Source of the DNA: a virus
IMG/VR virus record: IMGVR_UViG_3300000944_000002
Location: 1-46,963 of that record
Reading direction: 5' to 3' (one strand)
DNA length: 46,963 nucleotides
Within the stretch, counting starts at the first letter, position 1. Each line of letters starts with the position of its first letter. The position numbers and the translations under genes are program-made. This document shows positions 1 to 46,963 of the stretch, one piece after another. The notes under the pieces were generated by a model that saw only the letters and a program-made list of their open reading frames with translations, searched no databases and had not been told where the DNA came from.

Positions 1-114
1 GTAGCTTTGGATACTTCTATAGAAGGCAAACGTAATGGCTTAGTCAGTGTAGTAACTGTAGCTTTGGATACTTCTATAGAAGGTAAATGTAATGGCTTGG
101 CTACAACGGTAGCC
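1..114. repeat. two 57-bp tandem repeat units (1..57, 58..114); the same array continues at 46858..46963
   Basis: Unit gtagctttggatacttctatagaaggcaaacgtaatggcttagtcagtgtagtaact. The second copy is identical for the first 26 nt, then diverges in its last third. The period is 57 nt = 19 codons, in frame with the minus-strand ORF. Confidence 0.9.
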
Positions 115-143
115 CCCGCTTTCCCTATTTCAATTTGTGGCAT
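1..143 (-). CDS. 5' part of a wrap-around gene: small tail-module protein made of 19-aa tandem repeats (continues at 46914..46752 after collapsing the 49-nt end overlap)
   Basis: ATG at 143..141, two nt after the stop of the upstream gene (146..148). Translation MPQIEIGKAGATVVAKPLHLPSIEVSKATVTTLTKPLRLPSIEVSKAT runs off position 1. The frame joins the 46752..46943 ORF exactly if 46915..46963 = 1..49 is counted once (143+163 = 306 nt = 101 codons + stop). Confidence 0.7.
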   Translation of the reverse strand, partial: MPQIEIGKAGATVVAKPLHLPSIEVSKATVTTLTKPLRLPSIEVSKA

Positions 144-145
144 GA

Positions 146-1282
146 CTAAATGCCGTTCCGTATGACTATGTCATAATCACTTAATAGCAGCGTTCCGTTA
201 ACCTCAAAAAATTGGTTTATCCGTTCGCGTACCGAAGTCACTTGCAATAGGCTTTTATCGAAAGTAGATACCACTGTGCCCGTTGCCCGTTCTACTAACT
301 CTACAGTGATGACGTTATCGTCTAAGTTAGCGCGTGACATACGCCCCCTGAACTGCATGGCGGTGAACTCTAAGTCCGGTTCTAGTGATTGCAGTGTGGA
401 TAACGTAAGCGTTAATTCTGCACCTGCCACGTCCGACTGTATAAAAGTGGATGAGGTGTTATCGTTAATCCTGTTAACGTCACCAGCAGTTAACGCACTT
501 CCAACATTGTTCCTATAATCGCTACCTGATATTGCGTCAACTTCCACGTCTTGAACTTCTATAAAGCCTGGGCGTGTTCCCGCGTCTGTAGTCCAGCCAT
601 CATAGATGGCTAGATTAGTCATGGATAAGAAGGTGCCGCCTATTCCGGCAAACTCTAACAGCCCTACTTTGCCGGAGTTTTCCCAATTAAAGTCATTATG
701 CTGCCAGTTGTAGTCCACCCTACTAGCTACTAGGTTACCGTTTATCCAATACTCTAGCGCGCCATCGTCTGCCCCTGCACTGGTTTCAGATTTTATGCGT
801 ACCACACCGTATGCGAAGGCGCTAGGTTCAAAAATGTAGCTGATAGAATTATTAGCGTTATCGGTGGGCACCCTTGTACCACCAGCTAACACCTCTTGTG
901 CCCTGTTGCTCAGCCCGTCCTGCGCTAGTGTTGTCCGTATAATCACAGAACTTGAACTAATACCCGCGACTGGTTGCAATAGGAAAAATATGTGGCCACT
1001 ATTGACAGTAACACCCGACCCAAACCTAAGCAAAAAATGTATTTCCATGCTCCGGCTGTTATCGTCGGCTATCTCGAAGTCGTCTATGTTTAGCGCTAGT
1101 CTTAGCTTGTTATTGTTACTAGTACCTATTGGAAAAAATTTACGGTTAAGCGCTGCTGAGGAACTAGTAATGCTGTTAACGTTATCGTTAAAGGTAGAAG
1201 TGTAGCCAAGCCCCGCATCCAGCGTTAGGTCTTGAAGGTCTACGAAAGTATCAGCGGCCAGTGCGTGTATTAAGTTAGCCAT
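146..1282 (-). CDS. virion tail/baseplate-distal structural protein, function unknown
   Basis: 378-aa ORF with ATG at 1282 and TAG at 146..148, packed stop-to-start with its neighbours in the block downstream of the tape measure. Ser/Asn/Thr/Gly-rich beta-type composition. I can name no motif. Confidence 0.6.
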   Translation of the reverse strand: MANLIHALAADTFVDLQDLTLDAGLGYTSTFNDNVNSITSSSAALNRKFFPIGTSNNNKLRLALNIDDFEIADDNSRSMEIHFLLRFGSGVTVNSGHIFFLLQPVAGISSSSVIIRTTLAQDGLSNRAQEVLAGGTRVPTDNANNSISYIFEPSAFAYGVVRIKSETSAGADDGALEYWINGNLVASRVDYNWQHNDFNWENSGKVGLLEFAGIGGTFLSMTNLAIYDGWTTDAGTRPGFIEVQDVEVDAISGSDYRNNVGSALTAGDVNRINDNTSSTFIQSDVAGAELTLTLSTLQSLEPDLEFTAMQFRGRMSRANLDDNVITVELVERATGTVVSTFDKSLLQVTSVRERINQFFEVNGTLLLSDYDIVIRNGI

Positions 1283-1283
1283 G

Positions 1284-2198
1284 TTAGAGCTGTTCCTCAG
1301 TTAGTTGTATGGTGAAAGCCGGGTCTGATAGCCCATTCAATGTTTCGGTGCGTACTTCTACAGTTTCACCTGGTTCAATCTGTATGTTTTCGGGTATTGT
1401 GAAAATTGGAACCACAGAACTAGGTGTATAAACAACGGTGCCAATGGATTCAACGTTACCCACAACTGGCTTCAGTACCAGCTCAAAAGATGCGTTGCCG
1501 TCTGACGGTGCCGCACTTGATGTGCCCCTGTTGACCGCGCCTGACTGTGGCCCGCTTGTGGCTTTTATTGTATAGCTTTTTGTTGAAACCCAACCAGCAA
1601 CAACTTTGCCATCTTCCAGAACTCCATTGAAACTGAAGGACACTTCTTTGGTTGCCAAAGATGCAATTGTCTGCGATAGCGTTGCAACTTGCTGTTCAAT
1701 GCCGTCACACTTTTGTTCAATGGCTTCAACGGTCTCACTCAATGATGAAATAGTCTGTGCTTGCTGTGTGACTTGCTGTTGTAAAGATGCAAACTGCGCA
1801 ATGGGCACACCTATTGAGCCACCATCAACAAAGTTCTCAGGCAACACGTTGCTTGCCGCTTCAAGCGTTGTTGGATTACGTTGGCCAATGGCGTCAATTT
1901 CATCTTGGGTGATGTAATACAAGCGTGAATTGCCATTCACCAAATCTGTATAGCCCACGTCAGTGCTGTTATCACTTGAGTCACGTGCATACAGTACACC
2001 CCCAAGATGGCCCGGTGACAAGTCGATGCTACTGACAAGGCGTCTGCCTGTAAAGATTTGCTGACCATCTACAGCTAACCCCACAAACCAAGCGGCGGCA
2101 ACCGTGTTGAAGTCAAGGTTGACTTGCAAATCTTCACCACCGGCATTGAAGTTGAACTGTTGCCTTGAAGTGTTTACAACGTTAAGCCGTAAAGCCAT
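1284..2198 (-). CDS. tail/baseplate-associated protein with central coiled coil
   Basis: 304-aa ORF in the tail block. Heptad-like segment QQQVTQQAQTISSLSETVEAIEQKCDGIEQQVATLSQTIASL, flanked by beta-rich N- and C-terminal domains. Confidence 0.6.
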   Translation of the reverse strand: MALRLNVVNTSRQQFNFNAGGEDLQVNLDFNTVAAAWFVGLAVDGQQIFTGRRLVSSIDLSPGHLGGVLYARDSSDNSTDVGYTDLVNGNSRLYYITQDEIDAIGQRNPTTLEAASNVLPENFVDGGSIGVPIAQFASLQQQVTQQAQTISSLSETVEAIEQKCDGIEQQVATLSQTIASLATKEVSFSFNGVLEDGKVVAGWVSTKSYTIKATSGPQSGAVNRGTSSAAPSDGNASFELVLKPVVGNVESIGTVVYTPSSVVPIFTIPENIQIEPGETVEVRTETLNGLSDPAFTIQLTEEQL

Positions 2199-2205
2199 GT
2201 GACTA

Positions 2206-2811
2206 TTACCCCGGAAAGAATTGTAAAATGCCCGACTTCAACAAAGAGCGGTCAAGCTGTTCTTGTTCAACGGTGCCTGTGATGTCTGTTTCAGATACTT
2301 GGCCACGTGTGACCACCTCACTGGCACGTTCACGCACACCAACTTGTTCACTGTACTGTTCTGCAAAGCGGTCTGTGGGCGTTGCCGATACACGCCGCAC
2401 CTCTTGGAGCGAAACCACCACTTGCAGAATAGTCACTTGGGTCTTGTCACGAATGGTGCTCAATCCCCTGATAATCATATTCTGATACAACTCAACACCC
2501 GTACCCACTTCAAAAAGTTCACCCGCGAGTTGTGCTTGCTTCAATAAAAAATAGAAGTCAGCCAGTCTTGTGCCATCGGCTTGGTCATCTTCAGGCAATT
2601 GGCCAATGATGAAACCATCAAGGTTCTGACCAACTGTCAGTGTCAGCTTTTGTGGGTCAGGGTAAAAATGATCAATGATAGGAGAACCATTCTCAACAGG
2701 GTTCTCGCTTAGCGTCAGTGTGCTTTCATGCTGTTCACTAATGAGCGCATCAAATTCAATGAGGCCAATTGATTGTGTCAACAGGTGACTTGGCTTCAGC
2801 TCATTCATCAT
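2206..2811 (-). CDS. baseplate / tail-tube-initiator-like protein (position-based)
   Basis: 201-aa ORF whose start overlaps the tape-measure stop by 4 nt. Segment ENPVENGSPIIDHFYPDPQKLTLTV resembles distal-tail/baseplate N-terminal domains. Assignment is by position and weak motif only. Confidence 0.5.
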   Translation of the reverse strand: MMNELKPSHLLTQSIGLIEFDALISEQHESTLTLSENPVENGSPIIDHFYPDPQKLTLTVGQNLDGFIIGQLPEDDQADGTRLADFYFLLKQAQLAGELFEVGTGVELYQNMIIRGLSTIRDKTQVTILQVVVSLQEVRRVSATPTDRFAEQYSEQVGVRERASEVVTRGQVSETDITGTVEQEQLDRSLLKSGILQFFPG

Positions 2812-4421
2812 TGGCCCCCTTGCAATGGGTTGGCTGTACTAACGGCTTGACGTATAGCACCAACCGATTGGTCAACTTGATTTGGTAGGGTACCGCCTGT
2901 TGTTTCAATGTTCACAGCAATGTTTTGCGTCAACGTTTGTGATGACGTGGTGGTACTGTTGTCAGTGCTATTACTACCACCGCCAAAAAGATTTGAGCCA
3001 AAGTTGGCAAGGTCTCTCAACCTATCAGCGCCAAAGTCAAACAGGTCACCGGCAACTACCTTTGCAACACCCCCCGCATTGCCCAATGCGTTGCTTGTGG
3101 TGTCTGCAATTTCATTGACTGCAAAATCACGCTGTGCACCGCCCCGTGTTATAGCAGCCGCCCGTCCGGCAGTGTTCCCCAAAAACTCACCCGTACCGTT
3201 AACGACTGTTGCAATGCCTTGGAATATATCGCGCACAACTCTTGCGGTCTTGCTTGTCTCAAGTAACTGATCAGCAAATCTACCCCAATACTCAACTGCA
3301 TCACCGATGACTGACTCACCACCGTTGATGAAAGTGTAAAGGTCTTCTAAAACTAACAACGCTGCACCGATTGCTGCAATTATCAGAATCGGTATCAGTA
3401 GAATCTTAGCGTTAGTCTTCAGCACGGCAAAATCAAGTGCAGCCAAAGCCCTAACAGTCTTGAAGGCACCACCCGCCAAAGCCAAGAAGGTTGCATTGCC
3501 TGCTAACTTTAAAGCAATGAAACTGAAAACAATCGCCTTGAGTGCTTGGTCAGCACCGCCAAGCGCGTCAGACAAGAGCTGGAACGCTTGTGCAAGTGCA
3601 AGCCCGGCTGTTGCCAAGCCTTTGGTCAATGACAGCACCAATGACAGCACATCAGTCAATGAGCTTTTTATCAGTTGATTATTTTCAGTAACCCACTTTG
3701 CCATTGCGTTGGCGGCATCAGTGAACGCCGGGGTGATACTGAGCACCACTGTGTTCTTGATAGTTGACAGTATCGTTGACAGCCGCAATTGTGAGTCAAG
3801 AAACTCAGCGGCCTGCCCTCTTGACTCTTCAGTTGCAAAGCCAAAGCTTCTGGCCTCATCACGCAATGCAGCAATGCCTTCTGAACCTTGCTTAAGGAGC
3901 AACACAATCTGTGGGTCAATGCCTAGCTTCTTTGAAAGGTCTTGTGCTTCTTTTGTATCAAGTTCTTTGATTCTATCTGCAAAGCGTTCAAGAAAATCAA
4001 GTGCATCACCATCAAGGCTGACACCAAGTTGAGCAAGCACAGCTTGGTCACCTGCACCACGGCTGAACTCACCAAGGCGTTCATTGACGCCTTCAATACT
4101 CCTTGCCAGTTGCTCATACGTTGCGCCGTTGATACCGGCTGCAAATTCAAACTCTTTAAGCTTCCCAAATGCAACGCCTTGAGCTTCTGCAAACTTGTTC
4201 ACCCGGTCAGTTGCGTTTGCAGTCTGTTGAACCGCAGCACCTAGTCCGGCTGTAAGACCCCCAACAACAATCGTTGCTTGGCGCAACGCAACAGCCATAC
4301 CGCGTGCAACGTTAGCTGTTGAACGCAACCCTTGCTCAAACTTTTGACGGGCGGCGGCGTTGTTGGGGTCGTTTCTATACACCAACAAAGTGACAAGTTT
4401 GTCAATTACACTTTCAGGCAT
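2808..4421 (-). CDS. tail tape measure protein
   Basis: 537-aa Ala/Gly/Leu-rich helical ORF directly after the chaperone/frameshift pair. It has central hydrophobic stretches (ILLIPILIIAAIGAALLVL) and occupies the canonical position between chaperone and baseplate genes. Confidence 0.85.
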   Translation of the reverse strand: MPESVIDKLVTLLVYRNDPNNAAARQKFEQGLRSTANVARGMAVALRQATIVVGGLTAGLGAAVQQTANATDRVNKFAEAQGVAFGKLKEFEFAAGINGATYEQLARSIEGVNERLGEFSRGAGDQAVLAQLGVSLDGDALDFLERFADRIKELDTKEAQDLSKKLGIDPQIVLLLKQGSEGIAALRDEARSFGFATEESRGQAAEFLDSQLRLSTILSTIKNTVVLSITPAFTDAANAMAKWVTENNQLIKSSLTDVLSLVLSLTKGLATAGLALAQAFQLLSDALGGADQALKAIVFSFIALKLAGNATFLALAGGAFKTVRALAALDFAVLKTNAKILLIPILIIAAIGAALLVLEDLYTFINGGESVIGDAVEYWGRFADQLLETSKTARVVRDIFQGIATVVNGTGEFLGNTAGRAAAITRGGAQRDFAVNEIADTTSNALGNAGGVAKVVAGDLFDFGADRLRDLANFGSNLFGGGSNSTDNSTTTSSQTLTQNIAVNIETTGGTLPNQVDQSVGAIRQAVSTANPLQGGQ

Positions 4422-4424
4422 TGT

Positions 4425-5065
4425 TCACTTTTCTCTTGACAGTTTTTCAAGTTGGCTCTTGATGTTCAGTGCATTGTTAAACTCAACAAAGTCATCAAGA
4501 CTGTACACCGTTTGTGCTTCATGCAACGTACACATGTTTGCAAAAATTGGCCCCCACAAATACGGGTCAAAGTCAGGGTCAACTGATTCAATGACCTCAC
4601 TTTGTTTGTGCGCTAGAACAGAATCTATTGACCCTGACCTAGCGCGCTGATGTTTCCCAGGTATTTGCCAAAGTTAAATTTTGCCACTTCAACCGCTAAC
4701 AAATACGCGGGTGTCAAATCATCGGCAAAGTCAAGCGCAAACGTGACACCCCGGTTGTCAGAACCATCAACGTGTATGACTGCAAGTTCACACAGGTCAA
4801 CAACCAAGTTGGTGGCTTCATCAACGTCTAGCTTGTCCATGATGTCCACAAATGCAGCCGCGATGCTGTTGACATCAATGTCACCCAATGTTTGAGCGTT
4901 ACCAAAGCCGCCGTTGACATAAGCCCCGGCCAACTCTTGCAAAGCGGGTGCAAGGGTTTTACCCAAACGCAACTTCAACTTCAACGCTTGCACCGCATCC
5001 AACTTTTGCAAAGTGAACTTACGTCCACTTACTTCAATGACTTCAATTCCGTTCACCCCGTTCAT
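4425..5065 (-). CDS. tail assembly chaperone, -1 frameshift extension product (GT-like)
   Basis: The -1 frame is open from just upstream of the slip site (preceding -1 frame stop TAA at 4676..4674) to a TGA at 4427..4425, 3 nt before the tape-measure ATG (4421). It reads ...GKHQRARSGSIDSVLAHKQSEVIESVDPDFDPYLWGPIFANMCTLHEAQTVYSLDDFVEFNNALNIKSQLEKLSREK. This fills the otherwise ORF-less 203-nt gap. Confidence 0.7.
4625..5065 (-). CDS. tail assembly chaperone (G-like, zero-frame product)
   Basis: 146-aa acidic ORF between the tube and tape-measure genes. It contains the slippery heptamer near its 3' end. Confidence 0.75.
   Translation of the reverse strand: MNGVNGIEVIEVSGRKFTLQKLDAVQALKLKLRLGKTLAPALQELAGAYVNGGFGNAQTLGDIDVNSIAAAFVDIMDKLDVDEATNLVVDLCELAVIHVDGSDNRGVTFALDFADDLTPAYLLAVEVAKFNFGKYLGNISALGQGQ
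4652..4658 (-). promoter_or_regulatory. programmed -1 ribosomal frameshift slippery heptamer G_GGA_AAC
   Basis: The plus-strand gtttccc is gggaaac on the minus strand. In the chaperone zero frame it reads ct-G GGA AAC (X_XXY_YYZ), 8 codons before the zero-frame stop. Compare lambda G/GT, G_GGA_AAG. Confidence 0.7.
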
Positions 5066-5077
5066 ACAATTACCCCT

Positions 5078-5518
5078 TTATAGATTACCCAAAGGCGCGC
5101 CTTCAAGGCACCCCGCGAAAAACTGCCAAGTGTACATGCTTGGCGATTTGCCAAGGGAAATTTCCTTTGGCGTTGAAGCAATCACCGCATCAACAGCGGC
5201 CCACGCTGTGTTGTTGGCCAAGTTAGTTATGATCAAAGGTGTGAAGCCTGTACGCCCCGCACGTCTGAATGTTTCAGCGAATGCAGTTAGCACTGCATTA
5301 CTTGCACTGGTAGGCATTAGCTTGACTTCAACTAACGCTGAACGGTCTGTGCTGATTGACACAAGTGCGCCGCCGTCAGCGCCCACAATGGTGTTGATTT
5401 CATCATCGTTGCGGTTGATCTTGATTACATCATCACCTTCATAAAATCCACGTATGGGCACACCACCAAAGATGAGCGCAACGTTGTTGAAGGTATATAC
5501 ATCGGTATTCTGTGACAT
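5078..5518 (-). CDS. tail tube protein (DUF3277-like)
   Basis: 146-aa ORF directly downstream of the sheath gene. N-terminus VYTFNNVALIFGGVPIRGFYEGDDVIKI is typical of the tube family that pairs with DUF3383-type sheaths. Confidence 0.75.
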   Translation of the reverse strand: MSQNTDVYTFNNVALIFGGVPIRGFYEGDDVIKINRNDDEINTIVGADGGALVSISTDRSALVEVKLMPTSASNAVLTAFAETFRRAGRTGFTPLIITNLANNTAWAAVDAVIASTPKEISLGKSPSMYTWQFFAGCLEGAPLGNL

Positions 5519-5562
5519 TGTTTCGGTTTCCTATGTTCTCAAAAGGGTTTTGCTTTCAGCAC

Positions 5563-6717
5563 TTACTGTGCAAGCTTTATGACGCCTGTGACATCAGAAT
5601 AGTGCATTGCCCCGGCGTACCGTGCACAATACTCTGATACCGGCGCAATACGGTCAGCAACAAGCGCATCAGGTACTTCAGCAATGTTTTGCAAGTCAAT
5701 GGTGAATGCTGGCAAAAAGTTGCCCGCAACATCTTGACGGTTTTCAGTCAGTGAACCTGACTGAACAGCGGTTTGCATCGTTTGCGATATTGCACCGTAT
5801 ATCATGGCTTGGCCAACGTTGTCATAGGGCACAACCCGGTTGTTGGTGTACAGGCTCAACACATTACGTTGAAGGCTTGCAACTAACCAATCACTGAAGG
5901 TCATCAAGTCAATGAATGAACCATCAGTCATGGTGCCTTCAATGTAGTAGTTGATTCCCGCTGTGCACACATACGTGTTTAAGAAACCACCGGCATCAGG
6001 GTTTTGGCCTGTGCTTGGCAAGAAGCCTGTGATGTTCTGTGCTTGTGTGCCGTTGATCGACACAGGCAACGCACCATCAAGCCGAATAAATTTAGCAGTG
6101 TAGTGGCTGTCAGGGCTGTTGTAGTTAACGGCTGAAACAAAGGCCGCAACCTTGGCCGCGTACTGTTGACGGTCAAGTGTGGCTGTTCCCGGTTCAACCC
6201 AGTTGCCTATAAGTCTTGAAGGCTGAAGTGCTCGCAACTGAGCACCAACACCATCGGCATCTTGCGGATCATCAATTGACAGTGGGTCGGCTGTGTCAAA
6301 CAACAAGATCTTTCGTTCAGCGATTAAGAACTCATTGGCTGCTATGAGTTGGGGTACTTCGCTTGCGGGAATAAGGTCAGCTATAACAATGTTATAAAAC
6401 AAAGAGTCTTCAGCAAACACACCTTGAAGCCCTGTCAGTATGTCAGCATCACGGTACCCAATTTTGAATGTACGTGGCCGGTTGCTTGTGGCAAGCATGG
6501 CCTGCACCGTTTTATAGGCGGGCGACTGTGGATCAAAACCGTATGCGGCAACCTCTTCAAGACTTGAAAAAGTTTCAACAATGTCAGTTGAGATATTAGT
6601 ATCACTGTTGACATCGCTGACAAGAATGAGGGGTATTGCAAAGTTTGCAACTGAAGGGAAACGGTCATTGATGTCAACGGTGACGTTGACAACTCGATTG
6701 AATGGAACTGTGGACAT
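5563..6717 (-). CDS. contractile tail sheath protein (DUF3383-like)
   Basis: 384-aa ORF upstream of the tube gene. Size, position and N-terminus (MSTVPFNRVVNVTVDINDRFPSVANFAIPLILV) fit the sheath family. Confidence 0.8.
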   Translation of the reverse strand: MSTVPFNRVVNVTVDINDRFPSVANFAIPLILVSDVNSDTNISTDIVETFSSLEEVAAYGFDPQSPAYKTVQAMLATSNRPRTFKIGYRDADILTGLQGVFAEDSLFYNIVIADLIPASEVPQLIAANEFLIAERKILLFDTADPLSIDDPQDADGVGAQLRALQPSRLIGNWVEPGTATLDRQQYAAKVAAFVSAVNYNSPDSHYTAKFIRLDGALPVSINGTQAQNITGFLPSTGQNPDAGGFLNTYVCTAGINYYIEGTMTDGSFIDLMTFSDWLVASLQRNVLSLYTNNRVVPYDNVGQAMIYGAISQTMQTAVQSGSLTENRQDVAGNFLPAFTIDLQNIAEVPDALVADRIAPVSEYCARYAGAMHYSDVTGVIKLAQ

Positions 6718-6728
6718 TGTGTGGATTC

Positions 6729-7295
6729 CTATGGTTTTGAAATTGTTATTGCGTCAATAAAATCAAGGTGTGGGCAACTGCTGATTGTTATGTGTTCAAT
6801 TGAATCAATGTCTTGGCACTCACGACACTTGAAAACAAAGCGCACATCAAACATGGCTTCTTGGTGCACTTCGTTTGTCTTTACTTTTCGTTTAATTCTG
6901 ATCGGTCCGTTACTCATGTATGCAAGGTTGATGTATTGCCCAATACGGTAATGGTGTTTAGACTTGAACCATTTGGCGACCTTGGCAAGTGACGCACCGC
7001 TATCAAGGCAATACCCGGCGCGCACTTGGTACACAAGTTCATGTTGGGTGACAACACAATACTCGGCGGTGTCAGTTTCGTCATTGTATCCGTACCCTTC
7101 ACAAGATGTGTTTTCGTCACTTTCAATGGTGATGAGTTCAAAAGTCATGTGCGGCTTTTTTATTTCAGGTTGGCCGCTAGGTTGGCCGACCACAAAGTCA
7201 GGGCATATACCTTCAAGCCACTTCTTGATTGCGATGTCAACCGCTTCAAAGTCAGGTAATTCAGTCACAGTCAGGCCCACACACGGTTTCGCCAA
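6729..7295 (-). CDS. tail completion / neck protein (position-based)
   Basis: 188-aa ORF between the connector genes and the sheath. It overlaps the upstream gene by 35 nt. Confidence 0.5.
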   Translation of the reverse strand: MAKPCVGLTVTELPDFEAVDIAIKKWLEGICPDFVVGQPSGQPEIKKPHMTFELITIESDENTSCEGYGYNDETDTAEYCVVTQHELVYQVRAGYCLDSGASLAKVAKWFKSKHHYRIGQYINLAYMSNGPIRIKRKVKTNEVHQEAMFDVRFVFKCRECQDIDSIEHITISSCPHLDFIDAITISKP

Positions 7296-7671
7296 GATAC
7301 GTGTACAAACAGCCGCGCAACTTGCGTGACTTCAACAAATACTTTGAGCCGTCAGTCAACTCAATGACATACCGGCTCCTATAATCATTCACACAAACAC
7401 CCGGCAACGGTAGTGACACATCAGTTGTGAGAGTTATGAAACCCTCAGCACTGGTTTTGTCAGGCAACATGGTTTGCGTTTCTTTGGTGATGCCTGACAT
7501 GATGCCCATGATTTCAATTGACGTTTTGTTGTCGTGGCCAATCCACAAGCCACGTTCATCAAAAAGGTCTTCACAGTCTTCTGCTGTGTTCTCAAGGTCA
7601 GTTGTGTGCAAAGTATATGCGCACTTAGGTATGACTTGAAAAGCAACCTTGGCCAATCCGTTCAGAATCAT
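7261..7671 (-). CDS. head-tail joining / tail terminator-like protein (position-based)
   Basis: 136-aa ORF with a 4-nt overlap with the upstream gp10-like gene. Confidence 0.5.
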   Translation of the reverse strand: MILNGLAKVAFQVIPKCAYTLHTTDLENTAEDCEDLFDERGLWIGHDNKTSIEIMGIMSGITKETQTMLPDKTSAEGFITLTTDVSLPLPGVCVNDYRSRYVIELTDGSKYLLKSRKLRGCLYTYLGETVCGPDCD

Positions 7672-8165
7672 GTTATTTGATCCTTGCGAGTTTTAAGCAA
7701 CTTAAAGTCAATTGAATCATGATATAAGCCCGTATCAATCAAGGGATCATCAAATCCCTTTCTCTTAATCGTGCTGGGTGCATTGGGTGGTGTGCTCCAC
7801 TCAAGTATTGACAGTTTCATTGCGTCCCTGACAATGCGCGCAAGCTGACGCATTCCAGCGTCAAACCTTAGTTGCCCGGCTACTATCTTGGTGGCATTCA
7901 ATCGACCAACTTTCCGCAGTTCCTTTTTGCTATCTGCAACGGCGGTGCGTAATGCAGGGCGTGCAGGTATCCCGGTGTCAGTGCCAAACTCATTCCAGAA
8001 AGCAACATCAGCAACCGGGGTGCCATCATCATACGCAATTGAACCATCAACGATACCCACTTCATAAATTGAATTACGCAATGCCACATCATCAAATTTG
8101 TCAAAGCTGCCAAGCGCGTTGCGCCCTGTACTTTGCCGTCTGATTTTAGTCTCAAGCATTGCCAA
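7668..8165 (-). CDS. HK97 gp10-like head-tail joining protein
   Basis: Motif AFWNEFGTDTGIPARPALR matches the NEFGT...PARPF signature of the HK97 gp10 family. Confidence 0.7.
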   Translation of the reverse strand: MAMLETKIRRQSTGRNALGSFDKFDDVALRNSIYEVGIVDGSIAYDDGTPVADVAFWNEFGTDTGIPARPALRTAVADSKKELRKVGRLNATKIVAGQLRFDAGMRQLARIVRDAMKLSILEWSTPPNAPSTIKRKGFDDPLIDTGLYHDSIDFKLLKTRKDQIT

Positions 8166-8712
8166 GCCCGCGCGATAGGTAAGCGTGGATCAATACAGGC
8201 TCACCAAAGTGTGAGCACCTGGTTGTTCTTGGTGCTGCTATCAATGGCCCTTTCACACGTGGCAAAGCCAACGCAATAATCATGCGCCCATACCCGGTTG
8301 AAGACAACCATGAAGTGAACGGCCCGCGCCCACCCACGTTGTTCACAATGTTGTTTGCACTGCTGTTGTCAAATGATGCCGATATACCGTCAACGGTAAC
8401 GCTTGATATTTTCCCACCCGTTGCGAAGATTTCATTGATGAACCCGTCATCACAGTTGCAACCGTCCTTGGTTTCAACGGGGGCGTCACCTTCAGCCGGT
8501 GGTGCAGGTGTGCACGTGATGTTGTTGGTTTCCAGTACATGAGCCAACATCAGCATAGGCAACCGCTTTGCAATCGCTTTGCAACTTGTGGGCACGCACA
8601 ACATGCACTGTGCTAGTTCAGCCCACAGTTCAAGCGTTTCATCAGCACAGTCAACCCATTGTGGGAACTGTACTTTGAAAGCCGCCAAATCAATTGTCAC
8701 ATGTTCTGTCAT
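8152..8712 (-). CDS. head-tail adaptor (DUF4054-like)
   Basis: 186-aa ORF in the connector block. N-terminal DLAAFKVQFPQWVD... resembles the DUF4054 adaptor family. Confidence 0.5.
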   Translation of the reverse strand: MTEHVTIDLAAFKVQFPQWVDCADETLELWAELAQCMLCVPTSCKAIAKRLPMLMLAHVLETNNITCTPAPPAEGDAPVETKDGCNCDDGFINEIFATGGKISSVTVDGISASFDNSSANNIVNNVGGRGPFTSWLSSTGYGRMIIALALPRVKGPLIAAPRTTRCSHFGEPVLIHAYLSRGLGNA

Positions 8713-8715
8713 CGT

Positions 8716-9237
8716 TTAACCTTTCTTTTTGCCTTTACCTTTACCTTTGCCTTTGCCCTTTTTGGCCTTGGCTTTTTTCTTAGATGCTGCACGCTTCTTG
8801 GCGGCAACCTTAGACGCTGAAGCCGCCGCGTTCTTCTTGTCCCTAGCTGCTATCTCTTCAGAGTCAGGTGCAGCTTCAGCAGCCTTGCCCATGTTCTGAC
8901 CAAGTATTGGTGCACCTTGATTCTGTTGGTTGCCGGTTGACACTGGCTTGGGTGCATTTTTAGCTGACACCTTTTTCTTTGACGCACGTTTCTTGCTTGA
9001 CTTCTTAGCTTGGCTTGAAACGTCTTTTGCTGCACTGATGTCGCCACCCGTGATTGACAATGTGCCGTTGTCAATTTGCTTTTTGAAACCGGGTTCTTTC
9101 TTTATAGCGTCATAGTCTTTCTTTGACACTTGATTGATGCCGCTTTGCAGCCGCACGGTTCTAATTTGTTTGCCTTCACGTGTGTTGATATAAATGACAC
9201 GGGGCACGTTGTTTGCAATGAGTTTGATGTCTGACAT
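8716..9237 (-). CDS. capsid-module protein with long lysine-rich low-complexity C-terminal tail
   Basis: 173-aa ORF downstream of the major capsid gene and its hairpin. It has a ~70-aa N-terminal domain followed by K/A/S-rich sequence ending KKAKAKKGKGKGKGKGKKKG. Confidence 0.75.
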   Translation of the reverse strand: MSDIKLIANNVPRVIYINTREGKQIRTVRLQSGINQVSKKDYDAIKKEPGFKKQIDNGTLSITGGDISAAKDVSSQAKKSSKKRASKKKVSAKNAPKPVSTGNQQNQGAPILGQNMGKAAEAAPDSEEIAARDKKNAAASASKVAAKKRAASKKKAKAKKGKGKGKGKGKKKG

Positions 9238-9271
9238 GGTTTCACCCTTGAGTTTTGAATTTTAATGATGA

Positions 9272-9291
9272 CGGCACCCCGTGAGGTGCCG
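9272..9291 (-). terminator. hairpin downstream of the major capsid gene (possible attenuating terminator / RNA stabiliser)
   Basis: A 7-bp GC-rich stem (cggcacc / ggtgccg) with a 6-nt loop, 42 nt after the capsid stop. The minus-strand tail (tcatcattaaaatt) is only weakly U-rich. Confidence 0.4.
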
Positions 9292-9332
9292 CCACTTACA
9301 ACGTTTACAATACTACGGTTTAGCTTTCGCTA

Positions 9333-10325
9333 TTAGATACCTAAGCCCTTTGAATAGGCTAGTGGGTACCGAACATCAAGACCGGCTGTTGACGCCAACA
9401 TAGGTGTCTTGTACGCGATGCCATCAGGCAATGTACCAACAGGTGTGTCTTTTTCAAATGGTATGTGCATTTCAGCAATTTCAGGATCATCTTCATACAC
9501 AAAGAAAACATCTTCACCATTTGGCCCGGCTTCAGACAACTCAGGTTGTGCACGAATTTGATCCATGCTTGCAATCCAAGGTGAGTTAGTCATCAGCCAA
9601 GTCATCAATGTGTCACTGTTCAGGTCATTGATTTGTGTGGTGGCCAGAAAGTTGTATTGCTTGATAGGCAATGACAAGATATTGGCACTATGCACACCGG
9701 CTGTTGCTACTTCAATGGTGCTGAAGGCATTATTGATGTCAAGCAAAATTTCCTGTGGGGTTTTGTTTTCCCACCGGGTACGGTCTGCAACAGCCACACC
9801 GCCCGGATTGGCAACAGAAACCGCAACAGTGCTTTCAGGAATGTTGGGGTTATTTAACAAACCAAACAGGCCCGCGTCAGTTGCCTCTTCATCAACACCA
9901 TACGCAATGTTGTTCAACTTCACTTCAATGGCACGGTTACAAGCTGCCGCCCGGCGGTCTGATAAAGGCACACCGGCTTGCGTTGCTTGTTGAAGTTCCA
10001 TCCAAGAAAAGTGAAAGCTTGCGCCTATCCAACGCACAGGAATGGTGACAAGACTCGCACCGGCTTGCGCTGATGGTAAGTCATCAGAGTAGTGGCCAAT
10101 AATTTTGGCGCTGCCTACCATATCCCACACAGTCATTTGAATGGCTGTGATACCTGCACCGCCTTCATTGTTGATGCGGAAATTGTCACGGTATTTGATT
10201 TGCTTATATTTGATTTCAAATAAGCGCGTCATCACAAGTGTCAACTGTTGGTTGAAGAACACAGAAGTTGACTGTGCCGCATCGCCCATGTTTACCATCT
10301 GTGACGCATGTATAAAAGTCTTCAT
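9333..10325 (-). CDS. major capsid protein (DUF2184-like, HK97 fold)
   Basis: 330-aa ORF in the canonical scaffold-decoration-capsid order, in a module with a DUF1073-type portal and a DUF2213-type scaffold. Confidence 0.8.
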   Translation of the reverse strand: MKTFIHASQMVNMGDAAQSTSVFFNQQLTLVMTRLFEIKYKQIKYRDNFRINNEGGAGITAIQMTVWDMVGSAKIIGHYSDDLPSAQAGASLVTIPVRWIGASFHFSWMELQQATQAGVPLSDRRAAACNRAIEVKLNNIAYGVDEEATDAGLFGLLNNPNIPESTVAVSVANPGGVAVADRTRWENKTPQEILLDINNAFSTIEVATAGVHSANILSLPIKQYNFLATTQINDLNSDTLMTWLMTNSPWIASMDQIRAQPELSEAGPNGEDVFFVYEDDPEIAEMHIPFEKDTPVGTLPDGIAYKTPMLASTAGLDVRYPLAYSKGLGI

Positions 10326-10390
10326 GCTGTTGTATTACCTTTGTGAATGTTTAAAGTTTAGGGTTTGGTTAAATGGTTAAGGGTTGCGGA

Positions 10391-10984
10391 TTAAGGCGCG
10401 GCTTCAGCGGCACCAGATAGTTGAACAACGGCCAGCTCACCAGCCAAGCTTGAAGTCACAAAGCGCGCGCCCATGATTTGTGTGGCGTTGCCACCATCGT
10501 CATCGTTGCGCAACATTCCAAGACATTCAGTTTGTGGCACAGCGGTTGCATCGGTCAGAGTGTGACGAAAGAAAACGGGATCACCTTTCTTGACAACGGT
10601 TTCGGCTATGACATAACCGCGCCCGGCTGTTGCAACTGAAGCTGTTTCAGTTTTTGCAAGGTAGCCCTTATCACCGTCACCAATTGGCTTGGCCAGTGCC
10701 TCACCTTCACAACGCGCGTTTGGTGCGTGGTACATGGTAATCCCTAAGAAACGGTTTTCAGCCGGGTCAGTTGGCAATACGGCGGGGTCAACTGTTTCAA
10801 GGTAGCCGTCATGGTCAGGCAAGCGCACTTGATTATCGTTTGTACCGCTAACGACTGCAACACCAAATGGGATTGAAGAACCTTCAACCGTTCGCCCATA
10901 GGCTTCAGTGTCACTGATGTCATACCATTGACCGGGAAACGCGCTGGCCATGTATTCATTGAACGTGGTTTGTAATGGGGGCAT
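10391..10984 (-). CDS. putative head decoration / cement protein
   Basis: 197-aa beta-rich ORF between the scaffold and major capsid genes. The call is position-based. Confidence 0.45.
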   Translation of the reverse strand: MPPLQTTFNEYMASAFPGQWYDISDTEAYGRTVEGSSIPFGVAVVSGTNDNQVRLPDHDGYLETVDPAVLPTDPAENRFLGITMYHAPNARCEGEALAKPIGDGDKGYLAKTETASVATAGRGYVIAETVVKKGDPVFFRHTLTDATAVPQTECLGMLRNDDDGGNATQIMGARFVTSSLAGELAVVQLSGAAEAAP

Positions 10985-11063
10985 TTTATAAATTCCTAAG
11001 TATTAAAAAGAGTGTTCTGTCAATAAAGTTTTTGTGATTGGTTATGTTGCGTTAACTTTTTAG

Positions 11064-12257
11064 TTAAGCGCTTGCAGGCTCTTTGCCAGTGCGGTATTTG
11101 TTACGCGCGGCTTCATAAGCATCATTGGCTTTTTTGGCAGCGTCACCCGCATCAGCGGTGTCACCGAAAACGGCACTGGTTGTTTCAGTGGTGTCTTCAG
11201 TTTGCTTGGTTGGTAGATCATCAAACAAGCCACGCTTGTAATCTTCTGACTTGCCTTCAGTTGGCTTTTCATTTTTCTCAAGTGCCAAGTCAATGATTGC
11301 TTGGTTGCTCATGTCACCAAACTTTGCAGCCGTCTTCTCATCAACAAGCTGTGTTGCCCGGCTGATAATTGCAGTGCGCTCAACAACACCTTCTTGAACC
11401 ATCTTGGCAATGTTTTCATCACTGAACTTGGTTGTGTGTGCATCAAGCTTGCCTTGCACTTTGTCACGCTCAGCTTCAGCAGCTTCGGCACGCTTGCGGC
11501 TGTCTTTCAATGCGGCTTTGATTTCACGTGCCGCGTCTGCTGGCACTTCAACAACGTTGTCATCACCTAGCACTACAGATTTCATTTTTACTTCAGGTTT
11601 CATTTCAGTCTCACTTTCAGAAGGGTTAAGGTTTAAAGCTTTACCGGCACAGCCGGAACAACAAAAAGAATCACGCAACTTTTTTGACGCCTTGAGGCTG
11701 TCACCGATTGCGCAATCCGGGCCGCACCGTCCGTGTTCAGTCAGTGCAATATGATTTGGTATTAGCTTGGTGATGCGTACATCATAGCGCTCACCATCAA
11801 CAACGCCTGACTCAACAACCAACGTGGATTTGTACCCAAGTGATAATTCACGTTTGCCGTTTTCAACGTCTAATACCATAGTCAGGTCGAAAATTGTTAA
11901 ACCGCCACCCACCGCACCGTTCACGTTGCGTTGATCTTTGAAAATGCCCCCCACTTCCATTGTGTCTTTCACGGTCACATCTTCGTGCGGGTGGTACCCG
12001 ATAAGCGGTAAAGATTCATACAGGCTCATGTCCTCAGTCAACACTTCAGCGTCACGCATCACACGCACGTGTTCCGGGTTGCCCAAGGTTTCAACCAGCG
12101 CTGAAGGCAGTTCCCACCAGTTATAAATGAGCACAGAAGGTTTGGCAACAATCACGCTGTCACAGACAATGAAGCCGTTGGCGTTCTTTCTGATGTTGTC
12201 TGAAATTTCAATTGCATCTGACAACGTTTGTTCAAATGTTTTCATGGTGTCTCTCAA
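11064..12257 (-). CDS. prohead scaffold/protease-like protein (DUF2213-like)
   Basis: 397-aa ORF. The N-terminal half is globular (LIPNHIALTEHGRCGPDCAI). The C-terminal half is charged and helical (KAALKDSRKRAEAAEAERDKVQGKLD...), typical of scaffolds. ATGA-type overlap with the upstream gene. Confidence 0.65.
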   Translation of the reverse strand: MRDTMKTFEQTLSDAIEISDNIRKNANGFIVCDSVIVAKPSVLIYNWWELPSALVETLGNPEHVRVMRDAEVLTEDMSLYESLPLIGYHPHEDVTVKDTMEVGGIFKDQRNVNGAVGGGLTIFDLTMVLDVENGKRELSLGYKSTLVVESGVVDGERYDVRITKLIPNHIALTEHGRCGPDCAIGDSLKASKKLRDSFCCSGCAGKALNLNPSESETEMKPEVKMKSVVLGDDNVVEVPADAAREIKAALKDSRKRAEAAEAERDKVQGKLDAHTTKFSDENIAKMVQEGVVERTAIISRATQLVDEKTAAKFGDMSNQAIIDLALEKNEKPTEGKSEDYKRGLFDDLPTKQTEDTTETTSAVFGDTADAGDAAKKANDAYEAARNKYRTGKEPASA

Positions 12258-13063
12258 TCAATTATCGGTATGGCGTTGCAACGGCAGCCATAATCTTCAC
12301 CCGGTCTGAACCCGGCGGTTTTGGCTGGACGTTCAGTCCAACTGTACACGTCACCGTGTGCGTCACGGTGTGCGTTCCTCACACGATCATCACGTCTGTC
12401 TTGCCAGCGGTAACGCTTGGCACCCAATGCACGTTGTCTGATGTTGTTCATGACAGCGTTTAGCTGGTGCGCTTGGTCTTTTACTTTGTTGACTATACGG
12501 CGCGATACAATAGCACGTGCGCGGCGTAACTGTTTACCTACTTTGAATCTTGGGTTGGCAAGTTTACGATTCAAAAGAGTCTGCACCCGTTCGCTGTACT
12601 CAGCGTTGACTTTGCCCAAGCTTGCCGCGTACTCACGGCGCAACTTGGTGGTGCGTCTTGCAAGCTGTTTGTTCTTGCTCTTGATAAGGCGCTCAGCTTC
12701 TTTGGCGTCAACATGATTTGCAAAGCTTCTGATGGTGCGTTGCCTGTTCTCACGATCAACCGTTTTGATGAATGAATCAAGTGCCTTGTTGCTTCGCTTG
12801 TTAGCTGCAACAAGGTTGCGTTGTAGTGATGCAATCTCATCTTGTATTGCACCAGCTTGAACACTGAAAGCGCTTGGATCATTTGCGTCAAGTGCGTCGA
12901 TACTTTTTAGCAAGCGCCTGACTTTCTTGTCAACTTGCTTCTTGTATTGCTGGTTTGACTTTTGCAACGCACGTCGATAGGTAGCCATCGCCTTGGTTGA
13001 CACCTTGACGGGTGGTACCGTTGTGACATTAGTGTCTTTTCTGTTGCGTCTTCTTGCGGCCAC
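12254..13063 (-). CDS. Mu F-like / SPP1 gp7-like minor head protein
   Basis: C-terminal signature DDRVRNAHRDAHGDVY...PGEDYGCRCNAIP (DxRVRxxH ... PG..xxCRC). GTG start at 13063. Confidence 0.8.
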   Translation of the reverse strand: MAARRRNRKDTNVTTVPPVKVSTKAMATYRRALQKSNQQYKKQVDKKVRRLLKSIDALDANDPSAFSVQAGAIQDEIASLQRNLVAANKRSNKALDSFIKTVDRENRQRTIRSFANHVDAKEAERLIKSKNKQLARRTTKLRREYAASLGKVNAEYSERVQTLLNRKLANPRFKVGKQLRRARAIVSRRIVNKVKDQAHQLNAVMNNIRQRALGAKRYRWQDRRDDRVRNAHRDAHGDVYSWTERPAKTAGFRPGEDYGCRCNAIPIID

Positions 13064-13189
13064 TTAGGTAAACGTTTTAGCCAGTAACCAAACAATACCA
13101 AACGCAAAACAAACTATACAACCAATAGCCAGCACTTGACGTGTTGTTGGTGAAAATGAGTTGAATCGTTTTTGTATTTTAGTCAGCAT
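13064..13189 (-). CDS. small single-pass membrane protein (41 aa)
   Basis: ATG at 13189 gives MLTKIQKRFNSFSPTTRQVLAIGCIVCFAFGIVWLLAKTFT. The TAA at 13064..13066 abuts the Mu-F-like start. This fills the portal/Mu-F gap. Only the last 41 codons of the 104-aa track ORF are kept. Confidence 0.45.
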   Translation of the reverse strand: MLTKIQKRFNSFSPTTRQVLAIGCIVCFAFGIVWLLAKTFT

Positions 13190-14636
13190 TAGGGTCGCCT
13201 TTTGGATCAAGGGTTGCGTCAAGGTCAAGTGTATTGCCAGGGTCAAGTGTGCCATCAAGATCAAGCGTACCATCAAGGTCATCATCATCATCTTCTTCTT
13301 TGGCTTCAATCTCTTCAAGTTCCTTGATGTACTCATCAGGTATTTCAAGCGATGTGTTTTCATTGATAGCGCGTACAACTATTGATTCAGGCACAAACTG
13401 TGAAACCGCAGTGATCCATTCAGTATTGGTCTTGTTCAGGTCAGCGGTTTCTTTGTCAGTTTTAATTTCAGGGCTGTTGATTGTGAAGCGCATGTTGTCA
13501 ACGTTGCCAAACACATGCAGTTGCATAATGCTGTCAAGACTCTTGTACAACGGCTGAGCGCATCGTCTAGCTAGTGGCCCCAATGACTCCCAATAGTTGC
13601 GTATATCGTGTTCACCAGTTGAGTTCAGGCCACCTGGTGATATGCCAAGCAATCGTGTCAATGGTATGTAGTACGCACCACTCACGGCGGTCAACTGTTC
13701 TTGCAGCACTGCCGGTATACCTGTGAAGTCATATTTGAGCCTATCAAGCTTTTCATTGTTGTCAATGACAGTTGTATGGTGCTGGCTCTTGTGTCGTGTC
13801 ATAAGCAACACACGGTTCAGTATGGCTTGTTCAACTTCACCCAATGCGTTGGCATCACCACCGCACGCAAGAAGTGATTCATAAAGGTTTTCTACACTCA
13901 GCACATCGTTGGCCGATGCCATAAGCAATGACGCACTGGCTTCAAGTGCCGCTGTTGCATTCACAATTTCATTGCGGCCATGTTTGTAAATGCTGGAACC
14001 CCAAAAAGATGAAATACCCATTGCATCAAATGTCTGTGAATCAATCGCACCACTGTTGCGTGTGCCTTTGCAGATAAACATGTTGCTGATGTGAATGCTC
14101 TTGCCGTTGTAGTTCATAAAGTTAGGCATTCTGAACGTGTCACTTGTGATGTCACGATCATAGAAGTTGCTGTCAACTGTCAGTTCTGTTGCAGCTAAAA
14201 CAATAAACCGAACAAGTTTACCGTTGGTGAAATTCTGAGCGTTGAACGGTCTGTTGAGCTGTATGGTTGAACTGATTGGGATGACAACAGAACCACCAAA
14301 CACGCGGGCAATTTTCAAAGCCTCATCCATGACCTCATCAAGATCAAATTCCGCCCACGCATCGTTGTAGTCAGTAACTTTCTCAGCGTCCATGTCAATG
14401 AACGTGCGTCCGTTCTTGAGCATGTCTTCAACAGGTATGTCAACGACCTTCTTGCCAAGCCAAGTGTGCTCATACAGGCGCACAGCTTCAAGACGGTCAA
14501 CAGTGGTGGGCGTGATTTGATTGGCCGCACCCGGATCATTAGCACCGCCGTGCCCGGTCAGGCTGTTGTACGTTGAATCTTTGAAAGCCGCCGTGAAGGT
14601 TGCTTGTGTTGTTTGTTCAGCCACCGTCACCACCAA
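13179..14636 (-). CDS. portal protein (DUF1073-like)
   Basis: 485-aa ORF in the head module downstream of terL (three small/medium ORFs intervene) and upstream of the Mu-F-like gene. N-terminal NSLTGHGGANDPG pattern. The start is non-ATG (TTG 14636 or GTG just downstream), so the start is uncertain. Acidic repetitive C-terminus. Confidence 0.8.
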   Translation of the reverse strand: MVVTVAEQTTQATFTAAFKDSTYNSLTGHGGANDPGAANQITPTTVDRLEAVRLYEHTWLGKKVVDIPVEDMLKNGRTFIDMDAEKVTDYNDAWAEFDLDEVMDEALKIARVFGGSVVIPISSTIQLNRPFNAQNFTNGKLVRFIVLAATELTVDSNFYDRDITSDTFRMPNFMNYNGKSIHISNMFICKGTRNSGAIDSQTFDAMGISSFWGSSIYKHGRNEIVNATAALEASASLLMASANDVLSVENLYESLLACGGDANALGEVEQAILNRVLLMTRHKSQHHTTVIDNNEKLDRLKYDFTGIPAVLQEQLTAVSGAYYIPLTRLLGISPGGLNSTGEHDIRNYWESLGPLARRCAQPLYKSLDSIMQLHVFGNVDNMRFTINSPEIKTDKETADLNKTNTEWITAVSQFVPESIVVRAINENTSLEIPDEYIKELEEIEAKEEDDDDDLDGTLDLDGTLDPGNTLDLDATLDPKGDPNAD

Positions 14637-14970
14637 TCCGATTTTGTTTCATTAGTAAGGTACGCACACCTTCAAGTGATACGTGCACACGCTTCAGGTT
14701 CTCACTTGTGTTTTGTATATGCGCCTGCATAGCGGAACGATCAGCCTCAAGTGAAGTGACGCGTTGTTCAACCAAGGCAATCAGTTTTGCGTTGTTGTCA
14801 GCGGTTTGTTCAACGCTGTCAACTTTGTTGTAGGTAATTCCAGCCAAAAAAACCAGAATTGCAAGGTTGACGATAATGGGCCAATGCCTTTGCACAATGT
14901 TCATTGCGTTTTCATTTATCCTGTCAATAAAATCACGGGGTTCTTCATCACGCGCACGCCTGAGTTTCAT
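14617..14970 (-). CDS. membrane-anchored coiled-coil protein, function unknown
   Basis: 117-aa ORF with a strong GGAG Shine-Dalgarno 6 nt upstream of the ATG at 14970. One TM segment (WPIIVNLAILVFLAGITY) followed by heptad-like sequence. Confidence 0.65.
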   Translation of the reverse strand: MKLRRARDEEPRDFIDRINENAMNIVQRHWPIIVNLAILVFLAGITYNKVDSVEQTADNNAKLIALVEQRVTSLEADRSAMQAHIQNTSENLKRVHVSLEGVRTLLMKQNRIGGDGG

Positions 14971-15011
14971 AACCTACTCCCACAACATGATTGTGAAAAA
15001 GTTGCAAGTCA

Positions 15012-15560
15012 TCACTTGCTTTCGTCTAACTCTTCAACAAGGTCTTCAGCCTGCACAGCAAGTGGGTCTTCAAGGTTTAAAACTTCAGCCTCTTCAACCT
15101 CTTCAGGCTCAACCAAACCCAAAGCCACGGCAATGCTTTGCACTTCATCACCAAGCCACTGTTGTATTGCAGGATTATCACCTGCAAGTTGCATGAGCTG
15201 TTCATTAGCCTGTGCAAATAGACCTTGGCCAGCTTGCACAATGCTTTCATCAGGGGTTGCTTCAATTTGCGCTGTCAGTGTCTTGTGCATGTTACTGATG
15301 CCGATGCGGCCCATGACATACGCGTGATTGGCGTCAATTATCCCTTGCGCCCATTCACCCACTTCAGGAATGTTTTGGCTTTCCGCGTAACCCATTGCCA
15401 GTTGCAAGTCATAGTCGGACGCTATGCCCCGCACAATGGCTTTGGCAACGTCCAAACGATCATTGTGTGCGTCAATGTCAAAGTCTAAGTATGACCCCTT
15501 GTGCTTGTCGTACAGTGACACTAACAGGTCAGTAATCGTGCTTATAAACTTCTGTTTCAT
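15012..15560 (-). CDS. acidic hypothetical protein
   Basis: The ATG at 15560 forms an ATGA overlap with the upstream stop (15557..15559). I trimmed the 26 N-terminal codons of the 208-aa track ORF. The C-terminus is very acidic (EPEEVEEAEVLNLEDPLAVQAEDLVEELDESK). Confidence 0.65.
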   Translation of the reverse strand: MKQKFISTITDLLVSLYDKHKGSYLDFDIDAHNDRLDVAKAIVRGIASDYDLQLAMGYAESQNIPEVGEWAQGIIDANHAYVMGRIGISNMHKTLTAQIEATPDESIVQAGQGLFAQANEQLMQLAGDNPAIQQWLGDEVQSIAVALGLVEPEEVEEAEVLNLEDPLAVQAEDLVEELDESK

Positions 15561-16864
15561 CGTATGCGCTCCACTTCTATAAATGAGGTACCAGTGAACG
15601 GCATTCGCACAACACCTGCACCGTTGGCCGCTTCCCAAGACATGACGGCAATCGTGTCACCCGCGTTCAAGTTTATGGTTTGCGGAGTTAAGTGCAAGCT
15701 GGATTCACTGTGCCCGTTTTCGTTGCGTATGTATGCTGATGCGGCTTGAGAACCCCTGAAATTGCCGTTGATTAACAACATAGCATTTGGGGCTTGCCGT
15801 AATGTGTTACCCAACAGCGTCATCATTGCGCTAATTCTATAGCGGCCAGTGTTGGTTACGGTCAAAGTATCACTGTTGGCCACACTGTACCCACCATCAT
15901 TGATTTCAACATTGCCCATAAGTGGCACCTTGAAATTATCGTTGAAAGGTCTGTTTAGATCAGCGGTTGTATTGGCATTCACCAAACGAATCATTTGCCC
16001 TGAACTTGGCAAAAGCTTATTGAGGATAGTGAACCACGGGCCAGTGTTTCTGATTGCGGTGATGACTGTGCCGGGTGGTATAACCAAAGGGACAATTGAA
16101 GGGAACTGCTGTGTGCCATCTAAGAAGCCACCTTCACTGTTTTGAACAAGCATGTTTTCGCTGGTGCTCAGGTTAATGAAGGTAATCTGTTCACCGGGTT
16201 CAAAGTCTGCAACGTCGATTGACAGTGTGGTGCCTGCCGGGGCTGAGTCAAGCATCCGATACACTGAGCGGTGCGCGTTGTCGGCATCAGTGTTTTCATC
16301 AAAGTCAACAAATTCAAGAATGTTACTTGCAAGACCAATCGCCACATCTTGTTCATCTTGATCCTGTTGCAATGCGGCGATTGCATCATTTTGTGGTTGT
16401 GGATCATGTGACACTTGCTGAAGGTCACCGATTACATTGGCTTGGTCAGATACAGACTGTTCAAGTGCGGTGATTGCTTGGTCTTGTGCAACACCATCAT
16501 GTGCACTGTCTTGAAGTGCCGTCAGTGTGCTTTGCAGTGAGGTAACTGATACCTGCAACTGCTGCAACGTTGACATGTTCTGTTGAACACCATCAGCCAA
16601 TGCGGTGTCATCATCAGGCAACATCTGTTCAACAGCATCAAGACGCAACTGAACAGCATCAAGCATTGCCTGAATGTCAGCCAGTGATTCGTTGCTTGTC
16701 GTATCACCGCCGCCTATACCTGAAGGCGCAACACTTGCAACAGGGAACTTGGGCAACCCTGTCACCGGGTCAATCAAGAAGTTTTCTTGCGGGTTGGGGT
16801 TGTTGTTTGGATTGGCCGGGCTTACCGGCACATCATTGTTTATTGGGTCTAAATGTGGGGCCAT
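15557..16864 (-). CDS. fibre-like protein: coiled-coil stalk + C-terminal C1q/TNF-like jelly-roll domain
   Basis: 435-aa ORF. Residues ~55-170 are Q/L/D-rich heptads. The C-terminal ~130 aa read NDGGYSV..TGRYRISAMMTL...LLINGN...LHLTPQTINLNAGDTIAVMS...GTSFIEVERI, matching the N.G..Y...TG.Y.f....L..NG....L.L..GD.v...F.g.. pattern of C1q/BclA-type domains. Confidence 0.6.
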   Translation of the reverse strand: MAPHLDPINNDVPVSPANPNNNPNPQENFLIDPVTGLPKFPVASVAPSGIGGGDTTSNESLADIQAMLDAVQLRLDAVEQMLPDDDTALADGVQQNMSTLQQLQVSVTSLQSTLTALQDSAHDGVAQDQAITALEQSVSDQANVIGDLQQVSHDPQPQNDAIAALQQDQDEQDVAIGLASNILEFVDFDENTDADNAHRSVYRMLDSAPAGTTLSIDVADFEPGEQITFINLSTSENMLVQNSEGGFLDGTQQFPSIVPLVIPPGTVITAIRNTGPWFTILNKLLPSSGQMIRLVNANTTADLNRPFNDNFKVPLMGNVEINDGGYSVANSDTLTVTNTGRYRISAMMTLLGNTLRQAPNAMLLINGNFRGSQAASAYIRNENGHSESSLHLTPQTINLNAGDTIAVMSWEAANGAGVVRMPFTGTSFIEVERIR

Positions 16865-16867
16865 TGT

Positions 16868-18409
16868 TTAAGCTGCCTTTTGACGTTTGCCAAACACGTT
16901 GGTGAATTGTGGAGTTGTGTTGTAGAAGATTGAACCTGCATCGCATAGCACATCAACATAGTCATCATGGTCATGTGTCATGTCATCCGTGAACTTTAAA
17001 ATTTCATCAATCATGATGCCCCATTGTCTGTTTGCGGTGAACTCACCCCTGAACTTCTTAGCCGGTAAGAGAACCCTTGAACTCGTTAGCACCGGAACCA
17101 TTTCGATCACTCGTGACAGCTTGTCGCGTGTCCGTTCCACTGCTATCACGTTGACGCCCTGACGCGTCATTGTCTGAATCAACCCGTGGCCGCTTGCTTT
17201 TTTCTCGATATGAAAAGCGCTCACCCGTGGGAAGCCTTTTATCTTGTGATCCCTGAATCTTTCCCATTGCGTCATAAGCTCCGTTTCAATATCAGGTACA
17301 GCCAAACGCGCACCCCGGTAGTCCAACATGTACACGTGACCGTTCCGATGTTCACCAAACAGTGCCCACACAGTGCGGTCATTGCGTTCTTTGGTTTCAA
17401 ACGCGGTATCAGCTACCAGTACAGTGCGTTTGAATCCTGACAAGTCAGGTAGTTCATTGTAAAAGTGCAGCCACTTGCGTTTGATGAATGCACCTTCTAA
17501 CACAACTGGGTCTTGATCGTACTGTGCAGAAGCAACAACAGGTGATCCGCGCCTGATGGTTTTATATTCCTTTTTGTCAACGCGTAAGGGCCACGTCCAA
17601 CCAAGGCGATACAAATCATCAAATAACAAGGGGATGCCATACGGGTACCGCTTGGCGTACTTCTTACCCGGCTTCAATGTTTCGGGTGTGATTTTAGCCG
17701 GTAAATTCAAATGATGCCAGTAGTCACCCGTGCCACCACGTAAACAAAAACCCACCGGGTCATAGTCATGAACCCTTTGCATGTTCAAAACAATTGGGGT
17801 GGTGGGCAACATTGCGCGGTTTCTGACCGTTTTGTTGAGCGCATCGTTGGTCTTGTCACGAACCTTTTTCGAGAAAACATCATCTGGCTTGATCGGATCA
17901 TCCAGCCCAATCATGCCGCTGAAGCCATCAGTGATTCGCCCGGCACGGAACCCGGTCATGGTGCCGAACATGCCTGACGCCAATAAGCCGCCACCATGTT
18001 TAGTGTTCCATTGCTTCTTGGAGTTTGAATCTTTTGACAACCGCACATCCCACATAGATTGAAACTCAGGTGACTCAAGCGTGTCACGTAAGATGCGGCT
18101 GTTGTTGTTTGCAAGCTGGCTGTTGTACGTCACCAGTATGTTCTTGCACAGTGGATCAAGTGCATACCCACGTGCCATTGCATCAAGCATGAACATGGTC
18201 TTGGTGAAGCCCGGCGGTAGCGTGATTATTAGTCTGCTAATCTCACCCGACAAAACCATGTCATACGCACGGGCAACCGCCCAATGGTGCCAGTTCATAA
18301 CAAACTTCTGACGTTCCCGCACCTTGAAAAAGTACCGGGTGAAGTACATCTGTGATTCTTCAGCGATGGTGCGCATCGCTAGTTGCATAGCTACGTTATC
18401 AAATTGCAT
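16868..18409 (-). CDS. terL: terminase large subunit
   Basis: 513-aa ORF. It has a degenerate Walker A (LPPGFTKT), Walker B-like IGLDDP, and nuclease-domain acidic motifs (VLVADTAFETKERNDRTVW). Its start overlaps the small upstream ORF by 11 nt. Confidence 0.85.
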   Translation of the reverse strand: MQFDNVAMQLAMRTIAEESQMYFTRYFFKVRERQKFVMNWHHWAVARAYDMVLSGEISRLIITLPPGFTKTMFMLDAMARGYALDPLCKNILVTYNSQLANNNSRILRDTLESPEFQSMWDVRLSKDSNSKKQWNTKHGGGLLASGMFGTMTGFRAGRITDGFSGMIGLDDPIKPDDVFSKKVRDKTNDALNKTVRNRAMLPTTPIVLNMQRVHDYDPVGFCLRGGTGDYWHHLNLPAKITPETLKPGKKYAKRYPYGIPLLFDDLYRLGWTWPLRVDKKEYKTIRRGSPVVASAQYDQDPVVLEGAFIKRKWLHFYNELPDLSGFKRTVLVADTAFETKERNDRTVWALFGEHRNGHVYMLDYRGARLAVPDIETELMTQWERFRDHKIKGFPRVSAFHIEKKASGHGLIQTMTRQGVNVIAVERTRDKLSRVIEMVPVLTSSRVLLPAKKFRGEFTANRQWGIMIDEILKFTDDMTHDHDDYVDVLCDAGSIFYNTTPQFTNVFGKRQKAA

Positions 18410-18812
18410 CTTTCATCATGTCAATACATTTTTCACGGAACTCATCAGTGACCATGATGTTGCTGACTTCCCGCTCAGTCATCATGTCAAGGTCAGCCGT
18501 TGTCAATTGGGGCACCAGCTTCGCAATGACAGACCGCGCAAACTGGGTGCGCTGCTGGCCGCTCAGTGCTTGATAGGCCATGTGGTCATCAATCAGGTGC
18601 AGAAGCTCATCAATGTCAACCGGGTCAATGTCTTTGCCCTTCTTGCGGCGCTTCTTAAGCCGTTTGATGAACTTTTTGCAATCGCTTGGCTGTGTGGGGT
18701 CTTGGCCTGATAAAACAAGCGCAGACCACTCACCAAGGCTCAGCCCGGTTTGCTTTGACAGCGTTTTCTCAAAGCCATCACGAAAGTCATTGAATTGGGA
18801 ATTGGTTGACAT
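18399..18812 (-). CDS. putative terminase small subunit
   Basis: 137-aa ORF immediately upstream of terL and overlapping it. It has a basic patch (KRLKKRRKKGK). The call is position-based. Confidence 0.5.
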   Translation of the reverse strand: MSTNSQFNDFRDGFEKTLSKQTGLSLGEWSALVLSGQDPTQPSDCKKFIKRLKKRRKKGKDIDPVDIDELLHLIDDHMAYQALSGQQRTQFARSVIAKLVPQLTTADLDMMTEREVSNIMVTDEFREKCIDMMKDAI

Positions 18813-18850
18813 TTGCGCGAAAGGGTATCACAGCAAAACCCACCGGGTAC

Positions 18851-18904
18851 AAAAAGGCCACTGGACGTGCAACCGGATCAGGTTAGTTACACAGCCAATG
18901 GCCT
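18851..18904 (-). terminator. terminator-like hairpin + U-tract ~40 nt upstream of terS
   Basis: Minus-strand RNA AGGCCAUUGG-(30 nt)-CCAGUGGCCU-UUUU. The 10-bp stem is perfect only on the minus strand (one G-U pair, which would be C-A on the plus strand). The large loop is atypical. Confidence 0.4.
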
Positions 18905-19008
18905 AGTCAATTACTACTTTGAAGGAGTTTTCAATAAGTACACGCAACGGTGCCAATCACAACACCATCATCAACATGTGGGGCCACTATATCAGAACAA
19001 ATGAAGGT

Positions 19009-19108
19009 GTGCACCCGGCTTGGCAATTTCAACGTTGGCCGCAATGCAACGTTGAGCAAGGCCCGCTCAGTTGGGGTGAACGTCAACCGGCGTCAGTGCC
19101 GGGTGCAC
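19009..19108 (-). promoter_or_regulatory. long-range 11-bp perfect inverted repeat enclosing AACGTT palindromes (structured non-coding element)
   Basis: gtgcacccggc (19009..19019) pairs with gccgggtgcac (19098..19108). The enclosed 78 nt contain caacgttg twice and a ccggc/gccgg sub-hairpin. It lies directly after the stop of the last early gene. Confidence 0.45.
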
Positions 19109-19115
19109 GCGCATA

Positions 19116-19421
19116 CTATAGCGTACCTTTTTCAACATGTTCTTGTATTACTTGAGTCAACAGCATTACTGAGTTCAATTGGAAGGCATCAAGAGGTACA
19201 GACATATAGAACACCACGCGCCCATTGTCATTTTCCAAGCGCCCAACATCAGCACCGTCAACTGACATGGTGTTGTCATTGAATTGGTCTGACCCCCACT
19301 TGATATTTGCGGCACCCATTGTTCTTGATCTTAGCTTGATAGTTTGTGTAGGCATTCGATTGATTCCTGTGTTTTGGAGACTGTCAAAGTCTGTAAGGTT
19401 ATCCCACGACAAGATTGTCAT
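19116..19421 (-). CDS. hypothetical protein (early leftward operon)
   Basis: 101-aa ORF with an ATGA overlap with the upstream gene. Confidence 0.6.
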   Translation of the reverse strand: MTILSWDNLTDFDSLQNTGINRMPTQTIKLRSRTMGAANIKWGSDQFNDNTMSVDGADVGRLENDNGRVVFYMSVPLDAFQLNSVMLLTQVIQEHVEKGTL

Positions 19422-19735
19422 GCGATGCGAGCCACGTACAAATCAGGCTGAGTGCATAGTTGAGTATAGAACCAACTGAGTGCTTGCAGTTCATGCCTGT
19501 TTAAGCTGGCCGTTATCTTCAACCTGGTTGGTGGTGTTGTCACGTTAACAATTTCACCAACAGCTTGTTCATTCAATTTCATTACGTTGTTTTCAAGTGC
19601 ACCTTCATTGAACTCAACGCTGCACATGATACCTGTTGGTTTATGTGTCTCCTCATGTTGCAGAAGTTGCACTGTCTGTTTTGTCAGGTCAGGTTTTCTC
19701 ATACCAACGGGCGGCAAACTTCTAACTTTACTCAT
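19418..19735 (-). CDS. hypothetical protein (early leftward operon)
   Basis: 105-aa ORF with 4-nt overlaps on both sides (translational coupling). Confidence 0.6.
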   Translation of the reverse strand: MSKVRSLPPVGMRKPDLTKQTVQLLQHEETHKPTGIMCSVEFNEGALENNVMKLNEQAVGEIVNVTTPPTRLKITASLNRHELQALSWFYTQLCTQPDLYVARIA

Positions 19736-20169
19736 GCCAACATACCCACCGCATGACGTTCAGCAATCCGCTTTGCACGGGTTATGGTGTGGCGACTGTC
19801 TTCACCTGTCTTGCGTTGGACACGGCCAATAGGTTTGTCTTGGTGCCAGACCGTTGCACTTTTTACGGTCTTACGTTTGTACTTGCCCCCTGCAAAGTCA
19901 AAGGGCAATGTGCTGACAGCGTAGTTACCACTGATGTAAGTGTTGCCCCTGTACTGCCATTCAAGCTGTGGCGGTAAAACACCACGCTCATGCACGACAT
20001 GTGAAAAGTCAACTTCAAAGTCACCTGGTTCATGCGGTGGTGGCTTGGGCATAAGCTTGTTAAAACAGAAACCCAAAATAACTACCCCCGCGCATATCAG
20101 TAAGGCTATGTACACATGGTTGATCGGTACTCCACAAACGTCCATCACTTGCCCCTTATGGTTTTGCAT
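19732..20169 (-). CDS. membrane-anchored protein with 'SGEY/SGNY' domain (paralog family)
   Basis: 145 aa. N-terminal TM segment (HVYIALLICAGVVILGFCF), then LEWQYRGNTYISGNYAV...RAKRIAERHAVG, resembling domains in 20844..21563 and 21763..22431. Confidence 0.6.
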   Translation of the reverse strand: MQNHKGQVMDVCGVPINHVYIALLICAGVVILGFCFNKLMPKPPPHEPGDFEVDFSHVVHERGVLPPQLEWQYRGNTYISGNYAVSTLPFDFAGGKYKRKTVKSATVWHQDKPIGRVQRKTGEDSRHTITRAKRIAERHAVGMLA

Positions 20170-20579
20170 TTTTGCAACTGTGAGTGTAAAGGTTGTGCTG
20201 AACCAATAAATTTACTTCTTGGCCTATTGGTTGTTACGTGATGATAAAAGGCATCAGCGCGTTTGGCAAGTTCACGCAACTCTTCAAGTTCTTTGTCACG
20301 CTTGTTTTGTTCTTCTGGAAACGCTGAGATAAGCGCACGCGATATTAAACGCCAAACGTTGTATGAAAGCCTTGGGTAATTCTCAACACGCCCGGTGCGT
20401 GCAACCTCACTTGATGAACTCAGCGCACTTTTACCCTTGCGCATAACGTCAACATTATAGTGACCGCGCTTTGCGTTTTTGGTTGTGCCGTCATTGATGA
20501 TGCGCATCTGGCCGAGCACCGTCTTGGCCCCGGTCAGTGCGCTGTGCAATTCAATCTTCACTACTATCATGGTGTTCAC
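20145..20579 (-). CDS. hypothetical protein
   Basis: 144-aa ORF (MIVVKIELHSALTGAKTVLGQMRIINDGTT...). No assignable motif. Confidence 0.6.
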   Translation of the reverse strand: MNTMIVVKIELHSALTGAKTVLGQMRIINDGTTKNAKRGHYNVDVMRKGKSALSSSSEVARTGRVENYPRLSYNVWRLISRALISAFPEEQNKRDKELEELRELAKRADAFYHHVTTNRPRSKFIGSAQPLHSQLQKCKTIRGK

Positions 20580-20612
20580 CCCATAGTTGCATGAGGTGCC
20601 ATTATGCCACAG

Positions 20613-20843
20613 TCAAAAACAGTCTACGGGGGTGGGGTTGCATTCTGCCGTGCGGCGGTGTGGGTAATGTAGCCGGGCACAGTTGCATGTATTGCGGTTA
20701 GCCTCACGCCGCCGTTGTGCTTCAATGCTGTATACCTTTGTGCTTTTACATGCGCGGCACCGTATCGGGTTGACATAGTGCCGCGCTGGTTTTGTTAGCC
20801 TGAAGCGCAAACGGCAACGGCTGCACCTATAGCGTTCTAACAT
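20613..20843 (-). CDS. zinc-ribbon protein (paralog of 27718..28041)
   Basis: 76 aa. Motifs RYRCSRC ... CRACKSTKVYSIEAQRRRE ... CNCARLHYPH. Confidence 0.65.
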   Translation of the reverse strand: MLERYRCSRCRLRFRLTKPARHYVNPIRCRACKSTKVYSIEAQRRREANRNTCNCARLHYPHRRTAECNPTPVDCF

Positions 20844-21563
20844 TTACTTATTGGTGTGCGCATGAATAGCGGCATCGTCCTTTAATTGTGTAATGACTGC
20901 GGGTGCATCATCGACAACAGTTTCTATGCTTGAAAGTACGTTACCCTGGTAACTTAATTCCATTGTACGCACGTTAGGCCATGACGTACTTTTAAGCACA
21001 TAGACAGCATATTCACCGGAGCGTTCTACATTGTGTCTAGTATCTTTATGGGAACGGTCAATGCCTTCCATTCTCCACACAAGCGGTTCTACTTCAGTTT
21101 GCGTGACTTCTTTGATGTCAGCGTTTTTAACTTTGCGGGTGTGTGCATGGGTAGCGGCGTCTTTCTTTGCTTGCGTAATGGCTGCGGGTATATCGTCTTC
21201 GTGACTAACTTCTGTGTGTGATATTAACTCACCTTCATAACGTAATACTACCGCTGGTAGATACATCATAGATAAGTCTTCCCTAGTTGCATATATGGTG
21301 TATTCGCCTGAACACTTCACCTTATGCCTTGTGTCTATTTGTCTTGTTTCAACACAGGTGTGAGCGGTGCCCCCTGTAAACCATACAAGCGGAATAGCAC
21401 TCACCCCTGCTGGCATGTCTTTGAAGTTCTTAGTATTGGGTTCCTGCGATGATTGTTTAAAACGCCTGTCAAATTCCTGCAATATCACATCGGCATCGCG
21501 TACCCCATGATGTACAGCAGCTAAACCCCATATACGTTGTCTTAACAGTTCTTGTTTGTTCAT
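20844..21563 (-). CDS. protein with two tandem copies of the 'SGEY' domain
   Basis: 239 aa. Repeat 1 is PLVWFTGG..DTRHKVKCSGEYTIYA...YEGELISHTEV..DDIPAAITQAKKDAATHAHT. Repeat 2 is PLVWRMEG..DTRHNVERSGEYAVYV...YQGNVLSSIETVVDDAPAVITQLKDDAAIHAHT. Confidence 0.7.
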   Translation of the reverse strand: MNKQELLRQRIWGLAAVHHGVRDADVILQEFDRRFKQSSQEPNTKNFKDMPAGVSAIPLVWFTGGTAHTCVETRQIDTRHKVKCSGEYTIYATREDLSMMYLPAVVLRYEGELISHTEVSHEDDIPAAITQAKKDAATHAHTRKVKNADIKEVTQTEVEPLVWRMEGIDRSHKDTRHNVERSGEYAVYVLKSTSWPNVRTMELSYQGNVLSSIETVVDDAPAVITQLKDDAAIHAHTNK

Positions 21564-21766
21564 GTCTCAACCTCATGCACGTTTTCAATTACAGGCACCG
21601 CAAACTTGGAGCCGCTTGCAAAGTTCCGTCTGTGTTGTTGCCTGATGCGTTGCAACGCGTGCTTCTTATCTCTGGCAACAACCTGACACGTGAATGTAAT
21701 TTGCAAGGTGTGGTCATCGCTTGACTCATCACCTTGCAGGTCGCATATGTATCTTTTCATTTTCAT
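21560..21766 (-). CDS. hypothetical protein
   Basis: 68-aa ORF with 4-nt overlaps on both sides. Confidence 0.55.
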   Translation of the reverse strand: MKMKRYICDLQGDESSDDHTLQITFTCQVVARDKKHALQRIRQQHRRNFASGSKFAVPVIENVHEVET

Positions 21767-22431
21767 AGTTTCTTACCTTTGTTGATTGTTGTGCGTCTTG
21801 CATAGTGGTCTGTACCTGCAATTATTTGTAGTTGATCAAGCTGCAATGTAAATTTCAACCCTTTTATTGCCGTTGCAATCACTGTGCCCCGGTACCACAA
21901 CGTTAAGACGCCCCTTTTGTTTTCCCCAATGATGTACTCACCGCTGTACCAAGATGTCTTGTGATGTTCCCATTGCAGCACGCCACGCGGTTTGTGGGTG
22001 TCTCCTATCTCAATAACAGGTGGCGGTGTTGGCCGTGGTTTTGAATTGATGTCAATGGCAGTGTCAATAAAAAGTGGCCATTGTTGCAAGTATTGGTCGC
22101 GCATAGCTTCAGGATTCTTGGGCCAATTCCGTTTGGCCAATTCCGACCAATCAAAACGGCTTTCTGTTTTGAGCTTCACAGCATCGGCCCGTTCATCAAG
22201 TGCAACCTTCATATGTGCTTGGCCTTTCTCAAGGTTGCTGACCCGATTGCTCAAAGCGGTCACCCGCTCATTCATCATGGTCATAAAGTACAGGTGCCCG
22301 TCAGGGGTTTCATGCCCCTCAGTGGGCTTGTGCGGCTCCTGACGCGCCTTTGAGGGTATGAGCAAGTAAGTCAGGCCGGTGCCGCTGGCCAACATCGCAG
22401 TGGCCAAAGCCAAAGTTGTCTGTTCAATCAT
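21763..22431 (-). CDS. membrane-anchored coiled-coil protein with C-terminal 'SGEY' domain; first gene of the early leftward operon
   Basis: ATG at 22431 (MIEQTTLALATAMLASGTGLTYLLIP...) with a GGAAAAG Shine-Dalgarno-like box upstream. I trimmed 36 codons from the track ORF. The C-terminus reads LQWEHHKTSWYSGEYIIGEN..LWYRGTVIATAI. Confidence 0.6.
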   Translation of the reverse strand: MIEQTTLALATAMLASGTGLTYLLIPSKARQEPHKPTEGHETPDGHLYFMTMMNERVTALSNRVSNLEKGQAHMKVALDERADAVKLKTESRFDWSELAKRNWPKNPEAMRDQYLQQWPLFIDTAIDINSKPRPTPPPVIEIGDTHKPRGVLQWEHHKTSWYSGEYIIGENKRGVLTLWYRGTVIATAIKGLKFTLQLDQLQIIAGTDHYARRTTINKGKKL

Positions 22432-22605
22432 GTGGTGCTTTTCCGTTGTTTTGGTGTGCCCATTATATCGGCTATGTGTTGCGGTGTTGGAAATGGTGCA
22501 CCTGTTTTGTGTCGTGTGTCCGGGCGTGATTGCCAGCAATGTGGCAGGTGTTCTGCTAATGGTTTTTAGGGTGCTGCAACACGTGTTCTATACGGTTGTT
22601 CTTTT

Positions 22606-22737
22606 ACTGTGTTTTGTTTATGTTTTCCGGTTCTTCCCTCACGGCCCAGAAAATACTAAGGGGTTTTCCTCTTTTTCTTTCTTTCTTTTTTTCTCCCACC
22701 ATTCTGAAAGAACTAGTAAACATAAACAAAACACAGT
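22606..22737. promoter_or_regulatory. 20-bp perfect inverted repeat flanking a polypyrimidine tract in the divergent early control region (candidate operator/origin)
   Basis: actgtgttttgtttatgttt (22606..22625) pairs with aaacataaacaaaacacagt (22718..22737). The 92-nt spacer contains cctctttttctttctttctttttttctccc. A third, direct 16/18 copy, aaacacaaacaaaacgca, lies at 22791..22808. Confidence 0.55.
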
Positions 22738-22965
22738 GCACAACAAGTGCTGTGCTGTCATTACCTTCATTTATTCTCTTTGTTAACTGGAAACACAAAC
22801 AAAACGCATTGCAGCACCAAATGTTCTCCGCTGTCATGACTTTGTGTTTCTGAATCCGCGCACAAACAACAACTGAGCACAGTGTGCAACCAATCACACT
22901 TTTTCAGCCCCGTTTGCACCGGGGGTGTTCTATCATTTCAACCATCAAAACAACAAGGTTTCACC

Positions 22966-24273
22966 ATGCGATTACGCAAAGACCCAAGTAGCTCAGCACT
23001 ACAGCGCCGCACCCCGTACAGAAAAGAACACAAACCAGAACACCGCTATTTCATCCCATTCAGCCCCCTTGCCAATGAGCCGCAAATCATCAACATCACA
23101 CGCACCGTGAAACACTTTGCCCGGCGCGGCATCGTTCCACTGAACCGCAACCCTGAAGTGCCTCATGACAATCCATACCCCTACCACTGGCAAAGCGGCT
23201 CCCCTAACGTTTGGATGATTGCAGACTTCTGGCCCACCGGACGCATTGCGCGCACACAGCGCACTGACCCAAAAGGGCACAGCATCATGCCCAACAATTT
23301 CATTAGCGCACAACACCGCATGTTGTGTCGGCCCATGCGCATGACCAAGATGCGCGCTGACTTGATTTTCAGGAACAAGCTTGGCCTACCCCATGAGTAC
23401 GAAACACAGTTCCACAACCGCCGTTCCTTGTTAGATGACAAAGACACCAGTGTGTTTACATTGGAATACGAACAAGAGGTATTGAACTTCTACCGCACCA
23501 TGAGCAAAGGCGGCTTCATTCGCTTTGAAAAGTTTAGACGCCGGAGCAAACACATTGACGGCATTGGCAGCAAGTACCAGTTCTTTGGGAACAAGATGTC
23601 ACCTGAGATGCGCGCCCTGTACGTGGGCCAAGAACTGTTTGCACGTGCGCCCAATATGAACGGCTTGGTTGTCATGGCTGACATCACACAGCGCTTCATT
23701 GATAACGGCAACCTGACGTTGATGAACTGCGATGACTTACGTGGCAACGTGCAGCCCAACAAACTGAACTTGACGGCCATCTGGTTGATTGCTGCTATGC
23801 AGTACGCCAACGCACGCATTGATGAAGTGAAAGTTGACGCGGTGCACCACATGCAAGACTTTTTCATTGAAGCCGGGGACGCCAACCGGGGTGGTGATCG
23901 TCCGTTGAAGTGGGGTGACAATTACGTGCAGCCCAAGAACATAGTGGTTGCAGCTATAGAAGTGTATGCAGCATTAACACCGCCTAAGCCGTTGCAGCAC
24001 GTGAACAGCCGAATGTCACAACAGGGGTTGACATGGTTCAAGCCACTTGAAGAGTTCAGGCTGAGCGCAACCAAGGCCATTCAGCGCGCAACGTTTGGGA
24101 AGTTCAACTATAGTCTAATGGGTAAGCACTACCACAACGCACAACGTGAGATTGCACACCATTTCATTTCATATTGTGCGTTGTGTGGCATTGACGAAAA
24201 CACCGCGCAGCGGTATTTTAAGCAAGTTCCCAACCGGGACGGCAAGCACTTGAAACCAAAGGCACCAAAATGA
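22966..24273 (+). CDS. large early ORFan (435 aa), first gene of the rightward early operon
   Basis: ATG at 22966 with an AAGG box 10 nt upstream. The track ORF begins at GTG 22882. ATGA overlap with the next gene. I recognise no motif. Confidence 0.65.
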   Translation: MRLRKDPSSSALQRRTPYRKEHKPEHRYFIPFSPLANEPQIINITRTVKHFARRGIVPLNRNPEVPHDNPYPYHWQSGSPNVWMIADFWPTGRIARTQRTDPKGHSIMPNNFISAQHRMLCRPMRMTKMRADLIFRNKLGLPHEYETQFHNRRSLLDDKDTSVFTLEYEQEVLNFYRTMSKGGFIRFEKFRRRSKHIDGIGSKYQFFGNKMSPEMRALYVGQELFARAPNMNGLVVMADITQRFIDNGNLTLMNCDDLRGNVQPNKLNLTAIWLIAAMQYANARIDEVKVDAVHHMQDFFIEAGDANRGGDRPLKWGDNYVQPKNIVVAAIEVYAALTPPKPLQHVNSRMSQQGLTWFKPLEEFRLSATKAIQRATFGKFNYSLMGKHYHNAQREIAHHFISYCALCGIDENTAQRYFKQVPNRDGKHLKPKAPK

Positions 24274-24857
24274 GCACCACACCCCGCAAAACCCGAACAC
24301 CCCGCGCACCTCAATTGACTGAGACCATGATTAACGCCTACCTTGGGCGTACCCATAAACACATTGCAGAAGTGCAGCGTATGGCCCGCCTGATGGCTAC
24401 CACGTTGCGTGACGGGTATGACTATGGGGAGACCGCAGCACTATTATCTGACAATGTACTCAAGCATGATCAAAGCAAGTTTAGTGCTGATGAGTTCATT
24501 CCGTATGTGTGGTTAACAGCCGCCTACGCTTCAGGTGATAGGCACACGTTCAATTATCCGCATGGCATGGAAAAACGCATCGACGCGGCTATAAAGCATC
24601 ACTACGAACACAACAAGCACCACCCGGAATTTTGGGGTGACCACTTGGCTGGTATGAATATGGCTTCAATGGCTGAGATGGTGTGTGATTGGGCCGCTAT
24701 GAGCACAGAACGCAACGGTGGCCAGTACGCAAGCCCGTTGCCCTTCTACCATAAGGCAGTATCTAACGGCAAAACTTCACGTGGTTGGCGCTTCACCCTG
24801 AAGCAACGTGAGCGCATTGAATGGTTGATTGTCATACTTGATGCGGCACACAACTAA
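24270..24857 (+). CDS. HD-like metal-dependent protein (DUF5662-like)
   Basis: Pattern H..I.EV ... LKHDQSKFSADEF ... IKHHYEHNKHHPEFW ... EMVCDWAAM matches the HDxSK / HH..N.HH.E.W / CDW signature I associate with DUF5662. Confidence 0.55.
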   Translation: MSTTPRKTRTPRAPQLTETMINAYLGRTHKHIAEVQRMARLMATTLRDGYDYGETAALLSDNVLKHDQSKFSADEFIPYVWLTAAYASGDRHTFNYPHGMEKRIDAAIKHHYEHNKHHPEFWGDHLAGMNMASMAEMVCDWAAMSTERNGGQYASPLPFYHKAVSNGKTSRGWRFTLKQRERIEWLIVILDAAHN

Positions 24858-25171
24858 TGGGTAAAGTTTTCAACTGGTTTGAACAACTGTACACACAGGC
24901 GGCTGACTCTTGTGAAGTACCCCATTGGAGCCTGACAACGCAATGGTGGTGCACAAGCATGGTGACCATAGTGTTGGGTGTGTTCTCACTGCTATTGGGG
25001 CTGTACTTAGTTGTGAAGCTGTGCAGGGCCGTGTACTTGGCGTTGTCTGTGCCTTGGCTTGCCACTAAGTGCAGGCGGCTCAGGCGCGAACGTGCGCGGC
25101 TTGAGCATGAGGTTGGCAACGCTAGGAAACTAAAAGCGCTTGTTGACACGCACGACCTTGGCAAAGAATAA
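24857..25171 (+). CDS. small membrane protein
   Basis: 104 aa. TAATG stop-start overlap. TM segment WWCTSMVTIVLGVFSLLLGLYLVV, then a basic helix. Confidence 0.6.
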   Translation: MGKVFNWFEQLYTQAADSCEVPHWSLTTQWWCTSMVTIVLGVFSLLLGLYLVVKLCRAVYLALSVPWLATKCRRLRRERARLEHEVGNARKLKALVDTHDLGKE

Positions 25172-25185
25172 CAGGCACAAAAAAG

Positions 25186-25214
25186 GGGTGAACCGCACCA
25201 CACAGTTCACCCCT
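25186..25214 (-). terminator. intrinsic terminator between convergent operons (best on the minus strand; may act bidirectionally)
   Basis: A 9-bp stem (ggggtgaac / gttcacccc) with an 11-nt loop. The minus strand continues with TTTTT (complement of 25181..25185). It lies 15 nt after the plus-strand stop and 97 nt after the minus-strand stop. Confidence 0.7.
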
Positions 25215-25310
25215 CATCAAGCAAGCGCCACGCGCTAAGCCACCAACATCACCCGCCGCAATGCAGCGAGCCGTGCCCATTATCACACACTTTCTCTAGT
25301 GTTGAAACCC

Positions 25311-25496
25311 CTATAATTCAACTAGCTTTTCAATAGCCTTTTGTAACGCTGTGGCACGTTCATTGGCCAACCTCACAGCCACCGCCCGGTTTGCGCGCTC
25401 ATCAGCCAAGCCTGCAATCATGGCCCGGCGCGCACGCCTGTGCAGTTCCCTCTTGTGTGACGGTGCAGTTGTGTTTTGGCTGGTGGTCTTAGTCAT
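25311..25496 (-). CDS. small basic helical protein
   Basis: 61-aa ORF, Arg/Ala-rich (HKRELHRRARRAMIAGLADERANRAVAVRLANERATALQ). Confidence 0.5.
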   Translation of the reverse strand: MTKTTSQNTTAPSHKRELHRRARRAMIAGLADERANRAVAVRLANERATALQKAIEKLVEL

Positions 25497-25567
25497 GTGG
25501 TGTTTTCCTTTTGCTTGTTATTGTTAACGGCTCCACGGTGTTCATCTTGAGGGGCCAGTTCACATTT

Positions 25568-26008
25568 TTATGCGTCTTTACCCCTAGCGTTTCCACTCAT
25601 AGCGTGTCTGATTTTACCTAACAACGTTTGAGCCGCCGTGCGGGTGTCTTCACGCCAACCAGTATCTTGTAACACGTGGCGCAATGCGCTGCGCAATGCA
25701 ATACGTTCTTCTGTAGTCATGCTGACATTGACCTCATATTCGTTTTCTATGTGGTGGCCCCCTTTGTTCTGCAATTGAGGTGTTGGGTATGTTTTGACGC
25801 CTAGCTCTTCAGTGGCTCCAACGTGCGCCGCCATGTAATTTTTGCGTAAGTCACGGAACAGTGTGTCAAGCTCATCTAATAACCCAGCAAGGCGGTCACC
25901 TTGCTCATATAGATCAAGGTGGCTTTTGAGTTCATTGAATTTATTGTTGGTCTTGATGCGTGCGGTGTCAATGTCATTGAGGCTGTTGAAGTGTTGTAAG
26001 TTTTTCAT
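25568..26008 (-). CDS. hypothetical protein
   Basis: 146-aa ORF with an AAGGA Shine-Dalgarno 9 nt upstream of the ATG at 26008. It follows a terminator and a possible promoter. Confidence 0.6.
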   Translation of the reverse strand: MKNLQHFNSLNDIDTARIKTNNKFNELKSHLDLYEQGDRLAGLLDELDTLFRDLRKNYMAAHVGATEELGVKTYPTPQLQNKGGHHIENEYEVNVSMTTEERIALRSALRHVLQDTGWREDTRTAAQTLLGKIRHAMSGNARGKDA

Positions 26009-26091
26009 GTGGTGTGTTCCTTTTGGAATGTTGTTGCTCTTATATATGTTATCGGTCTCGCAGCGTTAAACTTAAATTTTATAACGAAAAA

Positions 26092-26110
26092 AGCCCACCA
26101 AGTGTGGGCT
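26092..26110 (-). terminator. intrinsic terminator inside the leftward accessory block
   Basis: On the minus strand: agcccac-acttg-gtgggct followed by TTTTT. It lies 24 nt after the stop of 26134..26340. Confidence 0.7.
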
Positions 26111-26133
26111 TTGTGACGTGGTTAATACTGAAA

Positions 26134-26340
26134 TCAATAGTTGTTTTGTGTGAACATTTCAACCGGGTCAGGTTCATACTGCACCCACACCTGAAGTGAG
26201 CACCTATTCTTTTCGCTGTACCAAGGCTGACCCCACGGCTGCCAATTGTCTGCAATCAATTCGTCAATCTCATCCAACGTATAGTCAGGGCTTGGTACGT
26301 TTTGTATTTTGTACTTCACAACGCGTTTGTCAGGTCTCAT
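26134..26340 (-). CDS. small hypothetical protein (DUF1737-like pattern)
   Basis: 68 aa. KYKIQNV...LDEIDELIADNWQPWGQP resembles the short Y.i...l...vn.li..GW.P.G domain. Weak. Confidence 0.5.
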   Translation of the reverse strand: MRPDKRVVKYKIQNVPSPDYTLDEIDELIADNWQPWGQPWYSEKNRCSLQVWVQYEPDPVEMFTQNNY

Positions 26341-26352
26341 GGTTTGTCGTCC

Positions 26353-26619
26353 TCATTCAGATTGATTATCAGGGTGCAATCGGTGATGAATTGGAATGTG
26401 TTTCGCACCGCCATCAATTGCACCAATGAAATTGTGAGTGAATGCCTTTTGCGTCATGGTTCCCCCATTCAATAAGTGAATGGCATACGCGGCCCCTATC
26501 CCATCATCAAACTTTAAGTCATGGTGTATGGGTTGCAAGAGAACATCACCTGTTGCATCAACAACAAGTTCAGCAAGACTAACTTCACCCGCCACGTCTT
26601 CGGTCATTACATAGCTCAT
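26353..26619 (-). CDS. hypothetical protein
   Basis: 88-aa ORF, tightly packed with its neighbours. Confidence 0.5.
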   Translation of the reverse strand: MSYVMTEDVAGEVSLAELVVDATGDVLLQPIHHDLKFDDGIGAAYAIHLLNGGTMTQKAFTHNFIGAIDGGAKHIPIHHRLHPDNQSE

Positions 26620-26621
26620 GG

Positions 26622-26897
26622 TCAGCCACCCTCTTTGAGTTGAATCATAGCTGCAAGATTCAAGTTGACTGCCTGCCGTATCTGTTCAATCTGTGTGCGG
26701 TACTCGTTAAATTGTTCACGCAAATTGTCAATGGACGTTGAACACTCTTCACACTTAGCTTCAAGCTTCTTCTTGCTTATCAACAGTTGTGCGTTTTCCG
26801 TTTCAAGTTCTTCAAACGTTTTTTGTGTTTGCCTGTTATTCGTCAACATCAGTGGCGGTCTCTTGCTCAAAGAACTTGGCGTCAATCTGTTGCTCAT
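26622..26897 (-). CDS. small coiled-coil protein
   Basis: 91-aa ORF. The start is uncertain (an internal ATG at 26849 reduces the overlap with the upstream gene). Heptad-like ELETENAQLLISKKKLEAKCEE... Confidence 0.5.
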   Translation of the reverse strand: MSNRLTPSSLSKRPPLMLTNNRQTQKTFEELETENAQLLISKKKLEAKCEECSTSIDNLREQFNEYRTQIEQIRQAVNLNLAAMIQLKEGG

Positions 26898-27294
26898 CAG
26901 ACATTAAATTGTTGACCCACGTTTCAACGTCTTTTTCATCTTGGTGTGGGTGGTTTTTAAATAGCTTATACGCATGTTCAGCTAACACAAAACGAATCGG
27001 CCTGAACTCACCCACAGCGATACCCTGAACAATTTGGAAACAGTGTCGCCGGGCGTGCTTGCCTTTGTTTGCTTCTGCCACCGCTTCACGTTTGTGTTCA
27101 GCCACACTCACACCGCGTATGGTGCAAATGTACAACAGTGATTCACGGTCATATACGTCCCACTCTTTGAGTGCGCCCTTGACTTTGTTGAATTGAAACT
27201 TGTGTCTTTTGAAGGGCCGTCTTTCTGTTTCACTTCTCAAGGCGGGTTTGATCTTGTGTACCTTTTGAGGTGCGGTGCTTTGCTTGTCAGTCAT
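26836..27294 (-). CDS. hypothetical protein (152 aa)
   Basis: ATG at 27294 (MTDKQSTAPQKVHK...). I trimmed the track ORF (27387) because the extension would consume the divergent intergenic region. Confidence 0.55.
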   Translation of the reverse strand: MTDKQSTAPQKVHKIKPALRSETERRPFKRHKFQFNKVKGALKEWDVYDRESLLYICTIRGVSVAEHKREAVAEANKGKHARRHCFQIVQGIAVGEFRPIRFVLAEHAYKLFKNHPHQDEKDVETWVNNLMSDEQQIDAKFFEQETATDVDE

Positions 27295-27401
27295 GTTGGT
27301 TGCTTCTTTTTGCGGGCGCGCACTTGGCGCTTGGAATTGTAGTGTACGGCAACGGCGCGGTGTTAAACTGTGGCGCACTACTAACAAACAAAGGGCTTTT
27401 T

Positions 27402-27737
27402 GTGAAACTTAGGGCACCTGATAGTTACTACCAAGCAACCCCTGATGAAATGCGTGAAGTGGTCAACGGTTGTGGGCCAGAATCTTGGAAGTTCAAGCTT
27501 GACAAGACACTAGGGGTGAACTTGTTTGAAGCCTGTGCAATACACGATTGGCGCTATGAACTAGGTGGCAACAAACATGATCGCAAGAAGGCTGACCAAG
27601 AGTTCATTTTGAATTGCGTTGTGATTGCAATGCTGCAATCAGTGCCACACTTGTTGTGGCGTATGCCCCTGATCCTGTTGGCCTATGCGTTTGTCAGAGT
27701 GGGTGGGCGCAAAAACTTCAAGTGGGCTGACCGATGA
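27402..27737 (+). CDS. phospholipase A2-signature protein (prokaryotic/fungal sPLA2-like; alternatively DUF1353-like)
   Basis: VVNGCGPESWKFKLDKTLGVNLFEACAIHDWRYELGGNKHDRKKADQEF matches C..P[DE]...F..AC..HD..Y...D..F. A hydrophobic C-terminal segment (LLWRMPLILLAYAFV) follows. The start is uncertain: GTG 27402 has an AAGGG box 6 nt upstream, while the track ORF starts at GTG 27270 and would add a hydrophobic N-terminus. Confidence 0.5.
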   Translation: MKLRAPDSYYQATPDEMREVVNGCGPESWKFKLDKTLGVNLFEACAIHDWRYELGGNKHDRKKADQEFILNCVVIAMLQSVPHLLWRMPLILLAYAFVRVGGRKNFKWADR

Positions 27738-28041
27738 CTTGAGCGTATTTCATGCGCTCCACTTCAGTCATGGGCTTGTCAGCGTCAGGATGCTGTTCAC
27801 AGGCACGAAAGGAACCAGGGTCGTGTGGGAAGGGGTAAGCACCACAACGGCACAGCTTGTCACTACGGGCGGCCAACTCACGTTGTCTTTGTGCTTCTGT
27901 GTTCATCACGTTAGGACTACCACAGAACGGACACACCACCGTCTTTTCGTATTCATGCGCACCGGGTTGGGTGTGCACAAATCGACGCCCGCAACCTTTG
28001 CGTGGGCTTTGGCTGCAACGGTAGCGTGTCCGGGTCTTCAA
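27718..28041 (-). CDS. zinc-ribbon protein (paralog of 20613..20843)
   Basis: 107 aa. Motifs RYRCSQS..GCGRRF ... CPFCGSPNVMNTEAQRQRE ... CRCGAYPFPHDPGS..C. Confidence 0.65.
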   Translation of the reverse strand: MKTRTRYRCSQSPRKGCGRRFVHTQPGAHEYEKTVVCPFCGSPNVMNTEAQRQRELAARSDKLCRCGAYPFPHDPGSFRACEQHPDADKPMTEVERMKYAQVIGQPT

Positions 28042-28044
28042 GGT

Positions 28045-28941
28045 CTACAGCTCAGACAAATCGACTAAACACTGTTGTAAATCATCTTCAGCCGCCATGA
28101 GGTCAGCTAACGCTTGTGCAAGCTCAGCTTCAAGCGCTTCAGTCTGGTTTTCCAGTGAGATTAAGGATGATGACAAGGTGCTCAACTGAGCCTCAAGGCC
28201 GCTGTTTTCGTTGACCAGTATGTCGTTCTCAGCTTGTATGGCTGCACAGTCAACACCGGGCGGTGGGTCAGCTACCACTTCACCAAACACGGCCAGTGGT
28301 GAGCGTGGGCCAATGGTACCGTCTGCAAAGATAGCGGTGACATAATACTCAGACCCGTCAACGTGGTTCTCAATGTCATAGGCGGGTGTGCCGTTGCTAA
28401 TGGTGAACTCATACAAGTCATTACGGTACACGTTCCAACGTACCGACCCATCAGGCGGTGTCCACGTCATGCGCAAAATATCGTCCACAGCGGTCAGGGT
28501 GACGTTTGAGGCGGCTAAATTGCCTGAAGAGGCACTGACTGCCGGGCACTCGATTGGGTCGCCTGTGGGCACCATGTTGGCCCCTGACGCGAAAGCGTTG
28601 AACACAATGGTGACTTGATCCGTGAGAACCCCACAAAATTCATCAGAATCACACGCCAACACGCTGTATTGGTGCCGGGAACCGTCAGCAACGCCGCTGT
28701 CTGTATAGCTCAGACCGTCAATGCGGTTGGCTATCTCATTCCCGTTGCGGTATACCCGGTAAGTTGCAGCGTTGGCACTGGCACTTGCAGGCCAAGAGAT
28801 AGCAACCGAAGAGCCGCTTGCAGGCACCGCGTTGATTGAGTCAGGCGGTAACGGTGGGGAACTTCCAGATTGGGCAAAAGTTAGGGTGGCAACTAGTGAT
28901 AAGGCTAGTGCGGCGGTGTGTACAAATGTCAGCTTTTTCAT
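28045..28941 (-). CDS. Sec-secreted protein with two FN3-like domains and a C-terminal coiled coil
   Basis: Signal peptide MKKLTFVHTAALALSLVATLTFA/QS. FN3-like strings are YRVYRNGNEIANRIDGLSYTDSGVADGSRHQYSVLACD and WNVYRNDLYEF...DGSEYYVTAIFADG. The C-terminus is heptad-like (LEAQLSTLSSSLISLENQTEALEAELAQALADLMAAEDDL). Confidence 0.7.
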   Translation of the reverse strand: MKKLTFVHTAALALSLVATLTFAQSGSSPPLPPDSINAVPASGSSVAISWPASASANAATYRVYRNGNEIANRIDGLSYTDSGVADGSRHQYSVLACDSDEFCGVLTDQVTIVFNAFASGANMVPTGDPIECPAVSASSGNLAASNVTLTAVDDILRMTWTPPDGSVRWNVYRNDLYEFTISNGTPAYDIENHVDGSEYYVTAIFADGTIGPRSPLAVFGEVVADPPPGVDCAAIQAENDILVNENSGLEAQLSTLSSSLISLENQTEALEAELAQALADLMAAEDDLQQCLVDLSEL

Positions 28942-28959
28942 GCTTGATTTTCCTGTTGG

Positions 28960-29382
28960 TTAAATTGTTGACACATCTGTGTCTTCAGTGGTGCCTGACA
29001 CCACGTTGCGAAGTTTATACCAATCGGGTTTTGAGTATAAGCCACCCGATAAAGCCTTATACGCGGCAAGTGACTGGTTCAGTTCTTCAGGCGTTGCATG
29101 TGCCCGGTGGTGGTCTGACCCCTTCTTGCAGTCAGGGCACGTGGTTTTGCGTGCACCTATGGGCACACAGAAGCGGCTAATGGCTTCAAACACGCGTTGG
29201 TCAATTTCATGTTGGTCAAGATTTTCCTTTGTTTGCAAAACCTTTCCGGGCGCATCAAAGATGCCATACGAATTACCGCACAAGAGACAGTGCAACTCGG
29301 CCTTTGAAAAGACCATTGTAGACACACAAGCACGTTTACAGCACGCGGCCATGTGCTTGGTCTCGCTATCATGTTCAGACAT
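28960..29382 (-). CDS. Cys/His-rich hypothetical protein (possible zinc binding)
   Basis: ATG at 29382 with a GGTGA box upstream (the track start at 29391 is GTG). Motifs AACCKRAC, HCLLCGNSYG and CPDCKKGSDHHRAH. Confidence 0.55.
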   Translation of the reverse strand: MSEHDSETKHMAACCKRACVSTMVFSKAELHCLLCGNSYGIFDAPGKVLQTKENLDQHEIDQRVFEAISRFCVPIGARKTTCPDCKKGSDHHRAHATPEELNQSLAAYKALSGGLYSKPDWYKLRNVVSGTTEDTDVSTI

Positions 29383-29653
29383 TGCTTTCACCTATATAGT
29401 TGGTAAGCTTTTTCAGTTTGAAATTCACATCATGCACGCCTGTGTGCTCAGCCACGCGGTTCAATTGAGCAAGGCAACTATCAACAGTGGGCGCACCAGT
29501 TAGGCAACAGATAACCTTGCCATTACGCCAAGCGGCTTGTACGCACAAGGTGTGCTTGATGTGTACATGGAACGACACAGCCCCACTGTGGCCAACAGCA
29601 ATACCGGGCACAGTGGGGGTGGTGTTTACACCAAAGGCAACGTCAAGGTTCAC
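29375..29653 (-). CDS. hypothetical protein
   Basis: 92-aa ORF. GTG start forming a GTGA overlap with the GH16 stop. Confidence 0.45.
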   Translation of the reverse strand: MNLDVAFGVNTTPTVPGIAVGHSGAVSFHVHIKHTLCVQAAWRNGKVICCLTGAPTVDSCLAQLNRVAEHTGVHDVNFKLKKLTNYIGESNV

Positions 29654-31032
29654 TTGAGGGCTTTGATTTCATCGCGCAAGCGTTTGACTTCATTTTCAAG
29701 TGTGGTGATTTTATCAACGCTGTTGACGTAATCCCAAAGCATGTCAACGATGCCACCCCATGCGGTTTGAACGTTTTCCTTGTTCATCACCAACTCGGGT
29801 GAGTCAAGCACGGGTTGTGTCTTTTTACCCGTCAGGTAATGCCGCATGATTTCACGCTTGTGTTCTTCATTGTGGCGTATGAACCAGCCGTGTTTCATGA
29901 GGTTTTCAGCCATGCGTGCATGGTGCTTTGCAGACTCCTTGAGATTTGAACCAGCTTCAGGTTCGTTAGCAATCAAAGCTTCAGCACGGTCACGCACATC
30001 TTGAGGCACGGGTGAGCTATCCGCTTTACCAGCCTGTGTGGGCCTTTGTGTTGCGTTCTCAATGAAGTCGCTAACGTTACCCGCCGCTTGTGCTTTTTCG
30101 CGTTCACCAGGTGCAGCAAACGCAACATCACTGCCAACTTCTAATGTTTGTACAGGTGTGCTTGTTTCATCACGTGGCATCTCATCATTGTATGACGGTA
30201 TGACTTCACCTTCAATGACGTTGCATGACTCAGGCGGTACACCTTCATTCATGAACAGCCAATCATCTGAAATTATTTCAACATGATGGATTTCATAGTT
30301 GACCCCATTGACGTAATCCTTTGGGTTAGGCTTTGCAGGCCACCCGCCACCAATTGCAAGATTCATCAGAAAGTGAAAGTGGTTGTGCATGTCAGCCGGT
30401 GTGTTCCGGTGATCAGTTATAGCCCCATTGCACTTGAACGTCATAGTGCTTGGTGACCAAAACAATTCAAAGGTCATAAGCTTTGACAGTTCATCCACTG
30501 TGACGCGTTTGATACCCTTGCCTAGTTCCTTTTTGGAACTGACCATTGTGTTCTGCTGTGACTCTTTGAAACCGTTGTAATGGTGCAGGCTGTTGTATAT
30601 GTTTCCGTCAGCAATAAATTCCATGATGTCAACTTCGGGCAACATGGGTATGCCTTTCGGCCACTGTGAATGTTCGCTTAACAGCCACAACGCTGGCCAC
30701 ACACCCTTGACATTTGGAAGACGTACAACGCATTTCACATACCCATACTTGAATGCAAGTTTGCGGTGTGTTGTAACTAACCCGGACGTGTAAGGCTGGC
30801 CGTAACGGTTAACAAGCTTTTGGTCAGCGGTGCGGCCAACTATGATGCCGCCGTTGGGTTTGTCCTTAATGGGTAAGAACGTTTTGCGCCACGCGCTTGG
30901 GTCTTCAACCATATCCATGTACATCTGTTCTTCTTCATTGATTATGGTTTTTCGGTCCCATATGAACCTATGGTTGAATGTATCGGTTGCCATTGGATTG
31001 GCAACACTTGGCAATATAATTTTTGTGCTCAT
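29650..31032 (-). CDS. glycoside hydrolase family 16 (laminarinase/beta-glucanase-like) with ~190-aa C-terminal extension
   Basis: WPALWLL followed by the catalytic E-V-D-I-M-E at codons 133-138 (nt 30619..30636), i.e. the GH16 ExDxxE motif. No signal peptide. The C-terminus ends in the coiled coil KITTLENEVKRLRDEIKALK. Confidence 0.75.
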   Translation of the reverse strand: MSTKIILPSVANPMATDTFNHRFIWDRKTIINEEEQMYMDMVEDPSAWRKTFLPIKDKPNGGIIVGRTADQKLVNRYGQPYTSGLVTTHRKLAFKYGYVKCVVRLPNVKGVWPALWLLSEHSQWPKGIPMLPEVDIMEFIADGNIYNSLHHYNGFKESQQNTMVSSKKELGKGIKRVTVDELSKLMTFELFWSPSTMTFKCNGAITDHRNTPADMHNHFHFLMNLAIGGGWPAKPNPKDYVNGVNYEIHHVEIISDDWLFMNEGVPPESCNVIEGEVIPSYNDEMPRDETSTPVQTLEVGSDVAFAAPGEREKAQAAGNVSDFIENATQRPTQAGKADSSPVPQDVRDRAEALIANEPEAGSNLKESAKHHARMAENLMKHGWFIRHNEEHKREIMRHYLTGKKTQPVLDSPELVMNKENVQTAWGGIVDMLWDYVNSVDKITTLENEVKRLRDEIKALK

Positions 31033-31493
31033 GTTTCCGGGCCTTCCCTTTTCAGTTTAATGGTTTCATAATAATTCAACACCTGTGCGTATGTGTTGCA
31101 CGTGTTGACTACTTTGTTGAGTTCAAGCACAACGCCTTTTGTGAACTGGAACTTGTACTCACCTTTGAACGGGTGTGCCGTTGTCATCACGCTTTCAGCC
31201 ATGAAGCAATACATGCAACCAATATACCAGCCACCAAAGCGGTACTTGTTATCACCAATTGACCGCTTGGCCTCTTGTATGAAAGATTGTGCAAATACGT
31301 CACGCTCTTTTGATGTCATCGCAACCAGTTTGTCAAGCCACACCTTTGTTGCTTCAATTGCTGACTTTTCAATGTCTGACATAAGAACTGAAAAACCCGC
31401 GCTTTTGGCGCGGGCAAATATGTCAGCCTCATTGAACTCACCGGGCACCGCTGTATCAGCGGCACCCGTCATTATTGTTGAGTCATCTGTCAT
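31029..31493 (-). CDS. hypothetical protein
   Basis: 154-aa ORF with ATGA overlaps at both ends. Confidence 0.6.
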   Translation of the reverse strand: MTDDSTIMTGAADTAVPGEFNEADIFARAKSAGFSVLMSDIEKSAIEATKVWLDKLVAMTSKERDVFAQSFIQEAKRSIGDNKYRFGGWYIGCMYCFMAESVMTTAHPFKGEYKFQFTKGVVLELNKVVNTCNTYAQVLNYYETIKLKREGPET

Positions 31494-32119
31494 TTTTTCT
31501 TTTTACCTTTGCCTTTGTCTTTGGCCTTGGCTTTGTCTTTGCCTTTGTCTTTTTTCTTAGACTTGCCGCCGCCATAGTCATCATACAACTCATTGGCTTT
31601 TTCACGACTAATGCCGCCGCTACCGCCAAGACTCAAACGGTCACCATCTTCAATTTTTAGAAGTGATTCAAGCCCGATGCCAACGCCCCGGTTGCCCGCG
31701 TTGTCGTATGTGTAGATACTCACAACCGCTTGGAACACGGCACCGGTATATAAGAACTTATTGGAACCAAACACACCAGGCTTGCGTTTCTTTTTGCCAG
31801 TGTCGTCAAGACAATCAGGCAAGTATCCACTTTTCAAATTTGCATACGTTGCACCCTTGAATATTTTGGTGTCAGGCTTGTCTTTTTTGTAGCTGTCATC
31901 ACCATCATGCAAGGGTGATGCGTGCTTCTTACTGAACTTCTTGACACCAAACTCATCCTTTAGTGCCTTGTTCACAGCTTTTTCAAGATCACTTAAGTCA
32001 ACGTTTTTGTCAAAGATAGCTTTGACCGCGTACTTGGTATGATCTTCATTATCGTTGTCTTTGTCTTCAACGTACCCAACCGTGAAAGGTGGAGTTACGA
32101 TTTGTTTGTCTTCTGCCAT
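31490..32119 (-). CDS. ssDNA-binding protein-like (DUF2815-like) with poly-lysine C-terminal tail
   Basis: 209-aa ORF directly downstream of the DUF2800-like nuclease, which is the conserved gene pair. It has a beta-rich OB-like core and a tail GGGKSKKKDKGKDKAKAKDKGKGKKKK. Confidence 0.6.
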   Translation of the reverse strand: MAEDKQIVTPPFTVGYVEDKDNDNEDHTKYAVKAIFDKNVDLSDLEKAVNKALKDEFGVKKFSKKHASPLHDGDDSYKKDKPDTKIFKGATYANLKSGYLPDCLDDTGKKKRKPGVFGSNKFLYTGAVFQAVVSIYTYDNAGNRGVGIGLESLLKIEDGDRLSLGGSGGISREKANELYDDYGGGKSKKKDKGKDKAKAKDKGKGKKKK

Positions 32120-33330
32120 TTGTCGAATTTCTCATTGGTGGTTGATGTGGTGGATTGCCTTGGGTCGGTCTTAGGTACCAACGTTGGCTTGCCCTTGTTT
32201 GGCTTCACAATCTGTGAAAGTTTATCTGAACCCAATGCGGCTGACAATTCAGTCAGTGTGCTTGGGCTGTAAGTCATTGAAGCGTTGAATTGGTCCTTGG
32301 TGATTTTCCCCTTTTTATGCCATTTGATTATTTGTTCAGTTGCGTTGCCAGTTAGTACACGCCTTCCCCTTCCCTCAACAACTTTGAAAAGCGATTTGCT
32401 TGGGTTCTTCTGTTGACGTAACGCAACCATTTTTTCAAGTTCTGATAAGTAGGAACGTATGCCTTGCGCGTCAATCAAAAGTTCTTCAAGGTCTTTGCCT
32501 TTTAATGTTGGGTAACCAGCACCCATACCAAGTTCACAGTCATCCTTGTATTGATCAATCACTTTTGCAGCAGGCTTGTGCCATTGTGGGCACACGCTTT
32601 TTGCAATGCAGAACTGGCACGTTTTGTCACTACGGTTCAAGTTCACCCTGTACGGTGGCTTTTGAGTGGTCTTGGTTACTTCCAAAAGGTCATAGCAATT
32701 GCCAATTCCAACTTCTAGTTGTTTGACTAGTTCAAAGAACTCTTTGCGTTTGTAACTGATGAACTGTACAGGTTCAACTTGTGTGCATCTTGGTTGTATG
32801 ATGCCCACGGTGAACTTCTTGACCTTCTTTTGTTGCTTGACGGGTAATCCTTTAAACCGGCCCCAAGTGTAGCTAATACCTTGCCAGTTGTTTTTAACAT
32901 GCACAGGCACACCCACACCATTTTTGTAATCTACGGTGATAAGTTCCTTGCCGTTAAACAGCGTGAAGTCAACCTGACCCCTAAACAAATACCTTGGGAA
33001 TATTTTGACATCAGCTTCACTGATGTACTGGCCGCCTTTCTTCTTAATCAATGCCTTAATTGTTTCATAGGCAAAGTACACCGCGTTCAGAGTGCGCCCG
33101 GTGTCAGCTTTGACTACCTTCAACGCGCGCTTAGGCGGTTTTTCTTTTTTGATCAAGCTTTCAAGAACTGAATGACCGTCAGTACCAAGGTCAGCATGTT
33201 CACTTGGTGCTTCTGCTAACTCTTTAAGTTCTTCACGGTAATAGTATGCAAGCGCTGACCAACCGGGACAAGCAAGCGAACGCGCCGCACTAGACGCGCT
33301 CGCTAAATATAGGGCATGACCTTGGGCCAT
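32095..33330 (-). CDS. PD-(D/E)XK / Cas4-like exonuclease (DUF2800-like)
   Basis: N-terminal GHALYLASASSAARSLACPGW pattern, and a C-terminal Cys cluster (CQFCIAKSVCPQW) as in Cas4/AddB-type Fe-S nucleases. Synteny with the SSB-like gene. Confidence 0.7.
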   Translation of the reverse strand: MAQGHALYLASASSAARSLACPGWSALAYYYREELKELAEAPSEHADLGTDGHSVLESLIKKEKPPKRALKVVKADTGRTLNAVYFAYETIKALIKKKGGQYISEADVKIFPRYLFRGQVDFTLFNGKELITVDYKNGVGVPVHVKNNWQGISYTWGRFKGLPVKQQKKVKKFTVGIIQPRCTQVEPVQFISYKRKEFFELVKQLEVGIGNCYDLLEVTKTTQKPPYRVNLNRSDKTCQFCIAKSVCPQWHKPAAKVIDQYKDDCELGMGAGYPTLKGKDLEELLIDAQGIRSYLSELEKMVALRQQKNPSKSLFKVVEGRGRRVLTGNATEQIIKWHKKGKITKDQFNASMTYSPSTLTELSAALGSDKLSQIVKPNKGKPTLVPKTDPRQSTTSTTNEKFDKWQKTNKS

Positions 33331-33333
33331 TGC

Positions 33334-33939
33334 CTATTTGTTTTTCTTTTTGGATTTGGCTTTTTTCTTGCTGGCCGTTTTCTTGCTGGCAGCTTTTTTG
33401 CTGGCCGTTTTCTTTGATGCAGTTTTCTTGCTGGCTTTGTCCTTCTTGCCCTTCTTATCCTTCTTGCCCTTCTTATCCTTTTTGCCCTTCTTATCTTTCT
33501 TGCCAGCGGCGTCCGTCCATGCGCCTGAATCATCACCTGCATTGCCAGCGGGTTGGAACTCTTCAAGCCCTGCAAAAATTTCGTTGACTTGCACCAAGTG
33601 CTTTGGGTCAAGCCCGTTCTTGCCGGTAATGCCCGTTGCACCAAAGTGATTCAGCACAGTCTTCTTTGCATCGGCACCATGCTTATCAGCATAAGCGCGT
33701 GCAAGACGTTGTGCACGGCGTTGGAGTGTTGCGGTTGACTCTTCACCGCCTTCACCGTCATCAGATTGCTTGCCCCCCTTTTTGGTTTTTGGTGGCTGAT
33801 GTGCTTCAGCGGTGACGCCTGCGGGCAACTCTTTGGCGGTCAGTTTATTTTTCTCAGCGTACTTCAAAAGTTTTTCAGACTCGTCTTTGTCTAATCCGTG
33901 AAAACCTATAGTGATTGAACCCATGTTATTTGTACTCAT
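33334..33939 (-). CDS. hypothetical protein with (KKDKKG)n/(ASKKT)n lysine-rich C-terminal tail; first gene of the leftward replication operon
   Basis: ATG at 33939 or 33924 (the track start at 33984 is less likely). The tail reads GKKDKKGKKDKKGKKDKKGKKDKASKKTASKKTASKKAASKKTASKKKAKSKKKNK, encoded by 15-18-bp DNA repeats at 33334..33520. Confidence 0.65.
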   Translation of the reverse strand: MSTNNMGSITIGFHGLDKDESEKLLKYAEKNKLTAKELPAGVTAEAHQPPKTKKGGKQSDDGEGGEESTATLQRRAQRLARAYADKHGADAKKTVLNHFGATGITGKNGLDPKHLVQVNEIFAGLEEFQPAGNAGDDSGAWTDAAGKKDKKGKKDKKGKKDKKGKKDKASKKTASKKTASKKAASKKTASKKKAKSKKKNK

Positions 33940-34023
33940 TTTGTGATTGGTGGCCAAACAGGATACAGCCAACGCGCCGCGCACGTCAATTGACTATTGA
34001 CATGGCCAACTAAGTCACACAAA

Positions 34024-34890
34024 ATGGCCCACCACCACAGGCAACCACCACGATATGCAATGCCAAAACAAGCACACCACTTGCACAAAACCCTTCAATG
34101 GCCGCTATTCAAAACCGGTGGTGAAGACCGGAAAGCCCCGTCAGTACGCAAGGGGTCAAGCTGGCAAGACAGGCAGAACCATCACCCGCTAACTGATAAA
34201 CTTCTCAAAGGCGCACGCAACGCCAAGTGGGGGCTGGCCTCACCCATACCTGAAGGTGTCATCGTCATAGACATTGATGAGCACAAAGCGCTGAAACGTT
34301 TATGTGATGCAATCGGCTTCAATAAGCTTTTGCAAACAACTCTTGCGGTGAAGACTGGTAACGGTTACCACCTGTACTATAAACTTCCCAAAAAGTTTGA
34401 AGTGCGTCAACTCAAAAAGAAAGTCAAGGCGTTCAGGAATATTGATTTGCGCACTCATGGTATGTACATGGTTGTCCCGCCTACGGTACATCACACAGGC
34501 GTTTCTTATGAACAGATTGACAACCCACACGACACACCGCAACCAATGCCCAAAGCTTTGCGCAAGTACATCAAGGCGGCTGTCAAAGCGTTAGGTGAAA
34601 AACGTGGCGGTGCATTGACATCAAGTGACCTTGATGCAATTGCCAATGAGTCAGTTGAACCGTTCTTATCTTTTGAAGACTTTCAAACGTTACTTGATAG
34701 TTTGAACCCTGAAGACTTTACAAACATGGAAGATGAATTTGTGCCGTTGTTGTTGTCGTGCCATTACACAATGCGTGGAAGTAAAAAGGCGCGTGAAATG
34801 TTTATTGAATGGGCACGCATAGACGTTGCCTATAACACCAACAAACATGTGCGGGTGAATCGCATTATGTGGAACACTGCCAAACTGTGA
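34024..34890 (+). CDS. archaeo-eukaryotic-type primase-polymerase (Prim-Pol) with the first half of a PriCT-2-like domain
   Basis: Motifs VIVIDIDEH (DxD), GNGYHLYYK (sGxH) and DLRTHGMYMVVPPTVH. C-terminus FIEWARIDVAYNTNKHVRVNRIMWNTAKL. The start is uncertain (TTG 33997, ATG 34024 or ATG 34060). Confidence 0.75.
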   Translation: MAHHHRQPPRYAMPKQAHHLHKTLQWPLFKTGGEDRKAPSVRKGSSWQDRQNHHPLTDKLLKGARNAKWGLASPIPEGVIVIDIDEHKALKRLCDAIGFNKLLQTTLAVKTGNGYHLYYKLPKKFEVRQLKKKVKAFRNIDLRTHGMYMVVPPTVHHTGVSYEQIDNPHDTPQPMPKALRKYIKAAVKALGEKRGGALTSSDLDAIANESVEPFLSFEDFQTLLDSLNPEDFTNMEDEFVPLLLSCHYTMRGSKKAREMFIEWARIDVAYNTNKHVRVNRIMWNTAKL

Positions 34891-36935
34891 AAAAGAAACA
34901 TGCGCAAGACAAAATCAAGCAAGCACGTGGCAAGTCACAAATCACCTTTAGAACGCTCATTAACATTTGCAAAGAGCACAGCACGTTACCACCGGCGTTC
35001 TATAGGCGGTTCAACAAACAAGGTGCGCAAGCCCAAGCGTCAGCAAAGTTTGATGAGTATGCAAAGCAAGCCAACCTGACAACTAAAAAGAAAGGCAAAA
35101 AGAAGTCTGACGTTGAAACGTTTGATGACGGCAATGACAACTTGCAGGTCATACAAGATTTGATTGACACCATTGATGGTGATGATCTTCAGAGTCAAGC
35201 AAAGACTGAAACGCTGTTCCGCATGGTTAGGGAACTGAACCCCACTGCACGGGTGTTGGCTGAAAACGCTATCAAGAAGCACCTGAAGATGACACAGCCT
35301 CAAATTGATGCCATCAAACGCGCGTTGATGAATGAGGGCAAAGAAGACAGTGACCCAACACAAGCTGAAGTTGATTTGATTCAACAGGTCACGGCGGCAT
35401 ACAAAAAAGAGCGCAAGACAGACTCAGATAACCCAAGCATCATGTATACCGCCGGGTCGTTCTTCAGGTTCAACGAAAAGCTGAAGTTGTACATACCGCT
35501 GTCTGAACACTCTGTTGCGTCCGACCTATACAAAATAGTCCATCGCATCGCTGTCTACAGCCCCGGTGACAAGCCCATAAACATAAACACCATTGTCAAT
35601 GAGTCATTGAAACGTGTACAGCTTGAATACAACGGTGAAGACATTTTTGCAAAGTCAGGTCACTTGCAAGCGTTTGACAAAAGTGAGATTTGCAATCCGG
35701 CTGACTTCAATTACACAATGACTGATATTTTCACGAACGTTGAGAACGCACAGATTGCTTCGGGTGACGTGACGCTGTACTTGAACAATGCTGAAGTGAA
35801 GATTGCAACAGGTAAAAAATCAAAGTCAATACCAAGGCACAACATTCAAAAAGACTTGAAGGGCAAACAGTCAATAAGAGATTTGCTTGTCATGCAACAT
35901 GATCTTGACAACATGAAACGTAAGGGTATGGTCAGCGTTGACTTCCAAAGACGTGGACTATTCTATAGCTCAAAGATGAACGCCAACCACATGTCAACAA
36001 AGAAGTTGTTGAAAGCAATTAACAACGGCGGGGCAAAGAACTTCATACATTTTCTTGATTGTGTGACCGCCCACCTCAGTAAGAAACGCCGGGCGCAATT
36101 CATTGCGGCGTACCTTGACATGTTGGCTTACATCATGCAGCCAATCAAACGTCACTCTTGTTTTTTCATGATGTATGGCAATGGTGAGAACGGCAAATCA
36201 TTTGGCAACAAAATTTTGACAACAGCTATTGGGCGCAACGCGATTGAATCACGTGGCCTTGAGGCCGGTGCGGAGAACCCACGCTTTTTTGAGAACTCAT
36301 TGCACGGCAAAAACGTCATTGTTGATGACGATGTTGGTCAAATTTCACCAAAGTTTGTTGCACTGCTAAAAAGGTACAGCAACGGCAATGACATCATAAG
36401 TGCTGAACGCAAAGGGTCAGACGAACGAATGAAGTTCATGTTGCGTGCGTCAATGGTGATGTTGTCAAACAGGCGGGTGAGCGTACAAGATGGTTCCTTT
36501 GGCTTCATTAGACGTGCACACCCTTTTCACTTTGGCTCAAGAATTGACGGAACGTTTGACAGGTACAAGCACGGTGATGTTCTGTTGCGTGATGAAATTG
36601 ATGTTGTGTTCAACCTGTTGTTGTTACGTGTGCCCCGTGTTGTTAAGAACGGGCCACAGCACACTAAAGACATGAAACATGAGATTGGTGAAATGACTTC
36701 AAACGGATTCACGGATCACTTCTTAAACCAACGGCTTATTGCCAAGAAGGGCGAACGTATTGCACTCAAAGACGTTTTGGCCGCATTGATGTTTGAGACA
36801 ACTGAAATTGCAGGCGAATCAAAATCACAGCCGCGCACTGTCAGTTTCTTAAAGTTGCAAGAGATTGTTGTACAGCGTGGGTTCATGATAGACAAAAAGA
36901 AACGGGTGATAAATGCCAAACTTAAAAAGAAGTGA
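34869..36935 (+). CDS. D5 / P4-type primase-associated SF3 helicase (VirE/DUF5906-like)
   Basis: Walker A YGNGENGKS and Walker B NVIVDDDV. GTG start at 34869 overlaps the upstream ORF by 22 nt in the -1 frame. The N-terminus ITFRTLINICKEH looks like the end of a PriCT-2 domain. Confidence 0.75.
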   Translation: MEHCQTVKKKHAQDKIKQARGKSQITFRTLINICKEHSTLPPAFYRRFNKQGAQAQASAKFDEYAKQANLTTKKKGKKKSDVETFDDGNDNLQVIQDLIDTIDGDDLQSQAKTETLFRMVRELNPTARVLAENAIKKHLKMTQPQIDAIKRALMNEGKEDSDPTQAEVDLIQQVTAAYKKERKTDSDNPSIMYTAGSFFRFNEKLKLYIPLSEHSVASDLYKIVHRIAVYSPGDKPININTIVNESLKRVQLEYNGEDIFAKSGHLQAFDKSEICNPADFNYTMTDIFTNVENAQIASGDVTLYLNNAEVKIATGKKSKSIPRHNIQKDLKGKQSIRDLLVMQHDLDNMKRKGMVSVDFQRRGLFYSSKMNANHMSTKKLLKAINNGGAKNFIHFLDCVTAHLSKKRRAQFIAAYLDMLAYIMQPIKRHSCFFMMYGNGENGKSFGNKILTTAIGRNAIESRGLEAGAENPRFFENSLHGKNVIVDDDVGQISPKFVALLKRYSNGNDIISAERKGSDERMKFMLRASMVMLSNRRVSVQDGSFGFIRRAHPFHFGSRIDGTFDRYKHGDVLLRDEIDVVFNLLLLRVPRVVKNGPQHTKDMKHEIGEMTSNGFTDHFLNQRLIAKKGERIALKDVLAALMFETTEIAGESKSQPRTVSFLKLQEIVVQRGFMIDKKKRVINAKLKKK

Positions 36936-38916
36936 ATGCGCACGCATTGATTTTGAAACAAGGTCACGCGTTGACGTGCGCAAGGTTGGCGCACATGCTT
37001 ACGCCCGGCACCACTCAACCATTGTAATGTCAGCAACTATCACTTGGCGTGACCGCAAGGTGTTGTTCAACCCTGCACAAAACCGCAAACAAGCGCGCAA
37101 GTTGATCAAAGAGATACATGCAAGCGGTGATCAAATAGCCGCTTACAATTGGTCTTTTGAATATGAGGTAATCAAGTGGGTGTGTACCCGGTTGTATGAC
37201 TGGCCTATGTTCAAGCCTGACAGGTTCACTTGCACATTAGCCAAGGCGTTGCGCTTTGGGTTGCCTGGCAAATTAGAAGTTGACGCTGAGTTTTTGGGTG
37301 CAGTGCCAAAGGATAAAGAAGGGCACCGTATTATGCTAAGACTCACTAAGCCACGCCCAGCACGCAAAAGTGAAAACCCAAACCACCTGTACTTTGACAA
37401 TGACCCTGAAAAGCATAGGCGCTCACAGTTGTACAACATGCGCGATGTGTTCACTGAACGTGATGTTGACGAACAGTGCCCTGACTTCAGCAAGCGTGAA
37501 TTGAAAATCTATAGACTTGATCAAAAAATGAACGTGCATGGTGTGCGCCTTGACGTTGAACTGTGTCATGGTGCTTTGAAAATTATGGCCGAATACCGTA
37601 AGGAATTACTTGACGATATACCAAAGAAAGCTTGGCGACACTTCCACAGCATTGGTCAGCGTGAAGTTATCAAACAGCACTTGAATAGCAAATTGAAAAA
37701 GCGTGACTGGTTACCAAACATGCAAGCCGACACACTCAACACGTTTTTGCTGACTTGCACCAATGGCTATGTGCGCAAAATCGTGACCGCTTATGTTGAA
37801 GCCGGTGGGTCTGCTGTTGCTAAGTATGCAACCGCACTTGACATGCAACAAGAGGGACGGCTGGTCCACAACCTTCAGTTCTGTGGTGCATCAAACACAG
37901 GTCGTTGGGCTGGACGTGGTGTGCAAATGCAAAATATTTTCCGGCCCATTGTTGATTTTGATGAACGTGCGGTCAGTCTTATTCAATCGGGCAACTATAA
38001 GAAGTTCAAGAACTATTGCAAAAGCCTGAAACTAAACACTGACAAGACCAAAACAGCCACGGTGTCTGACGTGCTGAAGTCTTATATGCGGTCAATGCTT
38101 GTTGCTGACCACGGTTGTTGGTTCTCAGTGAATGACTACAACGCAATTGAAGCGCGTAAGGTGTTCTGGTTTTCTGGTTGTAAGAAAGGCACACGCATAT
38201 TCAAAAAAGGTGATGACCCGTACAAGCACATGGCTTGCGTAATCTACGGTATTAAGATGAAAGACGTGACAAGTCAACAACGCTTTGTTGGCAAGCAAGC
38301 AATTCTTGGCTTGGGGTATGGCATGGGCGCGCCCGCGTTCGTTGAGCAATGCTTGAAGTTTGGTGTTGTCATTACGCTTGGTCTTGCATATAAAACAGTG
38401 AACAGTTACCGCAAAGAGTTCAAAGAGGTTGTCGATTACTGGCACCAAATGGAACGCACCGTCAAACAATTGCTAGAAACAGAAGTTAAAGGTCGTTGGG
38501 TTGAATGCGGGCTTGTGCAGTACATGTGGGACGGTTTGAACATTCAATGCAAACTTCCATCAGGTGCAATACTTTACTATCACCGAATGAAGATAGATGA
38601 CAATGAACGGCTGTCATACTACACAACCCCAAGGCAAGGCGGTAAAGCGATGGTGCCCCGATCAATTTGGGGCGGCACATTGTTTGAAAACATTTGTCAG
38701 GCGTCAGCACGTGAACTCATGGCTGATGCCATGCTTAAGCTTGACGCACACGGCTTTGTTAATCAACTCACTGTTCATGATGAAATGATCAACCGCATCA
38801 CTCACCCTGAACAGCACAATGAAGTTCAACAACTAATACTTGACACACCCAAATGGGCCAAGGGTTTGCCAATCGCTGTTGAAGGTGAGTGTATAGATAG
38901 ATACAGAAAGGTATAG
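36913..38916 (+). CDS. family A DNA polymerase with 3'-5' exonuclease domain
   Basis: Exo I IDFETRS; motif A DYNAIEARKVFW; motif B RFVGKQAILGLGYGMG; motif C LTVHDEM. Confidence 0.85.
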   Translation: MPNLKRSECARIDFETRSRVDVRKVGAHAYARHHSTIVMSATITWRDRKVLFNPAQNRKQARKLIKEIHASGDQIAAYNWSFEYEVIKWVCTRLYDWPMFKPDRFTCTLAKALRFGLPGKLEVDAEFLGAVPKDKEGHRIMLRLTKPRPARKSENPNHLYFDNDPEKHRRSQLYNMRDVFTERDVDEQCPDFSKRELKIYRLDQKMNVHGVRLDVELCHGALKIMAEYRKELLDDIPKKAWRHFHSIGQREVIKQHLNSKLKKRDWLPNMQADTLNTFLLTCTNGYVRKIVTAYVEAGGSAVAKYATALDMQQEGRLVHNLQFCGASNTGRWAGRGVQMQNIFRPIVDFDERAVSLIQSGNYKKFKNYCKSLKLNTDKTKTATVSDVLKSYMRSMLVADHGCWFSVNDYNAIEARKVFWFSGCKKGTRIFKKGDDPYKHMACVIYGIKMKDVTSQQRFVGKQAILGLGYGMGAPAFVEQCLKFGVVITLGLAYKTVNSYRKEFKEVVDYWHQMERTVKQLLETEVKGRWVECGLVQYMWDGLNIQCKLPSGAILYYHRMKIDDNERLSYYTTPRQGGKAMVPRSIWGGTLFENICQASARELMADAMLKLDAHGFVNQLTVHDEMINRITHPEQHNEVQQLILDTPKWAKGLPIAVEGECIDRYRKV

Positions 38917-38918
38917 GC

Positions 38919-39293
38919 ATGGCTGCAATAAGAAAAAAGCGATGGAACAAAAAAGCTTTCGGAAAAACAAAGCGCCGTGAGTCTACCGTTGAGCAATGGT
39001 CGCGCAACCACGCAACAAAAGAAGCATACCAACTGACCAAGTATGAAGTGCATGTTGGTGACGCTGACAACATACTCACGGGCATCGCTATTGCACCGGC
39101 TGTTGTGTTTGTTGAGTTCAAGACACTTGAAAAACACAGCAAGTTGTCAGAAGCTCAAAGTGATACAGGCAAAGCGTTGAAAAAACGCGGGTACCCTTAC
39201 TATGTTATACGCACCAAAGAAGAGTTCAAAAGCCTCATCATTCATCTTGACAAGCACGGCGTGGAAAAGAAGTGGAAAAGAAAAAAGACTTGA
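38919..39293 (+). CDS. VRR-NUC domain nuclease
   Basis: VVFVEFKTLEKHSKLSEAQSDTGKALKKRGYPYYVIRT matches the E.K...g.lS..Q......l...G core. Conserved position between PolA and the SNF2 helicase. Confidence 0.7.
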   Translation: MAAIRKKRWNKKAFGKTKRRESTVEQWSRNHATKEAYQLTKYEVHVGDADNILTGIAIAPAVVFVEFKTLEKHSKLSEAQSDTGKALKKRGYPYYVIRTKEEFKSLIIHLDKHGVEKKWKRKKT

Positions 39294-40756
39294 AGGCAAC
39301 ACTTGATGACAAACAAGCCTTTTGTTTTGAGTTCATCAAGTACGTCACACACTTTGCGCTGTTCTTGGGTGCTGGTGCAGGCAAAACCCGGCTGATGATT
39401 GCCCACATGTTTTGGGTCAAGATATACGTGAATCCAAAATGCAAGTTTCTTATTGTCACACCCAAGGCCAACGCAATCGACACTTGGCCAACACAACTGA
39501 AACAAATGGCACGGGAACACGGTGTCAAGTTGAACATGTATGTTGAGCATAAAGAATACACGCAACAAATCATCAAGCCTAATGTCAATTGCAAGTACAG
39601 TGCTGACTTCATAGTTGTGTCATACGAAACACTGAAGCGGTTGGGCTGGCATTTAAACAACAGCTATTTTGATTATATGGTTGTTGATGAAAGTCACAGA
39701 ATCAAATCTTGGCGGTCAGGTGCACTGTCAGTTGTTGGTGTCATGGCTGAAACATGTTCAAGGGTTTACTTACTTAGTGGCCTTCCCGCACCCAAAGACA
39801 TTGGTGACCTTTACCCTCAGACATTTGTGCTTGATGGTGGTGAACGTCTTGGTGGTAACCTGTCAGCATTCAGGTCAAAACACATGCAACAATCAGAACG
39901 CAATGAACATGTATGGCGGCCAAAAGGTTGGCCAAACATTAAGAAAATGGAAAAGACCCGCAAGGGTGTATTGAAAAAGATACGTGACATTTGCATCACG
40001 CTTGAAACTGAAGAGTTTGTACCTGATGTGACAAAGGCTAATTACCACACCATTGACTTTCAACTGAAGCCAAAAGAACTGAAGAGGTACAAGCGATTTG
40101 CTAAGAAGCATATCCTTGCTATTGCTGGCACCAAGTTCAAAGCCAAGTCAGGCCCAGTGCTTCAGAACAAATTGTTGCAGTACATTTCAGGGAACGTATA
40201 CCTTGACCCTGACCCTGACGTAAAGCAACGCGGCCCAAAGAAGTACAAGCGCACAACTAATCAAAGAATGAAAGCGCTTGATAAGCACTTGGAAAAGACG
40301 TACAAGCCCGGTGACAAGCTCATCATCTCATGGGCCTACCGTCACCAAGTTGATGACATCTTGGCTGTGCTACGCAAGCACGTAAAGCACAACAAAATCT
40401 TTGTGAAGAACTCAACCAACAGTACAGTGAACTTGGTACGCGACTGGAACAACGGACGCAAAGATGTCATTGTCAGTTTTGCGTCGAGTATTGCAGAAGG
40501 GTTAAACCTGCAAGAGCACGGCGGCTCAATTATCTTCTATTCACTCACATACAATTACAACCATTTTTACCAATTGGTCAGGCGCATCAAGCGCCGGGGT
40601 AACCCCAATGATGAGTGTGATGTTTATGTCATCAATTGTGTGGGCACTGTTGACATTGAAGTTAGCAAGAACATCATTCAAAAAGAAGAGTTTGGCGGTA
40701 AGCTCATGACAACATCACAAATCATCACCGCCACCCTCAACAGCATTGACACTTGA
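39272..40756 (+). CDS. SNF2/DEAD-like helicase
   Basis: Walker A GAGAGKT, DExH box VVDESHRIKS and C-terminal helicase motif SIAEGLNLQ. The start is non-ATG (GTG 39272 or TTG 39290). Confidence 0.8.
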   Translation: MEKKKDLKATLDDKQAFCFEFIKYVTHFALFLGAGAGKTRLMIAHMFWVKIYVNPKCKFLIVTPKANAIDTWPTQLKQMAREHGVKLNMYVEHKEYTQQIIKPNVNCKYSADFIVVSYETLKRLGWHLNNSYFDYMVVDESHRIKSWRSGALSVVGVMAETCSRVYLLSGLPAPKDIGDLYPQTFVLDGGERLGGNLSAFRSKHMQQSERNEHVWRPKGWPNIKKMEKTRKGVLKKIRDICITLETEEFVPDVTKANYHTIDFQLKPKELKRYKRFAKKHILAIAGTKFKAKSGPVLQNKLLQYISGNVYLDPDPDVKQRGPKKYKRTTNQRMKALDKHLEKTYKPGDKLIISWAYRHQVDDILAVLRKHVKHNKIFVKNSTNSTVNLVRDWNNGRKDVIVSFASSIAEGLNLQEHGGSIIFYSLTYNYNHFYQLVRRIKRRGNPNDECDVYVINCVGTVDIEVSKNIIQKEEFGGKLMTTSQIITATLNSIDT

Positions 40757-41017
40757 CATGATTTCAAGCAATGTTGCCCGGTCAACGTTACATTGCAAGA
40801 CTGCCGTTTCATACTCAATCAGTCGTGCTACAACATCACGGTAGGTGTTGATTGGATTATTCTCAATCGGTATGGGGGCCAACAGTCCCGGCGGTATTGG
40901 CGGGGCTTGAAACACCACTTGTGTCGGCGGTGCTTGGAAAATTGAACAGCCCGTCAAAATCAATTGGCACATCAAGACAAGCGTGCTCAATGTTCTGAAG
41001 TGTTTGGAGTTTGTCAT
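40715..41017 (-). CDS. o-spanin (outer-membrane lipoprotein, Rz1-like)
   Basis: ATG at 41017 with a GGAAG box upstream. MTNSKHFRTLSTLVLMCQLILTGCS has the lipobox L-T-G-C, and the mature part is Pro-rich (FQAPPTQVVFQAPPIPPGLLAPIP). It starts inside the i-spanin gene in another frame and extends beyond it (overlapped architecture). Confidence 0.75.
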   Translation of the reverse strand: MTNSKHFRTLSTLVLMCQLILTGCSIFQAPPTQVVFQAPPIPPGLLAPIPIENNPINTYRDVVARLIEYETAVLQCNVDRATLLEIMSSVNAVEGGGDDL

Positions 41018-41252
41018 AGTAGTCTTCCCGTAGCGCGTCCCTGAAGTTTGTATTGGCTGCAACAGCGTGGTTGATCGCTTTGATGTCTTCAGCATATTTT
41101 TGCACCTGTGCGACTTCAGTGTGAAGGTTTTCATTTTGCAGCCTCAACAATTCATTGTCTGATTTGAGCCACTTGAACCCGGTGCCGATTGCGGCAACGA
41201 TAATGAGCGGCCAAAGGTGCCGCCCGGCAATTGATGCAATGGTTTGAATCAT
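40863..41252 (-). CDS. i-spanin (Rz-like)
   Basis: 129 aa. N-terminal TM segment (HLWPLIIVAAIGTGF), then coiled coil (NELLRLQNENLHTEVAQVQKYAEDIKA). Follows the holin gene. Confidence 0.75.
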   Translation of the reverse strand: MIQTIASIAGRHLWPLIIVAAIGTGFKWLKSDNELLRLQNENLHTEVAQVQKYAEDIKAINHAVAANTNFRDALREDYYDKLQTLQNIEHACLDVPIDFDGLFNFPSTADTSGVSSPANTAGTVGPHTD

Positions 41253-41731
41253 TTGGTGGCCCCTGTCATTTTTGGTAACTTTGGGCGAATTTTGCCCACA
41301 TTCTCATTGGCGTACCGTGCAGCCATTGCCACGGGGTCAAAACCGTCAGCCAATTCGCCCGTGTTTGGCTTGTCGCTGGCTATATCGGGTTGCCCTGTAC
41401 GTTGGCGCATCTTGTTTTTTAGCCGCTCAGAAACGCTTACAGGAGCCGCATCACCAAACGGGTCAAGCCCTTTGTCAATATGTTGACGGTCATCCATGTG
41501 GGCGCTGATGCCGTACCCGCCAATCAGGGTGACAAAGGCGGTCACCAGAACGCCTGCAAAGCCCTGGACAGTGTTCAGGCGCTCAGCCATGCCGGTGTTG
41601 CCTGCAAGTATCACCATAATCAGCACAGCGGTCATGACAAACAGCAGGGCCGCTGACATCAATGCAATTGAGCGCCTAACCTTGAAGCGGTCATGCGGTT
41701 GGGTGGCCACCGTGGAATTGTGTTTTGACAT
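41249..41731 (-). CDS. holin candidate (two TM segments)
   Basis: 160 aa. TM1 is SIALMSAALLFVMTAVLIMVILAG and TM2 is FAGVLVTAFVTLIGGYGI, followed by a charged C-terminal tail. It lies between the endolysin and the spanins. Confidence 0.65.
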   Translation of the reverse strand: MSKHNSTVATQPHDRFKVRRSIALMSAALLFVMTAVLIMVILAGNTGMAERLNTVQGFAGVLVTAFVTLIGGYGISAHMDDRQHIDKGLDPFGDAAPVSVSERLKNKMRQRTGQPDIASDKPNTGELADGFDPVAMAARYANENVGKIRPKLPKMTGATK

Positions 41732-42308
41732 ATCGTCCCGTCTTTGGGCTTGTCACCCATTTGTGCCCGGCACGTTGACGCGCTTTGAAAGTGCTGACCG
41801 GCGTGCGCGGCGCATAGAATTTTTTGTGTAAGGCAACGTGCGGCATGTCCCGGCCAAAGCTTGTGCCTTTCCACCACCCGCCCCAATCTAATGGAACACC
41901 TAACTGGTTTGAAGCATAGAACAACGCGCGCATGATTGGCAAATAGTGTTCAGGCTCCCAAGACACATCGTTGTTGATCCAAGGTACCAAGTCAACGGCA
42001 TAATGTATGCGGTTGATTGGGTCAATGCGGTGGCTACTGTTCATGGTGTCTGACTTGCCGTTCTTCACATGCACAGCTTGTTCAGCTTCAGTGCGCCCGC
42101 CATCATAAATTGCAAAATCCATGACTGACTTGATGAGACCAAGAGTCAGTACATCACGCAAGTCAGGGTGAGCATGTTGTACAACACGCTTTGAACGTGA
42201 GCCAAACTTGAAGCCAGAACTTTCAACAAGTTTCAAGTTTGGCTTGTATATCACGCGGCCATCATTGCCGGTGAATGTTGCTAGGTCAAGAGTAGCCGGT
42301 GAAGCCAT
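41691..42308 (-). CDS. endolysin, peptidase M15 (VanY / L-Ala-D-Glu peptidase-like)
   Basis: Zn-ligand pattern SSHRIDPINRIHYAVDLVP ... WGGWWKGTSFGRDMPHVAL (H-x-D ... H), as in M15 phage endolysins. There is a ~45-aa basic C-terminal extension. Confidence 0.8.
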   Translation of the reverse strand: MASPATLDLATFTGNDGRVIYKPNLKLVESSGFKFGSRSKRVVQHAHPDLRDVLTLGLIKSVMDFAIYDGGRTEAEQAVHVKNGKSDTMNSSHRIDPINRIHYAVDLVPWINNDVSWEPEHYLPIMRALFYASNQLGVPLDWGGWWKGTSFGRDMPHVALHKKFYAPRTPVSTFKARQRAGHKWVTSPKTGRYVKTQFHGGHPTA

Positions 42309-43120
42309 TAACGTGCAAAGCCGCTTGTGTTACTTAAAGGCATAATCAACTTCTGCACTTGTGCAACGTGCGCAGTTGGCTCAATTGAGTCATCATCCAT
42401 ATACACAGTTATGCGCATATTAGGTTGAAAGTTGTCACCTTCTGTCATGTCTTCAATGTTTGAAATGGCCATACCCACACGAATGTATTTATCTGTGCCC
42501 GTCACCCTCAAACGGTTTTCAAGGTACAAATTGTCAGGCGTGGCATTGCGCCTTTTGAAAGTGACTTGAAACTCACAGCCCATTTGAGTGGTATTTGGGT
42601 TGAATATACCTTCTGGCAAATTTAACGCAACAAGGTACACACCTTTTACTTGATCGGCATTATCGAAAACATGAAACCAAGTGCTGTCTGTGCCCCCTTC
42701 AAGCAACACTTCCCAACGTGAGTTTGCATTATTGAACCGCTGCCAGTAGGCACCAAGTTGTTCATCACGCTCTTGCAAACCTGCCGGGCTGACCATCACT
42801 GTGTCACGTGGTGGGTTTGTCGGCCAATCAATAGGGTTTGAGAACCTTGCAATACCATTAGTTGACCGTGAAGCCTGTTGTGTGCGGCTATCCAGTTCAG
42901 TGTTGATGTCATCTTGTGCGTCAATGAAGTCTTCAAACGCATCTTCATTGAAGGTGACTTCATTTTGCAATGTGATCATTGCTTCAGCCAGTCTGTTGAA
43001 CAACCAATTGAACAACTGTGGGTCAGCATCACCACATTGAAAGCCGCCCGCAATACGCGCAACAGCCGGGGCGGTGTTGGGTATCCCTGACGCCCATACT
43101 TCATCATCGTTAAGTCTCAT
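42308..43120 (-). CDS. tail fibre / receptor-binding protein
   Basis: 270 aa, downstream of the baseplate J/I-like genes. N-terminal fibre motifs GGFQCGDADPQLFNWLFNRLAEAM and NGIARFSN...VMVSPAGL. Confidence 0.65.
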   Translation of the reverse strand: MRLNDDEVWASGIPNTAPAVARIAGGFQCGDADPQLFNWLFNRLAEAMITLQNEVTFNEDAFEDFIDAQDDINTELDSRTQQASRSTNGIARFSNPIDWPTNPPRDTVMVSPAGLQERDEQLGAYWQRFNNANSRWEVLLEGGTDSTWFHVFDNADQVKGVYLVALNLPEGIFNPNTTQMGCEFQVTFKRRNATPDNLYLENRLRVTGTDKYIRVGMAISNIEDMTEGDNFQPNMRITVYMDDDSIEPTAHVAQVQKLIMPLSNTSGFAR

Positions 43121-43121
43121 T

Positions 43122-43871
43122 TCAAATTACCTTTGCAAAGTTAGTGCACAAGCCCCGGTCAGAGTCAGTGCCAAGTATAAAGAAGCCGCTATCACCATAC
43201 ATAATTTTGTATTGTAACAAGCCATGATAAGGCAACACAAATTTGTACAGTTCAGCTTTCCTGGTTTCATCCATTGTCAAATCACGGTCAACGCCAATTG
43301 TCACAACGCCCGCATTGTGTGTCAGAACCCTTGCAGTTGTATTGCCCGCCGGGTCTTCTAATGCAGCACCATCAAACAAGTATGCAACCAAGCGGTCAAC
43401 CTGTTCAACCGATCCGTCAAAGCCTTGTGAGAAAATCCAAGCGTTCATCAAGAAACGGTATTCATTGTCATCAGTGATGTGGTAGTCACGGAAACGCAAA
43501 GACTGACCCTCACAAAAGAACGGTCCGTCACATAGGCCAACAGTCAGTTCACCTTCACAACAGTCTTCATCATCATTGCCCGTTGTTTTGAAGCCAAAAA
43601 ACAATTCACGGTACACGTTGCAAACAACTCTTGGGAAGCCAACAATTTGGCCAATCAAGTCAAGTTGGTCGCCAACAGCCTCATCAATATTGAACGCGTT
43701 TTCAAACCCACATAGTTGCGCTTCAATCTCTTCAAGTGGCTTCACCAAACTTTCAGTGAACGCCACCATGTTGGGCTTGTCAATGTATGTATGCGCAAGC
43801 CTTGACAGCACAGCTTGTGTCAGGTTTGACGGTTCACTGCATTTGGCATATTCAATAATGTTGCAAGTCAT
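43122..43871 (-). CDS. baseplate protein (DUF2612-like, gpI position)
   Basis: IDEAVGDQLDLIGQIVGFPR motif and position after the J-like gene. Confidence 0.65.
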   Translation of the reverse strand: MTCNIIEYAKCSEPSNLTQAVLSRLAHTYIDKPNMVAFTESLVKPLEEIEAQLCGFENAFNIDEAVGDQLDLIGQIVGFPRVVCNVYRELFFGFKTTGNDDEDCCEGELTVGLCDGPFFCEGQSLRFRDYHITDDNEYRFLMNAWIFSQGFDGSVEQVDRLVAYLFDGAALEDPAGNTTARVLTHNAGVVTIGVDRDLTMDETRKAELYKFVLPYHGLLQYKIMYGDSGFFILGTDSDRGLCTNFAKVI

Positions 43872-43872
43872 A

Positions 43873-44748
43873 TCAAGCCCCCAATATTATTGAGAGGTTA
43901 TCTTCAGGCAATACCACAAGTTGATCTTGGCCAACGTCAACGTCATTTTCAGCGCCGTTAATAAGTAAAGACGCCACACCAATTCCGTTGGTTATTAGAA
44001 CAGCCTTTAGATACTCATGGCTCAATGTCATACCCGGTTGTGTTAGTTTCTCAACCGATTCACGCAACAACTGTTCAATGACAACTGTGCTTGTACCACT
44101 ACACACACCAACTGAACTTGATGCCTGTGTTATAAGTTCAATTTCAAGTTCAAGTTCTTCAGGTCTTGTGAATCTTATGGTGCGGCATACACCGTTTGCC
44201 GTTTCAACATTGACAAGTGTGTTACCTGTTAAGCCCAAACCAAAAGCCAAATTTTCTGAAATAGTGCGAGCAACTTCTAAGTCATCACCGCCTTCAACTG
44301 AAATGGTTATTGTCAGGGGTTCAAGTTGTGTGTTTTGCTCAACACCTGTGTCATTGAATGCAACCAGCACGCGTGCCACACCATCAATTGCACTGACTGC
44401 TGATTGTATTCTACCAACAGCTAATTGCGTAACGTTCACGGGTGCAAGTAAGCGTTGCCGGTAATCAACATCAGACTCACCAAATATGCGCGGTAAGTTT
44501 CTGAAGCGCCCAAGTTCATCAAGCCGGGTGCCTGTTGCTTGTCGTAAGTCAAAAGACGTGTACACATCTTGGCTTAGTTCCCACATCAATGACACCGCAT
44601 CGGAAAACACAGCAACCATCTGACCTTGTGGTGTATCAACTGACGTGTCAAAGCCGTTGCCAATTGCCGCCACAAGTTGCGCGTTCATCTCTTCACGTAT
44701 GGTGTTCAGGCTTTTTGTTTCAAAGCCAAAAGGTGTTATGCCCGCCAC
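43873..44748 (-). CDS. baseplate J-like protein
   Basis: 291 aa. N-terminus GFETKSLNTIREEMNAQLVAAIGNGFDTSVDTPQGQM is typical of gpJ/gp6-like wedge proteins. Confidence 0.75.
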   Translation of the reverse strand: MAGITPFGFETKSLNTIREEMNAQLVAAIGNGFDTSVDTPQGQMVAVFSDAVSLMWELSQDVYTSFDLRQATGTRLDELGRFRNLPRIFGESDVDYRQRLLAPVNVTQLAVGRIQSAVSAIDGVARVLVAFNDTGVEQNTQLEPLTITISVEGGDDLEVARTISENLAFGLGLTGNTLVNVETANGVCRTIRFTRPEELELEIELITQASSSVGVCSGTSTVVIEQLLRESVEKLTQPGMTLSHEYLKAVLITNGIGVASLLINGAENDVDVGQDQLVVLPEDNLSIILGA

Positions 44749-44749
44749 G

Positions 44750-45127
44750 TTATAGCCCCGCTATAGTTTCAAATGACACGTCAACCGGTTGGCCAAGTGT
44801 CGTTGTAATCGAAAAGCGCACACTTGCGTTGCGCGTTAGCGTGTCCAAATTTACAGACACCCGGTCTACAGACTGAATGAATGGTTGGTCACGCAAGAAG
44901 TTTTTGATGCGTGTGTTGTACGCCACCGGGTTAGTTGATCCAAGCAACAAATCCCAAGGGAAGCCAGCACGTAAGTCATACAGCGATGACCCAAGTTGAA
45001 GCTTCAAATGCTGTTTGACCTTTTCAGCAACTCCTTGTGATTCAGTGGCAAGCACAAAGGAGCCGTTGCCAAGTTTCAAGTCACCATCTTTGTCAGTCAG
45101 TAACGTTATGAAGTTTGCGTTGTTCAT
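44750..45127 (-). CDS. baseplate wedge protein (gp25/W/XkdS-like)
   Basis: 125 aa. DGDLKLGNGSFVLATESQGVAEKVKQHLKLQLGSSLYDLRAGFPW pattern, between the spike and J-like genes. Confidence 0.65.
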   Translation of the reverse strand: MNNANFITLLTDKDGDLKLGNGSFVLATESQGVAEKVKQHLKLQLGSSLYDLRAGFPWDLLLGSTNPVAYNTRIKNFLRDQPFIQSVDRVSVNLDTLTRNASVRFSITTTLGQPVDVSFETIAGL

Positions 45128-45772
45128 CTAAAACCTTGCGAGCCTTTGGGCCAGTGCTGCGAATTGTGCATTTTGCAAAATCAACTCAGGCGTGGGTGTA
45201 CTTGAACTGTGGCGAACAAAAGGGACGGTGCTCAATGTTGACAGCAGTGCAAGCGTTTCCTTTAGGATAGCAACAAGATCATCACCATCTTTGTTTTGCA
45301 TTTTCAAAACACCACTTGACCCTTCACCCAATGCAATAGTCATGTCCGGTGAACGCACTGTTGTATTGGCAGGTATAAAAGTTTCACCTGACTTCTGCAA
45401 GCCGGGAACGAACACCGCGTCCGATAAGTCATGCAAGCGCGGTGTTGCCGGTGTCTTGTTTTCCGCGTCTAACAGCCAGCGGTCAATATTGCGTTGCTGA
45501 AAAAGTGCAATGCCGGTATCACCGGGCTTAATCGGAAATGTCACACCGTGACTTGTTGTCTGTGGAAACATGACGGGCACTTGTTCAAGCACAAGCGGTT
45601 TTTGTTCTTGACCATTGAATTGGCGCAAGATGTTCAGTTCAAGGTCCACTGAAGACACCGCCACTGACTTGACAGTGCAAGGCAAAGATGTATTGACGTT
45701 GGCAAGCGCTTGGCGTATTCGTTCAGCCCGGCGTTCTTCAGGGTCAATATCTTGTACGCTGTAATCACTCAT
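45128..45772 (-). CDS. baseplate central spike protein (Gp138 N-terminal-like / Mu gp45-like)
   Basis: LPCTVKSVAVSSVDLE...VPVMFPQTTSHGVTFPIKPGDTGIALFQQRNIDRWL matches the Gp138_N pattern. Confidence 0.7.
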   Translation of the reverse strand: MSDYSVQDIDPEERRAERIRQALANVNTSLPCTVKSVAVSSVDLELNILRQFNGQEQKPLVLEQVPVMFPQTTSHGVTFPIKPGDTGIALFQQRNIDRWLLDAENKTPATPRLHDLSDAVFVPGLQKSGETFIPANTTVRSPDMTIALGEGSSGVLKMQNKDGDDLVAILKETLALLSTLSTVPFVRHSSSTPTPELILQNAQFAALAQRLARF

Positions 45773-46623
45773 AGGACACCCACCACTGAAGTGGTTGCGT
45801 TGCCTATTGTATTGGTGCCTTTATGCTGAACCCGTATTGGTCTGACATACCCGCCGTTGTCTGTATCCAACATTGTGCCAACCCCATTAGCTGTTTCAAT
45901 GAATCGTGAGAAAACCCCCACTGTAACACCGGGCCGTATTGCAGGGTTTAGCAAACAATCAAAGTCAAACCCTTCTTGTGTACGCCTAACGGTGCCAATC
46001 AAGCCAGTGTCAGGGTGCAAGATAACATCAGCACGGGTGTCAGTGACAGCCTTGATGACGTTCAAACGGTTGTTCTCAGTGTTCCAAGTGAAGCCACTAT
46101 CACGCAACAGCTTGTCAATCTGTTCACCGACCAAGCCGCTGAACGTTGCAGGCCGTGATCCAGTGCCTTCCAGTTCTGCAAGTTCTGCATCAATCAAACC
46201 AAACTCAACGCCAAAGTTTTGCAAGTCAGCGCCAACTTGCATGAGCACGTCACGCATATTCTGACCGGCACCAACAGTCAGGTTGGCAGTTGCCCGTGCA
46301 TGTGCATCACTGCCACTACCACAAAATAGGTTCAACACAAGATCAACACCGCCTTGTTTTGTGATGGTCTGATTGAATACTTCACCCGCGTATATGACAG
46401 ACAGCTCATCACGGGTGCCATACTCAAGAATGACGTTCGTGTACCGCTGTTCAATCACCCGGCGGTGCTCAGGTGATAGGTTGTAGACACTTATTGTTGC
46501 AACGTCAGGTGACTTGCTTGTGATCTTTGTGACATCAAAGTCAATGCGCAAGTCTTCAATGACAAGCCCGTTGCCTGACGTGGGGTCACCAATGGTCAAC
46601 TTGACATGACGGCTGAACGTCAT
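45769..46623 (-). CDS. baseplate hub / tail-tube initiator-like protein
   Basis: 284 aa, 4-nt overlap with the spike gene. N-terminus VKLTIGDPTSGNGLVIEDLRIDFDVTKITSKSPDVATISVYNLS. Position equivalent to Mu gp44 / P2 gpD / XkdQ. Confidence 0.55.
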   Translation of the reverse strand: MTFSRHVKLTIGDPTSGNGLVIEDLRIDFDVTKITSKSPDVATISVYNLSPEHRRVIEQRYTNVILEYGTRDELSVIYAGEVFNQTITKQGGVDLVLNLFCGSGSDAHARATANLTVGAGQNMRDVLMQVGADLQNFGVEFGLIDAELAELEGTGSRPATFSGLVGEQIDKLLRDSGFTWNTENNRLNVIKAVTDTRADVILHPDTGLIGTVRRTQEGFDFDCLLNPAIRPGVTVGVFSRFIETANGVGTMLDTDNGGYVRPIRVQHKGTNTIGNATTSVVGVL

Positions 46624-46751
46624 ACAACCCCCACAATGTTATTTTTCAAAATCTTTGGGCGGTCAGTTTCGGGCAAGTCTTTAAAGCCATATGCACTTCC
46701 CTTGATATTTGCAGGGCTACCCAAAGTAAGCTTAACTTTACGCTGTAACAT
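46620..46751 (-). CDS. small ORF (43 aa) resembling the N-terminus of the hub protein
   Basis: The ATG at 46751 abuts the preceding TAA (taaATG). Its TGA forms an ATGA overlap with the hub start. MLQRKVKLTLGSPANIKGSAYGFKDLPETDRPKILKNNIVGVV compares with hub HVKLTIGDPTSGNGLVIEDL. It is below the 60-aa track cut-off. Confidence 0.5.
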   Translation of the reverse strand: MLQRKVKLTLGSPANIKGSAYGFKDLPETDRPKILKNNIVGVV

Positions 46752-46963
46752 TTATACAGTGCCTACCAAACTATTGTTAAGACTTCTAGTTTGCGCTGGT
46801 GCTATGTCGGGCGATAGGCCATAACGTACAGGGCTGCTAACAGCCACTATGGTAACCGTAGCTTTGGATACTTCTATAGAAGGCAAACGTAATGGCTTGG
46901 CCAGTGTAGTAACTGTAGCTTTGGATACTTCTATAGAAGGCAAACGTAATGGCTTAGTCAGTG
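46752..46963 (-). CDS. 3' part of the wrap-around 19-aa-repeat protein gene
   Basis: The frame is open from the window edge to a TAA at 46752..46754: ...KPLRLPSIEVSKATVTTLAKPLRLPSIEVSKATVTIVAVSSPVRYGLSPDIAPAQTRSLNNSLVGTV. See feature 1..143. Confidence 0.7.
   Translation of the reverse strand, partial: LTKPLRLPSIEVSKATVTTLAKPLRLPSIEVSKATVTIVAVSSPVRYGLSPDIAPAQTRSLNNSLVGTV
46858..46963. repeat. 57-bp tandem repeat units (46858..46914 full; 46915..46963 partial and identical to 1..49)
   Basis: Unit 46858..46914 differs from unit 1..57 at 2 positions. Direct reading. Confidence 0.9.
46915..46963. other. 49-nt exact duplicate of positions 1..49 (circular-closure / terminal-redundancy overlap)
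   Basis: gtagctttggatacttctatagaaggcaaacgtaatggcttagtcagtg occurs at both ends. Collapsing it restores one reading frame across the junction. Confidence 0.8.

Follow-up and report, generated by a model that had tools for sequence, protein, structure and literature searches.

A GH16 glucanase, a predicted exported tandem-FN3 protein and a phospholipase A2-like protein, probably encoded as separate accessory genes in the promoter-distal part of a phage operon

Introduction

TtaP, a DUF1353 protein of the Salmonella Typhi typhoid-toxin islet, has demonstrated phospholipase A2 (PLA2) activity, lacks a signal peptide and stays cell-associated; it shares this five-gene islet with the phage-type muramidase TtsA, and its authors argue that its activity needs restraint inside the cell (PMC11525133). 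The secreted group XIV PLA2s (Pfam PF09056), to which TtaP is distantly linked, include the enzymes of Streptomyces violaceoruber (1FAZ/1LWB) and Tuber borchii (TbSP1, 4AUP). Among glycanases, a GH16 domain with an ExDxxE motif is common to laminarinase-like and EglC-ExoK-ExsH-type endo-beta-1,3-1,4-glycanases and to annotated "beta-glucanases" of Sinorhizobium phages phiM12, phiM7 and phiN3 and Rhizobium phage RHph_X2_24. The rhizobiophage genes lie in early/replication regions, adjoining gp32/gp59 or helicase genes; their neighbours are mostly unnamed hypothetical proteins, with no annotated FN3 or PLA2-like protein among them. FN3 domains occur in tandem in bacterial glycanases, and Ig/FN3-like domains are found in phage structural proteins.

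The window analysed here, a virus record of 46,963 nucleotides, encodes proteins of all three kinds within 6.2 kb. A first-pass annotation, made from the sequence alone, proposed that they could form a system and knew of no described phage system with this combination. The combination is indeed without a described counterpart, yet phage genes of each of these kinds have been annotated before: DUF1353/TtaP-like phage proteins and phage GH16 genes are both known.

Organization of the locus

The block at 25311-31493 contains 13 genes, 12 minus-strand ORFs and one plus-strand ORF, and the ORF list agrees with the gene count and layout given earlier, including the single gene on the opposite strand. 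It is bounded by plus-strand genes ending at 25171 and by an Enc34-type SSB gene (31490-32119; Pfam E=6.8e-20). Only two related phage lineages were found (L009 and L091), which together with the window give three lineages of the clade. The features are as follows.

25215..25183, minus strand: strong intrinsic terminator (15-bp stem, 7 GC pairs, then TTTTTGT)
25311..26897, minus strand: variable distal tail of five genes (ORFs), namely the next five genes listed
25311-25496, minus strand: g61, with an L009 homologue
25568-26008, minus strand: g146
26112..26090, minus strand: intrinsic terminator-like hairpin inside the operon, separating g68 from g146 (9-bp stem, 5 GC pairs, then a T-run)
26134-26340, minus strand: g68, with an L009 homologue
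26353-26619, minus strand: g88
26622-26897, minus strand: g91, coiled coil
26836..27297, minus strand: g153, basic, ~153 aa, divergent from the PLA2-like gene (longest ORF to TTG 27387)
27402..27737, plus strand: 111-aa PLA2-like protein (DUF1353/TtaP-like; a relative of group XIV PLA2s) and the sole plus-strand gene
27718..28041, minus strand: Cys107, double zinc-ribbon, 107 aa
28045..28941, minus strand: exported tandem-FN3 protein, 298 aa
28960..29391, minus strand: Cys143, 143 aa, 8 Cys with CxxC pairs
29375..29653, minus strand: g92, 92 aa
29650..31032, minus strand: GH16 beta-glucanase, 460 aa
31029..31493, minus strand: g154, 154 aa, first gene after the SSB gene and clade-conserved

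Two intrinsic terminators had been claimed (25186..25214 and 26092..26110), and both were confirmed as strong and on the minus strand. The minus-strand run is bounded only by promoter-like sites at 33989/33997 and by the terminators at 26112 and 25215, the latter closing the leftward operon where the plus-strand genes ending at 25171 converge on it. Rather than an island with its own terminators, the block is thus more aptly seen as the distal stretch of a leftward early operon. From a divergent promoter region around 33990, this operon would extend across the PD-(D/E)XK exonuclease gene and the Enc34-type SSB gene and finish at the 25215..25183 terminator. Within the block, its proximal half would be the part conserved across the clade (g154, GH16, FN3, zinc-ribbon, the antisense PLA2-like gene and g153), and its five-gene distal tail probably turns over fast.

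Purifying selection between the window and L009 (dN/dS 0.07-0.27 for the block genes compared with estimable dS; g153 outside) indicates that these are real genes and not chance ORFs. No block protein matched a known defence family in PADLOC. At 40715-42308 the phage has its own lysis cassette of canonical type, with endolysin and spanin genes, and therefore neither the GH16 protein nor the PLA2-like protein is the primary lysis enzyme.

GH16 beta-glucanase

The GH16 protein matches Pfam PF00722 (E=1.9e-9; 37.7 bits, cut-off 22) and PDB laminarinases (E=3.5e-15), in whose alignment EVDIME (residues 133-138) falls opposite the catalytic EIDILE. These matches uphold the earlier reading of an intact ExDxxE motif (E133-V-D135-I-M-E138). 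The proposed lack of a signal peptide agrees with inspection of the N-terminus, which revealed no hydrophobic stretch. The best NCBIfam model is EglC-like (E=2.9e-24), yet the score is far below the equivalog cut-off. After the catalytic domain (~18-255) come a linker rich in acidic residues and proline, a module conserved near the C-terminus (~378-435) and a short tail. The protein does end in a coiled coil, as proposed, but this tail is only ~20 residues long in this phage, and its length varies from ~20 to >60 residues. The motif and C-terminal block are invariant in L009 and L091, and dN/dS is 0.07 (window versus L009).

The closest homologues outside the clade are secreted RTX-type or EglC/ExsH-like exopolysaccharide (EPS) glycanases of Alphaproteobacteria. 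Identity to EglC-type and phage beta-glucanase homologues is only 25-32%. Like the phage homologues, the window gene lies among early/replication genes; unlike the bacterial ones, its product has neither an RTX nor a Sec export signal, and unlike both it carries ~200 extra C-terminal residues (the clade-conserved module and coiled-coil tail). The protein, whose catalytic residues are intact, is probably an endo-beta-glucanase of laminarinase/EglC-like type that is made in the cytoplasm. Set free at lysis, it could cut beta-glucan exopolysaccharide or capsule of neighbouring cells.

Predicted exported tandem-FN3 protein

The AF2 model of the FN3 protein shows two 7-stranded beta-sandwiches (37-113 and 145-213) and a 65-residue helix (232-297), and Foldseek matches it to tandem FN3 pairs (E=7e-9, probability 1.0). 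From the N-terminus the order is a Sec-type signal peptide (1-~24), FN3 domain 1, a linker, FN3 domain 2 and a C-terminal coiled-coil helix. All six homologues, the window protein and the only five others found among 5.8 billion clusters, have a signal peptide conserved in type (MKK, a hydrophobic core and TFA|QS). The model and these N-termini bear out the signal peptide, the two FN3-like repeats and the C-terminal coiled coil read earlier. Cys97, Cys103, Cys132 and Cys232 are conserved in the six-homologue alignment, and dN/dS is 0.19 (window versus L009).

Sequence matches are weaker. PHROG 1696 (FN3 repeat region) is matched at E=4.7e-8, and Pfam fn3 and RGI_lyase scored below their cut-offs. 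With the tandem FN3 of bacterial glycanases and the Ig/FN3-like domains of phage structural proteins it shares two FN3 sandwiches with a "W...YRVYRN" motif, and its weak matches are to a phage tail protein (PHROG 1696) and to the FN3 portions of CbhB and RGI lyase. Unlike those modules, it stands alone with a Sec signal and a long C-terminal coiled coil, and its gene lies in the early operon rather than in the structural module. The protein would be exported by Sec, stabilised by disulfides and probably oligomeric via its coiled coil. In the periplasm or at the surface it may bind an envelope glycan or receptor, for example in receptor masking or superinfection exclusion.

PLA2-like protein

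The PLA2-like ORF had been read as 155 aa from 27270. It is most likely 111 aa from GTG 27402, where an AAGGG Shine-Dalgarno lies 6 nt upstream and the N-terminus fits the family consensus. On its own the protein matches Pfam weakly (DUF1353, E=0.05, 13.6 bits against a cut-off of 22.5; Phospholip_A2_4, E=0.18). The profile of its family (814 representatives) matches the group XIV PLA2s 7ygk, 4aup and 1faz in PDB at E=1.5-2.1e-8, aligning across the catalytic core (AC..HD..Y, D..F, YY.AV..FG). Of 107 family members, 41 match DUF1353 and 22 match Phospholip_A2_3 (PF09056). The AF2 model (pLDDT 88.4) has 4aup, the Tuber PLA2, as its best PDB match (TM 0.63), and it reaches TM 0.78 against a "PLA2 domain protein" from a Vibrio phage. 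H48 and D49 are invariant in the family, and G23-C24-G25, C45, Y52, A64-D65 and N71 nearly so. Thus the PLA2 signature noted earlier stands at the superfamily level, on the profile match (E~2e-8), the conserved His48/Asp49/Asp65 and the fold. The dN/dS is 0.09 (window versus L009).

Like TtaP (DUF1353, PF07087; 125 aa), the protein is small, lacks a signal peptide, is distantly linked to group XIV PLA2s and has a His-Asp plus distal Asp catalytic set (H48/D49/D65; H70/D71/D85 in TtaP). Its family differs from TtaP/DUF1353 in a conserved N-G-C-G-P loop and Cys24/Cys45, which place it between DUF1353 and Phospholip_A2_3. Compared with the secreted group XIV enzymes, this phage-encoded and presumably intracellular protein has no signal or pro-peptide and lacks their two conserved disulfides; identity is ~19%, and the Foldseek E-value is only 0.13.

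PLA2-like genes often adjoin endolysins in other phages. Across 58 non-redundant viral loci, 150 ORFs have a length of 95 aa or more and lie no further than two genes from the PLA2-like gene; they include 16 peptidoglycan-hydrolase Pfam matches and 3 LydA holins, and PHROG endolysin families also occur among the neighbours. The family is thus often found beside phage-type muramidases, which parallels the TtaP-TtsA islet. Unlike TtaP and prophage DUF1353 genes, the window gene, whose activity is predicted, is antisense in an early operon and not beside an endolysin, lying 13 kb from the lysis cassette. No promoter was found for it; the promoter-like sites of the minus-strand run are those at 33989/33997.

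The protein is probably a TtaP/DUF1353-type intracellular PLA2 with a His-Asp/Asp catalytic set. Its target may be the phospholipids of the host membrane, and it would probably act late in infection to assist lysis or exit, a role extrapolated from other phages. The reversed, 3'-overlapping gene may be delayed or dampened during early-operon transcription.

Cys-rich and other small genes

Cys107 matches Zn_ribbon_8 and Lar below cut-off (E~1e-3 to 6e-3). Its 3' end overlaps that of the PLA2-like gene convergently by 20 nt, it stands beside that gene in L009 (87%), L006/L007 (47%) and L091 (41%), and it has a paralogue at 20613-20843. Cys143, likely a cytoplasmic zinc-binding protein, had no match in family searches; it is 75% identical in L009 and was not detected in L091.

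g154 is 80% identical in L009, has a syntenic L091 homologue (phmmer E=8e-10) and a dN/dS of 0.12, and matched nothing in Pfam, PHROG, NCBIfam or PADLOC. g153 is 71% identical in L009 and has a weak syntenic L091 homologue (E=8e-4, small database). g92 is 66% identical in L009, with no credible L091 homologue and no family match. In the distal tail, family searches returned coiled-coil noise only. L009 has homologues of g68 and g61 alone and otherwise encodes a DNA methylase and further small proteins in this stretch, and none of the five was detected in L091.

Conservation and linkage

Profile and structure searches support the PLA2, FN3 and GH16 folds alike. L009 and L091 keep the order g154, GH16, non-conserved middle gene(s), FN3, zinc-ribbon, antisense PLA2 and g153. 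L009 is close to the window (89-93% identity in core replication genes), and L091 is distant (PolA 60%, Exo 45%, SSB 38%) but keeps GH16, FN3, zinc-ribbon and PLA2 at 31-47% identity. It also retains g154 and, marginally, g153; the other seven small genes are lost or unrecognisable. The entire replication backbone is likewise syntenic in both lineages, and therefore vertical inheritance alone would give the kept order, though retention of the quartet in L091 could reflect joint function as well.

Beyond the clade the genes are found apart from one another. Of 80 IMG/VR loci with a PLA2-like gene, not one has a homologue of GH16, FN3, Cys107 or Cys143 within 6 kb of it (tblastn E<0.01). The FN3 protein occurs in three unrelated phage backbones (L092-L094), where the recovered contig sequence (8-17 kb per locus) holds no GH16, PLA2 or zinc-ribbon homologue. 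The rhizobiophage GH16 genes, too, have no annotated partners of these kinds. The expected co-occurrence in related phages is therefore seen within the clade and was not found in these loci outside it. As a whole, the earlier "system" reading is weakly supported: clade synteny speaks for it, and the equally syntenic backbone, the 80 PLA2-like loci and the lone FN3 genes speak against it.

Discussion

We favour the reading, to which we assign a probability of about 0.6, that these 6.2 kb make up the promoter-distal portion of a leftward early/middle operon rather than a dedicated multi-gene machine or an island that was inserted, and that the three envelope/glycan proteins most likely act separately. 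A single coordinated cassette for surface/EPS remodelling or exit, in which coiled coils would link the FN3 protein to the GH16 protein and zinc-ribbon proteins would perhaps be regulators, appears unlikely. The same gene order in all three lineages would suit it, as would the conservation of the quartet in L091, which equals that of some replication genes (SSB 38%, primase 44%), and the convergent PLA2/zinc-ribbon overlap kept in three lineages. FN3 modules are also common companions of glycanase domains, the weak matches of the FN3 region include CbhB and RGI lyase, and both C-termini are predicted helices or coiled coils. However, the GH16 protein has no export signal and the FN3 protein is predicted to be Sec-exported, so the two would be in different compartments before lysis, although their coiled coils could in principle pair afterwards. 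The GH16 tail varies in length, a zinc-ribbon paralogue lies elsewhere in the genome, and co-occurrence was not found in the loci compared outside the clade. Neighbouring g154 and g153 are conserved too, and therefore retention is not specific to "envelope" genes.

Two further explanations are weaker still. Known exclusion factors such as T4 Imm/Sp and similar proteins are fitted by an early-operon position and an exported protein, and one can imagine the FN3 protein blocking incoming phage and the PLA2-like protein as an abortive or toxic effector restrained by the overlapping zinc-ribbon gene. The conserved overlap and the TtaP authors' argument for restraint agree with this. Such a superinfection-exclusion or anti-competitor cassette nevertheless seems improbable: PADLOC matched no defence family, an FN3 precedent among exclusion proteins was not found in this analysis, GH16 has no obvious place in the scheme, and zinc-ribbon/Cys-rich partners are not enriched beside PLA2-like genes (2/114 adjacent versus 27/760 background ORFs in 58 other loci). 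Nutrient release, in which GH16 would supply the infected cell by breaking down storage or environmental beta-glucan (e.g. laminarin) while the FN3 and PLA2-like genes were unrelated morons, draws on the laminarinases as closest solved relatives and on GH16 genes in early regions of other phages. We regard it as having a low probability as well, since glucan outside the cell is beyond the reach of a cytoplasmic enzyme that lacks an export signal until lysis occurs, the nearest homologues from outside the clade are secreted EPS glycanases, and the window holds no transporter or sugar-catabolism partner.

The GH16, FN3 and PLA2-like genes of this clade are real and conserved, yet they appear to be individual accessory genes located towards the end of an early operon rather than a new multi-gene system.

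Genome and early operon

The two ends of the genome (1-49 and 46915-46963) overlap exactly over 49 bp, and thus we regard it as a complete phage genome of ~46.9 kb from a circular assembly. A near-identical Logan contig is 46,834 bp long. The phage is previously unsampled and myovirus-like, with a Gram-negative host. Neither INPHARED nor IMG/VR contains a close relative. Megablast of region 25000-32000 against 50,697 phage records returned no match, tblastn with the exonuclease and the GH16 protein gave nothing better than 24-27% identity, the GH16 and FN3 proteins as single queries found nothing in IMG/VR, and an exonuclease alignment recovered IMG/VR relatives at 23-29% only. JGI metagenomes (searched with exonuclease and PolA) and GTDB genomes (searched with the FN3 alignment and PLA2 alignment A1) also yielded nothing, and therefore no host can be assigned. 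We identified no Rfam families in 24000-34500 and no tRNA in the window.

The relevant features are:

Plus strand: replication module genes encoding Prim-Pol, a 688-aa protein, PolA and a SNF2 helicase
Minus strand: replication module genes encoding a DUF2800 PD-(D/E)XK exonuclease and an Enc34-type SSB (31490-32119)
Near 33989/33997: divergent promoter-like sites (scan)
26112..26090: terminator with a 9-bp stem (scan)
25215..25183: terminator with a 15-bp stem (scan)
40715-46623, minus strand: baseplate genes and lysis cassette
40715-42308, minus strand: canonical lysis cassette (endolysin and Rz-like spanin)
41691-42308, minus strand: endolysin (PHROG 465, E=2e-36)
40715-41134, minus strand: Rz-like spanin, with an overlapping ORF at 40863-41252

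Exactly 13 ORFs (12 on the minus strand, one on the plus strand) lie between the SSB gene and the plus-strand genes that end at 25171. A first-pass annotation had described this layout correctly, including the single opposite gene and the two terminators, and had called the block an accessory island. The promoter/terminator scan found only three convincing boundary sites for the leftward operon (the divergent promoter-like sites and the two terminators). On these boundaries, the "island" is the distal two-thirds of a leftward early operon.

Other sequence elements were observed in this part of the genome. A repeat search returned just Lys-codon repeats and short chance pairs, with the exception of a leader shared by two distal genes, g61 and g146. 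This 21-nt repeat (25493-25513 and 26005-26025; 20/21 identical) spans the ribosome binding site and start codon of both genes. Its minus-strand sequence is CAAAAGGAA[A/C]ACACCACATGA, and it represents either a small duplication or a translation-initiation leader common to the two genes. Lys-rich tails (KGK/KDK) are encoded by tandem 9-18-nt repeats, one set at the SSB C-terminus (31497-31558) and another lying within the adjacent 216-aa ORF (33338-33505 in 33334-33984). A hairpin inside g154, the gene just downstream of the SSB gene, has a GC-rich 8-bp stem followed by TTTTT (31395-31415, minus strand). It is doubtful as a conserved attenuator, as both arms are changed to a T.T mismatch in the clade relative L009. 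On the plus strand, a 463-aa protein (22882-24273) adjoins a DUF5662 gene and matches no Pfam or PHROG family. It is clade-specific, with 79% identity in L009 and a 463-aa gene at the matching position in a second relative, L091.

Conservation within the clade

The core replication genes of L009 are 89-93% identical to those of the window. L009 keeps g154, GH16, g92, Cys143, FN3, Cys107, PLA2 and g153 at 66-87% identity, and its distal tail is mostly replaced, with a DNA methylase (PF00145; L009 15042-15950) at the place occupied by g88, g91 and g146 in the window. This replacement shows the distal operon tail to be a hot spot for gene exchange. We note that in L009, an 81-93%-identical relative, the methylase sits in the variable tail of the corresponding operon. 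L091 is more distant (PolA 60%, exonuclease 45% and SSB 38% identical) and keeps, in the same order, g154 (E=8e-10), GH16 (31-35%), FN3 (40%), Cys107 (41%), the antisense PLA2 gene (47%) and, weakly, g153; a different gene replaces g92 and Cys143. Two short contigs (L006 and L007) retain the convergent PLA2/Cys107 pair. The compared block genes with estimable dS have dN/dS values of 0.07-0.27, indicating purifying selection (g153 gave no dS). The constraint on them is slightly looser than that on the replication core (0.04-0.06).

Cys107, a Zn-ribbon protein, has a 76-aa paralogue (20613-20843, minus strand), close to where the late/structural region begins. The two share the pattern RYRCS..C...C..C...EAQR.RE...C.C...YPH...C.

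A putative GH16 glycanase

The 460-aa GH16 protein scores above the curated threshold of PF00722 (Glyco_hydro_16; E=1.9e-9, 37.7 bits, cut-off 22) and matches 26 GH16 chains in the PDB at E<=5.5e-7, mostly laminarinases (top match 5wut, E=3.5e-15). Its E133-V-D135-I-M-E138 aligns with the catalytic EIDILE/EIDIME of solved laminarinases, and the ExDxxE motif is invariant in L009 and L091, so the initial GH16 assignment was well founded. The best NCBIfam model is EglC (endo-1,3-1,4-beta-glycanase), as a domain-level match only: the protein reaches 85.8 of the 700 bits required by the EglC/ExoK/ExsH equivalog NF052454, and the GH16 domain alone aligns. Beyond the clade, the closest homologues are RTX-repeat GH16 proteins from Alphaproteobacteria.

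No signal peptide was identified at the N-terminus. The C-terminal 200 residues comprise a linker, a conserved block and a coiled-coil tail whose length varies. The block (residues ~382-431; 29740-29890, minus strand) has the pattern GW..HN...E..HYLTG.KTQP..DSP..V..KE...AW, is kept even in L091, and matches no known family. Annotated GH16 "beta-glucanases" of rhizobiophages are likewise located in early/replication regions; a literature search on phage GH16 and succinoglycan returned nothing useful. The protein is probably a beta-glucan/EPS depolymerase that would be freed at lysis.

A predicted exported FN3/coiled-coil protein

Profile matches of the tandem-FN3 protein fall below the gathering score for PF00041 (fn3; 20.4 bits, threshold 25) and below the threshold for RGI_lyase (25.0 bits, 27.8), and it matches PHROG 1696 at E=4.7e-8. 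An AlphaFold model built from six homologues has an N-terminal hydrophobic helix, seven-stranded sandwiches at 37-113 and 145-213 (block-mean pLDDT ~77-93) and one long helix at 232-297. Of the 478 PDB matches that Foldseek gave for this model at E<=1e-3, the best are tandem FN3 pairs aligned across ~210 columns (E~1e-8). By inspection, the N-terminus consists of MKK, a 19-residue hydrophobic core and T-F-A|Q, with an equivalent segment in 6/6 homologues. The model and the fold search support the two FN3 repeats and the coiled coil of the earlier description; the Sec signal peptide, judged by inspection only, is probable. C97, C103, C132 and C232 are kept in all six homologues, a pattern that would fit an oxidising compartment.

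The searches found the window protein and five homologues on four phage backbones. The FN3/coiled-coil protein is probably an oligomeric exported binder of envelope glycans or receptors. Such a rare family of early proteins that are predicted to be exported is a result worth retaining.

Two of the other backbones, L092 and L093, which are unrelated, encode a conserved 482-514-aa protein (L092 3897-5345, L093 11550-13094; 36% identity) after the FN3 homologue, directly in L092 and with one small gene between in L093. No Pfam family matches this protein and the window lacks it. It is a possible alternative partner for the FN3 family.

A phospholipase A2-like protein related to TtaP

The PLA2-like gene lies on the plus strand and ends at 27737. 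It likely starts at GTG 27402, which has AAGGG 6 nt upstream and is TTG in L009 and ATG in L091; the resulting N-terminus agrees with the family consensus. Alone, the 111-aa protein scores below threshold for DUF1353 (PF07087; 13.6 bits, gathering 22.5, E=0.05), matches Phospholip_A2_4 at E=0.18, and has no PF09056 (Phospholip_A2_3) match at E<=10. An exhaustive profile search recovered 814 representative homologues (clusters at 50% identity), mostly 110-140 aa long among the 150 matches listed. In an alignment of 107 sequences H48 and D49 are invariant and G23-C24-G25, C45, Y52, A64-D65 and N71 nearly so. DUF1353 matches 41 of these 107 relatives at E<=0.01 (best 1.4e-5) and the prokaryotic PLA2 family PF09056 matches 22. 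The family profile aligns with the group XIV PLA2 structures 7ygk, 4aup and 1faz across the catalytic core (E=1.5-2.1e-8), a link that runs through this profile and the 22/107 relatives only, not through the window protein's own PF09056 score. H48, D49 and D65 align with the HD and D of all three structures.

The AF2 model (pLDDT 88.4, pTM 0.82) has the PLA2 helical core fold. Its top PDB match is the Tuber PLA2 4aup (TM 0.63, probability 1.0 but E=0.13), and among viral folds a Vibrio phage "Phospholipase A2 domain protein" ranks first (TM 0.78, E=7e-4), followed by parvovirus VP1 PLA2 domains. At superfamily level, the PLA2 signature reported earlier is borne out by the family profile, the conserved H48/D49/D65 and the predicted fold. 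We rejected the C-terminal hydrophobic helix as a membrane anchor, since the segment aligned with it in solved PLA2s is the core "YY.AV..FG" helix.

Unlike group XIV PLA2s, which have a secretion signal and two conserved disulfides, the window protein has neither: its N-terminus (MKLRAPDSYY) contains no hydrophobic signal, and it has three Cys, with C24 and C45 nearly invariant family-wide. TtaP, an experimentally characterised DUF1353 PLA2 of the Salmonella Typhi typhoid-toxin islet, loses its sn-2 phospholipase activity on mutation of the catalytic Asp, has no signal peptide, remains associated with the cell, and has many homologues in prophages (PMC11525133). It shares with the window protein the same His/Asp/Asp set and the lack of both secretion signal and the two disulfides. 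The window protein probably works inside the cell, as a phospholipase on host membranes.

The 3' end of the gene overlaps Cys107 by 20 nt in antisense, an arrangement kept in three lineages, and the promoter/terminator scan detected no promoter for it. Convergent transcription may limit its expression in the early phase.

Lysis genes beside PLA2-like genes in other phages

We surveyed 150 ORFs lying no more than two genes from a PLA2-like gene at 58 non-redundant viral loci, drawn from 80 IMG/VR loci with homologues. Pfam identified three LydA holins and 16 peptidoglycan-hydrolase domains (Phage_lysozyme, 4; Peptidase_M15_3, 3; Amidase_2, 3; Hydrolase_2, 2; GH108, 2; Amidase_3, 1; SLT, 1), and PHROGs agree on the endolysin neighbours. 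Terminase genes also recur near PLA2-like genes. The window's own endolysin family adjoins PLA2-like genes in three IMG/VR loci; in the window itself, 13 kb separate the PLA2-like gene from the lysis cassette. The neighbours seen in other phages lend comparative support to the proposed action on host membranes and point to a role of the family in lysis. They have a parallel in TtaP, whose islet also encodes the phage-derived muramidase TtsA. We rejected GH16 and PLA2 as primary lysis enzymes, as the phage has a canonical endolysin and Rz-like spanin (40715-42308).

One system or separate genes

The observation and motif calls of the first-pass annotation are confirmed, and its interpretation is supported in part. 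It named the block as its best candidate for an undescribed system; we found no evidence that the genes work as a unit. Such coordination would agree with the proximal block order kept in L009 and L091. The comparison shows this block to be stable and clade-conserved, yet the whole backbone is syntenic in the same two genomes, and the components co-occur only in these syntenic members, not in unrelated backgrounds. Outside the clade the genes are separate: no partner homologue lies within 6 kb at any of the 80 PLA2-like loci, three different backbones (L092-L094) carry an FN3 homologue but none of the other block genes in the sequence recovered, and GH16 genes of rhizobiophages have no annotated FN3 or PLA2-like neighbour. 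The Zn-ribbon protein has its paralogue at 20613-20843, and the idea that PLA2-like genes generally have a Cys-rich partner was rejected, with 2/114 adjacent ORFs against 27/760 in the background (no enrichment). The GH16 protein (cytoplasmic) and the FN3 protein (exported) are also predicted to occupy different compartments until lysis. Because of the separation outside the clade and the different compartments, we consider a coordinated system unlikely and favour independent accessory genes, with a probability of roughly 0.6. A known defence system was rejected, as PADLOC models gave no match for nine block proteins (g91 gave coiled-coil noise only).

A more specific proposal, which we consider quite improbable, joins the GH16, FN3/coiled-coil, Zn-ribbon and antisense PLA2-like genes in one host-envelope module for exit and spread. 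A TtaP-like phospholipase, gated by convergent transcription, would weaken membranes late in infection, and the released glucanase and FN3 protein would associate via their coiled coils and strip beta-glucan EPS. If this were true, TtaP/DUF1353-type phospholipases would gain a defined role, as a lipid-directed arm of phage lysis.

Significance

Independent accessory genes remain our preferred reading. The components are all of known kinds (a phage GH16 "beta-glucanase", a DUF1353/PLA2-like phage protein and an FN3 module), and only one phage clade, itself poorly sampled, has them in combination. Read most simply, the "undescribed system" is a series of early accessory genes, and the main value of this analysis is the correction of that reading. 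Its most useful by-products are the rare exported FN3/coiled-coil early family and the association of PLA2-like genes with endolysins. The PLA2-like family is large (814 representatives) and bridges DUF1353/TtaP and group XIV PLA2s, and its proximity to endolysins and holins leads to the testable idea that TtaP-like phospholipases may give lipid-directed help in lysis or release.
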